A DNA stretch of 64,000 bases from positions 140,277-204,276 of the forward strand of contig NIVC01002201.1 of assembly GCA_002269645.1 (NCBI GenBank), written 5' to 3'. Source of the stretch: Macrostomum lignano. Taxonomy: Eukaryota. The notes below the pieces were generated by a model, which did no database searches, had not been told where the DNA came from, and was given only the letters and a program-made list of their open reading frames with translations. Made by a program: the position numbers and the translations under genes. This document shows, piece by piece, positions 1-64,000 of the stretch (the stretch's first letter is position 1; the number at the start of each line of letters is the position of its first letter).

Positions 1-587
1 AGAGAACACAATATAAACCAGCGTGAGATGCAGAGGATCCAAGTAAGATTAATGTAATGCCGCGTCAGCTTTATTAGCGTACCGATCAGCTCACGAGCGA
101 CGCCGACGCGTAGTACGCAATCAATCCATACTCGAGGTCCGTCCGAGATTTTCATAAACGATGCAATCATAAGTCCGAAACTGATGCCGTTCGCTAAGCA
201 GTTTGGTACCAGACCGATAACGTACACTAGCTTGATGCAAATAACGCCAGCCATCTCCATTGCAGTAGTGTACACACCTGCCAATAATAAAATTACTCCG
301 GATATGCGCAGAAGGCGAAGCTCTCCAAACCACTTGTCAGCAATTAAACCACTTAGCGCGGTCAACAAAATTCAACTAAGTATACAGGTATGTTAACAAA
401 GTTTGAGAACTCGTCGCCTTCACCATGAAAGTAGCATTTTCCTGTTTTATCGTCAAAAAATAATCGAGATGTGGATATCTCTGAAAATATTGAAACTGAT
501 TGATAGACACAGTCGCATGATAAACAAATTAGTTATTGTGCGGATCCAGGCCAACGATTTACTGTTAACAAGTTCTTCAGAAGACAT
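1..587 (-). pseudogene. Frameshifted SLC15/POT-like peptide transporter paralog (N-terminal part; runs off the window start)
   Basis: Manual minus-strand translation from the ATG at 587 gives MSSEELVNSKSLAWIRTITNLFIMRLCLSISFNIFRDIH / DDKTGKCYFHGEGDEF / ALSGLIADKWFGELRLLRISGVILLLAGVY..EMAGVIC..PNCLANGI / GLIAYYASASL..ELIG / INLTW. This is colinear with the 6346-7872 ORF but needs several frame changes. Confidence 0.8.
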
Positions 588-1849
588 CTCTGAAAAAAGA
601 AAATAATGATGATTTGATTGATGTACGTACATGTAAAGAACGTAGGTAGCGACAAAAAAATTAAAATAAATTCTGAAACTTCGTACATCTCACCGTTAGT
701 AGTTTTTTAATTTGATTATCAATAGTAGGCAGTAATTATGTGCGCTTCTGATTTCATGCCAGACTTCTACAAAGACTTATATAGGGCTCATTTTCGCTAC
801 ATGAAGTTATATAGATGTTGACTAGCATTAAATACAGCTGCACCGTTTATCTTCTGTACCGATTAGATTAGGCAAGTATATGGCAGACCAAACAACTGCG
901 GTTGTATAGAGATGAAAATTTATATACGTGCAATATCAGCTAGGGTGGTATTTTTGCCATTTCGAAACTTTTGCAATGCTTAAATTTATAAATACTACTG
1001 TAATCCGTATTTTTATGCGTTTACAGGAGGCCAGATAATTTTTTTTAAAATAATAAACATTTACATGCACATAACATAGCTGCCGTTGCATTTTAATCTA
1101 CAGCAAGATTAATCAATAATAACACATAGGATGCTATTTTTGAAAACAAGATACGAAATAGCTGTGCTAACTTTAGTCACTAGCTTATCTTACCTGTACA
1201 TTCAATTGTCAGTATCGGCATGAGTATCATTTCGGCTGAACGTCGGTGCAATGTAAAACACAATTTTACAGCGAAGTTGAACACATCGACCGAAGCCGCT
1301 GACATTGAATAGCTGTACGGCGAAATGCTGTACATTTGTAAATCATTTGTAATATTATATTAAAAAATGCTATGTATGAGATCTTCATAGCTTAAGTTTT
1401 AACAGTTTAATTATAGTAAAGTAAGGCCTTGGGTTATATTTTTCCTTCTAGACGATAGCAAAGACAAGTACTGGCGCCTATACGTGTAGTATAATAGCTT
1501 ATCTACAGAAACTAGGCACCAGTTGGAGCAGATGATGTAAATCTTTGAAGGATAAGCTCTATTGACTACTATGGGTTCCTAAACGTACTGTAAAAATCAG
1601 CTAACTTTGTATTACTTAAATTTCTTGTATGTAACTATGCGTTCTGTGAATTCATGACACACAATTCATGCTTAATTAGTGAATATCAGAATTTATTTTA
1701 CGATTGATAAATTCAATACGATTGTCGGTAAAATTATCGAGAAAATGTGGTGGTAGTTTCTTTTCTAATGGTTATAAAAAATTCTTGATAAACTTTTTTA
1801 GCTTGAGATTTATATTCATGAGCCTGAGCCTGAGAGCCTGAGTATGGAC

Positions 1850-3520
1850 AGTCAGCTTTGCCTCGCGAGCACTGTCCGACACCGAGCGCCGCTACTCTGC
1901 GTCGGAAAAGGATGCTGTGGCTTGCTTCTGGAGCTCCGAGCATTGGCACCTGTTGCTTTACGGTCGGAAGTTCAAGCTTCTCACCGACCATCAAGCGCTG
2001 TAGACCCTGCTGTCACCTCGAGGAGTCAGCCAACGACCTCTTTGGCTTCAGCGCAGGTGCCAGCGACTCTTCGTCTACGACTTCGACATCGAGTACGTCC
2101 CCGGAAAGCTCAACGTAAAGCCCGACTTTCTGTCTCGCTACGGCTACGACGGCAAGAGCGTAGCCAACGAGTCCAACGAGCAGCACCAGAGCGAGTCCGA
2201 CATCAACCTGGTGCTGGCCAGAAGCGCCGAGCCGATCTCAGTCACTCAACTGGCCGATGCAACCAAGAGCGACAACCAACTGCAGCGAGTCATCGGGTAC
2301 CTCCATCAACCGATGGCCAGCCGAAGTTCCAACCGACCTGAAGGGCTTCTACCAGGTGCAACACTAGCTATTTCTGTAGAACGATGGTTACTGCCCGACG
2401 AGAGGCGGCCGAGCCATCATCCCGACTGACCTCCGCGACCTTGTGCTGGCAGAGGCGCATTAAGGACATCTAGGCGTCGCCAAGGTCAATTCACGGTGCT
2501 GCGATACGGTCTGGTGGCCGGGAATTGACAGCGACGTGAAGGCCTTCGTGGGGAGTGGGGAACTGCAGCGCCTGCGTCCTGTCTGAGAAGGCGTTCAAGC
2601 AGATCAAGGTCCCATGGTCAGCGACGGAGCTACCGGCAGGTCTATGGCGGCAGCTGCAAGTCGATATCGTTGGAGAGCTGCCGGAAGCCAATGTGCCGCA
2701 GTCCCATCGATTTTTCATCGTCGTTCTCGGTCTCTACTCCAAGTGGCCTGAGATCATCGCATCTTCATCCGTGACTTCCACTGCCTCCCTTCGCAGCCTG
2801 TTCGTCCGCTGGGGGCTTCCAGACGAAATTACCACGGACAACAGACCTCAGTTTGTGTCGACCGAGTTCACAGACTTCCTCAGCTCGCTCAGCATCAAGC
2901 ACCATCGCACTCCGTTCTACTGCTCACGGCAGAATGGCGGAGTCGAGAAGTTCAATGGCTTCATCAAGACCTCACTGCGCGCACTACACGCCGACGGTGT
3001 GCCAGTGAAGCAGGCGGTTCAGGAGCTGCTGCTAGCGTATCGATCATCTGAGCACGCGCTGACCAAGAAGTCTCCGGCTGAACTGATGCTGGGACGGAAG
3101 CTCCGCCTGCCTCTCAGTCGTCTTCAACCAGCAAGCACCGAGTCAACGACGGACCAGGAGCTGCGGCGTAGCGTCACGGAGCGACAGCAGCAGGCCAAGA
3201 GCCGCCGCCGGATGCGCAAGCAGAACCAGCCACTGACGGACGCAGCGTTGACTGTCGAGAGCCGCGTCCGCCGGCCGAGCCGTGGAAAGCCCAGCAGTGG
3301 CGTCTCCGAGCCTGTCGCGAGGGCAACACAATCACTCTGATCGATGGCAGTCGCTGGTACATCAGCCGCTGCATCCTGGATGACCACCACGGCTGGAGTG
3401 ACGGGCCGACGACACAGAGGCTCCGGGAAAGCTGGACGGCGGACAACCAGAGGCGGTTCAGCCAACGCCACCGCTGCACGCTCTGAGAGACTTCGTGCAC
3501 CGCCTGAATGATTCGGCGAC
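1850..3520 (+). mobile_element. Decayed Ty3/Gypsy LTR-retrotransposon pol fragment (RNase H, H2C2 zinc-binding, rve integrase)
   Basis: VSFASRALSDTERRYS..., FKLLTDHQAL and FDIEYVPGKLNVKPDFLSR (RNase H). AH*GHLGVAK...WWPGIDSDV (HHCC region, TAA at 2461). Integrase ORF 2555-3340 with QVDIVG, PDEITTDNRPQF and NGGVEKFNG. Frameshifts and stops throughout. Confidence 0.9.
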
Positions 3521-6345
3521 GTTGTGACTCATGATTGACTGACTTGACTGACTGCTCATGCACCGAAAAATGTTCCATTGACATTGCTTGCTTTAATGCG
3601 TTGGCTTATCCCACCCCGTAATCTGTCATCTCTTTGCACGGGTGGATGATTTTGTGAATGTGCATGCTCAATGACAATATGTAATTTACGCGCACTGATG
3701 TACATCTACGAGTATCAGTCAAATAATATATATATATTGACTAGCTCACTAGCTGAGAGCTACCTCTGCTCTCCTCTCCTTCGTCTCAAGTGAATTGATT
3801 TTATTCATTTGGCCAGCGGCCACAACAGTGGCGCTTTCAGCATCCCCATTGGTGCTGAAGACTTACGCTCTATGTGCGCTGAGACATGACTTCCAGTTTC
3901 AAGCTTTGCTGAGATGCTGGTAGATGCTACTGTTTCTGCTTCGCTTCTTTGGCCATACAGTACAGAATTTGATGCACGATTCCAAGCATAATGCGAGTAT
4001 ACGATTACAGATAATACATATACTACGGGCTGACCCAACAAACCATTTTATCGGACAGGAAGAACTCTAAGAACTCTATAAGAACTCTTGTGCCTTCACA
4101 TCAGTGCTGAAAGTCCGGCCTCATAAAAATATCTCTTCAGTGAAGTCTTTGTAGCTTGAATGAACCTCGCAGTTTGTCCACTTCATCCTAATTTTACTGG
4201 AAGTGGTGGAACAGCGTAAATATCTCACAATTTGTGAGAAAAGGAGCTACGTAACCTTGCCTTAAATCGCTCAGAGAGCATAAAATGGGAAAACCCCATG
4301 ATGTCATGATTAGAATCAGAAGATGTGCGCACTTTTGGAAGTTGTCTGGAAGAGGCGCGGCACTCGTAAAATAGTCTGGCATGAGCGCGCACTATTAGTA
4401 GGGTCAAGACTGGCTTGAGGAAAGCAACCAGAGTTGTTCTGATGGCCAGCTCTTTTAGTCGTTGTATTGAATTTGAAATAGAGACGTCGATCTATTTTCC
4501 AAATAAGATGCCTGCGGCTGCGTCAGCGGTGTAAAGGTGCTTCATACAACAACAAAATAAAAAAAAACGCGTATTAAGGCAGTCACGCGAGTCATGAGAG
4601 GCAAAAACAACGTCACAGGGCGTTGATGGAATCATGGAATTCATGGAATTCATGGAATCGAATATTGAGCACTGCTGACTTTGGCTGCTGTCATTTGCCT
4701 GTGAATATTTCAAGAGTGGTGATCAGTAACTCAAAATTCCCACTTCCAGACCGTGAGTCTGGGAACAGAATTTAGTGTTCACTTACTATAGCGGGCTCCT
4801 CTTCAATTGTAATTCAAGCTGCAGTCGCGCACTGAGGGTACTCCTTGTCGATTCTGAAGTCGGCCGAATACGAGAGCAACTTTAATAATCGTAACAGTTT
4901 AATCCGCCGCCATTAAAGTGTTCCTTGTGATTAGTAATCAAAATCGTAGATGCGTCCTAATAATCAGTTTATAATAATATCAAGGTCCTCCGGAAAGGGG
5001 CGTCTTCATCTAGAAAAATCGGAATCGGAGTCGTGTGCCCTTATCTGTTAATCTAGGGTACCAAAATCAATCAAATCAATAATCGTCTAAGAGTGTCTGA
5101 ATCGATCCCGTGGATCCCATCCAATCCCTTAGGAATAGGGAGGCCTCAAATTCAATTACTGAGTAGAAATAAACTTATCAATAACGGCCGGCAATGACTC
5201 AAGCTCTCGATAATCAAATAACAAAGATGACGTCGAAGGCTTACCGATCGGTATGACTTTCCCTCGGAGATACACTGTATGGTCCTGATTGACTCGTCAG
5301 GTCGCTCTGAGTCTAGAGAAACTGCTTTGAGTCTCTTTGGGCCTCTCCGAGTCTGAGATTTCAGCTCGGATTTTTGGCTCGTATTTATAGGTGAATCTTG
5401 CGAGAATAAGGTCATTTTTCGAGGAGGTGACGAGTTCAATTTTTTGGAATTTGACCATTTGACAGTTGAATCGAAATCAAGCGAATACAATAGATCTCCG
5501 GGCATTATTTACCTTTTGGGGTCGTGATTCGTTGTATATATTTGAGGTAATATTCATTGGTTCATCTCTTGCGTTATAAATAGTATAGTATCATGCATGA
5601 TTCAAGCTTTTAAATTCTACTCCAGTATTAGTCTTACTCTACTTACAGTAGCATTTTATGCACGTGTCTTTCTATACCTGCGTGCTTGTGCATAGCATAA
5701 GACTATTATAGATGGACTTCAGTCTACTATAGCTGGTTTTGGTGGCACAGCCGCAAAGTTCGTGTTCGCTTTTTTAGGGCAATTCAACCGACTGAAGTAT
5801 TGTAAATCATGCTTTTGTAGCTCGTACTTGAAAGCAATGCTTTGAAAAAAAGTGCCGAGCGCACATCTAATACGATCTCTGCGGGCTTCTTGCTTACTGT
5901 TTAAAATTCCACAATAGAGACATTAATATCATTTGGCAGCAGTCAACTACTGTTCAGACTGTGACTAGGAAGCTCCCGCCTAGAACCTCTTGGCCTCTCG
6001 CTGAACAACACGTCGTTACCGTGCCATCGAGAACGCAAAAAACGAAGTTGATAAAATGCGATTGAAGTTTTTTATACGCTTGTATCGTTGTTGATAATGT
6101 CTCGAATAACATAAAAATGTATTAATGTGTCTAAGCAGCACTTTAGGAGACACGAGCCTATTATCATACCATCTAGAATCTAGAATCTAAAGTCATTTAG
6201 ACTAATGAAGCAAGTTTTAGAAAACCAGAAAAAACGATCAAAATTACAAAGTTGGAAATAAGACATCGTGTGGTTAAAGTTATGTACGTCCTGCTTATTA
6301 CTGTCAGATTGTAAGTCAAACTTGTCTCGAATGCCACAACTGAAC

Positions 6346-7872
6346 TTACAAACTGTTCGAACTTCTCTCGGGTGCTTCGTCAACCTCGTCACCATTAGCG
6401 CTGCTGACGTAGCGCTGGTAATCCAGGCCATTCAATTCCCTGCTGTCATTTTCGCTGTCACATTCGCTGGCTTCTTCACTGCAGTAGTCATCGAACTCAA
6501 GCATGCGTGCAGCTATTTTCGTGCTCACGCAACCGTAGTACAGAAGCAAAAAAACTGTCTCGACCACCATCACTACGTAGGACACCCAAAGATTGTTTGA
6601 TTTACCCCAAACTGGTTTAAGAATAGGCTGATTGTAAGGAATTTCCATCATAGATAATATAGTAACGCCAGCGATACTTGTGCCAACTGCCCAGATTGTG
6701 AATAGGAATCCCATGACTAAATTCTTGCTTCCAGCCGGTGCCACTCTGTACATGAGCTCGTAGCCCGCAACCAGAGCCAGAGCGTTGCTAATTCCATCCA
6801 GAGCGGATGCAGTTGCGTAGACGTTGTGAACCATTTGCGGATTCGGCGGCAAGAGATCATCTTCCATGGCAGCCCAGCAATTCCAGGCAATCAAAGCTAC
6901 TCGGCAGAGTAGCAGCAAGAACACTCCAGAATAAAAACGGGCACTGATATGACCATTTTTGCTGTTCAAATAGCCAAGCTGAAAGCATACGACAAGCATA
7001 ACCAGCGTAGAAATAGTTCCCGCATTGTATCCGATGAAAATCTCGGAGCAATTACTGCTGGTAGAGTTTTCTGTGGTACGATTCAAATAGAAATTTATCT
7101 CTTGACAGTACAGACCACCGCGCACGAAACTGATAACGTTAACAAGTAGCACAAGCGGTGCTAGTAGCAAAAAGTAGCGCAACAGACGAGCTTTAGTAGG
7201 AAATAGGAAACCATCAGACGCCTGGTGACGAACTCGGTGCAGATAGCTGCTCCAGTCGAGTCGAAGCAGAATGGATGCCGCTATTTGTACCAACGGCGGA
7301 ATGCAGAATGCCCAGGTCAGATTGACAGAAGGTCGAATTATCCTCGGCAGTAAGCCAATTAACTCGCCAAGAGAAGCGGCTAGGTAATAAACTATCAGGC
7401 CGGGAATCGGACTACCGATCTGTCCGAATGTGAGTTTCTGAGGCGCTGCAAGCATTGAAGCGACTCCGATACCATTGGCAAGACAGCCGGGCAGGAGACC
7501 GAAGAGGTACACCCACGGTATGCAGATGAGTCCGGCCATCTCGACAGCGACAAAGTAAACAGCAGCTAGCAGTAATACGGCGCTAGAAATGCGCAGTAGA
7601 AGCAGCTCGCAAAGCCACTTATCAGCAACGAGACCGCCGAGAGCTGGCAGAAAGAATTCAATTATATACACTGAAATTAAGTATTTGTACATTTCTCCCT
7701 CGCTTCCTCCTTGGAAGTGACATCTTCCAGTCTCGGCGTCCTGCACGTAGTCGGTGATGCGAACGTCTCTCATGGCATTGAACGTTATGGTCGTGCACAA
7801 TCGCATGATGAATAGTATTAGTAGGCTGTGCTTCCAAGTACACGAGGCGTTGTTAACAAAGTTGGAGATCAT
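6346..7872 (-). CDS. Divergent SLC15/POT (PTR2) family MFS transporter, single coding exon, 508 aa
   Basis: Many hydrophobic helices. FFLPALGGLVADKWL matches the PTR2 motif (LGxxxADxWLG), and GYELMYRVAPAGSKNLVMG matches the TM10-11 ExxYxxAPxxMK region. N-glycosylation-rich loop NRTTENSTSSNCS. A splice acceptor (ttctttcag) lies upstream in the 5' UTR. Confidence 0.8.
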   Translation of the reverse strand: MISNFVNNASCTWKHSLLILFIMRLCTTITFNAMRDVRITDYVQDAETGRCHFQGGSEGEMYKYLISVYIIEFFLPALGGLVADKWLCELLLLRISSAVLLLAAVYFVAVEMAGLICIPWVYLFGLLPGCLANGIGVASMLAAPQKLTFGQIGSPIPGLIVYYLAASLGELIGLLPRIIRPSVNLTWAFCIPPLVQIAASILLRLDWSSYLHRVRHQASDGFLFPTKARLLRYFLLLAPLVLLVNVISFVRGGLYCQEINFYLNRTTENSTSSNCSEIFIGYNAGTISTLVMLVVCFQLGYLNSKNGHISARFYSGVFLLLLCRVALIAWNCWAAMEDDLLPPNPQMVHNVYATASALDGISNALALVAGYELMYRVAPAGSKNLVMGFLFTIWAVGTSIAGVTILSMMEIPYNQPILKPVWGKSNNLWVSYVVMVVETVFLLLYYGCVSTKIAARMLEFDDYCSEEASECDSENDSRELNGLDYQRYVSSANGDEVDEAPERSSNSL

Positions 7873-10014
7873 TTCGAGTTCCGGTGTTATGAATTAAAAC
7901 GGGCCTGAAAGAAGAAGTCTGTAAATGTTTATACCCGTATGCATCAGCCGTAGCTACACAATACTGCTGGCTATATACTCGTAAGTGCATGTGTTGGAAT
8001 CTCGTAGCAACCTTAAATAAATAAAAATAACTTACCTACCTTCATAGATTTAAGCTGATTTCTCAGCTAAAATTTCATGTGTTGACAGTGTCGTCTCTTG
8101 TGTTTCAAATCTCGAAAATATGTTTAACAAAGCTACCGTTGGCTCAAGTTTTACAGAACTGAAAACCTTAAGTGTCTTTTCCAAGTTACTTGTTATACAG
8201 CCTAGCTACTAGACTCAACAAAACTTACCGGGACTCCACTTAAATTTAGCTACCGGGTTAATGGGTCCTTTTTCCTATACGCGACAATGTTTTTTGTAAG
8301 GCAGCTTTTTTCTGGTATCACGTGGTTTTACTTCATTGTAACATGCATATATGAATTATTCTTGACCACGAATCGAGCAGAATTCTGCTAAAATAATTCT
8401 TCATCGTTTATTGCTATGACGATTCTTGGTTTGTCTGAAGTTGCTTTGCGTTTAGATAACTTAAACTGACCTTGTTTACTGACCTCGTTCAACTTCAGCT
8501 AGCTAGAATGTTTGACTGTATCAATCTGCCAATACGAGCGGATGCATCATGTTGACTAGCTGAATGGCTGACAGAACATCGCTTCACGCTGATCACGATT
8601 GAGTGATTAGAAGCTGAAATGCCAAGGTTAACCATGCTTTTATAACCTTCCCCGCCCAGTGTCAATTGGCAAAAAATAACAGATAGCTACCCCATGCTTG
8701 TATAAACAGGTAAAAAGTCACTCTACAATCCATTAAGGAAGTCAACACTGCTGCCAGAAGCTTGCATGATGTCAACATCCACGCGAGTTAAAACTTAAAA
8801 CTAATTCCATTTGAAATGTTTTACATGTATCGCATTCAAAACTCTCATTAGATCGATTATACTGTTTATTAGTAAAGATGTTTATACTTTGTCAAAGTAA
8901 ATGTGTCAAAAATGTGTCAATGAGACTGCTTGTTGACAACTCAATTTTTATTGCTGCAGCATCGTTGAAACAGTTTGCATGAGTCATCAAGGCCTGGCAA
9001 GAGAATTAGACATGCGTAAGGGATATTTAAGCTTAGTAACAAAAGCTAATGTAGGGGTGCCTTCTCCTCCTGGGCGATGCCATCGGCTCCCACGGGAGTT
9101 GCACTTTCTAGCTAACGCCCATCAGCGACGAACAGTTGCAGTCTGTCAGGCTTCTGAACAGCTTCAGGCGGCAGAAGAAGGCCCTACCAAGAAAACAAGT
9201 CGAAAGAGGAGCTTAAAAAAGAATGCAGACTAAGGGAGGTTTTTCGAAGGATTGAAATGGCGTGGAGGCATGGGTTTTTCCCTGACTGAATAAGGATACA
9301 GCTTGGTATTGAGGAAGCGAGGCTGTGACAGCCTGTCATCCTAGATTTTGGACCCAAGCGGGAGAGGCGAGGTGCCCTGCTGCGTGAGGGCGTCAGCTTC
9401 GAGCGATGACGAATCGAGCTGTAATATTTTCGGAGTCAAATGATGCGCGCTGCAATGACCTGACCTGGACAAAAGTCTGTCTGCCTGACTGGCTTGCCCG
9501 GGAACAATTTTTTGCTTTAGTCGTTTCAAACCAACTTTTTTTTTGCCTGAAGATTTGCAGTTATGCTCGTATAAGTATGTTCGATTTTTACATTTAAGCA
9601 AAAAATGGTTAGAATTTATATATTTTGACAGATAAACTGGACAGCGTCGGGCTTTTAGCTACTTATTATAGCTCTATCCAGCTAGTTTTGGTCCGTAATT
9701 TATCATCAATTTATTAGTTTTGTTATATTTTACAATTTAAAAAGTTCGAAAAGTGTGACCTAAAAAACTTTAATCAAAAGAACAAAATCAAAGCAAACTA
9801 GACAGGTGTACGCGCAATAAATTTTGCAATCCTAAGCCATGTTGAAGTCAGCTGCAATGCGCCAGTCGCATATTGTTATAATTACCACCATGAGCAGCCG
9901 CCGATGAGTAAGACGCAATCACGCTAGATTTCTGCGACGAACTGCTGCCTGAAATTCAGTTTTTTGTGTTAGATAAAAAATTATCATATTAATTAATTGA
10001 CAATCTCTTTTACC

Positions 10015-10290
10015 TCAAGGGCCAGATGGAGAACCTAGAGAATGACTGCGGGCCGGAGGAGGGGAGAGAGGAGAGGTAGATGAGAGAGAAGAGCAGAGAG
10101 GAAAGAAGAGGAGATGCGAGAGGAAGAGAGTAGAGAGGAGATTAGAGAGAGGAGCGCTGAGAAGAGACACAAACATTGAGCGGGCCGGATTGCTATTGCG
10201 GGTTTTAAAGGATCCGAGGGCTGGATAGAGAGGCTTTGCGGGCCGCATGTGGCTCAAAGGCGGATTTTGTCGTCCCATGATCTGCAGCAA
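10015..10290. mobile_element. Degenerate non-autonomous DNA-transposon (hAT-like MITE) relic with GA-rich core
   Basis: Contains gcgggccgcatgtggc and ttgctattg..aaagga..gctggatagagaggct, shared with 15950-16225. Both copies carry a purine-rich (GA) interior. Confidence 0.5.
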
Positions 10291-12860
10291 GCAAGCACTT
10301 CCTAAAGTATTTTAGTTCGTCTTATATTCTGTCAACAAAAAATAGTCTAAAATAGACGAAAAGGCACCGAATGTATAATACAACCATCAGTGAGACAATT
10401 CTACTACGCTCTATGCAGGTATTCTCCAATCTGAAAAATTCTAGCCGAAAGAATTAACTTGCCTCTTCATTTAGAAATGCACCCACAAAGTACGAGACTT
10501 AACCTATACATTTATTTGTGCTTTTCGTGTGTTGCAATAACATAAATAATGAATGCGGATACGCCCAAATCATAAGCAGACATCTCTTGCCCGAATCCGG
10601 TGGCAGCTCAGTAGCGCGGAGATCGGTTATCTGACTGGGCAATGAAAATAATTACTGCAACTTCTATCTGGATGGCGAATCAATTTCTCTCAATTTATTT
10701 TCCTCTCCTTCTAGGACTTCTCTTTTCGATGAAAATAGCATTTTTCGATCCTTCTCGTGGAAGTTAATTAGGAATGCGTCCTTGATGAACTGTGGGTATA
10801 AACAGTCTTTCTATCGATTGGAATTGGACCAAAGGACCAAAAATGCTGTAGATAGAACGGAATTTAAGTTAAGTTAAGTATAACACCTTGAGCCTCTGAC
10901 ACTCATGTGTGATCAAAATGTCCAGGTTCGATTAGGCTTGAGCACTGAAATTGAACTTAAGCTGATCCTCTGTACACCTAGTTCGAGTGCGTGCATGGCT
11001 AAGGCTGTACTTATCCGTGTTATTGTGCGTTATCAGGAGTCAGCATCTCATAAACAAATCCTGAGGGATCTTGAGAATAAGAATAATTTCACACAATATC
11101 AATCAGTTTACTTCTCTGTTGAATGCATAGTATCGAAACTTGTCCGACACAAGTACGCCTTTCTAATAGGAAAATGTAATAAAATAACTTCTACATGTAT
11201 AAAAGCTACAAGCCTAAATAATGATCGATGATAGCTTGTATTGATGCATTGAAGCAAGTTAAGCTACCATGTAAAGGCGAAAGGCGCAATGAACTTCTTA
11301 ATTCCCAGAGATTTCCGCCTGCGAAAAGCGAATTGAAGCAACTTGGCTTGCACGAGTGTCTATGGCCATTATTTCAGCCCCTTACCTACTACGCAACGTC
11401 ATTGTTTAGCAATTTGACGATCATTATTCACATTTTTAATGCAGAACAATTCATTACTACAAAAATGCATTGTCTGTAGGATCGTCAAACAGAAAAAACA
11501 ATGCAAAGAATCAGCGGTCGCAGTGCGCTCGCCAGACAATCGTTGTCACGCACTGGGACCGCTGATTATTTATCCATTGTTCCACACTTTTTATCACGCC
11601 TCAATTTGCTGCTTTGAGAGTTATTTGACCAATAGACGACTGAAATGTGTCTTAGTTTGACCATAGACAACACTGTGATGAGTGCTGATTTCGTTTGCGT
11701 CTTGAAAGAAATCAGGAAAGCGGGTAGTACGAGTGAAAGCTACTTGTCTTGTCAAAAAAACTATGGCTGGTGCATCTCGTCGAACAGCCCCGCTTATTAA
11801 TTGGAAAAATCTTCTTGTCAACGACTGAACGAACCGTGCGACCTATGCTTCAGTGGAGGTGACACAGGAGATGTGGGTGAAGCATGGTAAGCATAATAAG
11901 TCAACATTGTAAGTAAATTAGTGGCTATACTATGGTTATATAGAAACGGTGAATTTTTTACAATGTCCATTAAACTGCAGGTCGGATAGATTCGAAACGC
12001 GCAGTTCGCTTCTTCGAGAACTGGCACTTCAAGGATTGCACGTTTCAGTTTTAATGAGCAACTTCTGATGAACAGTCCATGACTACTGCGTTGTTTTTGT
12101 GCTTAATGTGCGCGTTTTCCATTGTTTGGTGGCTAAAATGTCTTGACTATCCTTTTTTCTTCTCAATGTATTCCAGAATGCCATGTAGACTGTTTGCGAA
12201 CAATATTCCCTTATGTCAGATAATAAATGCATAGTTAACTAATCGTCTATGGTTCAAACGCCTGCTAAAGCTGAACTAATGGCCAGTTGAATTTGTCATT
12301 GCGCCAGGCTGTGTCTTATGGACAATGCAAACGTCGATCAGATTCTGGCTCCCTCCCACTCCTTTCCTTCACCCCCTATCGAAGTCGCATAAGGCAAACT
12401 TCCGTGTCCACTAACGGTTAGAACCTCCGATAGATATAGATGTATTTGATGTCTCTCAACGTTTTAGTCTGTATCTATAGTCTGTCTACACTGAATAAAA
12501 ATAGCTATCCTACCTATAGATTCCACCTAGAAACCATCAAAGAGAATGCACCAATGCCTGGCCTTTAATCCCCGAACATCTGAGGTACTAGTCTACCCAA
12601 ACGTCACTTCCCAGCAGGGAATAAGCATCCATTCGAAAAAGCTCCAGGTCCCAAAATGTAGCCACTTGAATGGCAGTTCCTCGGGCCCATTAGGCTTCGC
12701 TAACTACCCAGCGGTAAACCGGGTTTCGAATGGGACTAGCGGGACAAAACTTGACGAAACGCATTCGCGCACGAATATAGAAATATGAAGCCGAGATTGA
12801 TACATTAGATTGTGACAGTGCTTTTGTGGTATTTCTAAATTATGTTATCGACAGAATTAA

Positions 12861-14381
12861 CTACTTACCAGAGCCGACACTGAGCACTGTGCCTCCTGCT
12901 GTAGCAGTATTGCTGAGATGATGCATAGGTAATGGTTTTCTTGGTAGATTGCTCTGCATTTCTTGTTGCTGAAGTTTCTGCTGCTGCTGTTGTTGTTGCT
13001 GTTGCTGCTGCTGCTGCTGCTGCTGGATATGATGATGCTGACTATGATTCTGCGGCGGTGGAGGCAGTGGCGGCGTGGCAAATCCAGCGTCCAACAGTTG
13101 CTCACTGCTGAAACTTCTTGGAGCCGATGACGACTGCTGAAGAGGTGGCAGTTTCACCGTCATTGGTGGCGCTATCTTTTTCGGATCCTCCAGCTGGTGA
13201 ACAGAAAGTTGCTGCTTTTGGTTCTGTTGATTCTGCCCTTGCTGAGTTGCTTTTGGCGGAGGCTGTGGCAACTCGCCAGCAAAGATGTAGTAGCACTGCT
13301 CCGAGAACGAGGCCTTGTTGACCGTGTGGCGGATGAGTCCCGACCGCAGCAGCTGGCAGGCGAGCTTCTTTGCCTGTCGTCGATCGCGAAATCCGTCAAC
13401 GTGTAGCAGCAACCAGTCGACCAGTTCGCCGCCGATAAAGGCAGAGGGAATGCGGATCTTCAACCAGACTCGATCGCGCACCTCCAGCCCGCTGTCTGGC
13501 TGTCGAAGTGCGCGCACAATTTCACCGCAGTCGGATTGCACACTTAGAGCAGGAATTCTAGCCGAATGATGCAACGCCGCTTGCTGTTGAAGAGACAAAT
13601 TTTTTGGCCGTTCAACTTGCCCACTGCCGGCGGTACGGGCGGCGGCAGCTGCAGCAGCGGCGGCAGATGCCGCATTGGCAGCAGCCGCAGCAGCTGAAGC
13701 GGCGGCCGCAAGTCTCGCGCTGGAGGAGCTGGACGAGCTCGACAAGGATCGACTCCTCGCTGCGACAGCAGGTCCGCCCGGTGGAAGAGCAAACGGAAGC
13801 GACTGCTGCAGTGGGTCGCCAATCAGCGATCGAACGTCATCGTCAGCTTCGTGACGAAGGTGGCTGACATCGGTCCCATCGACGTTGGCTGCAGTAGCCA
13901 TGGACTGTGGCGGGGTTGCTGTAGCTCCTGGCATCAGGATCACATCTGGGTCGACTAGGGCTTCAGCTTCACGGACAGCATTGGTGTGCAGGATCCAAGC
14001 ACGCGGATCTATTGGTCGGACTGGTTCCTCCTGTGAGACGCGCAGGTACTGGCGACAGTTCCAGGACTTGGCTACGGTAAGGCTAATTGGCCCCGCTCGT
14101 TGTACCTGTTCTCGTAGCACACGAACAGCGTCGTCGTTCTCCATTCGATCGAACGGTATGCCGTTGACTTCAAGGATCAGGTCGCCGGGTTGAATTCGAC
14201 CGTCCTGGTGAACCGCGCCGCCTTTCATGATGCTGCCAACGTAGATGCCACCGTCGGCGCCTCGGCGGCTAGCCTGACCTACTATGCTGATGCCGAGGAA
14301 TTGCATTGACTCCATGTCCAGGGTTACGGTGATCACGTTCAGCGATAGTGAGGACTCTGTGATGCTGCTGAATGAGGATGC
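12861..14381 (-). CDS. dvl: Dishevelled, large exon encoding PDZ and DEP domains plus a polyQ/Pro tail
   Basis: SSFSSITESSLSLNVITVTL..FLGISIVGQ..DGGIYVGSIMKGGAV..DGRIQPGD (PDZ). EPVRPIDPRAWILHT. LEVRDRVWLKIRIPSAFIGGELVDWL..IRHTVNKASFSEQCYYIF (DEP). Acceptor tgcag at 14382-14386. A GTAAGT donor at 12868 overlaps the in-frame stop. Confidence 0.96.
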   Translation of the reverse strand, partial: ASSFSSITESSLSLNVITVTLDMESMQFLGISIVGQASRRGADGGIYVGSIMKGGAVHQDGRIQPGDLILEVNGIPFDRMENDDAVRVLREQVQRAGPISLTVAKSWNCRQYLRVSQEEPVRPIDPRAWILHTNAVREAEALVDPDVILMPGATATPPQSMATAANVDGTDVSHLRHEADDDVRSLIGDPLQQSLPFALPPGGPAVAARSRSLSSSSSSSSARLAAAASAAAAAANAASAAAAAAAAARTAGSGQVERPKNLSLQQQAALHHSARIPALSVQSDCGEIVRALRQPDSGLEVRDRVWLKIRIPSAFIGGELVDWLLLHVDGFRDRRQAKKLACQLLRSGLIRHTVNKASFSEQCYYIFAGELPQPPPKATQQGQNQQNQKQQLSVHQLEDPKKIAPPMTVKLPPLQQSSSAPRSFSSEQLLDAGFATPPLPPPPQNHSQHHHIQQQQQQQQQQQQQQQQKLQQQEMQSNLPRKPLPMHHLSNTATAGGTVLSVGSGK

Positions 14382-14764
14382 CTGCAATTACAATTCAGAG
14401 CGTTGGAGAAAATTTTCGCCGGAAATTTTTGCCGTCGAAGAAATCAATTACTTGTACTTTTGTTTTGGAATCTGTGTAGACTAGAGCTAGCATCGAAATA
14501 TACGGTCAGTCTGTTACCTAGTCTAGTTGATTACCTATGTACCTAGTCTTTTTACTAATCAGTCACCCGTACGGCTCGTATTCATTCGAGAGATTGTCCC
14601 TTTGTGGAGAAATTTTAAAATGATTGCATTTTAAATGTCACTTTGTGGGGCCTGAATGAATCTCGTTGGGCAGTTGATCCACGATATTTGCATGAGTGAA
14701 AAGCACTGTATAGCAATAAAACTTCTACTACATGTAATACTCTACTACATGTTAACACTCAATG

Positions 14765-15919
14765 CAGGGGCGTCGCCACCGGGGACAGGGGGGACATGTC
14801 CCCCAGTAAAAGCAACCCCACCTTGTGACCCGATGTGGAAATCAATAATTTTGTTTCAGGGCAACAAACTGAGTGTCCGTGGCGCCAAAATGAGTGCCTG
14901 TCTGTGGCTTCAAAATGAATGCCTGTCTGTGGCGCCAAAATGAGTGCCTGTCTGTGGCGCCAAAATGAGTGCCTGTCTGTGGCGCCAAAATGAGTGCCTG
15001 TCTGTGGCGCCAAAATGAGTGCCTGTCTGTGGCGCCAAAATGAGAGGCGCCAAAATGAATGCCTGTCTGTGGCGCCAAAATGAATGCCTGTCTGTGGCGC
15101 CAAAATGAGTGCCTGTCTGTGGCGCCAAAATGAGTGCCTGTCTGTGGCGCCAAAATGAGAGGCGCCAAAATGAGTGCCTGTCTGTGGCGCCAAAATGAGT
15201 GCCTGTCTGTGGCGCCAAAATGAGAGGCGCCAAAATGAGTGCCTGTCTGTGGCGCCAAAATGAGTGCCTGTCTGTGGCGCCAAAATGAGTGCCTGTCTGT
15301 GGCGCCAAAATGAGTGCCTGTCTGTGGCGCCAAAATGAGCGGCGCCAAAATGAGTGCCTGTCTGTGGCGCCAAAATAAGTGCCTGTCTGTGGCGCCAAAA
15401 TGAATGCCTGTCTGTGGCGCCAAAATGAGTGCCTGTCTGTGGCGCCAAAATGAGCGGCGCCAAAATGAGTGCCTGTCTGTGGCGCCAAAATGAGTGCCTG
15501 TCTGTGGCGCCAAAATGAATGCCTGTCTGTGGCGCCAAAATGAGTGCCTGTCTGTGGCGCCAAAATGAATGCCTGTCTGTGGCGCCAAAATGAGTGCCTG
15601 TCTGTGGCGCCAAAATGAGCGGCGCCAAAATGAGTGCCTGTCTGTAGCGCCAAAATGAGTGCCTGTCTGTGGCGCCAAAATGAATGCCTGTCTGTGGCGC
15701 CAAAATGAGTGCCTGTCTGTGGCGCCAAAATGAGCGGCGCCAAAATGAGTGCCTGTCTGTGGCGCCAAAATGAGTGCCTGTCTGTGGCGCCAAAATGAGC
15801 GCTGAAAACACCGATTCGCAAAAAAATGAACTTGTAGGAGTCTAGTCATGTACAGTGTACATGTGAATTTCTTGGCTTTGTCGTTCCCCCACCACCATAA
15901 AATCCTTGGCGACGCATAG
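14765..15919. mobile_element. MITE-like element with CAGGGGCGTCGCCA left end enclosing a satellite array
   Basis: Left end caggggcgtcgcca (14765-14778). Partial inverted copy tggcgacgc at 15907-15915. The end motif closely resembles the intact hAT MITE at 53644-54000. No TSD detected. Confidence 0.55.
14881..15800. repeat. Tandem minisatellite, 25-bp unit GGCGCCAAAATGAGTGCCTGTCTGT with interspersed 15-bp truncated units
   Basis: Directly visible head-to-tail repeats (roughly 35-40 units), nearly identical and without unique spacers. Confidence 0.97.
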
Positions 15920-15949
15920 AGGTCTGCAAACTTTTTACTCTTCAAGGGC

Positions 15950-16225
15950 TAGATAAAGAATCCAACTCATGGCTGACGGTCAGATGAGAGAGGAAAGTAG
16001 AAGAGAGACGAGAGAGGGGATTAGAGAGAAGATAAGAGGCAAGGCGAGAAAAGATGAAAGGTGAGGAAAAAGGATAGAGAAGAGAGGAGATAGAAGAAAG
16101 AGGAGAGAGTAAAGAGCTAAAAAGAGACAGGCCAAATTGCTATTGTGAAGTTTCAAAGGACCTGCTGGCTGGATAGAGAGGCTTCACAGGCCGCATGTGC
16201 TTTGCGTGTTGGAGTTTGCCGACAA
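15950..16225. mobile_element. Second copy of the GA-rich hAT-like MITE relic
   Basis: ttgctattgtgaagtttcaaaggacctgctggctggatagagaggcttcacaggccgcatgtg matches 10190-10255, same orientation. Confidence 0.5.
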
Positions 16226-16715
16226 ATGGTCTCTAGCCTAAAAAACTAGTCTTGTTTCTTTTTATTATTTTTCATTTGCTTCAAAAGGTGCATTGATTTT
16301 AAGTGCTGCAGGCCTCCCTCGTAAATGCAATCTCGATGTCCGAGGGGGGCCGTTCTGTTTCGGGCATAACAATTCCAATAGGAGAGGCAGGCCAAGGGTT
16401 GCAGACAGAGTGGACAACCGGCTGCAGCGTATGAAGGCGGGGGATGGCAAAGCGCATTTGGAAATTGCAGACGCCAAAAATGCCAGTCTGTCTGCTTCTG
16501 CGTTTGTGTATTGCTCGATCTAGCATTGGAACGTTGGGTCAGTTGGCCTATCTTCCTACGAGAAAAATATTAATAGATAGAGGGATGTATACATGTACCT
16601 AGATACACAGTACTCTGCTACAATCTAATACAACAGGTTGTCTTTTTTCTATAGTAGATATGTAGGTTTTCACTTTAATGTTGCTTTTGCATGCTGATTT
16701 TTTGTGGGTTACGCC

Positions 16716-18030
<1,315 letters not shown>

Positions 18031-18057
18031 AGTAGAGTAGCAGCAGAGTAGACTCAC

Positions 18058-18145
18058 CCTACTAATCCTGGGGGCCCGTCGCTGCCGCTGTCGAAACTTG
18101 TGAAAATAATTCGACGACATTGTCGTTGCTGTTGTTGTGCTAAAC
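18058..18145 (-). CDS. dvl: Dishevelled basic-region exon (88 nt)
   Basis: cgcag|G TTT AGC...AGT AGG|gtgagt encodes (R)FSTTTATTMSSNYFHKFRQRQRRAPRISR. Phases match both neighbouring exons (phase 2 in, phase 0 out), and it fills the conserved SR-FSS..RRR..-SSFSSIT interval of Dvl proteins. Confidence 0.9.
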
Positions 18146-19292
18146 CTGCGTTAAGAGATTTGGTTTTTTGAGTTTATAGTCCAGGTGTTTCGCAGGTTTT
18201 GAGCATTTTATAGTACTTGTAAGGACCGCTTGAAGTTAGGATTGTCTCAGGACCGAACACTTACTTCAAGGTCAAAGTTAGGTTAAAAATTCACTATATT
18301 TTTAACACTAGATAACATTGTCAACATATTTGCTTCAAAGTTTCGAATATGCGTGTTTACCCAGCATGTCTGATCGATTCGTGGTTGATTTACAACTTAA
18401 AACCTACATGTAATTCAAACATGTCGGAAGTGGGAAAAGCAAAGATGCAGTGTCTTCTAATTGAAGAATGACCTACCACAAGCTTGGGACGAGAAAGCTT
18501 TGACGTTAACAATACGGAAAAAGGAGATCGCTGAAAGAATCAAGAATGAAGATCATTTTGCTTCAGTTCTGTGCGTTCGACCGTCTCCAGTAAGCGTTTG
18601 TCCTAAATTTAACCTTCATGTGATCATCGTAATCGCAGAACTTAAGAGATGAATCGTACATACATGAAGTGCTTAAAATGTAGAGTGCTACGTTCTGATA
18701 CAGCCGTACTCATAACTTTTTGATCCATGAGTACGGGTTACTACTCCTAGGAAGAAAAATAGCATTTTGGCGCGAGTTGACTAGAAACTTAAAGCCGTTT
18801 CATACCACAAGCGTAAAATTTCGAAAAAAGGTTTTTCTCTATTTATTCCTATCCCAGAGAAAACGGCCATGCATCATTCGAGCCATAAATTTCCAGGCCA
18901 CAGCCCAAAAATTTTGTTTTGCCCAACGCAAACCGGCCTACTTGCTGTGCCTGCTAAAAGCGAAATTGCCCACTCCTCTCTATGTTTATATACTGCACTG
19001 ACGGCCTCCTCTCCACTGCTGCTGTAAATTTAACTTTCTCCCCAATTCATTTCTTAACTGAAAAAGCAACACCCCATCTAACTATCTCGTAGCTGCCTTG
19101 AAAAGCTGTAGCAAAAGGTACTGTACTGATATCTTTAAAACGGTTACTTTTCCTGGTTTATGAAGGCTAGAAGTTTATACCCATATTGTTATAGTATAAA
19201 CTGTTAGTAGCCACATGCAGACGGATGATATAATCTTATACTTTCTAAGATTTACATTAAAATTTTCTAATTGAGATAAAAAATATGCGCAC

Positions 19293-19894
19293 CTGGATGA
19301 TTCAGCTTCATCTTCCGAATCAAAGAAGCTGGTGGTGTCAAGATCGCTGCTTAGTATTGATCCGGCTGTTTCGTACAGCTGCTGCTGTTGCTGGCGCCCG
19401 CCTTGCAGCTGCAGGCCGCCAACCCGAGGTCTGTGATTGGGCACGAATGCGTGGTACAGGTGCGCTAGACGATCTGGTCGAATAAACTGCGGCTTTCTAT
19501 GCTGACCCATCAACAGTCTGCGATTGCTTGATGAAGCTTGCTGCTGCTGCTGCTGCTGCTGCTTTTGCTGTTGCTGCTTTTGCTGCAGAAGCAGTCGCGA
19601 CTGAGACTTTTGTGGCTGCTGCTGCTGTTGCTGCTGCTGCTGTCTCTGTTGCGTCCATGTAACGAGCGGCTGCCTAGCATTCGACTTTTGAAAACTGGAA
19701 AACGGTTCGCTAGACTGTCTACTGTGCTCAGCGCCCGAGCTGGTCGCAGCCACCGATGCGCCAACTAAATTGCGATCTCCGTTGCTTCCGGTAGCTCCCG
19801 GTCTGATTGAGGCGCCATTGCTTGCGCCTCCTCCGCTGGCCACTTGTTGCTGTGAGACACTGTGAGACAGAGGCAGCCCGGTCTGATGATTCAT
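19293..19894 (-). CDS. dvl: Dishevelled 5'-most visible coding exon (polyQ plus Dvl-specific YET..SSDLDTTSFFDSEDE motif); true start uncertain
   Basis: LYETAGSILSSDLDTTSFFDSEDEAESS(R) followed by donor AG|gtgcgc at 19292. The three exons total 2211 nt, in frame (736 aa) from the ATG at 19894. Confidence 0.8.
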
Positions 19895-22710
19895 CTATTG
19901 ACGCGCTTAATGACTCGGTTCCAATCAAGCTTCGATTTCAGTCGCTAATATTTGTCCTTAGCTCGAGATAGATTCAGCAAAAAACTGCATTCTGCTTCAT
20001 AATATCTTTTGGCCTGAGAGGGGAAGTGGAGAAAGCAGGGAGACGGCTGGCTGGACTGATTTTGTTTGGTCTATTCGACCTGACTGGCTAGGGATATCAT
20101 TGCTTCCCTCTCATTCATCCCCAGTTACAGACCTTGGTCCTATCGCAGCCAGTCAGCCAGTAGCTCAATGCCGCATCCCATGCAGCTTCATAACCCTTCC
20201 CCGCCGGCCCAACGGTGCCTCATCAAGAGAGGATACCCCAAGAGTAATTAACAGCCGGTAGGGTGCCCTGTCTGTGCACGCGCAGACGGATTTCAGACCC
20301 CTTGCCCAGCCTTCTTTCGCAGTAGTCATATACAGTGCCATTTCCTGCGCTGGAATCGGTTAGAGGCCGCGGAGATGGAGCCAGCTGCAACCTGTTATCC
20401 AACGACAGGCTGAAATAAGCGAAGGATGCAGTAGACAGAAAAACAGTGGAAGAGGTATGAGTGGGGGAGTAAAAGAAATAATGAGAGGAACTAAGCAAGA
20501 ATCTACCTCTTCCTGGTCATAAAACACTGCACGAAAAACACCTGTTTGTGGCTCCTTAGTGTTGGCTCAGGCCTTTGACTTGACCGATACTAAAAAAGCT
20601 TCTCCTCAACCTCTATTGTTATCAATTGTAAACATATTTATGTTACAAAATGCCTAGACTTCGTATTCCTAAGGCAACGATAGTACTGCATACATGAAGT
20701 AAAATAATCTAGAGATTAGCCGAGAGAGCTTATTCTTTCCCAGTTTAGCCTGAGCAACGGCAATTTTTCTACTATCGTACTCACCAATCTAATGAAATAG
20801 AAAATATTGGATAGTTATTACACTTTGTCGCAAAGCTATACAGGGGCCCTTGCCATCTGCCTCAAATCAAAGGTGACAGTCGACCCTCAGTCAGCGAGGA
20901 GGCAAGCGGTTTGGCACATTTCACTGAATCAGTGGCTTAACCAGTGCCCTCGCAGAACAAAAAAGTCGTTTGACGAGAAAGCATGAAGACTTTGCTTTTA
21001 TTCGATTCTAACAGCTTCTTTAACAACTTTAACCGATATTTACCATACGCGGGAAACTTTAATACTTCTGTGCGACTCGAGGAACAGGAGAGGCCAGTCT
21101 GTTTTTTTTGTGCTGCTTTGCTCCTAGTTTTCCACAACCTTTTAATTGACCTGGTCAAGTCTTTTAGAATTGGTAATTTCTTGAACCAGCTAGTTGTTAA
21201 GAGCCATTCGGTTTCCTTCCGGGATTTATTTTAATGCGTTTTAAAACAAACCGGAAGCAGTTACTTATGTTAGAACGGAAAAAATATTCCAGTAAAATTA
21301 GGTACTGTAAAACATCGATACTAGCAAGTTTTCTTCACCTTTCAGTCTTCAAGTAGTTGTTCAAAACTTTTCCAATGAAAACTGCATTCTGAGTATAACA
21401 AAAACTTGGAAAAGCCTAGGCCTGGTGCGAGCGTAAATTGCTGAACAATTTTGCACCTGATGCGCTTCGCCGGCTGGGGCTAAGGAGGTGTTGCCAGCTA
21501 ATTTTCACCGTTCCTTTTTCTTCCCAATAGCGCTTAGTTTTCAACGCTAACAGGCTGCGGAAATTCCTTTGTAACCTGGAGCTTGAAGCAGAGAGAGAGA
21601 AAGGCAGATAGACTACGCATCCATCCCTGTATCCCTACCTATCTGCCAATTATCTCCTCTGCTTTTGCGTGCAGTGCACACAGCGGGAAGTCCCAATGTA
21701 ACCGAGTTGAAAGCGCAGCTTTGTGGAAATTTGCGAAACAGGAAACGAGCAAGAAATCGTGAAACAGTGTTGCTAAGATAGAAGAGTGGTCAAAGTGCAG
21801 TGATTTTTTTAAATGAAATAAAGTGTAAACTGTTACAGGGTGATGACAAAATGCTTGAGAGACCAGCTGAGGATGTCCAGCAGTTGAGGTTCATGCCCAC
21901 TGGCTTAATCAACGAAACTGAAGGAATTCGCAACAGGGTTACGACAGTCACCTGGTGCCACCTGTTGAAGGTCCACAAGCTTCGCCTGGGTGAAGACCAG
22001 TGACCAACGAAGTCAGAGCTGATTCATACACATGTGGTCGACGTGCTGATGAAATTTGGAGTCTTGGCAAGGCTGCACTGAGGCGCAGTGCTGATTGGCA
22101 CACAGAGGTTTATTGAATTCACTGACGCTTTCGGGAAAAATCCGACCTTCTGGCACAATCGTCGAATACCTCGACGGTCCAGAGGGCTGGCGACTTGATT
22201 CTTGTTTGAGAAGGTGCGCAAAAAATCTGTTCGTGCTCTTTTTAAATTTCGTGTGCCTGCGTTGCTGTTTATTCGACAATCGTCAGGGTGGGCAATCCCC
22301 CCCTCCCTGACGATAATCTCCAGCGATTATAAAGCATTGTGAGTCTTCAATCTCTTATTCAAAAAAGGTGTTACCACAGAATTGAACGCCTGGAAACTTT
22401 GATGCGGACTTGTTGCAGGGCTGGGCCACCCTCACCCTGCAGTCTGTTGATACAAATTTGAACAAAAAAGTTTTTTACTGTAATGTACGGTTGATGAACA
22501 GTACGAGCAATTTCCTTTTGCAAAGAGTTCAAACAAAATGCAAACAAAAGTGCAAGAGCAAGCACATCCGGCAGATTGCTGCCTTCCTGGTTACAGATTG
22601 ATTGACAAACTGAATGCTTTCTCTTGGCTACATGCATATATTGCTTGGATTTCAACAGCAGCAACAGCAACAGATTTATTTTGATCTTCATCGCTCGAAA
22701 CTAAAGGAGA

Positions 22711-25183
22711 ATGAGTACTATTGAAAAAAATTTATTTCTAATTTTCTCTGTTGCACTCACAGAAGCAGCCGCATACCTCACAGCCACAGTCGTGAACCCG
22801 CACACAGTTCTGCCATCTGACTGTCCCAGCTTGAAGTACATCCCATCCAAGCAATCTCTGCTGATTGACTCGTCCGTCAGCAGTGAAGTCGTCAATGTTA
22901 TAAATCTAGCGTCGAAGGCAGAATGCTTGATGGCCTGTCGAATTCGAGCATGCTCTGCTGTCGTTGTCTTTGAGACCAGCAGCTTTTGCCAACTCTTGAT
23001 TGTCAACGATGCGTCGAAAAACGCTGGCCCAGCCGAGAGTCACAAGCAACGTCGGTTAGGCTTCGAAATTGGAGCCAAAATATGGAAGGTTGGAAATTTT
23101 GACGCCATCATTCGAGACAGACAGTTTAATATTTCGAAAGTTGTCAACAGTACGGTCACTTTTAGCAGTAAGTGGAGTCTTAAAATATTATTTGATTTTT
23201 CTACATTTATTTTCTAATCTATAATTATAAGTAAATTGCAAGCAAAATCCATACAGGACTAGAGTAGTGCTATTATATATTCATGTTCTACCGGTAAACA
23301 ACATTAGTTCCAAGCGTTGCTGAAAATTGTAACGCTAAGTGGATTTTGTTCGAAATATTTTTTTACGTTTGAGTATTGAAATTTCAGAGTGACGCCAAGG
23401 GGACATTCAAAATTATAATTCAATTAAAATTCATTTTCAAGCCTACGTCCCTGAGTTCTACGCACTGAGCATGTTGACAGAGAAGATTTTACTCGATTAA
23501 TTACTCTCGAATAATGCAAGCATCAAATTCAGTGCCGGAATGACTACGCCGGAGTAAGGCTACCGACAAAACCGACTGAAATCAAAAACTTTTTGAACTA
23601 GAAGCCCCAAGACATCTATTGCAGTTTGATGATCCAGAGCTTTACTGAGTGTTGAATTTCGTTGATTAAGCTAACAGTTTTTTTAGAAATTAAATATTCT
23701 TATTTTTTATTTAGATTCCAGCGTTGGCCGCCGAGGCTTTGTGCAGCGCGTCCAATTTGAACTGGCCGGTTGCTATCGAATTGAAATTTCTGGCGCCAGA
23801 GGCGGAGGGTCAGATTGTTGCGGCAAGATCGGGGGTAACGGTTCCGCCATCGCTGGAAGCTTCGTTATTGGTGCTGGCACAGCTTTGAGTGTCGTTGTTG
23901 GACAGGCGGGCACCACCGCGACAAGCGACTCTGCTAGCGGCGGAGGCGGCGGCGGCAGCTTTGTGTACCGAGCAAACGACAGCGGATTGCTGATGGCGGC
24001 CGGCGGTGGCGGCGGTGCCTCGTCTATGTTTGATGGAAAGTTTCTTTGGGTCTTTACTTTACTGGGGTCTTCGCTTTTTTCCATACTGTTTAGCTACGGA
24101 GATTGAATGAGAGCTGAGAAATCCTGCTTTAAATTAAAACAGTGTTTTAAAAAAGCTCGAGGTTTTTCACTTGAAAAAAATGTGACGAGCTTGGTGTAGC
24201 TTTTATGATTCTGCCTCTACAGACAGCCATCAGATACTACGAGCTAGATGCTAGATCGTCGTTAGTTTTAGCAACCAGTGATGAAATAATAGCAAAATCG
24301 ACTGTAGCACACATTGCTGACAGCATATTTTATCGTCACTTAAGTGTTACAATAAAAGCCTAGTGCAAGCATAAACCATCTTTGAATACAGACCGCCTGT
24401 GAACTCTAAAAAGACGCTACGGCACTCTGTAATGAACTATAGGTCTTTACAGCTTGCAACAATGTTGTGCGTAAGATCAAGTGAAGCCACAGAAAACGTC
24501 ACAAAAACGTTTTCTCAATTTTATGTCATTCTTTTTCACTGATTTTGACGGTCAAAAAACGTCGAAACTTCAAGAGGACTATAAACAGTATTTGAAATTT
24601 TGCTAGTAAAAATATTGCAAAAGGTGCTAAAATCACTCGTCTCAAATAAAAAAATTTGTCATCTCAAAACTCTAGGCTTGAACGCTCTACACAAAGTCTA
24701 CGGCAGCAACTCGTACGGTGGCATCAGCAACTCTTCGACTATACTAACCACGGGATTCGGTGGCAACCTTGGGAGTCCCGGATACAACAATCCAAGCGCT
24801 ACACCAAACGACCAGTTCCATGGCGGCTGTGGCGCCGGCTGGCTTGGTACGGCACAAATCCAAGGAGAAGCTCCAGCGACGGTGATAGTGGCGGCAGTCT
24901 GGCCAAAGGCTGGACTGGTGGTGTCTCTGGAGACGGCAACATCGGTGACGGCGGCTTCGGCGGCGGCGGCGGTAGCGGTGGCTTCGACAAGCCTAGCAAG
25001 TACGGAGCAGCCGGCGGCGGTGGTGGTTTCAGCGGAGGCGGGGCCGGGGTGAACAATATCGAGGCCGGAGGCGGCGGCGGCTCCTACTGCGGTGGTAGCC
25101 GCTGCGAGTTCGCTGAGGCTTCGCCCACAGAACATGGTCAAGTTGTGCTACAGCTTCTGACTCCGTTTGTGGATACTTGCTAG
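22711..25183 (+). CDS. Secreted PAN/Apple-like + ALK/LTK-type glycine-rich (TG) domain protein; exons 22711-23167, 23715-24035/24039, 24676-25183
   Basis: Hydrophobic N-terminus and a CLMACRIRAC..FCQL Apple-like Cys pattern. YRIEISGARGG, VVVGQAG, GGGGGGSFVY, LLMAAGGGGGA, GGFGGGGG, GGGGGFSGG and HGQVVLQ are colinear with the ALK/LTK glycine-rich ectodomain. No TM helix or kinase follows. The second donor is non-canonical and there is a 1-nt frameshift near 24865. Confidence 0.72.
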
Positions 25184-26104
25184 TTGGAAATTGAAGGTTT
25201 AGAATTCGCTTGCAAAACAAAAATTACTATAAAACACACTCAACCAGCATATATTCTAATCGACCTTTTCTGTTTATCACGTTTATACGAGTAAAGCTAA
25301 CGATGATCCCAGTTGTTGACTGTCTCTAGTCTTTATCTCTGTCTCTTTTTTCAGCAAGTATTTATTAGAACATACTTCTACCGGTAACTATATGCATTCG
25401 GCTGGAGAAGTTAATGAGTCTTACATGTGTTTTACGAGGAACGTACCATAAACAGCGCAATAGTGGCTATTCTGTATTTATCAAACAATATAATTCAGAT
25501 TGTAAGAAATAGACATTCTGGTCAGCTAATTCAAAACTAACTCGTACAAGTTTCTGATTTTTAAAGTTAATAAAATTAAAAACCAGCGGCTTTAGGGAAG
25601 TTGACAAATTTTGTTTTAACAAAACCATTTTTACATCCAAATAGCCACTACGAAACAAAGAAGCCCAAAATAGACTTCTTTGCGATTACTCTTTTAGTAG
25701 CAAGAAAAGCTTAATGGACTTCAAAACTTAACTTGATATGGTCCGAGATTCTGTATAAAAATCTAATATCATCCAACTTTCGATTTGAATTTTTACTTTG
25801 AAATGTTAAATATATAATTTGCTGACGGAACTGGGACAAGGCTAAAAACTAATATACTTATATCTTATGCTAATGGCTTTGTGCTAGAATACAGCTTCAG
25901 CTTCCATGAAAACAACAACACAGCAACAAAGTACACTGGATAGTCTCTAGTGTCACAGGGCGCGTCTCAAGGCCAGGGTGCGAACATAGGCTGCTCCCCC
26001 GGCAGAGTCCGGGGCGCCAGCGTCAGCCAGCAGACAGTCGACGAAATGCCGAGTGCGCGCCTGTCCTCGCCGGTAGGGTGCCTGCATCGTCAGCGGCAGC
26101 GTTA

Positions 26105-27355
26105 GCCATCAGAATTTCATGAAAAGCAAATTATGAGGCAACTGAGTGCAGTTCAGGGTCAGCTGTTTGCTGTCATTAAGTTTATTTTTAAGAGGTACTT
26201 ACCGCTCCTTCTGGACACACATGGACTAAAGGCTTATCATGCAAAGACTCTGATGTTCTTTATGCTTGAGAAGCACAGAACTAGTTAGTACCTTAGCTTG
26301 GAAGTTCCAAAATTTGATCGTTCTACTAAAAGAGGCACTAGACATGATGGTGTCATAATGGACTCAAGCAGCTTACCTGATGAGTGCATGCCGCACTTTT
26401 TAACTTCTGACGTTCCATTCTACTTTAAGAATGCTGGAATCGGCCGTGACTTTGACAACACAAAAACGAGGGTTCGAGACCGACTTAGCGAGCTTTGAAG
26501 AGATGTCAGTGAAGTGGTCGAGCAGCTAAGAAAACTCGTGAGACCGCTGCAGTCAGAGAAATTTTACTTTTAGCCATTCACTCTGCTTCCACTGAGGACT
26601 TTATTTGATGTCGCTCAGATCAGAGAAGCAACTGATGAGGAGGAGCACTATTTAAAGTACGCTGATGTATACAGGTTGGTCAACAATTGTATTAGTGAAT
26701 TGCAGTCAGAGTCAAACAACAGAGACACTCTTCTAGATGCAAAGTCTCGTTGTTGGAGGCAGCTGAATCTTTTGCACTCGCTGCAGTGGTGCCAGTGCGC
26801 CACCCTATGCTTGACCGCAATTGCGCATCTCAAATTTGGAGAATTTGAGCAGGCTGTGAACTTGTTAAAACAGCTTCAGATGCAGGATATTACACTAGGC
26901 TTGATGCCAAATGAAACTAAATGGATTCAATGGACAAGTCTACCCACTGAATCAGACTGGGCGTGGAGATTCTGCCTTCCTTGTGACTGTCCGCCTCTCT
27001 TCCCTTACCTACCTGAGTTTACTCAGACTCTGTTGACAGCGAGGTTATTGCAGCCTCGCTCCTCCCATCTGTACGTGAACTTCCGCTGCCTGAGCTGGAG
27101 TCTTCAAGCGGAACTGCTGCACGATTGCTCACCGATCAATTTTGACCCGTGGTTGGATGAGTTGAAAGAAGACCCAGACTTGGAGGAGCTGCTCACTCTT
27201 GCCCACTAAAGCGACTGCCGCGACCACGTAGAGTTCTGTGTAGCGACAGATGACAGAGATCGGAGATTAAAAACGCGTCGCCATGGACACTCAGGACTTT
27301 GAAAAGATTAAAAAGGCCAGTGAAAGACTAGAGAGGATCTACTGCACCCGTTTTT
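26105..27355 (+). pseudogene. Mab-21/cGAS-like (cGLR) pseudogene, C-terminal two-thirds only
   Basis: HEKQIMRQLSAVQGQLFAVIKFIFKRYLP..GLKAYHAKTLMFFMLEK, CMPHF..YFKNAG, F*PFTLLP, DWAWRFCLP, SHLYVNFRCLSWSLQAELL and DLEELLTLAH*SDC all match 38181-39606. Several in-frame stops (e.g. ~26570, 27207) and frameshifts. Confidence 0.88.
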
Positions 27356-28789
27356 GACAAAGCACAAATGCTTTGGCACTTTTGACACTGCAATACCAAG
27401 GTTTTGACACTTTTACTCATAGGTGTGTTAGGAAATTGAAATTAGCTAATTGCTAATTTTGTCAAGGACTGAACGAGACTATTCGTGTATGTGTTTATGT
27501 TCTTTTACATATCCGATTGTAACTTTATTTTGTAAAATTTGATGGACAATTTTCATTTTAATATGACCCATGATTTGTAAATTTTTCATTACTAAATGCT
27601 GCTGTGGCAAAGATGGGACAAAATACCGTACATAAAGTTGTAGCTCATTATGCTAGGGTACTTTATATTCTTTGTTTGCTATAGAACATATATATTAGTA
27701 GTAGCCTAAAATGTGATTGCCAATAAAATTTGACTTCCGAAAATTTAGGTTAGGGTTTATGTTAAGGTTATGGCTTGCACTAAGACCATCAGTCGATTTT
27801 TTGGCAGTCAATAATTAGTTTTTATGATTCCAATACTTGAATAAAATTTTAAGTCCTATGTCAATTGTTAGAATAAATGACAAATAATAATATTAATAAA
27901 TAATAATAGCTGTCGATAATTTCCAAGCAGTCTTAACGTGGAGAAAGAATCTCACCAGCTAATCATGATGAAGATTCATTATACTGGATTTTCACGAAAC
28001 AGAGAGTTTGGTATAGTCGTGGATATGCACACTCTATTGTACCTCGTAGGCCAAAAAGGTATATGGATCCACGAGTGAGCTAATTTTAATTCAAGCATTT
28101 TCATTTCTCTTTGGTCCCCCCTTTTTATGCTGATTTTATAAATGCCACACCAGTAGATCAATTTAAAAGCAATCAGATCAGACCTGGTTTGAAAATCGGT
28201 AAATAGCCCGGCCGGAAAATTTCATGCGCTGTGTGGTGCAATATTTTACTTTTATCAACGCAAGAAAAGTCTCGTTATTTAGTTTTAAAAGCCCCGCTTG
28301 CTTTGGACGTACAAGCATTACTACTTACAGTAGAATCTTGCTAGTGGTGTGTAATTTTTAGTTTTCTACTCACAAGTTAATTTATAGAAACTGCAAGATC
28401 TTATCACTGATCGAACTCAGCAACAACAACAGCAACATGATTCACAAGGCAGATTCCTGGTCGGTTGGCGTTAGAAAGCAGTGAGCAGGCAAGGCATTTG
28501 CGCGCCTGCCCTCGCCGAAGCGGTACCTGTAACGCAGCAGCAGCAACTGTTGCACTGGCTTTAAGCAGCACTGTACACTGTAATTTTGTAATGCATTTCT
28601 GTCCAGCCTCTGTTTCTGAAAACGGTTCTATTTAGGGTAGACAGGTATGTACGCTCTTACTTCACGTATGAGATACTAGTATAGTGAGAGACTTAAATAG
28701 GCATATAAAAGCCCGAGACGACCCACTTTTTATTCTACTTTTCTCACCCGCCTGATAGCTAGCAGCAGCTTTCTTGAAACAATTCGAGC

Positions 28790-31608
28790 ATGGCCTACCA
28801 AATTTCGATGCAAAAATCGCTCGCGGCAGCTGCCATTCGAGCCAAAGACTCGCGTCGACTTCTACCGATCTGCCAAGAGATGAAGTCGAATTTCATTCTC
28901 ACTATCGACCGTTTCGAACAGTCGGTGGCTCACCATATTGCGTGCTTGCCTAAAAACTGTCTCTGCTGCCTTGAGGCTCTTACTTCTAGGCTTGGACCCG
29001 ACTGCCTCACCTGCTTGAACAAATTAAACAATACTCCGGTGCATCTAGCCGCTCTATACCAAGACGAGTCGTGGATGAGGTTTGCCCACCAACTCGTTGG
29101 AAGTGACTGCTTCTATCAGACGGGCAACAACGGTCGCAACGCTTTTCACAATGCCGCCTTAAATGAAGTGACAAATTCTGTTCTTAAGTGGCTTGTTGAG
29201 CAATGCGGTGTCGATTGTTTATCTGTTCGCGACCAATTCGGCAATACTCCAATACATCTCGCCGCTTTGAAGCAGGATGAGGATTCATTGCATCTCTTCC
29301 AGACAATCCTAGGATGCGACTGCTTTAGTCAGTCTAATAGCAGCAACCAGAATGCTGTTCACTTTGCTGCTATGAATGTACGGCAAAGTTCTTCCCTCAA
29401 AATGTTGGTCTCACTTCTTGGTTCGTCCTGCTTATTGACTAAAGACTCAAATGATGCGACCCCTGTCCATTTGGCTGCTCAATATCAAGATGTGGACTCG
29501 CTCCGCTTCATCTTCAATTCATTGGATTGCTCAGCATTCAATCTCGTCGATGTTAGCGGAAAGACTTTGGCCGACTATGCGCAAGAAAACACTCTGCACG
29601 GGGAGCAGATACTGCAGTTAATCGTTGAAATAAAGGAAACACAGTCGGAGCAGCAGTCCGAACCGATACAAGAGATGGCCTGCTTGCAAATGCAGAAGCA
29701 AACGGAGCAGCAGCAGCAAGAAGAACAGCAGCAAGAAAAACAGGAGGAGCAGCAGGAGCAGAAACAGGATGAGCAGCAGGAGCAAAAACAGGAGGAGCAG
29801 CAGGAGCAGAAACAGGAGGAGCAGCAGGAGCAAAAACAGGAGGAGCAGCAGGAGCAAAAACAGGAGGAGCAGCAGGAGCAAAAACAGGAGGAGCAGCAGG
29901 AGCAGAAACAGGAGGAGCAGCAGGAGCAGGAGCAAAAACAGCAGGAGCAGCAGCAGGAGCAAAAACAGGATGAGCAGCAGGAGCAAAAACAGGAGGAGCA
30001 GCAGGAGCAGAAACAGGAGGAGCAGCAGGAGCAAAAACAGGAGGAGCAGCAGGAGCAGGAGCAAAAACAGGAGGAGCAGCAGGAGCAGAAACAGGAGGAG
30101 CAGCAGGAGCAGGAGCAAAAACAGCAGGAGCAGCAGCAGGAGCAAAAACAAGAGGAGCAGCAGGAGCAGAAACAGGAGGAGCAGCAATATGAAGCCAAAG
30201 AAGACCGGAGTCCTGCGTCCAATCGGAACTCCTTAGTTAGGTTTGTACTCGTATTTGGTGTGTACTGAAAATGCAACCAATAACGCATATTACAGATGCG
30301 TTACAAGTTCAGAAGAAAATTTGCTGTAAATAAGTTTTTTCATGAACAAGCCTAAATAATTCCGTTTTACATATTTATTCAGACGCAAGCTTCCACTGGA
30401 CCCAGATTTCACGAATTGGGACTTCCTCTACGACGACGAAGGCAATAAGCAACAAATTGGCGAAGGCGGATTCGGCCAGGTGTTCAAAGTCTTCACCGAC
30501 AAGCGGCAAACTGTGGCCGTCAAGATTGTTCAGCTGGAAATTGTGGGCAACCTGAAGCTTCTAGACCAAGCGGTTGAACAGGAGAACGCGGAGATTGCTG
30601 TTCTGAGAAGCATTCGGCATCCAAACATTCTGAAGTTTCTCAAGTCTCAGCGCACCAGGAACCACAAGTTGTGCATCTTTACAGAGCTCATCGCCGGCCA
30701 TAGTCTCACTGATCTGATGCGACGTCAGCGGAAACCGTTTGATGAATGCGCCATCAGGGATTTTTCTATGCAGGTGGGTATCATACTAAAAATATGAATT
30801 AGCATTCTCGGAGAGTGGCGAATAGTAAACGCGTTAGGGATTCGATTCGGTGGTTAATTTGCTTTCAAATTAGCAAATTTGGAATCCACCCGTGGCTACG
30901 GGCTACGAAGGCTACGAAGTTTTTACCTTTTTACGGATTTGAGCGAAAATGGGGGCCTTGCCGTTTAAAACAGTGTGTACAGTATAACGGTTGCTGCGCC
31001 TAAGGATGTACGCGTCATTATCATCTGGCTGTGGGCATCTCCTGCAAGCTAGATGTAGTTATCTAAACTGTCTTCTAAAGCATAAATCCTTGCTCTACTT
31101 TTAAAACTATTACACTGTAAATTTACAGATTTGCATCGCTCTCAACTACCTGCACAGTCGTAATCCCGTGACGCTGCACCGGGACATCAAGTGCAGCAAT
31201 ATCATGCTGAGTAATAAAGGCATCATTAAACTGATCGATTTCGGCCTCGCCAAGGAGATCTTTCACAGCATTGGTAGCACTAAAAGTCTCAGCGGCACCG
31301 TCAACTTCATGGCTCCAGAGCTGTTCAACGAGGAAGGCAAAACTGTGTACTCACCCAAATCGGACGTATGGGCGTTTGGCTGCACAATATACGAAATGCT
31401 AACGATGGAGCCGCCAAACTCAGAGCTGGGTTGGCAGCAAGTCGGATTCCGAATCCAGAAAAATCCTATGCCAGATCTCCCAAATGGTGTCTCCGACAGT
31501 CTGAGGGATTTTTACCGTCGCTGCGTTGTGAGGAATCCTAAGAGTCGAGCTGATACCGACGAACTTCTGGAGCACATGTTTCTACCTAAGGTAGATTGCC
31601 AGCGATAA
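28790..31608 (+). CDS. Ankyrin-repeat / QE-rich linker / Ser-Thr kinase (STE/NEK-like), 773 aa; exons 28790-30240, 30383-30773, 31129-31608
   Basis: About 6 ANK repeats ([45 protein letters not shown]). Kinase motifs [23 protein letters not shown] and DVWAFG are all intact. Introns are GT-AG and phase-matched; the 2322-nt total is divisible by 3. Confidence 0.92.
29700..30185 (+). repeat. Coding tandem repeat, 24-bp unit CAGGAGCAGAAACAGGAGGAGCAG (QEQKQEEQ)
   Basis: About 18-20 near-identical units, in frame within exon 1 of the ANK-kinase. Confidence 0.95.
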
Positions 31609-31938
31609 AGGACAAGTAGCTACGCTTACAAGTGTAATGGAGACCGTTTGAACTTAAAAGTTTTAACAATCAACTAAAATGGTCTATTGTCCGTAGCCAA
31701 TATTATTATTTTTGCTGAAAATTTCCCACAGTTTATCATTTTGTGAACAATTTTTGATGTACTAATGTTTATTTACTTTTTTGTTAAATCTTTTTAAGTA
31801 GCTGGTCTTAGTGTCGTTAAACGCAAAATAGCTATATATTTTTCTCGACCATTGTTGCTTAGACAAGTCCAACGTTACCGCTGTAGCTATTATAAAATGA
31901 TTCAAATGTTTTTTTTGATAGATTCTGAAACTTCCAGT

Positions 31939-31940
<2 letters not shown>

Positions 31941-31993
<53 letters not shown>

Positions 31994-32007
31994 CCTCCCT
32001 CTCTCTA
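31941..32007. repeat. (CT)n microsatellite
   Basis: Directly visible dinucleotide run. Confidence 0.95.
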
Positions 32008-34369
32008 TCTCTTTCTTGCTAGAAAAGAGCATGAAAGATAAGAATCGCAAGCTAAGGAGCTCCAGAACAATAATGGAGTCTGTTTGGCTGTTGCTTCTAT
32101 TATGCATTCGGTTTGTTTTGTATTTCAACGGTATGCCGAACCGTGCGCACTACTAGTACCAGGTATCATGCAAACTCCTATAGCTACGTGGCTATGCCAG
32201 ATTGTTGCAATGCTTCGGGCCGGGGTCTTGGATTCACAGGACAAAACTTTATTTAGACAGCCATTAAATCCGTCAAAGGCTTCTTTCGCGACTACAGCTT
32301 CTTATTGTTGCATGAGAGGCTACAATACGTTTTGTACGCCAGAGTTTTGGTCTAGAAGCCAAATTTCAAGACATTAGATATAGCTCATTTGCTTGCTACA
32401 CCAATGCTACTTTTAGTAGTCTGTGTTGAATTCGATCTAAACAACATTCGTGTTTAGTTATAGTATATTAGGAATGTTAATTAACACACTAAAATCAATA
32501 TATTGCTCAATATAACACTCAATATAATGCTAATTCTTTACTGCTATAATATAATAAAATATAATGCTAACTATATTCTACCATTTAGAAAAGAAAAATT
32601 TTACTTCTTGCAAATGTCATCAGAAGCGTAATATTATTTCTGGACTAGATAATCTACGATCATGTTCAAGCAAATGTAACATGCACTACAGTTGAAGACA
32701 CTAAAACAGAATCATTTTTTAAATAGCGAAAATAGAACACTCACAAAAGTCAGAGATACTAAGGTATCTCTTATATCTCAGAGGTAAGGTATAATAACTA
32801 ACTGTGTCGCTCACGAAAAATGCAGAACCATTTAATTTTCTTCTTTATCCTGTTTTGCCCACTCCAGACTGGCGCAGACTCGAATTTTATTGAAAAATAA
32901 AATCTGCTAATTACATCGACAAGCTGTAAGATATTACACATACAGTTATACGCTCGTATGAGGAAATAAGTGTACCCATTCTACGAGCGTATAGATGTTG
33001 CGAGCAGCTAGCTCGTACAGGTCCTATAGCTAAGAGAGGACACCGCGAGAGAGACGAGCAGCTAGGTAGAATTTGAAAGGTAGAAAAATCAGCTAATCTG
33101 CATGGAGATTAAACTAATCCGTCGCCACCAACCCGTACGAATTGAGTTTTCTGATTTGAAGGGGCTGCCCTGCCAACTACATGTACAATAGTGTCTTTCA
33201 GCTGTCAATCTCAAACGCATGTGGACTCCAACCTTTAGCTTAGCTGCACGTCTGAGCTCGCGTTGAGCTCGCAAAGAAATAAAGTAAAACAAATTATCTG
33301 AGTTGCCTTCTCACTATACTCAAGTTGACCCAGAGTGAACAAGCTACTGCGTCTCTTACTCTCTTAGTACAAAACGCTGGATTTCTTCCTAAAAAAATTC
33401 AGCTCATGAAAACAAGCAAGCAAAGAGCAACACCCAATCAAAGTACAGAAGCAGTGCCACATAAAAGAGTACTCTCAGTTAAGCGGGTTCAAGTAGCCTC
33501 TTTTCCAACCAATCAGATGCTAGAGACTGCCAGTGATCAAGGAATCCTAAGCACCAGACAGGTCACTGAAGATGGTGTCTTCCAGTTTTATGTCGCTAAA
33601 CGGGGAGGCGACGTCACGATTCCGTCACGATTCCCCAGAAGGGAAATCAGCAAGTTGGGGAAGGGGATCGCGGGGTTCTCCAGCCAGTCTTTCATGTAGT
33701 TAATCCAAATATGTATCAAGAAGCCTAAGGGATTTTGCAAAATCAAGGACTACCAGACTAGAATTGTTCCTAGTGGTCCTTGTGCAAAATACTAGCTAGA
33801 ATTTCGAATTTGCGAACTACATTTCTACATGTACTAGAATCCAGAATTAATGCAGAAACAGTGCAGAAATTTAAATAATTTTGCCTATGTATGTGTACAT
33901 CGAAAGCGCGCATAATTTTAATGTGACATTTTCTGTATTCAAATTTTATCGATCATGACACTGGCAGAGTTTTCGATTGCAGCTATTAGTAATACGACGT
34001 TGAATGCGCTAACTAAATAAAAATGATAAAGATCAAATGTTAAATATTATTAAGTTCCTTTCGTCATTAAGTCATTATGAACTTTTCCTTTTGCTGAAAC
34101 AGCGGCGTACTGAAGCCCGGAGGAGTAACTGCGTAGTTACGGCGAAGTTACCGCGGAGTAACCACTGAATTACCTTGGATTTACCTGGGAATTACCTCGA
34201 TTTTACGCATATTTCTTATAAATTGTCAGGGTGGGCTCTAAAGCTTTATACTCGTACAAGCAGGCTCGGTTTTAATCTACCTGCAAGTGTCCAAGCTTAC
34301 AATTATTTGCAAACCAAGTCTCCTTTTTGTTTGGCACAGCTGCTACGACTGTAGCACACGCGGTGAGTA

Positions 34370-35146
34370 GTTGCATATACGACACGCTTCGATTAAACTT
34401 CATACGTTCGTAAATAAAGTGCCTGAAAACCTGACAAGTGCGCTTGACGATTGTCCAAAAGGAGTGGATGCCTTTCTGATTGTCCTAAGATACGATGTCA
34501 GGGCGACTGAGGAAGAACTAAATGCTGCCAATGATGCAGTCAAATGTTTGGCCCAAAAGCTTTTGAAAGAGCGATCATTGTCTTCACGCATTGTGAAAAG
34601 CTTAATGGCAACAATAGAGGCTTTCAAGAATATCTGAAAAATAAACTATGCCCTGCAATTCCCAAGTTCAGAGATCTGCTGTCGAAAGTGGGCGATAGGG
34701 TCACCATGCTGAGTAATGACAAGAGCGATGCCAACTCCGAGTTAAGACAGCAGCAGATCAATGACCTGTTAGAACTAATCGATGAAGTTGCACAGCACAA
34801 CAAAAAGCGCTTCAAAAAAACGGATCAGGAAACTGAGTCAGACGCGCAAAACCAGATGGTGATGATTTCTGGCGCTCTACGCCAGACCCAGCAACTGCAA
34901 GTGGCACAGCAGTCGCAGATCCAACAAATTCAGCATCTGTTCATGATTAAGATGATGCTGGAAATGCACGCTCGTGAGTTCGGTATGGCAATGGAGGTAC
35001 AACGCATGAGAATGCGAGAAACATTGGAACAGGAGCTAAGAAATCAAAGGTTGGAAATGCAATATCAGCAACGAAGGGCAATCGAAGTCCACGTACATGA
35101 AAGAGAGAGAGAGAAGGCGACTGCTCTATTCTATAATCGATTTTAG
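34370..35146 (+). pseudogene. AIG1/GIMAP-like GTPase fragment with coiled-coil tail, frameshifted, G1 (P-loop) not found
   Basis: CPKGVDAFLIVLRYDVRATEEELNAANDAVK / MFGPKAFERAIIVFTHCEKL..FQEYL..FRDLLSKVGDRV..QQQINDLLELIDEV follows the AIG1 consensus (PGPHAFLLV..RFTEEE..LFG..IVLFTHGD). 1-nt deletion in the A-run at 34542-34544. Confidence 0.75.
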
Positions 35147-38100
35147 AAGACTAAAGATCGACTTCATTTTTAAAAGTCCAAAGTCACATTGTGACGTTGC
35201 CAGTTTAAAGTGGTCCCGAGAGGGGCCGTCGGACTGTAACTCCTCTACAATTTCTCCAATCGTTTATTTTAACGTTTACTTGTAGTAGTGCCCAATGAAT
35301 CTGTACCTATCGCTAATTCACTGCCCGTTTTGCTATCCTTTCATGCGACCGTAGAAAACTTGCACGATCGATAATTTTAAGTTCTTTAGCCAGCCAATGA
35401 AAACCACTCGTGCTTCGCGCTACCCCCCCCCTCTGCGCTCCTTTATTAACCCCTGCCTGGCGGGCTGGGGGCCTCCTCACCTCTTGGCTTCTTGTCTGGT
35501 TCTCGCGTTCTTCTCTTGTCTGGCTGCCTCGAGCCTCCTTATCTCTCGCCACGGCCCCTCTGTCTGGGCCAGCCTGTTTACACTACTTCACTGTGTTCCG
35601 CCACGGCTAACGCCAATCTCGCCACTACTCATCTGCCTGCCTACTGCTACTCACTGCCTTCACTGTGCTCATCGCCATTGCTCATAACGTTGCGTTGCCA
35701 CCGCATCATTCGCCTGCCACTGACTTCATATTCTAATTATCTTCAAAACCATTGTTGCAGCCGCCAGTGCCCAGAAAGCTATAGTTTGTGTATTGACAGT
35801 AATAACCAGTTCTAATATTGATCTCAACAATAAAAACAACTACGGCAGTTTCCTGCCTTTATCGCCAAGTGCTCCGCTACACAATCCGATTTGCAAGAGT
35901 TGACTTCGATTTATTTTGGAACTACGACTTACTGCAACTCTCGTCAAAACGGCCCTTTTAAGGGTCATAGCCATAGCCAGCCGCTACATCAAATAATCGT
36001 GACACACATAATTTCTAAACAGCCCTAAACCATATATTTTTCAGGTGATTCAAAAGTAGTCGGACGTATATACTCGATTGCACTTTTCCACCCCTTTGTC
36101 TATTTTTGTATATTCATCTATTGAAGCGATGTTTATCTTATCGCTGCATCCCTTCTGTACTGATTGTAATGAAACGTTAATAAAAGTGTCACCATTGTAG
36201 TGTAACCCAGTCAGTAGCGAATTTACGTTTTACAATTTTTACGATATGTATCTATATATAGAAGAATTAATCACATTAAGAGCTGAATGGTTCCATTGGT
36301 AGTAATTTCTTTTGGTGTGATTAATGTGTGATTTTTTGTTTATCATAATCATTTAAATAGCTTTGTTATCTCGAATATATATTTATGGAAGCGTTAACCC
36401 GATATTAGCATCTTCATACCAGCTGTTTTACAGACTCAAGGCTTGCCTCCGACTCAAATTTAACAAGAAATTTATTTAAAAACTGAAGACAGGAGGAAAA
36501 ATTGAAACCCCAACCAGGAGTCAACCGGACTTTGATGCTCGATGTGCTCCTGAGGCCACAAACCCCTTAGGAATTGTGGGAGTGTACGCTCTGCGCCGTA
36601 ATAATAATGTACGGCTGGCTTGGTCGATAAATTCGTAGCAATATTCTTATTACGCAATACTGTCGTGCCTATAAATATATTGAATTGAGCAGTCGGCTCA
36701 TTTAAGCGCATCGTTTCTCTCGCCAAACTAAATAGCTAGTCTGAGTCATTACAGGAATTAAAGGAAAAGTTACGTTTCTATATTGAATTTTAATGACGCT
36801 GCGCAGACAAACTATTGAAAAGGAGAAGACCAAGGACCACTAGTAGATAGTAGATACTTAAGTAGTCCGTGGAGAAGACTCTTTGATTTTTCTCACATTT
36901 ATTTGAGTGACATATCTTCCGATACATCTAATCTAGTAGCTGTCACTAAAGTGTGACGGGATTGAATTAGTTGTGAAATGTCATTGTTTTTACTGTCAGT
37001 AGACTAATACGTAAATGTATCCTATTTTGTGTAACTTGTGTGTACATTCTTGCAATTGGGTTTTATATATCAGCATGTGATAAATTTCTAGCCAATCGAT
37101 AATCTTGCCCAGCGCCCACGTAACTATCAACCAATCATAATTCGCTGCTACTATCTATTGCTTTGATCTATTTTTAATAACTTGTTTTCTCGTAGCTACT
37201 CTAAGAAACTTGGCCTACTCAGCAAGCTAAATATAATCACTTTCTTGGACAGCTATATGCATATATATTCTGCTATGTTCGTTTTTGAGTGCCAAGGTCT
37301 GCTACGCTGCGACAGGTTTAATTCGTCCCAAAAGTATGCATTCGCGTAAAAATTGTCTAGTTACTTGTAACAGTTTGTTTAAATCACGCAAATAGAAAGC
37401 AGTAAAATGACATGTACTATACATGTAGTTTATAGTACATGTTCGTATTATATTACATGTTCGTATATTCGTAAATAAATAAGAACCACTTCAGTAATAT
37501 CAATTTAATAGCAGAATCAAATTAAACATATTGCACAGTCAATTAAAGCGATGAGCTTCAAGATTATGGAAAAATTAGTATAATCATTCATGAATTCGAA
37601 TTACTGTAAACAATTAGCCAAGCAAAAGTACGAAGCACACTGCAAGTGAATTCTCCATGATCTCATCATAGTAGCCGTGTATGTTTTGGTACGTCTTTGT
37701 GGATCTTAGATTGCCTTTTAAATGTTTTGTTGTGTCTTTGTTTGTTTTGGTGCGTCTTGACGCGTCTTAGAGTCCCCGTGATGTATCAGTGTTTCTTGAT
37801 GTGTCTTTGTAGTGTGTCTTTATGCGTTTTAGTGTGTCCTGAATGTGTTTTGGTTTAGATGTTCAGATTTTTTAAGTCCTAAAAGCAATTGGAGCTAAAA
37901 GGCTGACAGTCCAAATTCAGAAAAATTTTTGTTGATTCTAAAAAGTTTCTAGACTTCTAACTGCTGTAGAACTACCTCAAGTACTTTACTGCAGCTAATC
38001 TTCTTTCTTTAGTACTTTAAGTACTAAATGCATCTATACATCTTCATCAGATGTATATTTAAACGATATCGAAATAGAACTCTTAACAGAAAATCTTCAG

Positions 38101-38180
38101 CGTATGTACGAGTACAAACAAAAGTTCGTATTTTTTAAGCTTGATAAATCTCAAGCCGTACGAGCGTGCCTGGCATTAAA

Positions 38181-39606
38181 CTACAGACTGTCGCATTGAA
38201 TTTCCAACTCACTGCTGACGTTTGACTTCTCAGCTTGAAGCATCTCAAGCTTTTTCGCAATAACCCCGAGTTTTTTTCGATCCCGAATAGTCATCGAAAG
38301 GCTGCCGTTCTCCTTAATAGTAGCTTGCTCCAAACTGAACTGGAGATGCTCCGGACAGTCACTGTAATGAGCCAGGACTAGGAGCTCTTCTAGATCGGCG
38401 TCCTCTTGCATCTCATCGTACCAATCTTGAACGTTATAATCGTTTTTCTGAAGCAGCTCAGCTTGCAGGCTCCAGCCAATGCAACGGAAATTAAAGTACA
38501 AATGTGAGGCCCCAGCAACTGAAAGCCTTGCTGAGATGAGAGAACCAGTGATGGCCGGTAAGAAGTGAAACTGAGCCTCTTTTAGGCTGGGAATGCAGAA
38601 TCTCCAGGCCCAATCGGGACCACGATCGTCAAGCAGGCTTGCTGTAAGGCTTCCACTTGAACTCCACGCTCTTTGCACCCTATGACTGACAAGTTGTTGC
38701 GCTAACCTGGCTGCTTCAGCTCGATTTGACTGTCTTAACAGGGCTATTATTGTCAGGCACATCCGCGTACATTGAAATACCTCTGGTAGTGAATTTAGCC
38801 TAGAAAGTAGAAGGTCGATTTGACAAGTTTCTGATTGAAGATCATGGATGCACCTTTGAACTGTTCGATAGGCTTTTAAGAGCTTTGTCGTGCTGGTTGG
38901 ATCTACGTTGGAAACTGAGTTTGGCTGACCGGTCAGTGGCAGCAGAGTGAACGGGTGAAAGAAGAAGCAATTTGAAGTGAGCGTATCGACATGATTTCGG
39001 ATGGAATCGACAACAAGGTTTACGTCATTTCGCAGCTTCGACAAGAAACGTCTAACTTTTGATTTAGTAGAATTAAAGTCTCCACAAGTTGTGCCAGCAT
39101 TCTTAAAGTAAAGTGAAACGTTTTCCATAAAGAAGTGCGGCATGCAAACGTCCCGAGAATGGCTCCAATCAAGAAACTGAAGCATGAGATCCAGAGACTC
39201 CTTGAGCAAGGTAACAATGTTGAAGCTTTGCCAAGCAGTAGTATCAGAGCTATATACTTCTCCATCATAAAGAAAAGCAAGGTTTTTGCGTGATAGGTTT
39301 TCAGCCCTCGCGTATTGAATTCTTTTGGTAGCTGATGCTTAAATATGAATTTGAGGAGAATGAACAATTGGCCTTGAATTGAGTTCAAGCTCCTCATAAT
39401 TTGCTTCTCGTGCAGGCTGAAGCTAATCCTCAATTCGTTTGATTTATTGGGTCTATAAGCTCTGACTAGATGCACATTGACTGGCTGAGGGATGATTAAC
39501 TGACGAATTTTCTCTTCGCAAAGGCTGCTACAGCATGGAAACGCTTGGCATGTGTCCTGGGCTGGTCGAACGCCGCATCCGTCAATTCTCACAGCCGGAT
39601 TGCCAC
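38181..39606 (-). CDS. Exon 3 of repeat-ANK-cGLR gene: third catalytic Asp, Mab-21 C-lobe and helical extension (1-nt frameshift near 39255)
   Basis: Acceptor cttcag|GT at 39607, phase 1. QDTCQAFPCC, ELRISFSLHEKQIMRSL, LKTYHAKTLLFF (Mab-21 signature) and CMPHFFMENVSLY. Stop at 38181. Confidence 0.85.
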
Positions 39607-40728
39607 CTGAAGTTAGCAGTTTGCATTTAATTTTATGCGATTTTTAGCGCACGGGTGGGTGTATTTTGATGCCTGACTTTGTTTTCAGATAAAATTAAAA
39701 TTAACAGAAGCTCACAGAAGGCACGATAAAATAAGAAAACAGCCATGGTATAGTGTGCTAATTTAAATTAAACAGCAATACTTTTAGTTGTCGGTTTGAG
39801 ATCCTTCACAAATTATTTTCTATAGCTATCTCCAAAGTGGGAGCGTATAACTCGTTATTTGTATATTATTTTGCCGCCAGCTGTTTATTTAATCTATGCT
39901 CTTGATCTCTAACTGTAATTTCATGTGTTTTATTTGCTCCATGGCCCGACCAAGAAGTTATGAGCAGCAGGCAATCCCGAATATCTCTTTAGTTCTTCTT
40001 TGACTTCGAAAGGTACGAAATATGCGAGTACAAACTGTCAGTCTCTCGGTTTTTAATTGTCAACAACCGAAGGACAGAATTTTCTCAGTTTTTTGTTTTA
40101 AATTTTCGGTTTTCACGCACCAGGTTAAAATTTAATGTACCGATCGACTTCTGGTTGCAAATTAAGCTAGTAGCTACGAGCTACAAGTAAGCGGTTTCCT
40201 TCAATGTTGTTTAAGAAGTTTCTTCGACATAAACAACTGAATTACGAGTAGAAATAAGCTAGACTTTTCTCTTAGAAAGTTTTCGTAGAGCTGGAGGCCG
40301 ATAAGGAACGTATACTCCTCAGAACCTTAAAAAATGTAAATCTACAACCAGAGAACGGATAAATTCGGTCAAAATAACTTGCATTGAAAAAACCCGATAT
40401 ATAGTGGCTTAGTAGTTCAGTTGTCTATGCGGGTAAGCAAGCAAAGTTTCGCTGAAGTTTAATTTAGTCGTTACACAAAGTAAATTTTTGTGAAATGTTT
40501 GCACATAAAAACTGTATTTTTTACGCTTTCACTTATTTAGTTTGATAAACTTTGGATAAAGCACGTACGACGTACTTGCTTCATTTTCACTCACAGTTCT
40601 CGAGTACAGTGTCATTTTAATCAAGTTTTCTGGGTAGTTCGAAAGTGACTTAACTTTCTTTCGTTTTATGTCGATACAATCGAAATCTTGAACTTTCAAA
40701 GACAATTCTGAATTGAGTTCGAACTTAC

Positions 40729-41090
40729 CAACGATAGTTGATACTTGTGTATGACCATCCACCAATGTTAGTCTAGCGACGCCTGCGCATTTACAGCCGC
40801 CTTCAAGATGGAATAATTCGTCACCAGCAATTACGGTCCAGTCGATGTCAGAGTCTGACGCTATTTTTCCATTCAAATGTTTTAAACTGAAGCCCCAGCC
40901 TTCAGAGTAGCTTCCAGTCATGTATCGTGATTCCTGCGTGAATGCCTGAACTAATTCTTCCAGCGAATCAGCAACCTCATGTTGAAAATGTACCCTGGTG
41001 AGCTTGAAGCCAGCATTGTTGAGCAGACGATGCAGATCTTCGCTCAGTCTCTCATCAACTTGTTGTTCCTCAGCTAGAAGTTTCGCGAAT
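40729..41090 (-). CDS. Exon 2 of repeat-ANK-cGLR gene: nucleotidyltransferase catalytic motif
   Basis: cttaag|A TTC GCG... opens FAKLLAEEQQVDERLSEDL..MTGSYSEGWG..ASDSDIDWTVI (GS..DxD Pol-beta superfamily signature). It ends GTT G|gtaagt at 40728, phase 1. Confidence 0.88.
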
Positions 41091-41337
41091 CTTAAGAATA
41101 GAGCAAAAATGAAAATTGAGTTTCAAATCAAGTTAACCTTGTAATACCGCAAAATTCTATTTAAAACTGAATAGAATACACACTCACTTTGGTTGATTAA
41201 CTTGTAACTCAGTTTCTTGTCTGTACTGCTTCCTTTCGTCTGTAATCCTATGGAAGAAATGAGGAAAATTTATCCGAAACATTGCAGCACTTTAAATTGC
41301 CTATAATTATTGTTGATTTAATCAAGGTTTAACTTAC

Positions 41338-43754
41338 AACGCAATCGAACCAATATGATGTTGAAGTTTTTCAAGCACATCAAAATGTTGGAATTGTTCA
41401 GCCAACTGAGCACAGCTCTGTCCGTTCCGGTCACGATGTTCGATGTCTGATCTGCTATCGATCAACGCCATGGCAACTCGAAAATGACCAGCAATGCAGG
41501 CTCGAGACAACGCAGTCCTACCGAACTCGTCCTGAACACTTACCGATGCGCCTTGAGCGAGTAGATGCTCTGCTAATTCGCACTGTCCAGAATCTGCGGC
41601 TAGCATTAGCGACGTGCTGCTCGAATCGATCGGTTCGTCAATTTGTTTCAAGTGTTGCAGCAGGTTAAATACTATTGGAACGTAGCCATCCGAGATGCAC
41701 TTGGCCATAAGCCTGAGATGTTGCGCGTGAGCTAAGTGAGGCAGAATCTGCTCAAGTGCAGGAATTTTATTCTCATTTGAGCAGCTTATTGCGCTGCGCA
41801 CTAAATCGTGCAGCATCCTGTCTTCAAAAATGAATTCGCAATTTTCGGGACTGAAAATCTGCTTTATTTTGTTTCGACCAGCGAATTGTAGAATGCCTAA
41901 AACAAAATTCCAATGGCCATGCGAGATTGCAACCTTTACGACCTCAATGCAGCAAAGGTTTTTGCTAGCTTCGCAACTAATAACTAGAAGCAAACGTTTG
42001 ACCACTTCAATTTGGCTTCTTGCTGCAGCGACTTTAGCTGCCTCTGTGCAGAGCTTCTCTTTAGCCGTTTGGTCTGAAACTTCTTGCACCATGCTGATCA
42101 CCATATCCCACGAGCGCTGCCGGGTAGCCGTCTCGACCAAGCGAATCCAGCAGGCGTCCCTGGTGCTTGGTTCACTGATGCTCCTAGCAGCAGCCTGAGC
42201 TTGCTCCCAGCTGGGCCGAGTGTATCTAGCTGCAATAATTGCCAAGTCGGCGCTGCATTGATCCTTCAGTGGAAGTTCGCTGATTGTTGTCCTGGCTAGG
42301 TTAGCCATCTCCCAGTTGCAGTTATGGGCTGCTGCTTTGGCGGATTCAATGCAGGTGAATATAACAATGCCTTTGTCTTTTATTTCCGCTAGAAAATAAT
42401 CAAATTCACCTGACGCGCCCAGTCGAGAGGCAGACTTTGCAGCGCTGCTGCAGGCATGGCTTCGAACCGATTGATCTGCTATCAGACCCGCTGTGTACTT
42501 ACTCGTCTTCCAGTCTCTTCTAGAAGCGGCAGATTTCATGATTACTGAGCAGCACTCATCTTTCAGATTTGTGTCAGAAATACTTTCGAGTTGCTGCCTA
42601 ATAAATTCTGGTTTACTAAACTCGAAAGCGGATCTGGTCAAAATGGAAACGCGTAGTTCTTCCTGTAGACGTTGATCAGAAATTGTTGGTAATAATTGGT
42701 GCACAACATTCCGATGGCCTTGAGATGCTGCGGCTTTAATAGAGTTACTGCAGCATTGGTCCTTATGATTAGGATCCGAGATGATGCTCAGAATGCTGGA
42801 CACAACTTCGGCATAGCCTTGGCTAGCAACATAGGAACAAATCTTATTACAGCAATCGAGCCTCACGTTGTCATTAACTATGGATTTAACGAGGCCAATA
42901 ACTGTAGTCCACTGGCTCTGGAACTTCGCCGGCCATTCAATGTCCTCGAGGCGAATGTCACTTGATTTCTCCTTGTCAGTCAATAAGTTAACGTACGCAG
43001 CCATCTTGTCACGATAGTGTGACGCCGCTGATGCGGCCGCTTTGCGACAAAATTCATCTCTGGCGTTCGGATCGGACATGAGGTGGACTAGATTAGTGAC
43101 TAAGCTCCAGCGATCTTTCTCGCTAGCAGACATTGCTGCAATAATGCACACGGAATCCCGAATTTTCAAATCTGAGACGAGTTTAACAACTCTCAAGGCC
43201 GTTCTTTTCTCGCCCCACTTGGCTGCCCGTTGAGCCAATTCAGAGACGCACTGCAGCTTCAGGTCTTCATTTTGAATGATCGTTATTACGCGAATGGCCA
43301 CGGCCCATTGGCAATTTTTGGCTAGCATTCTAACCGCGACTGCACAACGATGATTTCTCATACGTCTATTGTCGATCGCTACTAAAAACTGGGCCATGGA
43401 TTCCCAGCGACAGTTTCGTTGTGAAATATCTATCAGCTCCAGTAGGAATTCGTCCAAATCTTCAGCGTTCAGTTTCTGATTGACTGACAGAACATTGAGA
43501 ATCTGTCTAACCGTGAAAGCGTCTCCGTTTTCAGCTGCGGATCGAGCCATTTGACAGCAGGCGAGCTGAAGGTCGTCTCGAGATCCAAACAGGTCAATAA
43601 GTCGGACTATCGTCGGCATGATAAATGTGCAGCGATTTTTAGCGGAAGCTTGCCGTAACAGACAAATATTTCTGCTTTGCCTCGAATACGTCTCGCCCCG
43701 CGATCTATTTGTATTAGTTGGCACATTACAAAACGTGCGTTTGCGTTTTACCAT
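41338..43754 (-). CDS. Exon 1 of repeat-ANK-cGLR gene: ~17 degenerate 33-aa helical repeats plus 3 canonical ankyrin repeats
   Basis: An 805-codon open frame with periodic ISD....D.C...A..AA..G.W..V..L, then SLMLAADSG, FGRTALSRAC and NGQSCAQLA. It ends TT|gtaagt (donor 41337, phase 2), matching the phase-2 acceptor at 41091. Confidence 0.85.
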
Positions 43755-44819
43755 TGAGCCGTTACTACCGATTTCCTCAAATAAAATCTAGACTGTTGCA
43801 GAGTATGCTGGATGTGTTACTGCCTCTGATTTTTGACGAGCGATACACTATATCGTTCTTTTTTACATTACAGAGAGCTAAACTATCATGCCACGGAAAT
43901 GCGGCCATAACTGTAGACTACTCGTGTGCATGTACAGGGGTAAAGTAACAAAAATACGTACTGCTCAATTAAAGCATGACGTACACAGCATTCTAAGACC
44001 ACTGCAGAGAACTTGTGCTGATAGAAACACTGTCGACACAGATAAAAATTTGGTCTGTATTTTTTACCCCAAATGCGACTTCATGATTTGTATAAGTTGA
44101 TTGAACTTGCAGACACAAATTGAAAGATACATGGGTACACTTTCACATGTAGCCGCATGGTGGCACTTCATGCGATCACCATTAGTTACCCAGCGTCACC
44201 CCAGATACATGTAATTTACATGTACACGAGCTAACTCATATTGCGTACTGCATATACGTACCCCCGAATTATTCTTGCCAAGAAACAACAAGTAAATGTA
44301 AGCTCACATGAAACTGTACATGTATATGGACTATATACATTTACACTGTACAGTTCAGTTGAGTCAATATATCTACATGTATGGTGATTCTTGATCTGTG
44401 GGCGAGCAGTTTAGGTCCAATAGGTAAAGAGAGGGACGGCGAGACAAGCAGGGAGAATTTTGAAGGTGGAGCTAATCCGCAGATTAACTAACCCGCTGCC
44501 AACAGCCAGTGCACCGGCTCACCAAACCGGAGCTTTCGAAATCGGGCTTCTGGCTTCCGGCTTTGCACTTACCAGCCAACGAGTGTCTTTTTGCTGTCAT
44601 TCTCGAAGTCATAGCCGATGATAAGGGACACCGCTGGGACTCGATCGTATTGGCCATGCAGGGACGCTGATGATAGACTAACTCGAACTTTAGAGATGTT
44701 GCTGCGGGCTGGCTAATTTTGCCCGAGCAGATTTAGTTATATACTCGTAGATGTATCCCCCAGTTGCACTGGTGCAGCAGTCTATGGTTTAATTGTTTAT
44801 TTCATTTATTTGCACTGGA

Positions 44820-46450
44820 CTTTGACTTACTTAGCTGCAGGGCTGTCCCGGAGGGGACACAGCGGGAAGGCGCGGGCGCCCATTCCGCTAGTCCCTGAAC
44901 GGCCGACGCGTCGCTATGGACGGAGGGTTGGCGCCGCCCAGGGAGGTCCCCCAGTGTCGCCAGCAGCTATAGTGCTCTCTGGAAAGGAGAGTTCAGCCCT
45001 GCGGGTGGCCCGAAGGTAGCGCATGAGCTGATTAAAGTTTTCGGGTTTGCACGCTTCAGTAATAGATGTGTGTGGCCCGAGGTAAGTGAGTCTGGCCCGC
45101 GTGAAGGCGGGACAGATGCTGACGAAATGCTCAGCGGTTTCGTCACCTGAGTTGCAGAAACTACAGGTGGCGTTGGTGGCGTTGCCCTGCAGGTACTGGT
45201 GCCTGGAGAAGCAGCCGTGACCAGAGAGGGTCATGGTGGCAGCCCGGATGTCTCTGCGCGAGAGGCGCAAGAGGAGCTTCCGGAGCTGGTGAGAGGGCTG
45301 AGGGACAGCGCCTCTGGATTGCCTGCAGTTCGTGCGGTTCGCCCAAGTCGAGCGGTGCTGAGTCCTGATCCACGCTTTGATGCGCGAGTCGATGACACAG
45401 CCAGGAATTGGGACAAGAGGTTCGGGGCCGAGAGAGGAGCCGGAGGCACCAAATTTTGCAAGGGTGTCAGCCAACTCATTTCCTCGGATCCCCACATGCC
45501 CCGGAACCCACTTAAGGGTAATTTTGTTGGCGGAACCCAACACGTTGAGGAGTTTGATACAGTCGAGGACTGTAGCAGAGTTGGTGCTGCAGCCACTGAT
45601 GGCGTGCAAGGCAGCTTGGCTGTCCGAATGGAAAATGATGTTCTTACCAGTAACGCCAGTGGCGAGAAGCTCTGCAGTGCAGGAGCTGATGGCCAGAACT
45701 TCATTTTGGAAAACACTGAAGTTGACCCCAGTGTATTGAGCGTGGGTAGCGATGACCCTCCCGTTCAGAAAGATTCCAACACCAAAGCCGGTGTTGGCTG
45801 ACTGCTTAGAACCGTCGGTGTAGCAATGAAGCTCACCAGGGTTCCATTGGTCATTGATGTTATCGCGCGAGTCGATAGCTACGGAGTAGCGCTGTCTCAG
45901 GTTGAGCGTTGAGGCAATGCCATCGGTGAAGACGCGATTGGCCTGACACTCGTTGAGAAAGTTGAGGCACAGATCGCTATGCGGGACAAGGTTCCGCTTA
46001 GCAGGTGCTCTCATGTAAATGAATTTGACGCCGGCATCAATTAGACGCCGCGTCGTTCTAGCCGCCTCACCCCTGATGAAGAGGTCAAGAGGCGGAAGAT
46101 TAAGGAAGGCCCCCATGCCAGCAAAGGGCGTGGACCTGGTGGCGTTGCAGATGAGCCTACACGCTCTGCCTTGGATCGTGTTGAGCAGGTCTGCATGGCT
46201 TTTGACCTGGGTAGCGCTAACCCAGACAACAGAGGCGTACGTAATGGCAGGTCTAACTACGGAAGTATAGATCCACCAAAGCCGCTTTGGGGATAGACCC
46301 CAAGAAGTGCCAAGTGCTCGTCGGAGCTGGGCCAGGATGGCTGAGGCACGCTTGGCTTTTGCTTTCACGTGGGAGGACCAGTTGAGCCGGTGGTCAAGTA
46401 TGACCCCGAGACATCTGGTCTGGTGCGCGAAGGCAATATCTCTGCCTTCA
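44820..46450 (-). mobile_element. 5'-truncated copy of RNase H-bearing LINE (LOA/R1/I-group like)
   Basis: Near-identical to 51249-52877. Encodes the RT C-terminus, RNase H (YTDGSK, SDSQAAL, WVPGHVGIRGNELAD) and CCHC (CSFC..H..IC). Tail taagtaagtcaaag. 12-bp TSD atttgcactgga at 44808-44819 and 46451-46462. Confidence 0.96.
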
Positions 46451-46975
46451 ATTTGCACTGGAACTGAGTGCAAATAAATGGTAACTGATGGATACATCAA
46501 ATATTCCCCATTTATACCCCTTTTGGCCGCGCCGAATAAGTCTACATGTATGTTCCAATGTAAAAGACGTTTATCTGTCCCGGCCAAATAAACGATTCAA
46601 CTAAATAAGACAAACGAATAAGCCACAAGAAAGGACTCAAAGAAATACATGTATTTACAAGCAACAGATTATAAAAGTGAGTCAATGTGTCCTAACAGAT
46701 CAACTCAATCAAAGTAGACAATCAACCCGCACAACTCCACATTGACCTCCCCCCCAAATCACAGAACTCACCAGTTGTCGTGAACATCACTACCAATCAC
46801 ACCTTCAGACCAGAGTTTCTCTTAGGACGTCGGCTCTCATTGAATTCCCCGTCCTTCCAGAGGCTCCATGGCTTTCCATGGTTGAACAAGTAGTATTGCA
46901 GCATGCTGAAAATAATTCTTCAACGTAGAAGCGCCATAGCGATCACCACATTAATTTCGGATCTCTAAGATAAAA

Positions 46976-49900
46976 AACGCACGCGAAGGTGTATTCAGCA
47001 CGCCAGTGAAGTATGAGACAGACTAGGCCTATGGGCTACGGTCTGTGATTCTTCACGCCTGCCCCTATCTTTGGCAGGTCAAGGCTGGTGGGAGGTCTGC
47101 ACCCTCTATTTGCCTCTGGCAGCCGCAGACCCCCCCCCCCACGCTGTCTCGCAAGTCGACCCAGGGTACTCGTCCCCGCGTGTGTTCAAGGCAGACCCTA
47201 GGGCTGCTGGACAGACTGGGCTCCGGCGCTGGCGACCCTATCCAGTGCCTTCGGCCGAATTTGGGTATGCGGGTCTGGCTCGCCAACCTGCAGGCCGTGG
47301 TACTGCTCAACGTACTCTCTAATGCCCAAGGTGTTGACCGTGCCGATGGGCTGGAAGGCCAGGGAGTAGTCCGGTCGCAAGCGGTCCCCCTCCTGGTCTC
47401 GGGCCAGCCTTGAGGGTTCTATTGGCCTACTGCCCGGTCAGGTGGAGCGGCCGGGTGGGTACCGCGCCCCTTTGAGGGTAGCCCACCAACCTTTTATCAT
47501 GGCCTTCGAGCCGACTATGGATAACCAAGCTTTTTCTAGGGACGGGGACCCTTCTAAACCCCAACCTCAGTCCGAAGGACCGGCCGGCCCTGCTGGCAGA
47601 TCCCAACCGACTGATTCAACTGTGGCAAAGGAAGGACCGGCTGGCTCTGCTGGTAGGTCCGACCAGAGCTACCAAACTCAAAATGCCCAAAGACCTGCCA
47701 GCTCCGCTGGTGGATCTAAGGGAACCGCGAGCTCTGAGCCTAAAGGACCGGCCAAATCTGGCAGATCCGATGAAGCTCAGCGGGCTCGGCTTGAGCGCAA
47801 ACGCGCTAAACAACGCGCCAAAAGGCAGGCCAAGAAGGGAGCTGCGGGGGCCAAAGTGGCGGCGTCCACCATGGATGCTGAAGCGACTGGAGTCCCAAGG
47901 CAACCAGGCGGGCCGGCCGGTGGAAGCTCCAGTAGTTCAGCGGCGGCGCTCCCTGGAGATGCTGCTGCGGCTGCTGAGGCCGAAACCACGGCGCAACAAA
48001 TGGCCACTGCCAACAAGGAGGTTCCTTCGGGAGCTACCTTTGCGGCGAAGGCCAAGGCCAAAATCCCGGGAGTGATCATCCAAGGTCGCGACCAGGACTG
48101 GACCACTGATCAGCTTCAAAAAGTGTGGAGTGCTGTTGACTCCTATCTGATTGGGCTGACTGTCGAGGAGGGAATCTCCATCGGCATTGAGCGGATGGTG
48201 CTGCGAAGCACATTCGTTCTTATTGCTCCTAGCAGCGAGGAGGACGCTCGGCAGCTGCTCCAGCGGCTACCGACGGTCTCCTTGGATGCTGACCTTGGCG
48301 GAGCTCTTTTTCTTCGCGAGGGCCAGCGTCCAAAGACGATACCTATGTGGTTTTCGTCCCTGCTAAGAGCACCGCAGCTGGACCAGACGTTATCCGCCGG
48401 GTCCTACTGCGTCTGAACCTCCCTGCTAGTGGACTGGTGTATCACCGCAAAGTCCACAGGGGGGAGACGGGCAATTCAATTGTCCTCGGCCTTTCCAGCA
48501 CTTGGGCGAGTCGGTACCCTAATGGATCCTCTTTCCAGCTGGGTGCCCTCAAGCTCAAGATGCGCCGAGGAAAGTCTGCCAAAGGGAAGGCTACTGCCAA
48601 CCCCGGCATCTCCGGCAAGAGCGGGGCGCAGTCTAAGGCCCAAGGAAAGGCGCAAGCCGATCCCAAAGCCAAAGCTGCGTCTCGCCCCTCTGCTAGCAGC
48701 AGTTCGGCGACCGCGGTAACGGCTCCGGCCAAGCCCCGGGAACCAAACCTGCTAGTCGGAGAAGGAGTTGAGGACGAGGCCGGCTCTTCGGAATCCGAGC
48801 TCTCCTCGGCCACCCTGGTGGGGTCTGAAGGTAAAGATGCAGGTGAGAAAGCTTCCTCCATCCTGTCATCGGAGCCTGAGGACTCTGCTGGGGGGGGGGG
48901 GCCGGTGGGGGTGAGGAGGCCATGGACGTCGACCAACTCCCATCTCCCAGTCAAGCCCCAGCGGCCTGGGACGAGGACGATCTGTTGTCCAAGTCTCCTT
49001 GATGGCCCTGGGCTCTAGCCAGACATTGCATTTAATACAGTATGACTAAGCTCCACGCTGCCAAAGGAGCGACATTCTGTCTGCAAATAAATTTACAGCA
49101 TTGCGTATCTGCGGAAGTAAATCTGATGAAGATTGCTGAGCTGTACAGGCCAGGCCTCATCCTGATCCAGGAACCCTGGATGCGCAACGGTAAGTTGCCC
49201 AACATTCCCTCTGGCTACTCTGATTTTTATGTGTGTGGCCCGGGGAACAGCCGCCCTAGAGCGGCTATCCTCGCTGCTAGCCATCTCCAGGCTTGGCTGA
49301 GGACTGATCTCTCTGATGGAGACCTTTGCGTCATCCAATCTAATCATCTCTCTCCGCGTACGTGTCTTGTTGCCTCGGTTTATATCCCAGGCGACAGAGA
49401 CCCTGCTCCCGAGAGTTTACTGCGCCTTGCGCAGTACTGCGAGTCCCAGAACGCTGAGCTGTGCTTAGGGGGCGACCTCAACGCGCACCACAAGCACTGG
49501 GGCAGCAAAGATACCAACACTAGAGGAGAGGAGCTTCTGGCCCTCATCTCTAACACAAACCTCATGCTCTGCAACCGCGGCAGCACTCCTACCTTTAATA
49601 ATGGCAGATGGACCGAGGTCCTCGACGCCACACTCGTTACCCCAAGACTCTTTGACAGAGTTGAGGAGTGGAGAGTCTGGTCTGAGGAGCCCTCCCTGTC
49701 TGACCACTGCTTTATCGCCTTTAACATCGCGGACACTAAAACCCAGTATCCGATCACTTGGAGGCGCAATATCCGCAACACTGATTGGGCGGCCTACAAG
49801 GCTGCCCTTGATCTGCACCTGCAGGAACTCACGGACTTACGTCCGATTGAGACCTGCGAGGATGTGGATCATATGGCTGAGACGCTGACAGGTTGCATTA

Positions 49901-52877
49901 TTGCAGCCTACGAAGCGGCTTGTCCTGCTCGCGCCTACAAAGGCAAGACCTCGGCGCCGTGGTGGAACCCGGAGCTGGGGAAACTCAGGCGAAAGGCCAA
50001 AAGCCTTCATCGCCGTGTCATGAAGACCGGAAACCCGGAGGACATGGAGCTTTTCCGGCAAGCCTCCCGCAATTTCAAATCTGAAGTGCGCAAGGCCAAG
50101 GAATGTAAGTGGCGCCAATTCTGCAATGAATTGGATCAAGACAGACCTACTTCTAGGCTTGTCAAGGCCCTTACAATGGACAAAATTCCAAATTAGCCAT
50201 GATCAAAAAAGATGATGGCTCTCTTACTAAAGACCCTGGAGAAGTGCTTCAGCATATGCTCAGCACATTCTTCCCGAGGGTACCTACTGCTAGACAGGAG
50301 CCCAACCATTCGATGGATGGAGCCACTTTAGCGGCGGGCATTGTCACTGAAGACCTAATCGCTCGTGCGGTCAGAACCTTCAAACCCTTCAAATCTCCTG
50401 GACCTGATGGTATCTACCCTGTTCTCCTTCGTGAAGCAGCCAAGATACCTTCATTCCTGAGACTCACCCGCAATCTTATGCGGGCCTCTATCCAGCTGGG
50501 AAACGTTCCCAAATGCTGGACTGAAGCTCGGGTAGTCTTTATTCCCAAACCTGGGAAGGGTGACTACAAAAGCGTCAAGGCCTTCCGGCCTATTAGCTTA
50601 ACGTCAGCAATGCTTAAGCTCACTGAGAGGCTTATTCTCTGGCGGCTGCTGTCCTGCGAGCTGACAGCGATGCCCCTCAGCAATAATCAGCACGCCTTCC
50701 GTACCGGGAGGTCGACTGACAGCGCCCTGCATGTGATTGTCGAGAAGATTGAAAGGGCGGTACTGGGTGACGGTTACGCTCTGGCTCTCTTTCTTGACAT
50801 TGTTGGCGCCTTCGACAACGTTATATTTGAAGCGTTTCATAGGGCCCTTCAAAATCGCAAAGCTCATGCTACCCTCATACGGTGGATCATGTACATGATC
50901 TCCAACCGTACGGTCACTGCCCAACTTCTTGGGCAAACTGCCTCCACCAGAGTCTGTAAGGGTGGACCCCAAGGCGGAGTCCTCACCCCGACGCTCTGGA
51001 ATCTGGTCATGGACGCTCTTCTAAGTGACTCCCGACCCGACCCCGTCTTCAAAGTCGGGTATGCTGACGACGTCACGGCCATTGTGTCAGGTCCGTCTCC
51101 CAGCACGCTCAGGGATCTGATGCAGAACTTTATCCGCAAAGCAGAATCCTGGGCCAATGACAATGGTCTGGAACTCTCTGAGCCCAAAACCGTTGCCATT
51201 TTGTTTACCAGCAGACTACGCTGGAACACACGTCCTCTGCAGCTCTACGGCAGAGATATTGCCTTCGCGCACCAGACCAGATGTATCGGGGTCATACTTG
51301 ACCACCGTCTCAACTGGTCCTTCCACGTGAAAGCAAAAGCCAAGCGTGCCTCAGCCATCCTGGCCCAGCTCCGACGAGCACTTGGCACTTCTTGGGGTCT
51401 ATCCCCAAAGCGGCTTTGGTGGATCTATACTTCCGTAGTTAGACCTGCCATTACGTACGCCTCTGTTGTCTGGGTTAGCGCTACCCAGGTCAAAAGCCAT
51501 GCAGACCTGCTCAACACGATCCAAGGCAGAGCGTGTAGGCTCATCTGCAACGCCACCAGGTCCACGCCCTTTGCTGGCATGGGGGCCTTCCTTAATCTAC
51601 CGCCTCTTGACCTCTTCGTCAGGGGTGAAACGGCTAGAACGACGCGGCGTCTAATTGATGCCGGCGTCAAATTCATTTACATGAGAGCACCTGCTAAGCG
51701 GAACCTTGTCCCGCATAGCGATCTGTGCCTCAACTTTCTCAACGAGTGTCAGGCCAATCGCGTCTTCACCGATGACATTGCCTCAACGCTCAACCTGAGA
51801 CAGCGCTACTCCGTAGCTATCGACTCGCGCGATAACATCAATGACCAATGGAACCCTGGTGAGCTTCATTGCTACACTGACGGTTCTAAGCAGTCAGCCA
51901 ACACCGGCTTTGGTGTTGGAATCTTTCTGAACGGGAGGGTCATCGCTACCCACGCTCAATACACTGGGGTCAACTCCAGTGTTTTCCAAAATGAAGTTCT
52001 GGCCATCAGCTCCTGCACTGCAGAGCTTCTCGCCACTGGCGTTACTGGCAAGAACATCATTTTCCATTCGGACAGCCAAGCTGCCTTGCACGCCATCAGT
52101 GGCTGCAGCACCAACTCTGCTACAGTCCTCGACTGTATCAAACTCCTCAACGTTGGGTTCCGCCAACAAAATTACGCTTAAGTGGGTTCCGGGGCATGTG
52201 GGGATCCGAGGAAATGAGCTGGCTGACACCCTTGCAAAAGTTGGTGCCTCCGGCTCCTCTCTCGGCCCCGAACCTCTTGTCCCAATTCCTGGCTGTGTCA
52301 TCGACTCGCGCATCAAAGCGTGGATCAGGACTCAGCACCGCTCGACTTGGGCGAACCGCACGAACTGCAGGCAATCCAGAGGCGCTGTCCCTCAGCCCTC
52401 TCACCAGCTCCGGAAGCTCCTTTTGCGCCTCTCGCGCAGAGACATCCGGGCTGCCACCATGACCCTCTCTGGTCACGGCTGCTTCTCCAGGCACCAGTAC
52501 CTGCAGGGCAACGCCACCAACGCCACCTGTAGTTTCTGCAACTCAGGTGACGAAACCGCTGAGCATTTCGTCAGCATCTGTCCCGCCTTCACGCGGGCCA
52601 GACTCACTTACCTCGGGCCACACACATCTATTACTGAAGCGTGCAAACCCGAAAACTTTAATCAGCTCATGCGCTACCTTCGGGCCACCCGCAGGGCTGA
52701 ACTCTCCTTTCCAGAGAGCACTATAGCTGCTGGCGACACTGGGGGACCTCCCTGGGCGGCGCCAACCCTCCGTCCATAGCGACGCGTCGGCCGTTCAGGG
52801 ATTAGCGGAATGGGCGCCCGCGCCTTCCCGCTGTGTCCCCTCCGGGACAGCCCTGCAGCTAAGTCAAGTAAGTCAAG
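46976..52877 (+). mobile_element. Full-length RNase H-bearing LINE (LOA/R1/I-group like): ORF1 ~47499-49018; ORF2 APE-RT-RNaseH-CCHC 49042-52779, with small deletions
   Basis: APE motifs LQINL, LIQEPW, GGDLNAHH and SDH. RT motifs FRPISL, FLDIVGAFD, PQGGVLTP and YADD. RNase H and zinc knuckle. Tail (taagtcaag)2. Candidate 10-bp TSD taagataaaa at 46966-46975 and 52878-52887. Frame breaks near 48340, 50190 and 52150. Confidence 0.96.
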
Positions 52878-53179
52878 TAAGATAAAACACTTAAGAACGT
52901 AGTTGAGATCGCGCTTGCTCAAACTCGGATAGTCGGTTGCGGGTGCCAATGGCAAAGTCACTAAAGACAGCTTCGACTTCAGCAAGACTATGTGATTTAA
53001 AGCAGATAACTTGAAAATGTCACAGAAAAGGTTTAGTAGAGACATTTTTAGTATAATGAATAGAGACAACTACTCACTCTTAAATACCCAACACAGTCGT
53101 TTTTGTGAACGGCATCAAATCAACACTTCTCTATGGTTAAAATTTACAATGTTAATATAGCCAAACGGGGTATAAATTA

Positions 53180-53298
53180 TTATTTCTGTTTATTTTAGTC
53201 TATGGTCTGAAGCATAAGCTTCGGACTCGCATTCAGGCCTAGGCTTCGCCTCGGTCAAGAAACGAGTCCTCTGCTTTTGCTTCAGACTACAGAAATAA
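53180..53298. mobile_element. Small fold-back (palindromic) element, MITE-like
   Basis: Nested inverted arms: ttatttctgt/acagaaataa, gtctgaagcataagc/gcttttgcttcagac and ggactcg/cgagtcc. Confidence 0.5.
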
Positions 53299-53643
53299 AT
53301 AACTTTCATTTAACTGAGTGTAATCATAGACTATTTTATTTACCTGTATATGTATCGAGTACAAAAGGCACACCACTTTAAATGGAATAAAATAAAATAG
53401 AAAAGCAAAAGCTGCTGAGAAGGCATCGGCCGAAAAAGTTAAAGAACAAGTTGTCAAAACAGACTTGTAACAAGAGATCGCATGATTTACTTCTCGAGCC
53501 GCTTGGCAAATCTAGAGTGTATAAAATTACGTACATATCTCTAGCACCGATTTTGCAATATTGGCAGTTTCACTAACTGATTTGATAGATTGATCGACTG
53601 AGAACTGCCTTGCCATTGGTTCACTGTGACCAGTGCCTGCTAA

Positions 53644-54000
53644 CAGGGGCGTAGCCAGGAATTTTGATTGGGGGGGGCCGTGAGTTAGGGGGCGCCAGCT
53701 TCTTATAGGGGGGCGCCAGTTTCTTTTAGGGGGGGGGGCGCCAGTTTCTTTTAGGGGGGGGGCGCCAGTTTCTTTTAGGGGGGGGGCGCCAGTTTCTTAT
53801 AGGGGGGGCGCCAGTTTCTTTTAGGGGGGGGGTGCCAGTTTCTTTCAGAGGGGGGGGCGCCAGTTTCTTTTAGGGGGGGGGGGCGCCAGTTTCTTTTAGG
53901 GGGGGGCGCCAGTTTCTTTTAGGGGGGGGGGGCGCCAAGGCCAGAGTTGGTGATTGGGGGGGGCCACGGCCCCCTTGCCCCCCCTCTGGCTACGCCCCTG
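53644..54000. mobile_element. hAT-type MITE with 15-bp perfect TIRs, 8-bp TSD and internal minisatellite
   Basis: TIRs caggggcgtagccag / ctggctacgcccctg. TSD cctgctaa at 53636-53643 and 54001-54008. About 10 units of ggcgccagtttcttttag(g)n inside. Confidence 0.92.
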
Positions 54001-54219
54001 CCTGCTAATTTAGCTCCTCATCTGAGCCATCAGCGAAAAAGAAATAAATCCGATAAAAATAACTGTCCGATCAGGGACAACTAAAACACTCGGGACGCGA
54101 AACGAGCAAAATCATGGGGAAAAAATTTGGGGGCTCGTTTAAGTCTATGGGCGCCCAGTTTTTCATCCATTAAATGCATGATCAAACTGTTTTCCAAACA
54201 TTTTTTGTAATTTTTAAAT

Positions 54220-55950
54220 AACAGCCGGCGCTGAACCTGGCCGGCGACACCCCGGAGGAGCGCAGGAATGAATTGCGCGACTTCTTCACTGGCGTCGTGA
54301 GCGCGCCCGCGTCGCCGCTGCCTGCCAGTTTTGCGCTTCCTCTGGACACGCCGCTCCTAGCTGAGGAGGACTTTTGCACCAGCCCGGTCACCACTGAGGA
54401 CGTTGTGCTGTTCGCTCAGAAAACATCAGGCGAAAAGGCGCTCGGCCCCGACGAAGTTCCGGTCGAAGCGCTGCGGCTCCGCTGTGTGGCCTCCCAGTCC
54501 ACAGGTGTCATGAACCGCATGCTCGCCGGCGCCCCTGCGCCCACCGAGTGGACCGTCTCGCAAATCGTGCCGATCCCAAAGAAGGCAGGGACAACGCGGA
54601 AAGAAGACCACCGTAACATCTCGCTGATGTCCTGCACCGCGAAGCTTTTCAACCGGCTGCTGCTCGATCGCCTGCAGTCGGTGCCGGACCTATACCTGTA
54701 GTACGAGCAGAACGGATTCTGGCCCCAACGCGGTACAGTGACCCAGATCCTGCACTCGGTCGTGTCATCGAGGAGGCGCGCATCCACCAGTCTACGCTGA
54801 TCATTGTCTTCGTTGACTTTCGAAAGGCGTTTGACTCGGTGTTGAGAACCGCGTTTCCCTTTGTCCTTCGAGCCTACCGGGTACCCCAGCAGCTAATCGA
54901 CGCTGTCATGGCGATGTATTAATTGCGACACTCGAGCTGCTAGCTGTGGTGACGGCGGACGGCCTGTCTGACCTGTTCGACACTTTGTCAGGAGCCGTCA
55001 GGAGCTGTCGCCCTTCCTCTTCGTGCTGCTGCTGGACTGGGTGCTTCGGACCGCACTCCCTTCGGCTGACGACGGCTTCTTGCTGCGCAGACGTATCGGT
55101 CGCCGCCACGGCGAAAAGCGCCTGAGCGTGCTTGGCTACGCCGACGACCTCGCCCTCCTGTCCTCGTCCGTTGAAGGCGCCCAGCGCCAGATCGACAGGC
55201 TGGTCAAGGTGGCATCGAGCGTCGGTCTGGTTGTCAACACGCTGAAGGCCGAGGTGCGGACTGAGCCGGCCGACATCACAGCGGACCTGACGTGCCGCGG
55301 CGCAGACGGGCAGACGACTAGGCTCGCACGCAGTCAGCGGTTCACCTACCTCGGCAGTCTGGTGCCTCACGTGGAGGAAGAGCTCCGGCGGCGTAGAGGA
55401 CTTGCCTGGGCGGCCTTCCGTTCGATCCGAGCCATCCTCCAGTCCGAAGCGCTGCCCGACCGCCAGAGGGCTCGGCTGTGACAGGCGGTGGTCGAAACCG
55501 TCCTGCTCTACAACGCCGAGACGTCGACGCTAACGGCTACGCTAGAGTGACAGCTGGACTCGGCACACTCAAGGCTGCTCCGTGCGGCCTTTCGAGCTGA
55601 CGAGAGCGTCGGGACCGAGGCCCTGTACGATCGGGCCGAGCTGCAGCGCCCGTCCACCATCCTGCGCCGGCGGCGACTTCAACTGGCGGGCCACGTGTTC
55701 CGGGCCGAGGGCTACTGCCCCCAACCTGTTCAGGACGTTCTGCTGCTCACCTTGCAGGGGCCCGTTCAGGCGGGGTCAGGCCCAACGTGGATACGTGGAG
55801 TGCCTCCTACGCAACGCCGGGGCGCCCGACACTGCCAACGGGGCGGATTTCGTCCGCTCTAAGGCTCTGCGGCGCGCAATCTGACGCACCTTGCTCTAAC
55901 TGTGACCTTGCATGCGGGTCTGCGTACTTTGTTGTTTGTTGTTGTTGTGC
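54220..55950 (+). mobile_element. 5'-truncated, decayed non-LTR retrotransposon RT (RTE-like)
   Basis: KALGPDEV, IVPIPKK, HRNISL, VFVDFRKAFDSV, GYADDLALL and FTYLGS..RRGLAWAAF. Stops and frameshifts. A (TTG)n-type tail lies at ~55930-55948. Confidence 0.88.
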
Positions 55951-56340
55951 GTACAATATTGTAACGGTATTAGGACTAGTTCATGGCTGCTTCATGCATT
56001 TATCTTTAATGAACTTTGAATAAAATTATATGGACAAAAATTGAATAAACGGAATTAAGGACACTCAAGTAGTCTACGTGAGTAGTCCTTGCGATATGTG
56101 GTATATTCGGACTTAACTTTAGGACATGTCCGGTTTGCAACATTAAAAAGTAAAGCAAAGTTGCATTTAAAGCATGTTTGCTAGTTATGTAACGAATGAT
56201 TGTTTATACTTTTTGCTTTAATATATATATTTTTATTTTTTATTACGTCCTTTATGGTAAATATCTGCCTTTTGACTTTAATACTGCTGCACATATTCAA
56301 TTAACTAAATTTTTATTTCTCAATCCCTCAATTTCTCAAT

Positions 56341-58420
56341 CCCCCAAATCCCTCAAACAACAGAGTAACAATTGATGAAAAATTTGTCATACACTTTCAA
56401 AATCTTGTAACTGAACAAGACAGCAGCATTAGACTATCATACGATCTTCACCTTGACAACCCTATTCTGGCTGATTTAGAGGATTTCAATGCCCCATTCA
56501 CCAAAGAAGAAGTTATAAAACATATCAAAAAGCTCAAAACCGACAAAGCACCTGGGCACGATAAAGTATATGTAGAAACACTCAAATACCTCGAGAACGA
56601 ACTTGCTGATCTCCTATGCTCACTTTTCAACGAAGCACTCAAACAAGGAACCTTCCCAACTAGTTGGATAACAAATACACTTCATCCGATTTATAAAAAC
56701 AAAGGCAGCAGTGCCGACCCCAACAATTACAGAGGAATCTGCATTCAACCAATTCTTGGCAAGCTCTTTTGCCAAATTATTAAATCCAGACTCGAAAATC
56801 TAGCATACGCAAACAATCTTATATCAAAATACCAATACGGTTTCAAGCCCAATCACAGCACAATCGACCAATGTTTTAATCTTTACAACATTATAAACCA
56901 ATCCATCTACAACAAAGAAGAACTCTTTATTGGATTTGTTGACTATGAAAAAGCCTTCGATAGCTTAAATCAACCGACCCTTTGGTGCAAAACGGATAAT
57001 CAGGGTATTAAAGGTCAAATGATGGAACTTATCAAGAACATGCATAAAAATGCCTGCTTCATTCTAAAAAAAGATGATGATGATGATGAAACCCAGCCAA
57101 TCCCAATATCTAAAGGTGTTCTTCAAGGCAACCCTCTCTCTACCATTCTTTTTGAACTATATATTGACGACATTGTTGAATATCTTGAACTCTCTAGCGC
57201 TAGGCGCTCTCTTACGAGATCTGCTTTCCCACTCATCCTACTCTTTGCAGACGATCAAGCCATTCTAGCTAAAAACAAAGACGAACTTCAAGACACATTT
57301 ACGACTATGGAAAATTACTGCAAACAAAATTACTTGAAAGTAAACGCAAGCAAAACAAAGTTTATGCAGGGCAATACCAGACAAAAAAACGACACAGATA
57401 GCATTGCTACAAAAATATACTACCACAACCAAGAAATAAAAGAAGTAAATGAATTTAAATACCTGGGAATTATTTTTGAACCAAAAAACAGCTTTAAAAA
57501 ATGTATTGAACACCAAACTAAGCAGGGATATACAGCCATGTTTTCCCTACTCCATAGGGTAAAGAATACGTCCCTAGACATCACACTCATTCGCAGACTA
57601 TTTGACGCGCTTGTTACCCCCGTTATCACTTACGGTTGTGAGCTCTGGGGCCCTCTGGCTACCATGTCTGATACAAAAGCTATTGATAATATTCAGCTGA
57701 AATTCTACAAATATCTCCTCAATCTACCAAAATTTGCTAGCAACAGTGTGATATCATCAGAACTTGAGCTTACTCCAATCTCTCAACGAATCGCTAAAAC
57801 CTACCTCATCTACTGGCTGAAGATTAGACACAAAAACTCTGCCAAACGACTCTAGAAATTTTCTACTCAAGCACCAGCCAAAAAAATCCATGGAAAATGA
57901 ATGTACTAAAGAAACTAGAAAGTATAGACCTAAAAGCACTAACTGAAGATAAACTTTCCCAAAGCTTTAATAACGAGAAATACCTAGTGAAAAAGCACCT
58001 CAAGATACACAGAGAAAGAGAACTTAGGCACTTAGCCAAAAGCTAGAGAATCAGCAACATATTAAACTCTACAAAAACGCCTATCTCTACAAAAAAATCT
58101 GCAGGCCCGACCTTTCAGATTACTTTCCATGTACATTTAGAAACAAAAAATTCTTAACAACCCTTCTAAAACTGAAATGCGAGATTACACCCAACTTTTT
58201 TTCTCAAGAACCATGTAAAATGTGTGGAGCGCGAAATGGTTCTGACATTCTACACTACTTGACCGAATGTCCACAAACTGAAGAGATCAGGAAAAAATAC
58301 TTCTGTCAATACCTCTTAAATAGCAATCAAATACACAAGATAGGATATGCTACAAATGAAAAAAGAGTCAGAAAAGAACTCACTGGTGTAGCTAAAATAT
58401 ATGAAGTCATGAATAGCTAA
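56341..58420 (+). mobile_element. 5'-truncated non-LTR retrotransposon RT with C-terminal CCHC (clade not assigned)
   Basis: The frame is open from at least 56341 to 57855: KAPGHD, NYRGIC, QYGFK, FVDYEKAFDSL, GVLQGNPLS, LFADD, FKYLG. Broken 3' part with CKMC..H..EC at ~58215-58270. Confidence 0.9.
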
Positions 58421-59612
58421 AACAGTTAAACAAACTGAATCAGATACATTAGCAGTGTAACAAATCCGCTTTTCAGTTGTTTATTCATTTACTGTCTTTT
58501 TTAATTCCCTATTTAAATCGTCGTTATTCGTTAAACGTAAAGTTCTTTCGAAGTATTGTTTATGTTCGTTTTTTCACGCTTTGAAATATCACGCGCTTTC
58601 AAAAATACTACATCTTTTTTTTACAAACTCGCTTACCAAAGTAATCTCGCAATTAAAGCTATACCTCGTAATTTGTACTCATTTTTGTATTAATATTTAT
58701 ACTCGTTGTTAGTTGTTAGTCGTCACTTTTCGTCCAAAAATACCGTAAAAATTCTGGCGCGCTTTCAAATACTTTATCTTTTACAATAACTCTAACTCTT
58801 ACTACTACTAACTCGCGGCAAATCGTCTTTATAAACTTCTATTTCGAAAACTTTTCCAAATACATAGCTCTATAATATATTGGCCAAACAGGCTAATTGC
58901 CTGAGCCAAATTCTCTTACTACTACTACGAACGACCGTTAAAATACTCAATCATCAAAGTCAAAGAACTTCTCAGGATTGCTGTAGCAACATAGCAAGCA
59001 TATTTTCTTGACGCACCAGCGGTCTAGAATGGTTTTAAGTGTCTTAAATTTTAAAGTTTTTTTATTAGCCTCTAGCCATATAACCATGATCATGGACATT
59101 GGCCCGGCCCCATGGCCTGGGCATGCAATCATGCCATTCATGGTCATGGTCATGGATGAGGAATGTTAATAATCCATACTAAATTTGTTTCTATGTTCCA
59201 AGAGTTGGGCGTAATAATTTGTAAATAATTTGACGAGCTAAATGTACATCTATCTGCCTTTATATTTTGGCTTAACTCTTAAGTCCTACCTACCTAATTA
59301 GTGTAGTTAATTAGACAAGTATAGTACATGCTCAAAAATGCATCGCATTCTGTCAATTTGTCTAGGTGTTTTGTGGTATACAGTACACTGAGTATAGTAA
59401 AGGTGCCATGGCATCCTGGCTTTCATTTTGGCATCCTAGATTTGGACCAATAATGCCAAATTAATGCCAGAGAATTCTGGCATACAATGGATACAAAAAA
59501 TGATTGGCATAATATAGGCTATGTCATATAGAACAGTCTATTGGAAAACTGTGCTACTGTGCCAAAGCTGGTGTATTGCATAGCTGTTGATGTACAAAAG
59601 ACCAAAATTTTG

Positions 59613-59760
59613 TAATGCAAGATAGGGTCCCTTATTGTCACTATGCAAGAAAGGGTCCCTTATTGTCACAATGCAAGAAAGGGTCCTTTATGTCACAATG
59701 AAAGAAAAATGGTCCCTTATTGTCACAATGCAAGAAAGGGTCCCTTATTGTCACAATGCC
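59613..59760. repeat. Tandem repeat, ~28-bp unit AATGCAAGAAAGGGTCCCTTATTGTCAC x5
   Basis: Directly visible; tgtcac recurs at 27-30 nt spacing. Confidence 0.9.
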
Positions 59761-60364
59761 TTTCTAATAATGTCAAGCATATACAATCTGTTTTTTCTAG
59801 AATTAATTTAAATTTATAGTGTAGGGGGTCACTTTTTCTAGTATACTAGGCCCTATGTTATAGATTTGAGAATGTGGCTAGGCCATAAGTGAAACTATGA
59901 AAGTAATGAGTTAGTAATAGTATTGACAACTTCATTGTCTTGTCTTAAAAAATGATGATGAGCAATAGGTGTTGTTTTTTATATCTAGAGCTAAGCTACT
60001 AAGTAGGCAAATTTGATCAATCAATCAACTGGCTAGCTAGGTTCAATATATATCTCCTCTTAGATAGCTGACAACTTAAATGTGGGACTTATATGATAGG
60101 ACTTATATGATTAATATAACATCAGCTTTAGCCTTAAAACTTTAGGCTATCCCAGTTTAATATTGACCATTATTATTAATATAGTATTAATAGGCCCTAT
60201 CATATTTAGTATCCCTTCTAGGCTCTTAGTCTCCCTAGGTATAGGCCTTATACTAAATGTCTAAAATCCAATATTTTTTAATATTATATTGTTTAAAAAG
60301 GAATTTTCTTTACTTCTAGTTCTAACTTTTTTATGTCACCTAACATCTTGGTTTTCAGTTTGGT

Positions 60365-60440
60365 ATCCACAGATAAACAGACACACACATAGACAGACAG
60401 ACAGAAATAGACAGTTTTAGACCTAGGATAAATTAGTCAA
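60365..60440. repeat. (GACA)n-containing short interspersed element relic
   Basis: cacagataaacagacacacacatagacagacagacagaaatagacag. The layout resembles Helentron/DINE-type non-autonomous elements (inference). Confidence 0.35.
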
Positions 60441-63369
60441 TACTTCCTAAAACAAATGTTTAACCTCTATATATATTAGCAAAAGAATTAAAATTTTGCC
60501 TAAATATAAAAAATATATCAATTTCAATAAAATATTCAGTGAGCTATTGACCCATTCCATATAAGATCGACATATTTGGAAAATAGAAAAAAGTCAATAT
60601 TTTTGCTTGTCATTGCCTTATCAGCCAATTTTTTTACCAAATCTTTTTGTATGTAATGTATACAATCTAAGAATAAATAAATGATAAAATGTTAGGTTAG
60701 TATGTTGTCAATTGGCAAAAAGTTATTTTTGTAAAAGATTAGACATTTTCTAAGCAAAAGACATCATTAAGTTTATGTTTAAAAACCTTTTAAAAACAAA
60801 TAAAAAGCTTTAGAAGGTTAAAACAAACTATATATAAAATTATAGTACTTGCATCATCAGATAAAAACATTAGCAACCATATAATCTATTATATTTTTAA
60901 TATATTAGTACTTCAAAGTTACTGAATTGACAGAAAAAAATATGTTATAACCATAAGGCTGCCTTTTCTTTTGTATCTTTGTTGCCTATTTGAGTTTATA
61001 TATTCTAATAAAAGAGTATGACTTCTAAAGATGTTCTTAGTCAAATTTAAAAGAAACTTATTGCAAAATATCAAAAATGAAAAATGTTATAAGACTTTTA
61101 CCTTTTAGTTTCTATATGTCAAAAATCCTGTTGTTACAACCATAAGTGCCATTCAAGGTTTAATAGCATCTATACTAATGGTGATATCTATATGAAACTT
61201 TATAAACATATTCTTGACAAAATAATCTTTCATTCAAAATATTGTTTTAGTATATTCTATTATTAGATTTCATTTTATAAGTAAAAATAGTCTGTCATGT
61301 TATGGCTATAATTATATGGAATGGCCCTATTCAATATTAATTTTTAGTGAGTTTATTTTAAAGTTAAGTGTTATAAAAATATTAATAATTAAGTAATGGT
61401 CAGACTAGATCTCTTGATCTCAATTGTAGATTTATGATTTAAAAAATGCATTTTTATTTAGCTATATCAGTTTCTTACAATATTTTAACAAAAGACACCT
61501 ATAATTTAAGAATATTTTCACTCTAATAAGATTTCTAAAAATGTTTACAAACTTTTTACATTAAGTGTATGTTAATTTGAATCTTAATAGTCTAATAGAA
61601 TTGATATCATCTAGAGGTCAGATGGGATTGAAGTCATTTTGTGGAATTAGGATTGGGAATAATTTTTTCATGGGTTTTGTTCAGGATTTGGGATTTAGGA
61701 ATTAGGATCAGGTCTTTTAGTGTACTATAGTTCATTACTTATATTTAATGTATTTTGTTATACTATATAAATGTTGTAGGGCTTAGTTCTTTCCTCTAAA
61801 TTTTTCCATCAATTTGTTGCAGAGGAAACTTCTCTCTATGAAAATCCCACCTGCTGATATCAAAGTCGTGATAGAGTTTAATTCTCTTTCTTTTATGTTT
61901 CTTAGAACCAGTTATGCACTTATCTCTATTACGTTTCTAGGTAGCATCTAATATTTTATTCTGATGGCATCTAATGTATGGCTTAAGTGGTTTAGTATTG
62001 GTCCATGAGTTAGTCCAATCGGTGTTACTGAGACTTCAGGGTCACAACGCAACTCTCTAGTATATCTCTGCAAATTAGTCCCCAACTCCTTCTCTTAGCA
62101 AGTTTCTTAGAACTGTTTCTCAGCTTTCCAAATGAATAAGTTGCTCTTAACTTCAAGGTCTCTAAGGATTTGTAGATTGAACTGCTATTAGCTTTGATTG
62201 CAATGAGTGCTCACAGACACATAGCCAGTTGATTTTATTTGGCTGCAAAATTGCTCCCATATGTATCCCAAAATTTCCCAATACAATTAACAAAAAATAT
62301 TTCCCCAATTTATTTTGTGTATTAAAAGAAATGATTTACTGTATTATAACAAATATTTGGTGTATTCAAACAAACTAATATTTAGTGTCTTGTGTAGATT
62401 TAATTTCTAAAAAAGGTACAATATTATTCAAGCATTATTCTTACATTGATTAGAAAGGTAAAATATTCAAATAGCACAATTACATAAATATTAGAAATAT
62501 TTTGTATATTCTATATATCATTGTTTTGTTATAAATAATAGGGAAAATTTACGATAAACAGTGGCCAGCTGCAAGGCAAACCAAATAAATCCATTCCAAT
62601 GTTTCTCTATTGTTTTCAAACTCACTTTTACCATTACTCAGGCTATTTCTCTAGATTTATCTGTATTGGAAAAGAAACTTATAATCAGCCTCAAGAGTAA
62701 TTGCTCTTGTGTTACTTATTTTGAGTAGTAGATAGCAACTTAGAAATAGCCTGAAAATTGGGAGAATTCACTCCATTCTCAAAGAACAGGAACTCTAGAT
62801 TTCGAATCTAGGAAATTGCCTTAGAAGGCAGTAAGAGCAGTAAACTTACTAGAGTGTAAGCTGTGACCCTCTGATCCTGGTAAGTTGTAACACCTGGACT
62901 GAGAGAAAACCCACAATAGGAGAGAGCCAACAAGCCAATAAAATGCATTCAAGTAATAAATTTGCATTCTAGAAATTTCAAATCAAAAGATCTGTTCCCA
63001 ATTTCCATTTTTTAATGTTAAAATGCTGATCCCATGGAAATCAATTTTCCTCAGAATCTAAAGACTTTAGGATTAGGATCAGGATCACATCTAACCTCTA
63101 ATATCATCTTGACAGAGCTAATTTCAAATTTGAAATTTGATTTAAAAATTTGATGTTGTCCAACCCCTTGTATAGAAATACTAGGTTTCTTGCTCTTTCC
63201 ACTGGCTACTTCATGGAGGTTTTTTTCCAACTGTCTTGATTTTTTTCTGCAAGTCCATTTATTCATATTGATTGATTGTTGCTCATGCCAATGTTGCTTA
63301 ACTTGCTATCTATTGGTATAGGCTTGTAAAAGTTATTTATTAAATTTAGTCTAAATTTAATTTATATAT

Positions 63370-63575
63370 TGTGTCTCTTTTCAGCTCTCTTCTCTCCTCA
63401 CGATCATCTTTCCCATCTCTTCTTTCCTCTCCTCATCTTGTCTCATATCTTCTCTCTTATCTTTCTCATCTCTTCTCTCTTTTCCTCATCTCAATCTCTT
63501 CTCTCTTCTCATCTCATCTCACCCATCTCCTCTCCTTTCATCTCTTATCTAATCTAATCTCTCTTCTTTTTTTTC
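63370..63575. repeat. CT-rich low-complexity tract
   Basis: Polypyrimidine run (tctc/catc units). Confidence 0.8.
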
Positions 63576-64000
63576 TAGGACCTTGAGGTAAAAAAAGTTT
63601 ACCAGCATGTCTGCCATACAGAAACATGTGCATCTTAGTTTTCTAGATACTTTGTTGAACAAAGACTTTATATACCAGAGCTGGAAATAGAAGTCAAATT
63701 AAGTCTGTATTTTTCAGTAACTTAGTCTGGTCATGGTTCATATTTTAATTTGGGCTTTTTCTGCCTCCTGCCAGCGCGTGCACCCGCCTTGTTGACTGGG
63801 GCGTCTGACTGCCAACCAGGCCTTAACAGGACCAGCTGTGATTCATTCATCTCGTGATAATTAGCTTAGAGGCATTATATTGGATTCGGGTGCACTGGGG
63901 GCACAAAGAGAAATTGGCTATGGTCTTCTCTCTTTAGCTTTCATCGGGTTTTTGTAGAGGCATATAGTGGGGATGGATTTTCTAGTCTAGCGGGATTTCC

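Follow-up and report, generated by a model that had tools for sequence, protein, structure and literature searches.

A probably live, unannotated ankyrin-cGLR gene in 18 kb of Macrostomum lignano DNA, most plausibly a neighbourhood formed by chance or by birth and death

Within 18 kb of contig NIVC01002201.1 of Macrostomum lignano lie sequences related to Mab-21/cGAS-like proteins (two copies), to ankyrin-repeat kinases, and to AIG1/GIMAP GTPases. Do they form a co-regulated sensor-signalling island, as a preliminary description of this DNA proposed, or are they neighbours for other reasons? The window that we analysed is 64 kb of this contig. All four elements were found where they had been placed, inside positions 26105–43754 of the window, and they are of uneven quality. 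Their assignment to the Mab-21/cGAS-like, ankyrin-plus-kinase, and AIG1 families is essentially right, according to Pfam and tblastn.

The identity of the locus was confirmed by record L005, which is 100% identical to positions 18790–41608 of the window. A sister contig, NIVC01000505.1, carries a 99.5% identical copy of the region, with the four elements in the same arrangement. In this stretch, the GenBank annotation has the kinase gene only. The DNA nearby is rich in transposons: ORFs for a LINE endonuclease, reverse transcriptase, and RNase H lie at 44.9–52.8 kb, and there are more pieces of reverse transcriptase and integrase elsewhere. The features are, in window coordinates:

26115..27340, + strand: copy A, a 5'-truncated ANK-Mab21 (cGLR-like) pseudogene fragment (tblastn of P0001, P0003, and P0010; DNA read directly)
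28790..31608, + strand: BOX15_Mlig007464g2, an intact three-exon gene for an ANK-repeat and STE-group kinase of 773 aa (Pfam, protein identity, annotation)
29650..30200, + strand: (EEQQEQKQ)n, a low-complexity repeat rich in Glu/Gln/Lys, as the linker between the ANK module and the kinase domain (ORF translation; present in P0036)
34371..35146, + strand: AIG1/GIMAP-derived relic, with the C-terminal two thirds of the AIG1 domain and a coiled-coil tail (Pfam AIG1 after frameshift correction)
38181..43754, - strand: copy B, a three-exon gene that the annotation misses and that encodes about 1,400 aa (ORFs, tblastn, splice sites, Pfam)
41338..43754, - strand: copy B exon 1, with about 18 degenerate 33-residue ANK-like repeats and then three canonical ankyrin repeats (ORF listing, Pfam, autocorrelation)
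40727..41091, - strand: copy B exon 2, the first half of the nucleotidyltransferase core, MTGS..(20 aa)..DIDW (tblastn to P0001 residues 169–288; AG acceptor and GTAAGT donor read)
38181..39603, - strand: copy B exon 3, the remainder of the nucleotidyltransferase core, whose third acidic residue lies in RPAQDTC, then the Mab-21_C helix bundle, and then a helical C-terminal extension (tblastn, Pfam, PDB profile)
39251..39252, - strand: TA insertion (2 nt) in a TATATA run, which puts copy B exon 3 out of frame (DNA read; NIVC01002201.1 only)

The kinase gene is annotated on both contigs. Splicing its exons (about 28790–30241, about 30370–30780, and about 31130–31608) gives a product that is 100% identical to the BOX15_Mlig007464g2 protein (P0036). 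In Pfam, the N-terminus matches Ank_2 (5e-23), and two exons match Pkinase (1.4e-10 and 8.7e-32). The GxGxxG, VAVK, HRD, DFG, and APE motifs are all there, and by its sequence the kinase is catalytically complete. In the PDB, it matches MST3, MST4, and ASK1 best (about 1e-40). Compared to STE-group kinases (MST3, MST4, STK25, ASK1/MAP3K5, and plant MEKK-type MAP3Ks), the kinase domain is 37–40% identical to MAP3K and STE20 kinases.

ILK, TNNI3K, and RIPK4/ANKK1 likewise join ankyrin repeats to a kinase, but the kinase class of BOX15_Mlig007464g2 is unlike that of ILK, TNNI3K, or RIPK4. Also, its ankyrin module consists of a distinctive double repeat (about 60 aa), which sets it apart from both groups. 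In M. lignano, caspase domains are also fused to this module (49% identity to P0055). The ANK-kinase family comprises at least 40 clusters.

On the opposite strand, copy B has a gene model that is missing from the annotation of both contigs. The 806-aa ORF of exon 1 ends at a stop codon inside the GTAAGT splice donor, both introns are canonical (GTAAGT...AG), and all three exons are joined in frame. Residues 716–799 match Ank_2 (1e-17 in Pfam). Residues 40–640 have a sharp 33-residue autocorrelation peak and a faint match to the ANK profile, which points to degenerate repeats. Exon 1 aligns with the N-terminal parts of M. lignano homologues. At the other end, the helical C-terminal extension is conserved and spans roughly 300 aa; we found no fold match for it. 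The preliminary description had noted that two genes here share a design of N-terminal repeats and C-terminal enzyme. The architecture is indeed shared, but the two repeat modules are unrelated beyond both being of the ANK type, and the kinase would be regulated via its own ankyrin module.

Is copy B a cGLR? Li et al. 2023 (PMC9980059) look in cGLRs for the active-site signature h[QT]GS-X(8-20)-[DE]h[DE]h-X(50-90)-h[DE]h, for sequence homology that spans the nucleotidyltransferase core as well as the C-terminal helix bundle, and for a predicted structure that resembles known cGLR or CD-NTase enzymes. Copy B has M-T-G-S, 20 residues, D-I-D-W, 55 residues, and Q-D-T, which agrees with this active-site criterion, with the caveats that the GS-to-DxD spacer is at the upper limit of the published range and that the third aspartate is flanked by Q and T instead of hydrophobic residues. 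In an alignment of nine family members, including copy B, the residues G55, S56, D77, D79, and D136 are invariant.

Once the frameshift is corrected, copy B matches Mab-21_C from Pfam with 26.6 bits, as compared to the gathering cut-off of 24.1 bits (6.7e-6). A PDB profile search with its helix bundle found cGLR1 (8gjy; 1.4e-5) and cGAS (about 2e-4). The nucleotidyltransferase core did not match PF03281 (the Mab-21 nucleotidyltransferase model in Pfam) or any sequence in the PDB. For the family member P0010, the best 50 Foldseek matches in the PDB were all cGAS, MAB21L1, or MB21D2, with a probability of 1.0 but with E-values of about 1e-2 and TM-scores of just 0.32–0.43, and the nucleotidyltransferase core of its AlphaFold model is poor (pLDDT below 50). 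Human cGAS, MB21D2, and MAB21L1, which also match the helix-bundle domain best by sequence profile, are 15–20% identical, and they lack both the ankyrin fusion and the C-terminal extension.

The family has been catalogued before. Table S3 of Li et al. 2023 (PMC9980059) lists five M. lignano cGLRs (entries 89–93), and the catalogue includes BOX15_Mlig016402g1 (P0004 in our analysis) and BOX15_Mlig001946g3. The same study noted cGLRs that are fused to ANK or TPR modules, and it screened five M. lignano constructs. It reports 15 active cGLRs; its main text does not mention Macrostomum or name any M. lignano enzyme among them. It also describes most flatworms as lacking cGLRs beyond Mab21-like proteins, and the TLRs of flatworms as reportedly lost.

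We considered whether the ANK-Mab21 proteins might be non-catalytic scaffolds, like MAB21L1/2, or nucleotidyltransferases that act on another substrate, so that "cGLR" would be a mislabel. The lack of a match to the Pfam model of the core, the 20-residue spacer, the unusual neighbours of the third aspartate, the low-confidence model of the core, and the silence of that main text about an active M. lignano enzyme would all fit. On the other hand, divergent paralogues all keep the GS, the DxD, and the third D, which would be unexpected for a dead scaffold, and Li et al. curated members of this family as having complete active sites. Overall, we think that a scaffold or another substrate is unlikely. 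Motif conservation is the one line of evidence that copy B would be competent as an enzyme.

If the ANK-cGLRs work like other cGLRs, then binding of a ligand would trigger the synthesis of a nucleotide second messenger. Copy B is in the same family as the catalogued M. lignano cGLRs (43–54% identity), and it shares the Mab21/cGAS fold signature and the N-terminal ankyrin repeats with the animal cGLRs that have ankyrin or TPR modules. It differs from the catalogued proteins in being a divergent, unannotated paralogue with an unusually long repeat region (about 800 aa, with a 33-residue period) and in its conserved C-terminal extension. The pI of its core is about 6.7, or neutral to acidic, as compared to above 8.5 for the nucleic-acid sensors in PMC9980059. 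This suggests that the ligand is probably a protein or another molecule that is not a nucleic acid, which would be captured by the ankyrin solenoid.

The ANK-cGLR family has about 98 clusters at 50% identity (matches with E ≤ 1e-10), and all of the clusters that we sampled (10/10) were from M. lignano. Copy B is part of a lineage-specific radiation, as are the cGLRs of bivalves and corals. Together with the size of the ANK-kinase family and the pseudogene debris, this bears out the earlier statement that these families are expanded and turn over rapidly.

The second Mab21-like element, copy A, is a dead fragment. By tblastn, it is 61% identical, in a single frame, to residues 353–729 of P0001, an ANK-Mab21 protein of M. 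lignano, and it retains nothing but the Mab-21_C part and the C-terminal extension. Upstream of copy A, tblastn found no match to the N-terminal half of the family; the nucleotidyltransferase core is absent, and the region with the cGLR active-site motif is wholly missing. The tblastn alignment shows in-frame stops at about 26286, 26497, 26572, and 27210, and the sequence of copy A is identical in NIVC01000505.1. Because it has four in-frame stops and no core, copy A is dead. Of the "two Mab-21/cGAS-like genes" in the preliminary description, only copy B is a gene.

The "GIMAP-like GTPase" is related to AIG1, but it is not a GTPase. With its frameshift corrected, the piece matches AIG1 from Pfam with E = 3.2e-20, but only across profile positions 71–205 of 212. 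Like many GIMAP/AIG1 (IAN) GTPases, it combines AIG1 homology with a coiled-coil tail; unlike them, it lacks positions 1–70 of the profile, which hold the G1 P-loop and the switch regions. We found no further match to AIG1 in the three forward frames of 31650–34600 (2.7 kb upstream), and no Walker-A motif (G....GK[ST]) on the + strand of the whole window. By eye, the stretches that align with G3 and G4 of GIMAPs read IRHAS and THCEK. Because it lacks the P-loop, this relic is, judging from its sequence, not a GTPase and cannot bind GTP in the canonical way. We did not find a close homologue of it. In NIVC01002201.1 the relic has a 1-nt deletion at 34547; NIVC01000505.1 lacks the deletion and has an uninterrupted ORF of 258 aa. 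Between the two contigs, pN/pS for the relic is 0.48.

Could copy B be a young pseudogene as well, with a real frameshift and few other lesions so far, so that everything but the kinase is a gene graveyard? The TA insertion at 39251–39252 does shift its frame, neither contig has it annotated, and both copy A and the AIG1 piece next to it are clearly dead. But the insertion is absent from NIVC01000505.1, where exon 3 is an uninterrupted ORF of 470 aa, and indels within short repeats are a kind of error typical of assemblies from long reads. Also, the insertion is the sole lesion: the splice sites are all canonical and in frame, and the 806-aa and 470-aa ORFs are otherwise free of stops. Finally, pN/pS between the two contig copies is 0.14, which indicates purifying selection, with the caveat that this value is from just 12 substitutions (4 non-synonymous and 8 synonymous). 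We consider it improbable that copy B is a pseudogene. Because the sister contig lacks the insertion and because of the low pN/pS, we think that copy B is probably alive and is likely, from its sequence, to be a functional gene.

The preliminary description had stated that several members of the cluster are decaying. This is correct for copy A and the AIG1 piece and doubtful for copy B; the sister contig lacks the frameshift of the AIG1 piece as well as that of copy B. Still, copy B is unannotated, and frameshifted on NIVC01002201.1, and may be silent or dying.

To return to the island, recurrent linkage elsewhere in the genome had been set beforehand as one of its tests. We used tblastn to search 10 kb on either side of nine other loci and found no neighbours from the other families, either at the ANK-Mab21 loci (0/4) or at the ANK-kinase loci (0/5); linkage that is rarer or looser than this would escape the search. 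On the one contig among them that has both families, the ANK-Mab21 and ANK-kinase genes are about 600 kb apart. As far as we checked, then, linkage does not recur, and the proposed island fails this test because none of the nine loci has a cross-family neighbour within 10 kb. By chance, families of this size would be expected to give roughly one adjacency per genome.

A functional, co-regulated innate-immunity island, with a cGLR producing the messenger and the kinase and a GTPase acting downstream, is very unlikely: the fusions of ankyrin repeats to enzymes do look like pattern-recognition receptors, strong expansion is seen in both live families, and the four elements lie within 18 kb in an arrangement that is kept on both sister contigs, but the supposed GTPase has no P-loop, one of the two supposed cGLRs has four stops and no catalytic core, none of the nine paralogous loci has a cross-family neighbour, the annotation covers the kinase only, and the conservation between contigs that are 99.5% identical reflects recent common descent instead of selection for linkage.

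The stretch contains one intact ANK-kinase, one probably live but unannotated ANK-cGLR gene, and two dead fragments, all from very large species-specific families. We consider it likely that this is not an integrated signalling unit and that the two live-looking genes lie amid the debris of big families. In our preferred reading, unrelated members of M. lignano-specific families would sit beside dead copies in a neighbourhood formed by chance or by birth and death; most likely, they came to lie together as abundant families underwent birth-and-death duplication in DNA that is rich in transposons.

Within 12 kb, the kinase has a Mab21-like copy on either side, an arrangement that fully random placement makes less likely. 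At another locus (L003), Mab21-like copies lie clustered together as well, which tempers this oddity.

The cluster as such matters little, because its linkage does not recur and half of its parts are dead. What matters more is that the annotation of M. lignano misses a very long and probably functional ANK-cGLR gene. The cGLR radiation in this species is far above the 1–5 per genome that is typical of animals, and it features ankyrin fusions and a conserved C-terminal domain. Also, one ankyrin module is common to the kinase and caspase families.

We speculate, as a rather unlikely but broader view, that M. lignano has a private, combinatorial repertoire of intracellular receptors. Ankyrin solenoids would be the variable sensors, and they would be wired to cGLRs (about 100 divergent paralogue groups), to STE-type kinases (at least 40 groups), and to caspases that carry the kinase's ankyrin module. 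This locus would be a birth-and-death hotspot, and copy B would be a cGLR that senses proteins instead of nucleic acids and has a new C-terminal regulatory domain. M. lignano can be made transgenic, and if these families are immune receptors, it would be a tractable system for studying cGLRs that do not sense nucleic acids.

The gene families that the preliminary description assigned to positions 26105-43754 are correct, and the decay noticed there is real: one Mab-21-like copy has in-frame stops, and the AIG1 piece has no P-loop. The relevant features are:

26115-27340, + strand: copy A, a Mab-21-like fragment of a putative cGAS-like receptor (cGLR), matching the ANK-Mab21 protein P0001 (770 aa) in a single frame, at 61% identity over P0001 residues 353-729
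28790-31608, + strand: the ANK-kinase gene BOX15_Mlig007464g2, with three exons and a spliced product 100% identical to P0036 (773 aa)
34371-35146, + strand: the AIG1 piece, derived from a GIMAP, in two overlapping frames that are joined once a 1-nt deletion at 34547 is corrected
38181-43754, - strand: copy B, an ANK-cGLR gene with three exons
41334-43754, - strand: copy B exon 1, an 806-aa ORF, ending in ...GCGTT/GTAAGT
41091-40727, - strand: copy B exon 2, with an acceptor (...TTCTTAAG/A at 41091) that keeps the frame, ending in G/GTAAGT
39603 to the stop at 38181, - strand: copy B exon 3, with the acceptor ...CTTCAG/GT at 39603

Positions 18790-41608 match NIVC01002201.1:159066-181884 (GCA_002269645.1) at 100% identity, which places the DNA in M. 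lignano, a free-living flatworm. The same region is present at ~99.5% identity on a sister contig, NIVC01000505.1, which is either an allele or a recent duplicate, and which served as an internal control. The two contigs differ structurally between copy B and the AIG1 piece: positions 35188-38120 (~2.9 kb) correspond to 16398-18676 of the sister region (~2.3 kb), and only pieces with ~90% identity could be aligned, between flanks of ~99.5% identity. An indel or the turnover of repeats is the probable cause.

Copy B is most likely a live gene, because its ORF is intact on the sister contig, its exons are colinear and in frame, and its pN/pS is low. M. lignano homologues are colinear with copy B over all three exons, and the stop codon of the 806-aa ORF lies within the consensus splice donor that ends exon 1. 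The sole lesion is an extra TA within TATATA (39251-39252). The sister contig lacks this insertion, and exon 3 is a continuous 470-aa ORF there. Either one allele carries the indel or the assembly is in error at this site. Twelve changes separate exon 3 of the two contigs, 4 of them non-synonymous and 8 synonymous (pN/pS = 0.14), which is consistent with purifying selection, albeit from small numbers. Two other gene models were rejected. An 8-nt "intron" (GTATATAG) to explain the frame change is far too short, and the sister contig shows a 2-nt insertion instead; a micro-exon between exons 1 and 2 would not keep the frame. Copy B is missing from the GenBank annotation on both contigs, and an exact-protein look-up of the 806-aa ORF returned no match, so the gene is unannotated.

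The protein encoded by copy B is a long ankyrin solenoid followed by an enzyme. Across residues ~40-640, autocorrelation has a sharp peak at exactly 33 residues and a second at 66, which points to ~18 degenerate repeats with the ankyrin period. Three canonical ankyrin repeats (Ank_2, 1e-17) come next. The enzyme part is 43-54% identical to at least 35 M. lignano proteins with ANK and Mab-21_C. Pfam found no Mab-21 match above threshold in the raw ORFs of the window, but frameshift-corrected copy B matches Mab-21_C above the gathering score. In an alignment of nine family members, G55-S56 (within MTGS), D77-I-D79-W, and D136 (within RPAQDTC) are invariant. These residues conform to the published cGLR signature, h[QT]GS-X8-20-[DE]h[DE]h-X50-90-h[DE]h (Li et al. 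2023, PMC9980059), although the first spacer, at 20 residues, is at the upper limit and the third aspartate has polar flanks. Also, the core of copy B has a pI of 6.7, whereas nucleic-acid-sensing cGLRs have pI >8.5 (Li et al. 2023, PMC9980059).

Profile and structure searches also bear on the predicted fold. Because full-length proteins mostly gave ankyrin matches in a profile search of the PDB, we used the trimmed core instead, and the family profile matched cGLR1 (8gjy; 1.4e-5) and cGAS (~2e-4). In the AlphaFold model of the Mab21-family protein P0010, mean pLDDT is 66.6 and the nucleotidyltransferase core is below 50. The top 50 Foldseek matches of this model in the PDB were all cGAS, MAB21L1, or MB21D2, with a probability of 1.0, but with E ~1e-2, TM-scores of 0.32-0.43, and that low-confidence core. 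The ~300 residues after Mab-21_C are conserved in the family (WAWRFC.P and HLY.NF.C..WSLQAELL) and are modelled as mostly helical. A fold search with this C-terminal extension gave nothing significant, only generic helical or TPR-like matches (best E = 0.31).

Both contigs have the ANK-kinase gene annotated, and its two copies are identical. Exon 1 covers the ankyrin module (Pfam Ank_2, 5e-23) plus a linker of the form (EEQQEQKQ)n, and exons 2 and 3 encode a complete kinase domain (Pfam Pkinase, 1e-10 and 9e-32) with all of the catalytic motifs, including APE. Among solved structures, the STE-group kinases MST3, MST4, STK25, and ASK1 are nearest (E ~1e-40), and the best matches outside of M. 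lignano are plant MEKK-type MAP3Ks. The family has at least 40 clusters in M. lignano. The ankyrin module (28790-29650; compared with proteins P0046 and P0055), a distinctive double repeat of ~60 aa, shares 49% identity (E = 9e-81) with the N-terminus of P0055, an M. lignano ANK-caspase, so one sensor-like module is shuffled between kinase and caspase effectors. It has no specific similarity to the repeats of copy B.

Copy A is a dead 3' fragment. It spans only the Mab-21_C part and the C-terminal extension, and no match to the ankyrin or nucleotidyltransferase half was found anywhere upstream of it in the window. It has in-frame stops at ~26286, ~26497, ~26572, and ~27210 and a degraded segment around the conserved tryptophan, and the sister contig has exactly the same sequence. 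Copies A and B are not a recent tandem duplication, since comparing the window DNA with itself revealed no similarity between them. Directly upstream of copy A (22711-25183, + strand) are exons for an ALK/LTK-type glycine-rich domain (Pfam PF12810, 3e-11, at 23741-24103).

The AIG1 piece is a P-loop-less relic and not a GTPase. We ran Pfam on forward-frame translations of its region with stops masked as X. The joined piece matches AIG1 (E = 3e-20), but only at profile positions 71-205 of 212. In the 2.7 kb that separate the piece from the kinase gene, no forward frame has AIG1-like coding, and the whole window has no Walker-A motif on its + strand. By eye, the stretch aligned with G3 is IRHAS and that aligned with G4 is THCEK. 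On the sister contig, an extra T at the site of the 34547 deletion gives an uninterrupted 258-aa ORF. The contigs differ by 20 substitutions in 777 nt of this piece (pN/pS = 0.48), and this 2.6% divergence is ~5 times that of the surrounding DNA (~0.5%). A k-mer homology search found no relatives at E ≤ 1e-3.

These results bear on the proposal that the region is a co-regulated innate-immunity island, running from a nucleotide messenger through phosphorylation to a GTPase effector. This functional reading does not hold, because the AIG1 piece lacks canonical GTP binding, copy A lacks the catalytic core, only the kinase is annotated, and the linkage does not recur at nine other loci. Specifically, we used tblastn with the window kinase, the ankyrin module, the AIG1 piece, and Mab21 sequences to search the 10-kb flanks on both sides of nine other genes: four for ANK-Mab21 proteins and five for ANK-kinases, the latter including the two closest paralogues of the window kinase. 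None of these nine flanking regions (0/9) had a member of another family, and the annotated neighbours are unrelated (for instance, innexin, Rad4, a short-chain dehydrogenase, and Tim29). One contig, NIVC01000085.1, has both families, with kinases at ~0.32 and ~0.39 Mb and a Mab21 gene at ~1.0 Mb.

We also estimated how often such neighbours would arise by chance. The M. lignano assembly is ~0.76 Gb. If there are on the order of 150-300 Mab21-like copies, including pseudogenes, then the chance of one copy in a 25-kb neighbourhood is roughly 0.5-1%, and with several dozen kinase loci, ~0.2-1 kinase-Mab21 adjacencies are expected per genome. Extra Mab21-like fragments surround the ANK-Mab21 gene for P0005 (NIVC01000114.1; locus positions 75-332, 6221-6376, and 22960-23280), so members of the family also occur at other sites in the genome as local tandem groups with decayed pieces. 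Because Mab21-like copies cluster together, the two on either side of the kinase do not count as independent.

Transposons are abundant in the region, with LINE endonuclease, RT, and RNase H ORFs at 44.9-52.8 kb and RT and integrase fragments elsewhere. Two LINE 3' ends in inverted orientation (RNase H and the C-terminal part; 44814-46446 and 51249-52878) are 98.7% identical and lie on either side of a full LINE. This element has gag-like, endonuclease (49042-50196), and RT (50199-52181) ORFs, and its RT-RNase H region is interrupted near 52180. On the - strand, a Dishevelled-like gene with PDZ and DEP domains (12861-14387) is accompanied by polyglutamine-rich exons (19175-19894), possibly of the same gene; an annotated 767-aa gene there ends near 19.9 kb. 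A near-perfect trinucleotide repeat of ~1.4 kb (16675-18120; GC skew +0.67) translates as poly-Thr, poly-Ser, or poly-Val, depending on the frame, and a second tandem-repeat block is at 14759-15945. A 508-aa ORF (6346-7872, - strand) resembles a multi-pass membrane protein and has no Pfam match at E ≤ 1e-3.

As for the family, an exhaustive phmmer search of 1.8 billion representative proteins, with P0010 (which has no ankyrin part) as the query, returned 98 clusters (50% identity level) at E ≤ 1e-10, of which 66 had E ≤ 1e-30. In many of these clusters the proteins have 1,000-1,400 aa and carry Mab21 in their C-terminal half, and all 10 clusters that we sampled are from M. lignano only. Some cGLRs are known to bear ankyrin or TPR modules (Li et al. 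2023, PMC9980059). Table S3 of that study lists five M. lignano proteins that were cloned for a biochemical screen, including BOX15_Mlig016402g1 (P0004) and BOX15_Mlig001946g3 from the same subfamily, so the family was already curated as cGLR. Among the active enzymes in its main text, Macrostomum is not named, and none of the papers searched ties Macrostomum to cGLR by name.

We propose that the ankyrin solenoid of copy B would bind a ligand or partner, and that binding would free the cGLR core from inhibition so that a nucleotide signal is made; the kinase would act independently of the cGLR. Copy B is an unannotated, unusually long, and probably functional ANK-cGLR paralogue that adds to a family already catalogued. 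More broadly, the sequences suggest a very large flatworm-specific radiation of ankyrin-plus-enzyme proteins.

What the first reader, a model, noticed from the sequence alone, without database searches (positions are those of the whole stretch)
38181..43754. Hidden ~1400-aa cGAS-like receptor with a giant helical-repeat/ankyrin sensor arm
Four separate ORFs in the track join into one gene through phase-matched GT-AG introns: 41337-41091 (phase 2, TT|A) and 40728-39607 (phase 1, G|GT). The product is ~17 degenerate 33-aa repeats, 3 canonical ANK repeats, a Mab-21/cGAS-type nucleotidyltransferase and a ~200-aa helical tail. The NTase keeps GS (TGSYSEG), DxD (SDSDID) and the third Asp (QDTCQAF), plus LKTYHAKT. 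cGLRs are established pattern-recognition enzymes that make cyclic dinucleotides. A solenoid this large suggests NLR-like sensing of proteins or other non-nucleic-acid ligands coupled to second-messenger synthesis. Whether this architecture is already described I cannot check.
Basis: partly seen in the sequence, partly recalled or inferred. Interest (0 to 1): 0.88.

Follow-up and report, generated by a model that had tools for sequence, protein, structure and literature searches.

The report
Frameshifted flatworm ankyrin-cGLR gene
This is a roughly 1400-residue flatworm gene that joins a long ankyrin-type repeat arm to a cGAS-like nucleotidyltransferase, a fusion type already catalogued in Macrostomum lignano, and a frameshift breaks the copy in this assembly.

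Summary
The four ORFs on the minus strand (38181-43754) belong to one three-exon gene. Both proposed GT-AG introns are real. They match, in position and phase, the introns of a 1374-aa Macrostomum lignano gene.

The product has about 17 degenerate 33-aa repeats, three canonical ANK repeats, a cGAS/Mab21-fold nucleotidyltransferase and a family-specific tail of about 250 aa. The enzyme keeps GS, D-x-D and the third Asp.

Two introns cannot join four ORFs. The third junction is a frameshift in a TATATA run (39251-39256) inside the Mab21 C-lobe. As assembled, the gene encodes a truncated 1121-aa protein.

The "helical repeats" are degenerate ankyrin repeats. Their AlphaFold model matches 24-repeat ankyrins best.

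The architecture is not new. Li et al. 2023 list ANK-fused cGLRs, record Ank_2 hits on M. lignano accessions, and cloned five M. lignano constructs, including my hit P0004. None is among the 15 active enzymes they analysed in depth. The family has at least 81 clusters (50% identity).

Verdict: a new, possibly pseudogenised member of a known but functionally uncharacterised class. NLR-like sensing through the arm remains speculation.

The parts
41338..43754 (-). Exon 1 (2417 nt, ends in phase 2): the whole N-terminal arm plus ANK repeats, aa 1-805
   Evidence: The ORF is and the donor TT|GTAAGT. Exon 1 of M. lignano P0037 has the same length and phase.
41868..43577 (-). About 17 degenerate 33-aa repeats (aa 60-629), consensus roughly x-D-x-C-C-x-x-A-A-x-x-A-A-x-x-G-x-x-x-V-V-x-x-L-x-x-I-x-D; degenerate ankyrin-type solenoid
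   Evidence: A repeat HMM built from M. lignano repeats finds them. AlphaFold2 predicts a long-plus-short helix pair every 33 aa, with pLDDT 80-94. Foldseek's best matches are 24-repeat ankyrin-1 and AnkB, E 9e-10 to 4e-9. Pfam ANK models do not detect them, apart from a sub-threshold Ank_KRIT1 hit.
41355..41621 (-). Three canonical ankyrin repeats (aa 712-800); aa 630-711 (41622-41867) form about two transitional helix pairs
   Evidence: Pfam Ank_2 E 1e-17, Ank_4 and Ank. The helices are visible.
41091..41337 (-). Intron 1 (247 nt, GT-AG, phase 2)
   Evidence: A homologous 79-nt phase-2 intron is present in M. lignano P0037.
41188..41247 (-). Low-confidence candidate 60-nt cassette exon inside intron 1 (ccatag|GATTAC...CCAAA|gtgagt; would add ITDERKQYRQETELQVNQPK)
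   Evidence: It keeps the frame and has no stop. However, 22 frame-compatible AG..GT segments exist in this intron by enumeration. The M. lignano model has no such exon, and linker length varies among paralogs.
40729..41090 (-). Exon 2 (362 nt, ends in phase 1): linker/spine helix and NTase N-lobe, with GS (40910-40915) and D-I-D (40841-40849)
   Evidence: The motifs are conserved in the family. In the model, GS follows strand 54-58 and D81/D83 lie on strand 81-87.
39607..40728 (-). Intron 2 (1122 nt, GT-AG, phase 1)
   Evidence: The site is the same as in M. lignano P0037 (CC|G-SQPAV there, G|G-NPAV here). There is no other copy of this intron in the window.
38181..39606 (-). Exon 3: third catalytic Asp (39554-39556, within QDTCQAF at 39539-39559), Mab-21 C-lobe (LKTYHAKT at 39281-39304, MPHFF at 39129-39143) and C-terminal tail; contains the frameshift
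   Evidence: Pfam Mab-21_C scores 26.3 bits on the bridged sequence. A family profile hits cGAS at E 2e-5.
39251..39256 (-). Frameshift site in TATATA: two surplus bases or one missing base; frame A runs on to a stop at 39020, and the family-like sequence resumes in frame B (SSDTTAWQSFNIVTLLKESLD)
   Evidence: All M. lignano paralogs aligned that cover this stretch read straight through it. The 357 codons downstream are stop-free (P about 3e-9 from base composition).
38181..38930 (-). Family-specific C-terminal domain of about 250 aa (DWAWRFC, SHLYFNFRC..WSLQAELL, DLEELLVLAHYSD), fold unassigned
   Evidence: It is conserved across M. lignano paralogs. The model is confident, mixed alpha/beta. 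It has no Pfam hit, and no PDB entry aligns over more than about the length of a cGAS/Mab21 domain.

Best explanation
The locus is a three-exon gene of the flatworm (Macrostomum-type) ANK-cGLR family.

**Domain layout**
- An N-terminal ankyrin-type solenoid of about 22 repeats: 17 degenerate, about 2 transitional and 3 canonical.
- A short linker.
- A cGAS/Mab21-fold nucleotidyltransferase with a complete catalytic set: GS, D-I-D, and a third Asp 55 residues after the DxD motif.
- A conserved family-specific C-terminal domain of about 250 aa.

**State in this assembly**
The last exon carries a frameshift in a (TA)3 run inside the Mab21 C-lobe. The copy as written would make a truncated, presumably inactive 1121-aa protein. 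The frame downstream is still perfectly open, so the lesion is either a very recent inactivating slippage mutation (or allele) or an assembly error.

**Inferred mechanism for intact family members (not shown)**
A ligand or partner bound by the ankyrin solenoid, and possibly the tail, relieves or triggers the NTase. The NTase then makes a nucleotide second messenger read by a downstream receptor. The ligand, the product and the receptor are all unknown.
For: **Gene model**
- ORFs and splice sites.
- Intron positions and phases match M. lignano P0037, and exon 1 has the same length in both.

**Homology**
- The C-terminal 614 aa hit 36 M. lignano clusters at 44-55% identity, E down to 1e-169.
- The arm ORF hits full-length P0037 (1374 aa) over 85% of its length.
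- By region against P0037, identity is 23% in the arm, 40% in the ANK part, 51% in the NTase and 40% in the tail.

**Fold**
- AlphaFold2: pLDDT 84.2, pTM 0.85.
- Foldseek: cGAS 4k9b E 3e-7, MAB21L1, Sp-cGLR1 8gjy, MB21D2 and MiD51.
- Family profile against PDB sequences: cGAS 2e-5, Sp-cGLR1 2e-4, MAB21L1 0.13.

**Active site**
- GS, DSDIDW and PAQDTC are conserved in nearly all paralogs aligned.
- They lie on the canonical strands of the model.

**Arm**
- A 33-aa helix-pair solenoid, best matched by 24-repeat ankyrins.
- Sister paralogs carry canonical ANK arms, for example P0186.

**Frameshift:**

**Literature**
Li et al. 2023 classify M. lignano relatives as cGLRs, record Ank_2 hits on them in Table S2, and cloned five constructs, one of them my hit P0004.
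Against: - There is no transcript evidence for the junctions. The M. lignano models used as support are themselves predictions.
- Pfam PF03281 does not hit, and Mab-21_C is only just above threshold.
- The third-Asp motif is Q-D-T here, not strictly hydrophobic-D-hydrophobic as in Li et al.'s h[DE]h.
- The five M. lignano constructs are numbered 89-93, outside the 15 active enzymes (cGLR-01 to -15) that the paper analysed in depth. No activity is on record for this family.
- Whether a STING-type receptor exists in Macrostomum was not established. Planarians lack both cGAS and STING.
- A decayed paralog fragment 12 kb away shows that the family does decay at this locus.
Confidence: 0.8

Rival explanations
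1. Recently pseudogenised copy. The frameshift is real and fixed, the locus makes no functional enzyme, and it is one of many decaying members of a birth-and-death family.
For: - The frameshift lies in a (TA)3 run and fits a 2-bp slippage gain, a common real mutation.
- A clearly dead paralog fragment lies at 26115-27340.
- The family is very large, at least 81 clusters at 50% identity, so redundancy is high.
- The window is rich in LINE insertions.
Against: - There is only one lesion in about 4.2 kb of coding sequence.
- The 357 codons after it are stop-free (P about 3e-9).
- All conserved motifs are intact.
- An assembly indel or a heterozygous allele would look the same.
Confidence: 0.45
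2. A non-enzymatic Mab21 protein, like MAB21L1 or MiD49/51, that uses the NTase fold only as a scaffold or nucleotide-binding module, with the ankyrin arm for localisation or protein scaffolding rather than ligand sensing.
For: - Foldseek ranks MAB21L1 and MiD51 close to cGAS.
- No activity is reported for the M. lignano constructs that were cloned.
- The NTase core pI is about 7.7 (family median 7.3), so it is not strongly basic.
Against: - GS and all three acidic residues are conserved across dozens of divergent paralogs. According to Li et al., Mab21L1/2/3 lack a predicted functional active site.
- The sequence profile is closer to cGAS and Sp-cGLR1 than to MAB21L1.
Confidence: 0.15
3. Two separate genes: an ankyrin-repeat protein ending at the 41334 stop, and an independent, N-terminally short NTase gene. 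The phase-matched splice sites would then be coincidental.
For: - The 806-aa ORF has its own stop.
- Some M. lignano models lack ANK repeats, for example P0010 at 659 aa.
Against: - The same intron position and phase occur in M. lignano, and exon 1 has the same length.
- Most family members are predicted as ANK plus NTase on one polypeptide.
- The exon-2 reading frame is open upstream of its first ATG, right back to the acceptor.
Confidence: 0.05

Closest known systems
Macrostomum lignano ANK-cGLR paralogs, e.g. BOX15_Mlig013042g1 (P0037, 1374 aa) and PAA68676.1 / BOX15_Mlig016402g1 (P0004; construct 93 in Li et al. 2023 Table S3)
   Same: - Same domain order: degenerate repeats, ANK, NTase, tail.
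- Same two intron positions and phases.
- Same catalytic and tail motifs.
   Different: - Only 23-51% identical by region, so this is a distinct member, most likely from another species. No identical or near-identical protein was found in the databases.
- This copy is frameshifted.
ANK-fused cGLRs of other animals, e.g. Stylophora pistillata (Li et al. 2023, Fig. 1C, Fig. 4C, Table S2)
   Same: Ankyrin repeats and a cGLR NTase on one polypeptide. The authors propose a role in protein-protein or protein-ligand interaction.
   Different: - The arm here is about 800 aa and mostly too degenerate for Pfam ANK models.
- There is an extra conserved C-terminal domain of about 250 aa.
- Common descent of the fusion with the coral proteins was not tested.
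Human/mouse cGAS and Sp-cGLR1 (PDB 4k9b, 6edc, 8gjy)
   Same: Bilobal Mab21 NTase fold, a GS loop, a DxD strand, and a third Asp about 55 residues later.
   Different: - About 14-17% identity.
- No cGAS-type Zn thumb was identified. A different conserved His/Cys cluster sits in the N-lobe.
- The core is not strongly basic.
- There is a large ANK arm and a tail.
MAB21L1 / MiD51 (PDB 5eom, 4nxt)
   Same: Same fold at similar Foldseek scores.
   Different: According to Li et al., Mab21L1/2/3 lack a predicted functional active site, and that MiD49/51 are catalytically inactive is general knowledge. This family keeps the catalytic residues.
Ankyrin-R / Ankyrin-B 24-repeat membrane-binding domain (PDB 8cs9, 4rlv)
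   Same: A long superhelical ANK solenoid of comparable length; best structural match to the arm.
   Different: - 12-14% identity and TM about 0.38.
- The canonical TPLH/beta-hairpin signature is replaced by a Cys-rich D-x-C-C...A-A motif, with a longer first helix.
NLR / STAND receptors
   Same: Only the general logic of a large repeat solenoid attached to a signalling enzyme, and a lineage-specific expansion.
   Different: No NACHT/NB-ARC ATPase. The repeats are ANK rather than LRR. Oligomerisation is unknown.

Membership tests
cGLR (animal cGAS-like receptor, Mab21-fold CD-NTase; Li et al. 2023) | Bilobal cGAS/Mab21 nucleotidyltransferase fold | tested here: met
   AlphaFold2 pLDDT 84 and pTM 0.85. 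Foldseek top hits are cGAS, MAB21L1, Sp-cGLR1 and MB21D2, with probability 1.0 and E 3e-7 to 1e-5. A family profile hits cGAS at E 2e-5.
cGLR (animal cGAS-like receptor, Mab21-fold CD-NTase; Li et al. 2023) | Active-site motif: GS loop plus [DE]h[DE]h X50-90 h[DE]h | tested here: met
   G-S, D-I-D-W, and 55 residues on to Q-D-T. Caveat: the flanks of the third Asp are Q and T, not hydrophobic, in this subfamily. Sister subfamilies have L-D-L, F-D-F or V-D-I.
cGLR (animal cGAS-like receptor, Mab21-fold CD-NTase; Li et al. 2023) | Intact reading frame through the NTase domain | tested here: not met
   A frameshift at 39251-39256 truncates the C-lobe in this assembly.
cGLR (animal cGAS-like receptor, Mab21-fold CD-NTase; Li et al. 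2023) | Synthesis of a nucleotide second messenger, ligand-dependent | not testable with these tools
   This needs biochemistry. The M. lignano relatives that were cloned (constructs 89-93) are not among the 15 active enzymes analysed in depth.
cGLR (animal cGAS-like receptor, Mab21-fold CD-NTase; Li et al. 2023) | Cognate receptor (STING or other) in the same genome | not tested
   No genome of the source organism was at hand. No paper was found on a Macrostomum STING. Planarians lack cGAS and STING.
ANK-cGLR fusion class (Li et al. 2023, Fig. 1C / Table S2) | Ankyrin repeats and the cGLR domain on one polypeptide | tested here: met
   Pfam ANK at aa 712-800, upstream of the NTase. The join rests on a phase-matched intron conserved with M. 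lignano. There is no transcript evidence.
Macrostomum-type ANK-cGLR expansion | Full-length homology including the family-specific C-terminal domain, and a shared exon structure | tested here: met
Ankyrin repeat (for the 17 degenerate repeats) | 33-aa helix-turn-helix units stacking into an ANK-type solenoid | tested here: met
   Foldseek's best matches are 24-repeat ankyrins over 720-900 aligned columns. This rests on a predicted model with pTM 0.47.
Ankyrin repeat (for the 17 degenerate repeats) | Match to Pfam ANK sequence models | tested here: not met
   Only a sub-threshold Ank_KRIT1 hit at aa 308-355 (27.5 bits against a cutoff of 80).
NLR / STAND receptor | Central NACHT/NB-ARC ATPase | tested here: not met
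   No such Pfam hit anywhere in the product, even at E up to 1.

The most novel reading that the evidence does not exclude
The hypervariable ankyrin solenoid (23% identity to its nearest relative, against 51% for the enzyme) would be the ligand-recognition surface of a flatworm-specific receptor repertoire of dozens to hundreds of genes. It would sense proteins or other non-nucleic-acid ligands and signal through a nucleotide second messenger. In some paralogs this may be wired to caspases. That would make it an NLR-like innate immune system built on cGLRs, in a phylum otherwise thought to have largely lost cGLR signalling.
Probability: 0.2. Interest if true: 0.7.

Novelty: new member of a known kind. 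Interest (0 to 1): 0.3.

Why it matters
ANK- and TPR-fused cGLRs are catalogued, but no paper found in these searches assigns one a ligand, product or receptor. Macrostomum lignano is a tractable laboratory flatworm with a very large expansion of them, and it belongs to a phylum where most lineages lack cGLRs. This window adds one more, frame-broken, member together with a dead paralog. That documents birth-and-death turnover and shows that the arm evolves much faster than the enzyme. It does not reveal a new kind of system. For annotation, the practical lesson is that such genes are split across ORFs and that the frameshift must be checked against reads.

Tried and rejected
- **An 8-nt "intron" (GTATATAG) to bridge the frameshift.** It would restore the frame, but it is far too short for spliceosomal splicing. 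Rejected.
- **A 60-nt cassette exon in intron 1 (41188-41247).** Its splice signals look good. However, 22 frame-compatible segments occur in this intron, the M. lignano model has no counterpart, and linker length varies among paralogs. Kept only as a low-confidence note.
- **Identifying the source species through the neighbouring Dishevelled gene.** M. lignano Dvl was no closer than mollusc Dvl, and no near-identical protein exists in the database. The window is probably not M. lignano, but the species stays unknown.
- **Single-sequence phmmer against PDB.** It gave only a marginal cGLR1 hit (E 0.024). A family profile was needed.
- **An ANK-caspase partner in the window, as seen in some M. 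lignano models.** None was found.
- **Literature on a Macrostomum STING or Mab-21.** Nothing relevant.
- **Pfam on the C-terminal tail.** No family.

Full report
**1. What is in the sequence**

On the minus strand, four ORFs lie between 43754 and 38181. I read the DNA and translated the joined pieces. Both proposed introns hold up.
- Exon 1 ends at 41338 with TT|GTAAGT. The acceptor TTAAG|A at 41091/41090 completes a Leu codon, so the phase is 2.
- Exon 2 ends at 40729 with G|GTAAGT. The acceptor TTCAG|GT at 39607/39606 completes a Gly codon, so the phase is 1.

ORFs 39020-39592 and 38181-39209 overlap in different frames.
- Frame A reads ...LKTYHAKTLLFFMMEKY, then 77 unrelated residues, then a stop at 39020.
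- Frame B carries SSDTTAWQSFNIVTLLKESLD... through to the stop at 38181.
- The switch lies in GAGAAGTATATAGC. Two bases are surplus, or one is missing, within TATATA at 39251-39256.
- All M. lignano relatives aligned that cover this stretch read through it (...FFMLEKHGTDPxxxAWQPxNLIxLLKESLD).

As assembled, the product is 1121 aa, of which 1044 are family-like. The ~1400-aa protein exists only after conceptual bridging. The 357 codons after the shift contain no stop (P about 3e-9 from base composition). They keep all family motifs. The lesion is therefore very young, or it is an assembly or allelic artefact.

**2. Relatives and gene structure**

- The bridged C-terminal 614 aa hit 36 protein clusters, nearly all from the flatworm Macrostomum lignano. 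Identity is 44-55% and E goes down to 1e-169. Most carry ANK plus Mab-21_C.
- The 806-aa arm ORF hits a full-length 1374-aa M. lignano protein (P0037, BOX15_Mlig013042g1) over 85% of its length.
- I fetched that gene (L001) and reconstructed its exons exactly. Exon 1 is 2417 nt, the same length as here, and ends in phase 2. A 79-nt intron follows. Exon 2 is 359 nt and ends in phase 1 at CC|G-SQPAV, the same alignment position as G|G-NPAV here. A 228-nt intron and exon 3 complete the gene.
- This is good comparative support for the two introns. The M. lignano model is itself a prediction, and I have no transcript data.
- A profile search of 1.84 billion representative proteins found 81 clusters (at 50% identity) with E <= 1e-30, and 1152 with E <= 1e-3. 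All 17 strong hits I looked up (E <= 1e-26) are M. lignano. The next tier is bivalve Mab-21-like proteins.
- No near-identical protein exists for this gene or for the neighbouring Dishevelled gene. The window probably comes from a related species rather than M. lignano itself.

**3. The enzyme**

- Pfam sees only Mab-21_C, and only on the bridged sequence (26.3 bits against a cutoff of 24.1). PF03281 does not hit.
- AlphaFold2 on the NTase plus tail, with a 23-sequence family alignment, gives pLDDT 84.2 and pTM 0.85.
- Foldseek against the PDB puts cGAS first (4k9b, E 3e-7). MAB21L1, Sp-cGLR1 (8gjy), human cGAS, MB21D2 and MiD51 follow, with target-normalised TM of 0.5-0.57.
- A 10-sequence profile of the NTase core hits cGAS at 2e-5 and Sp-cGLR1 at 2e-4. 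MAB21L1 reaches only 0.13.
- In the model, G59-S60 follow strand 54-58, D81 and D83 lie on strand 81-87, and D138 lies on strand 136-145. This is the canonical Pol-beta NTase arrangement.
- The D83-to-D138 spacing of 55 residues fits Li et al.'s [DE]h[DE]h-X50-90-h[DE]h motif.
- These residues are conserved in almost all M. lignano paralogs aligned. That argues for a catalytic role in the family.
- Caveat: the third Asp is flanked by Q and T in this subfamily.

**4. The arm**

- Laying the sequence out in 33-residue register gives 17 repeats at aa 60-629 (and manual reading). The motif resembles an ankyrin repeat that has lost TPLH: D-x-C-C-x-x-A-A-x-x-A-A-x-x-G-H-x-x-V-V-x-x-L-L.
- AlphaFold2 (pLDDT 79.6) predicts a regular solenoid of a 17-residue helix plus a 10-residue helix per repeat. 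Two transitional pairs and three canonical ANK repeats follow.
- Foldseek's best matches are the 24-repeat domains of ankyrin-1 and ankyrin-B, aligned over 720-900 columns with E about 1e-9.
- Sister paralogs such as P0186 carry about 1000 aa of canonical ANK in the same position.
- The "helical-repeat plus ankyrin" arm is therefore one long ankyrin-type solenoid.
- It is the fastest-evolving part. Identity to P0037 is 23% in the arm, 40% in the ANK part, 51% in the NTase and 40% in the tail.

**5. The tail**

About 250 residues follow the Mab21 core. They are conserved in the family (DWAWRFC, SHLYVNFRC..WSLQAELL, DPDLEELLTLAHYSD). The model is confident and mixed alpha/beta. There is no Pfam match, and no PDB entry aligns over more than about the length of a cGAS/Mab21 domain. 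Its function is unknown.

**6. What is already known**

Li et al. 2023 (bioRxiv 10.1101/2023.02.22.529553, PMC9980059) make the following points.
- 87% of cGLRs are stand-alone enzymes. Some carry TPR or ankyrin modules (Fig. 1C, S2A, Table S2).
- Table S2 lists Ank_2 hits on M. lignano accessions, including PAA68676.1.
- Table S3 lists five M. lignano constructs, numbers 89-93, cloned for the biochemical screen. Number 93 is PAA68676.1 (BOX15_Mlig016402g1), which is my hit P0004. Number 92 belongs to the same subfamily.
- The 15 active enzymes analysed in depth are numbered cGLR-01 to -15. No activity is documented for the flatworm proteins.

I found no later paper on them. Planarians lack cGAS and STING (PMC13563047). 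Whether Macrostomum has a STING was not resolved.

**7. Interpretation**

Shown:
- One gene, with ANK-solenoid, cGAS-fold NTase and tail architecture.
- Conserved catalytic residues.
- Membership of a very large Macrostomum-type expansion.
- Frame disruption in this assembly.

Inferred:
- Intact members are nucleotide-second-messenger synthases regulated through the solenoid.

The arm's fast divergence, the size of the family and the nearby dead copy (26115-27340) fit a birth-and-death immune-receptor family. They fit relaxed constraint equally well. The NLR analogy is only architectural, since there is no NACHT/NB-ARC domain.

**8. Verdict**

- The interpretation as an ANK-cGLR is right.
- The architecture is already catalogued, so this is a new member, possibly a pseudogene, of a known but functionally uncharacterised class.
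- Interest is modest for this locus. The open question of what ANK-cGLRs sense belongs to the family as a whole. It is better pursued with intact M. lignano paralogs.

Noticed in passing
window 26115-27340 (+): A second, clearly dead copy of the same ANK-cGLR family. It is 5'-truncated, covering only the region from FHEKQIMR to the tail. It is 61% identical to M. lignano P0002 and has several in-frame stops and frame changes.
   Followed up: partly
window 34544-35146 (+): An ORF matching the C-terminal half of an AIG1/GIMAP-type GTPase (Pfam E 2e-13). It lies about 3 kb beyond the 3' end of the cGLR gene. This gene family is often linked to immunity.
   Followed up: no
window 28790-30268 (+): A 492-aa ORF with canonical ankyrin repeats followed by a long, nearly perfect (QEQKQEEQ)n tandem repeat. 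It is only weakly similar to the family's ANK regions, and no NTase or caspase follows it.
   Followed up: partly
window 22711-25183 (+): Glycine-rich ORFs matching the ALK/LTK glycine-rich domain (PF12810, E 3e-11), preceded by a weak PAN-domain ORF. This is probably an exon set of a secreted or receptor protein.
   Followed up: no
window 12861-19894 (-): A Dishevelled gene (PDZ plus DEP at 12861-14387, Dishevelled domain at 19175-19894). It contains a long (TAG)n-type microsatellite at about 16.7-18.1 kb, which produces the GC-skew spike of 0.67.
   Followed up: partly
window 2555-3340, 44914-46587 (-), 49042-52181 (+), 57019-57855 (+): Retroelement pieces: an rve integrase, a LINE-like RNase H ORF immediately upstream of the cGLR gene, an endonuclease plus reverse transcriptase pair, and another RT fragment. 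The 44-56 kb stretch is GC-rich, at 52-60%.
   Followed up: no
M. lignano proteins P0165, P0316, P0168 (L002 3001-11307): Three predicted M. lignano models run from the cGLR tail into further ANK repeats and a caspase domain (Peptidase_C14, E about 1e-25). In P0168 the join is a predicted intron of about 600 nt. This is either a real cGLR-caspase fusion or a recurrent adjacency merged by gene prediction. P0162 also carries WSC and RING domains.
   Followed up: partly
window 40790-40810 and 39524-39556 (-); NTase N-lobe: A family-conserved His/Cys cluster: F-H-L-E-G-G-C-K-C after the DxD strand, and D-T-C-x4-C-C-x3-C around the third Asp. H and the first C are invariant, and the others are at least 90% conserved. 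It may be a zinc site distinct from the cGAS Zn thumb. The geometry could not be checked.
   Followed up: no
protein P0024 (JGI metagenome contig, 3.2 kb): A family member from an environmental metagenome, 43% identical. Related flatworm-type genes therefore turn up outside the M. lignano genome projects.
   Followed up: no
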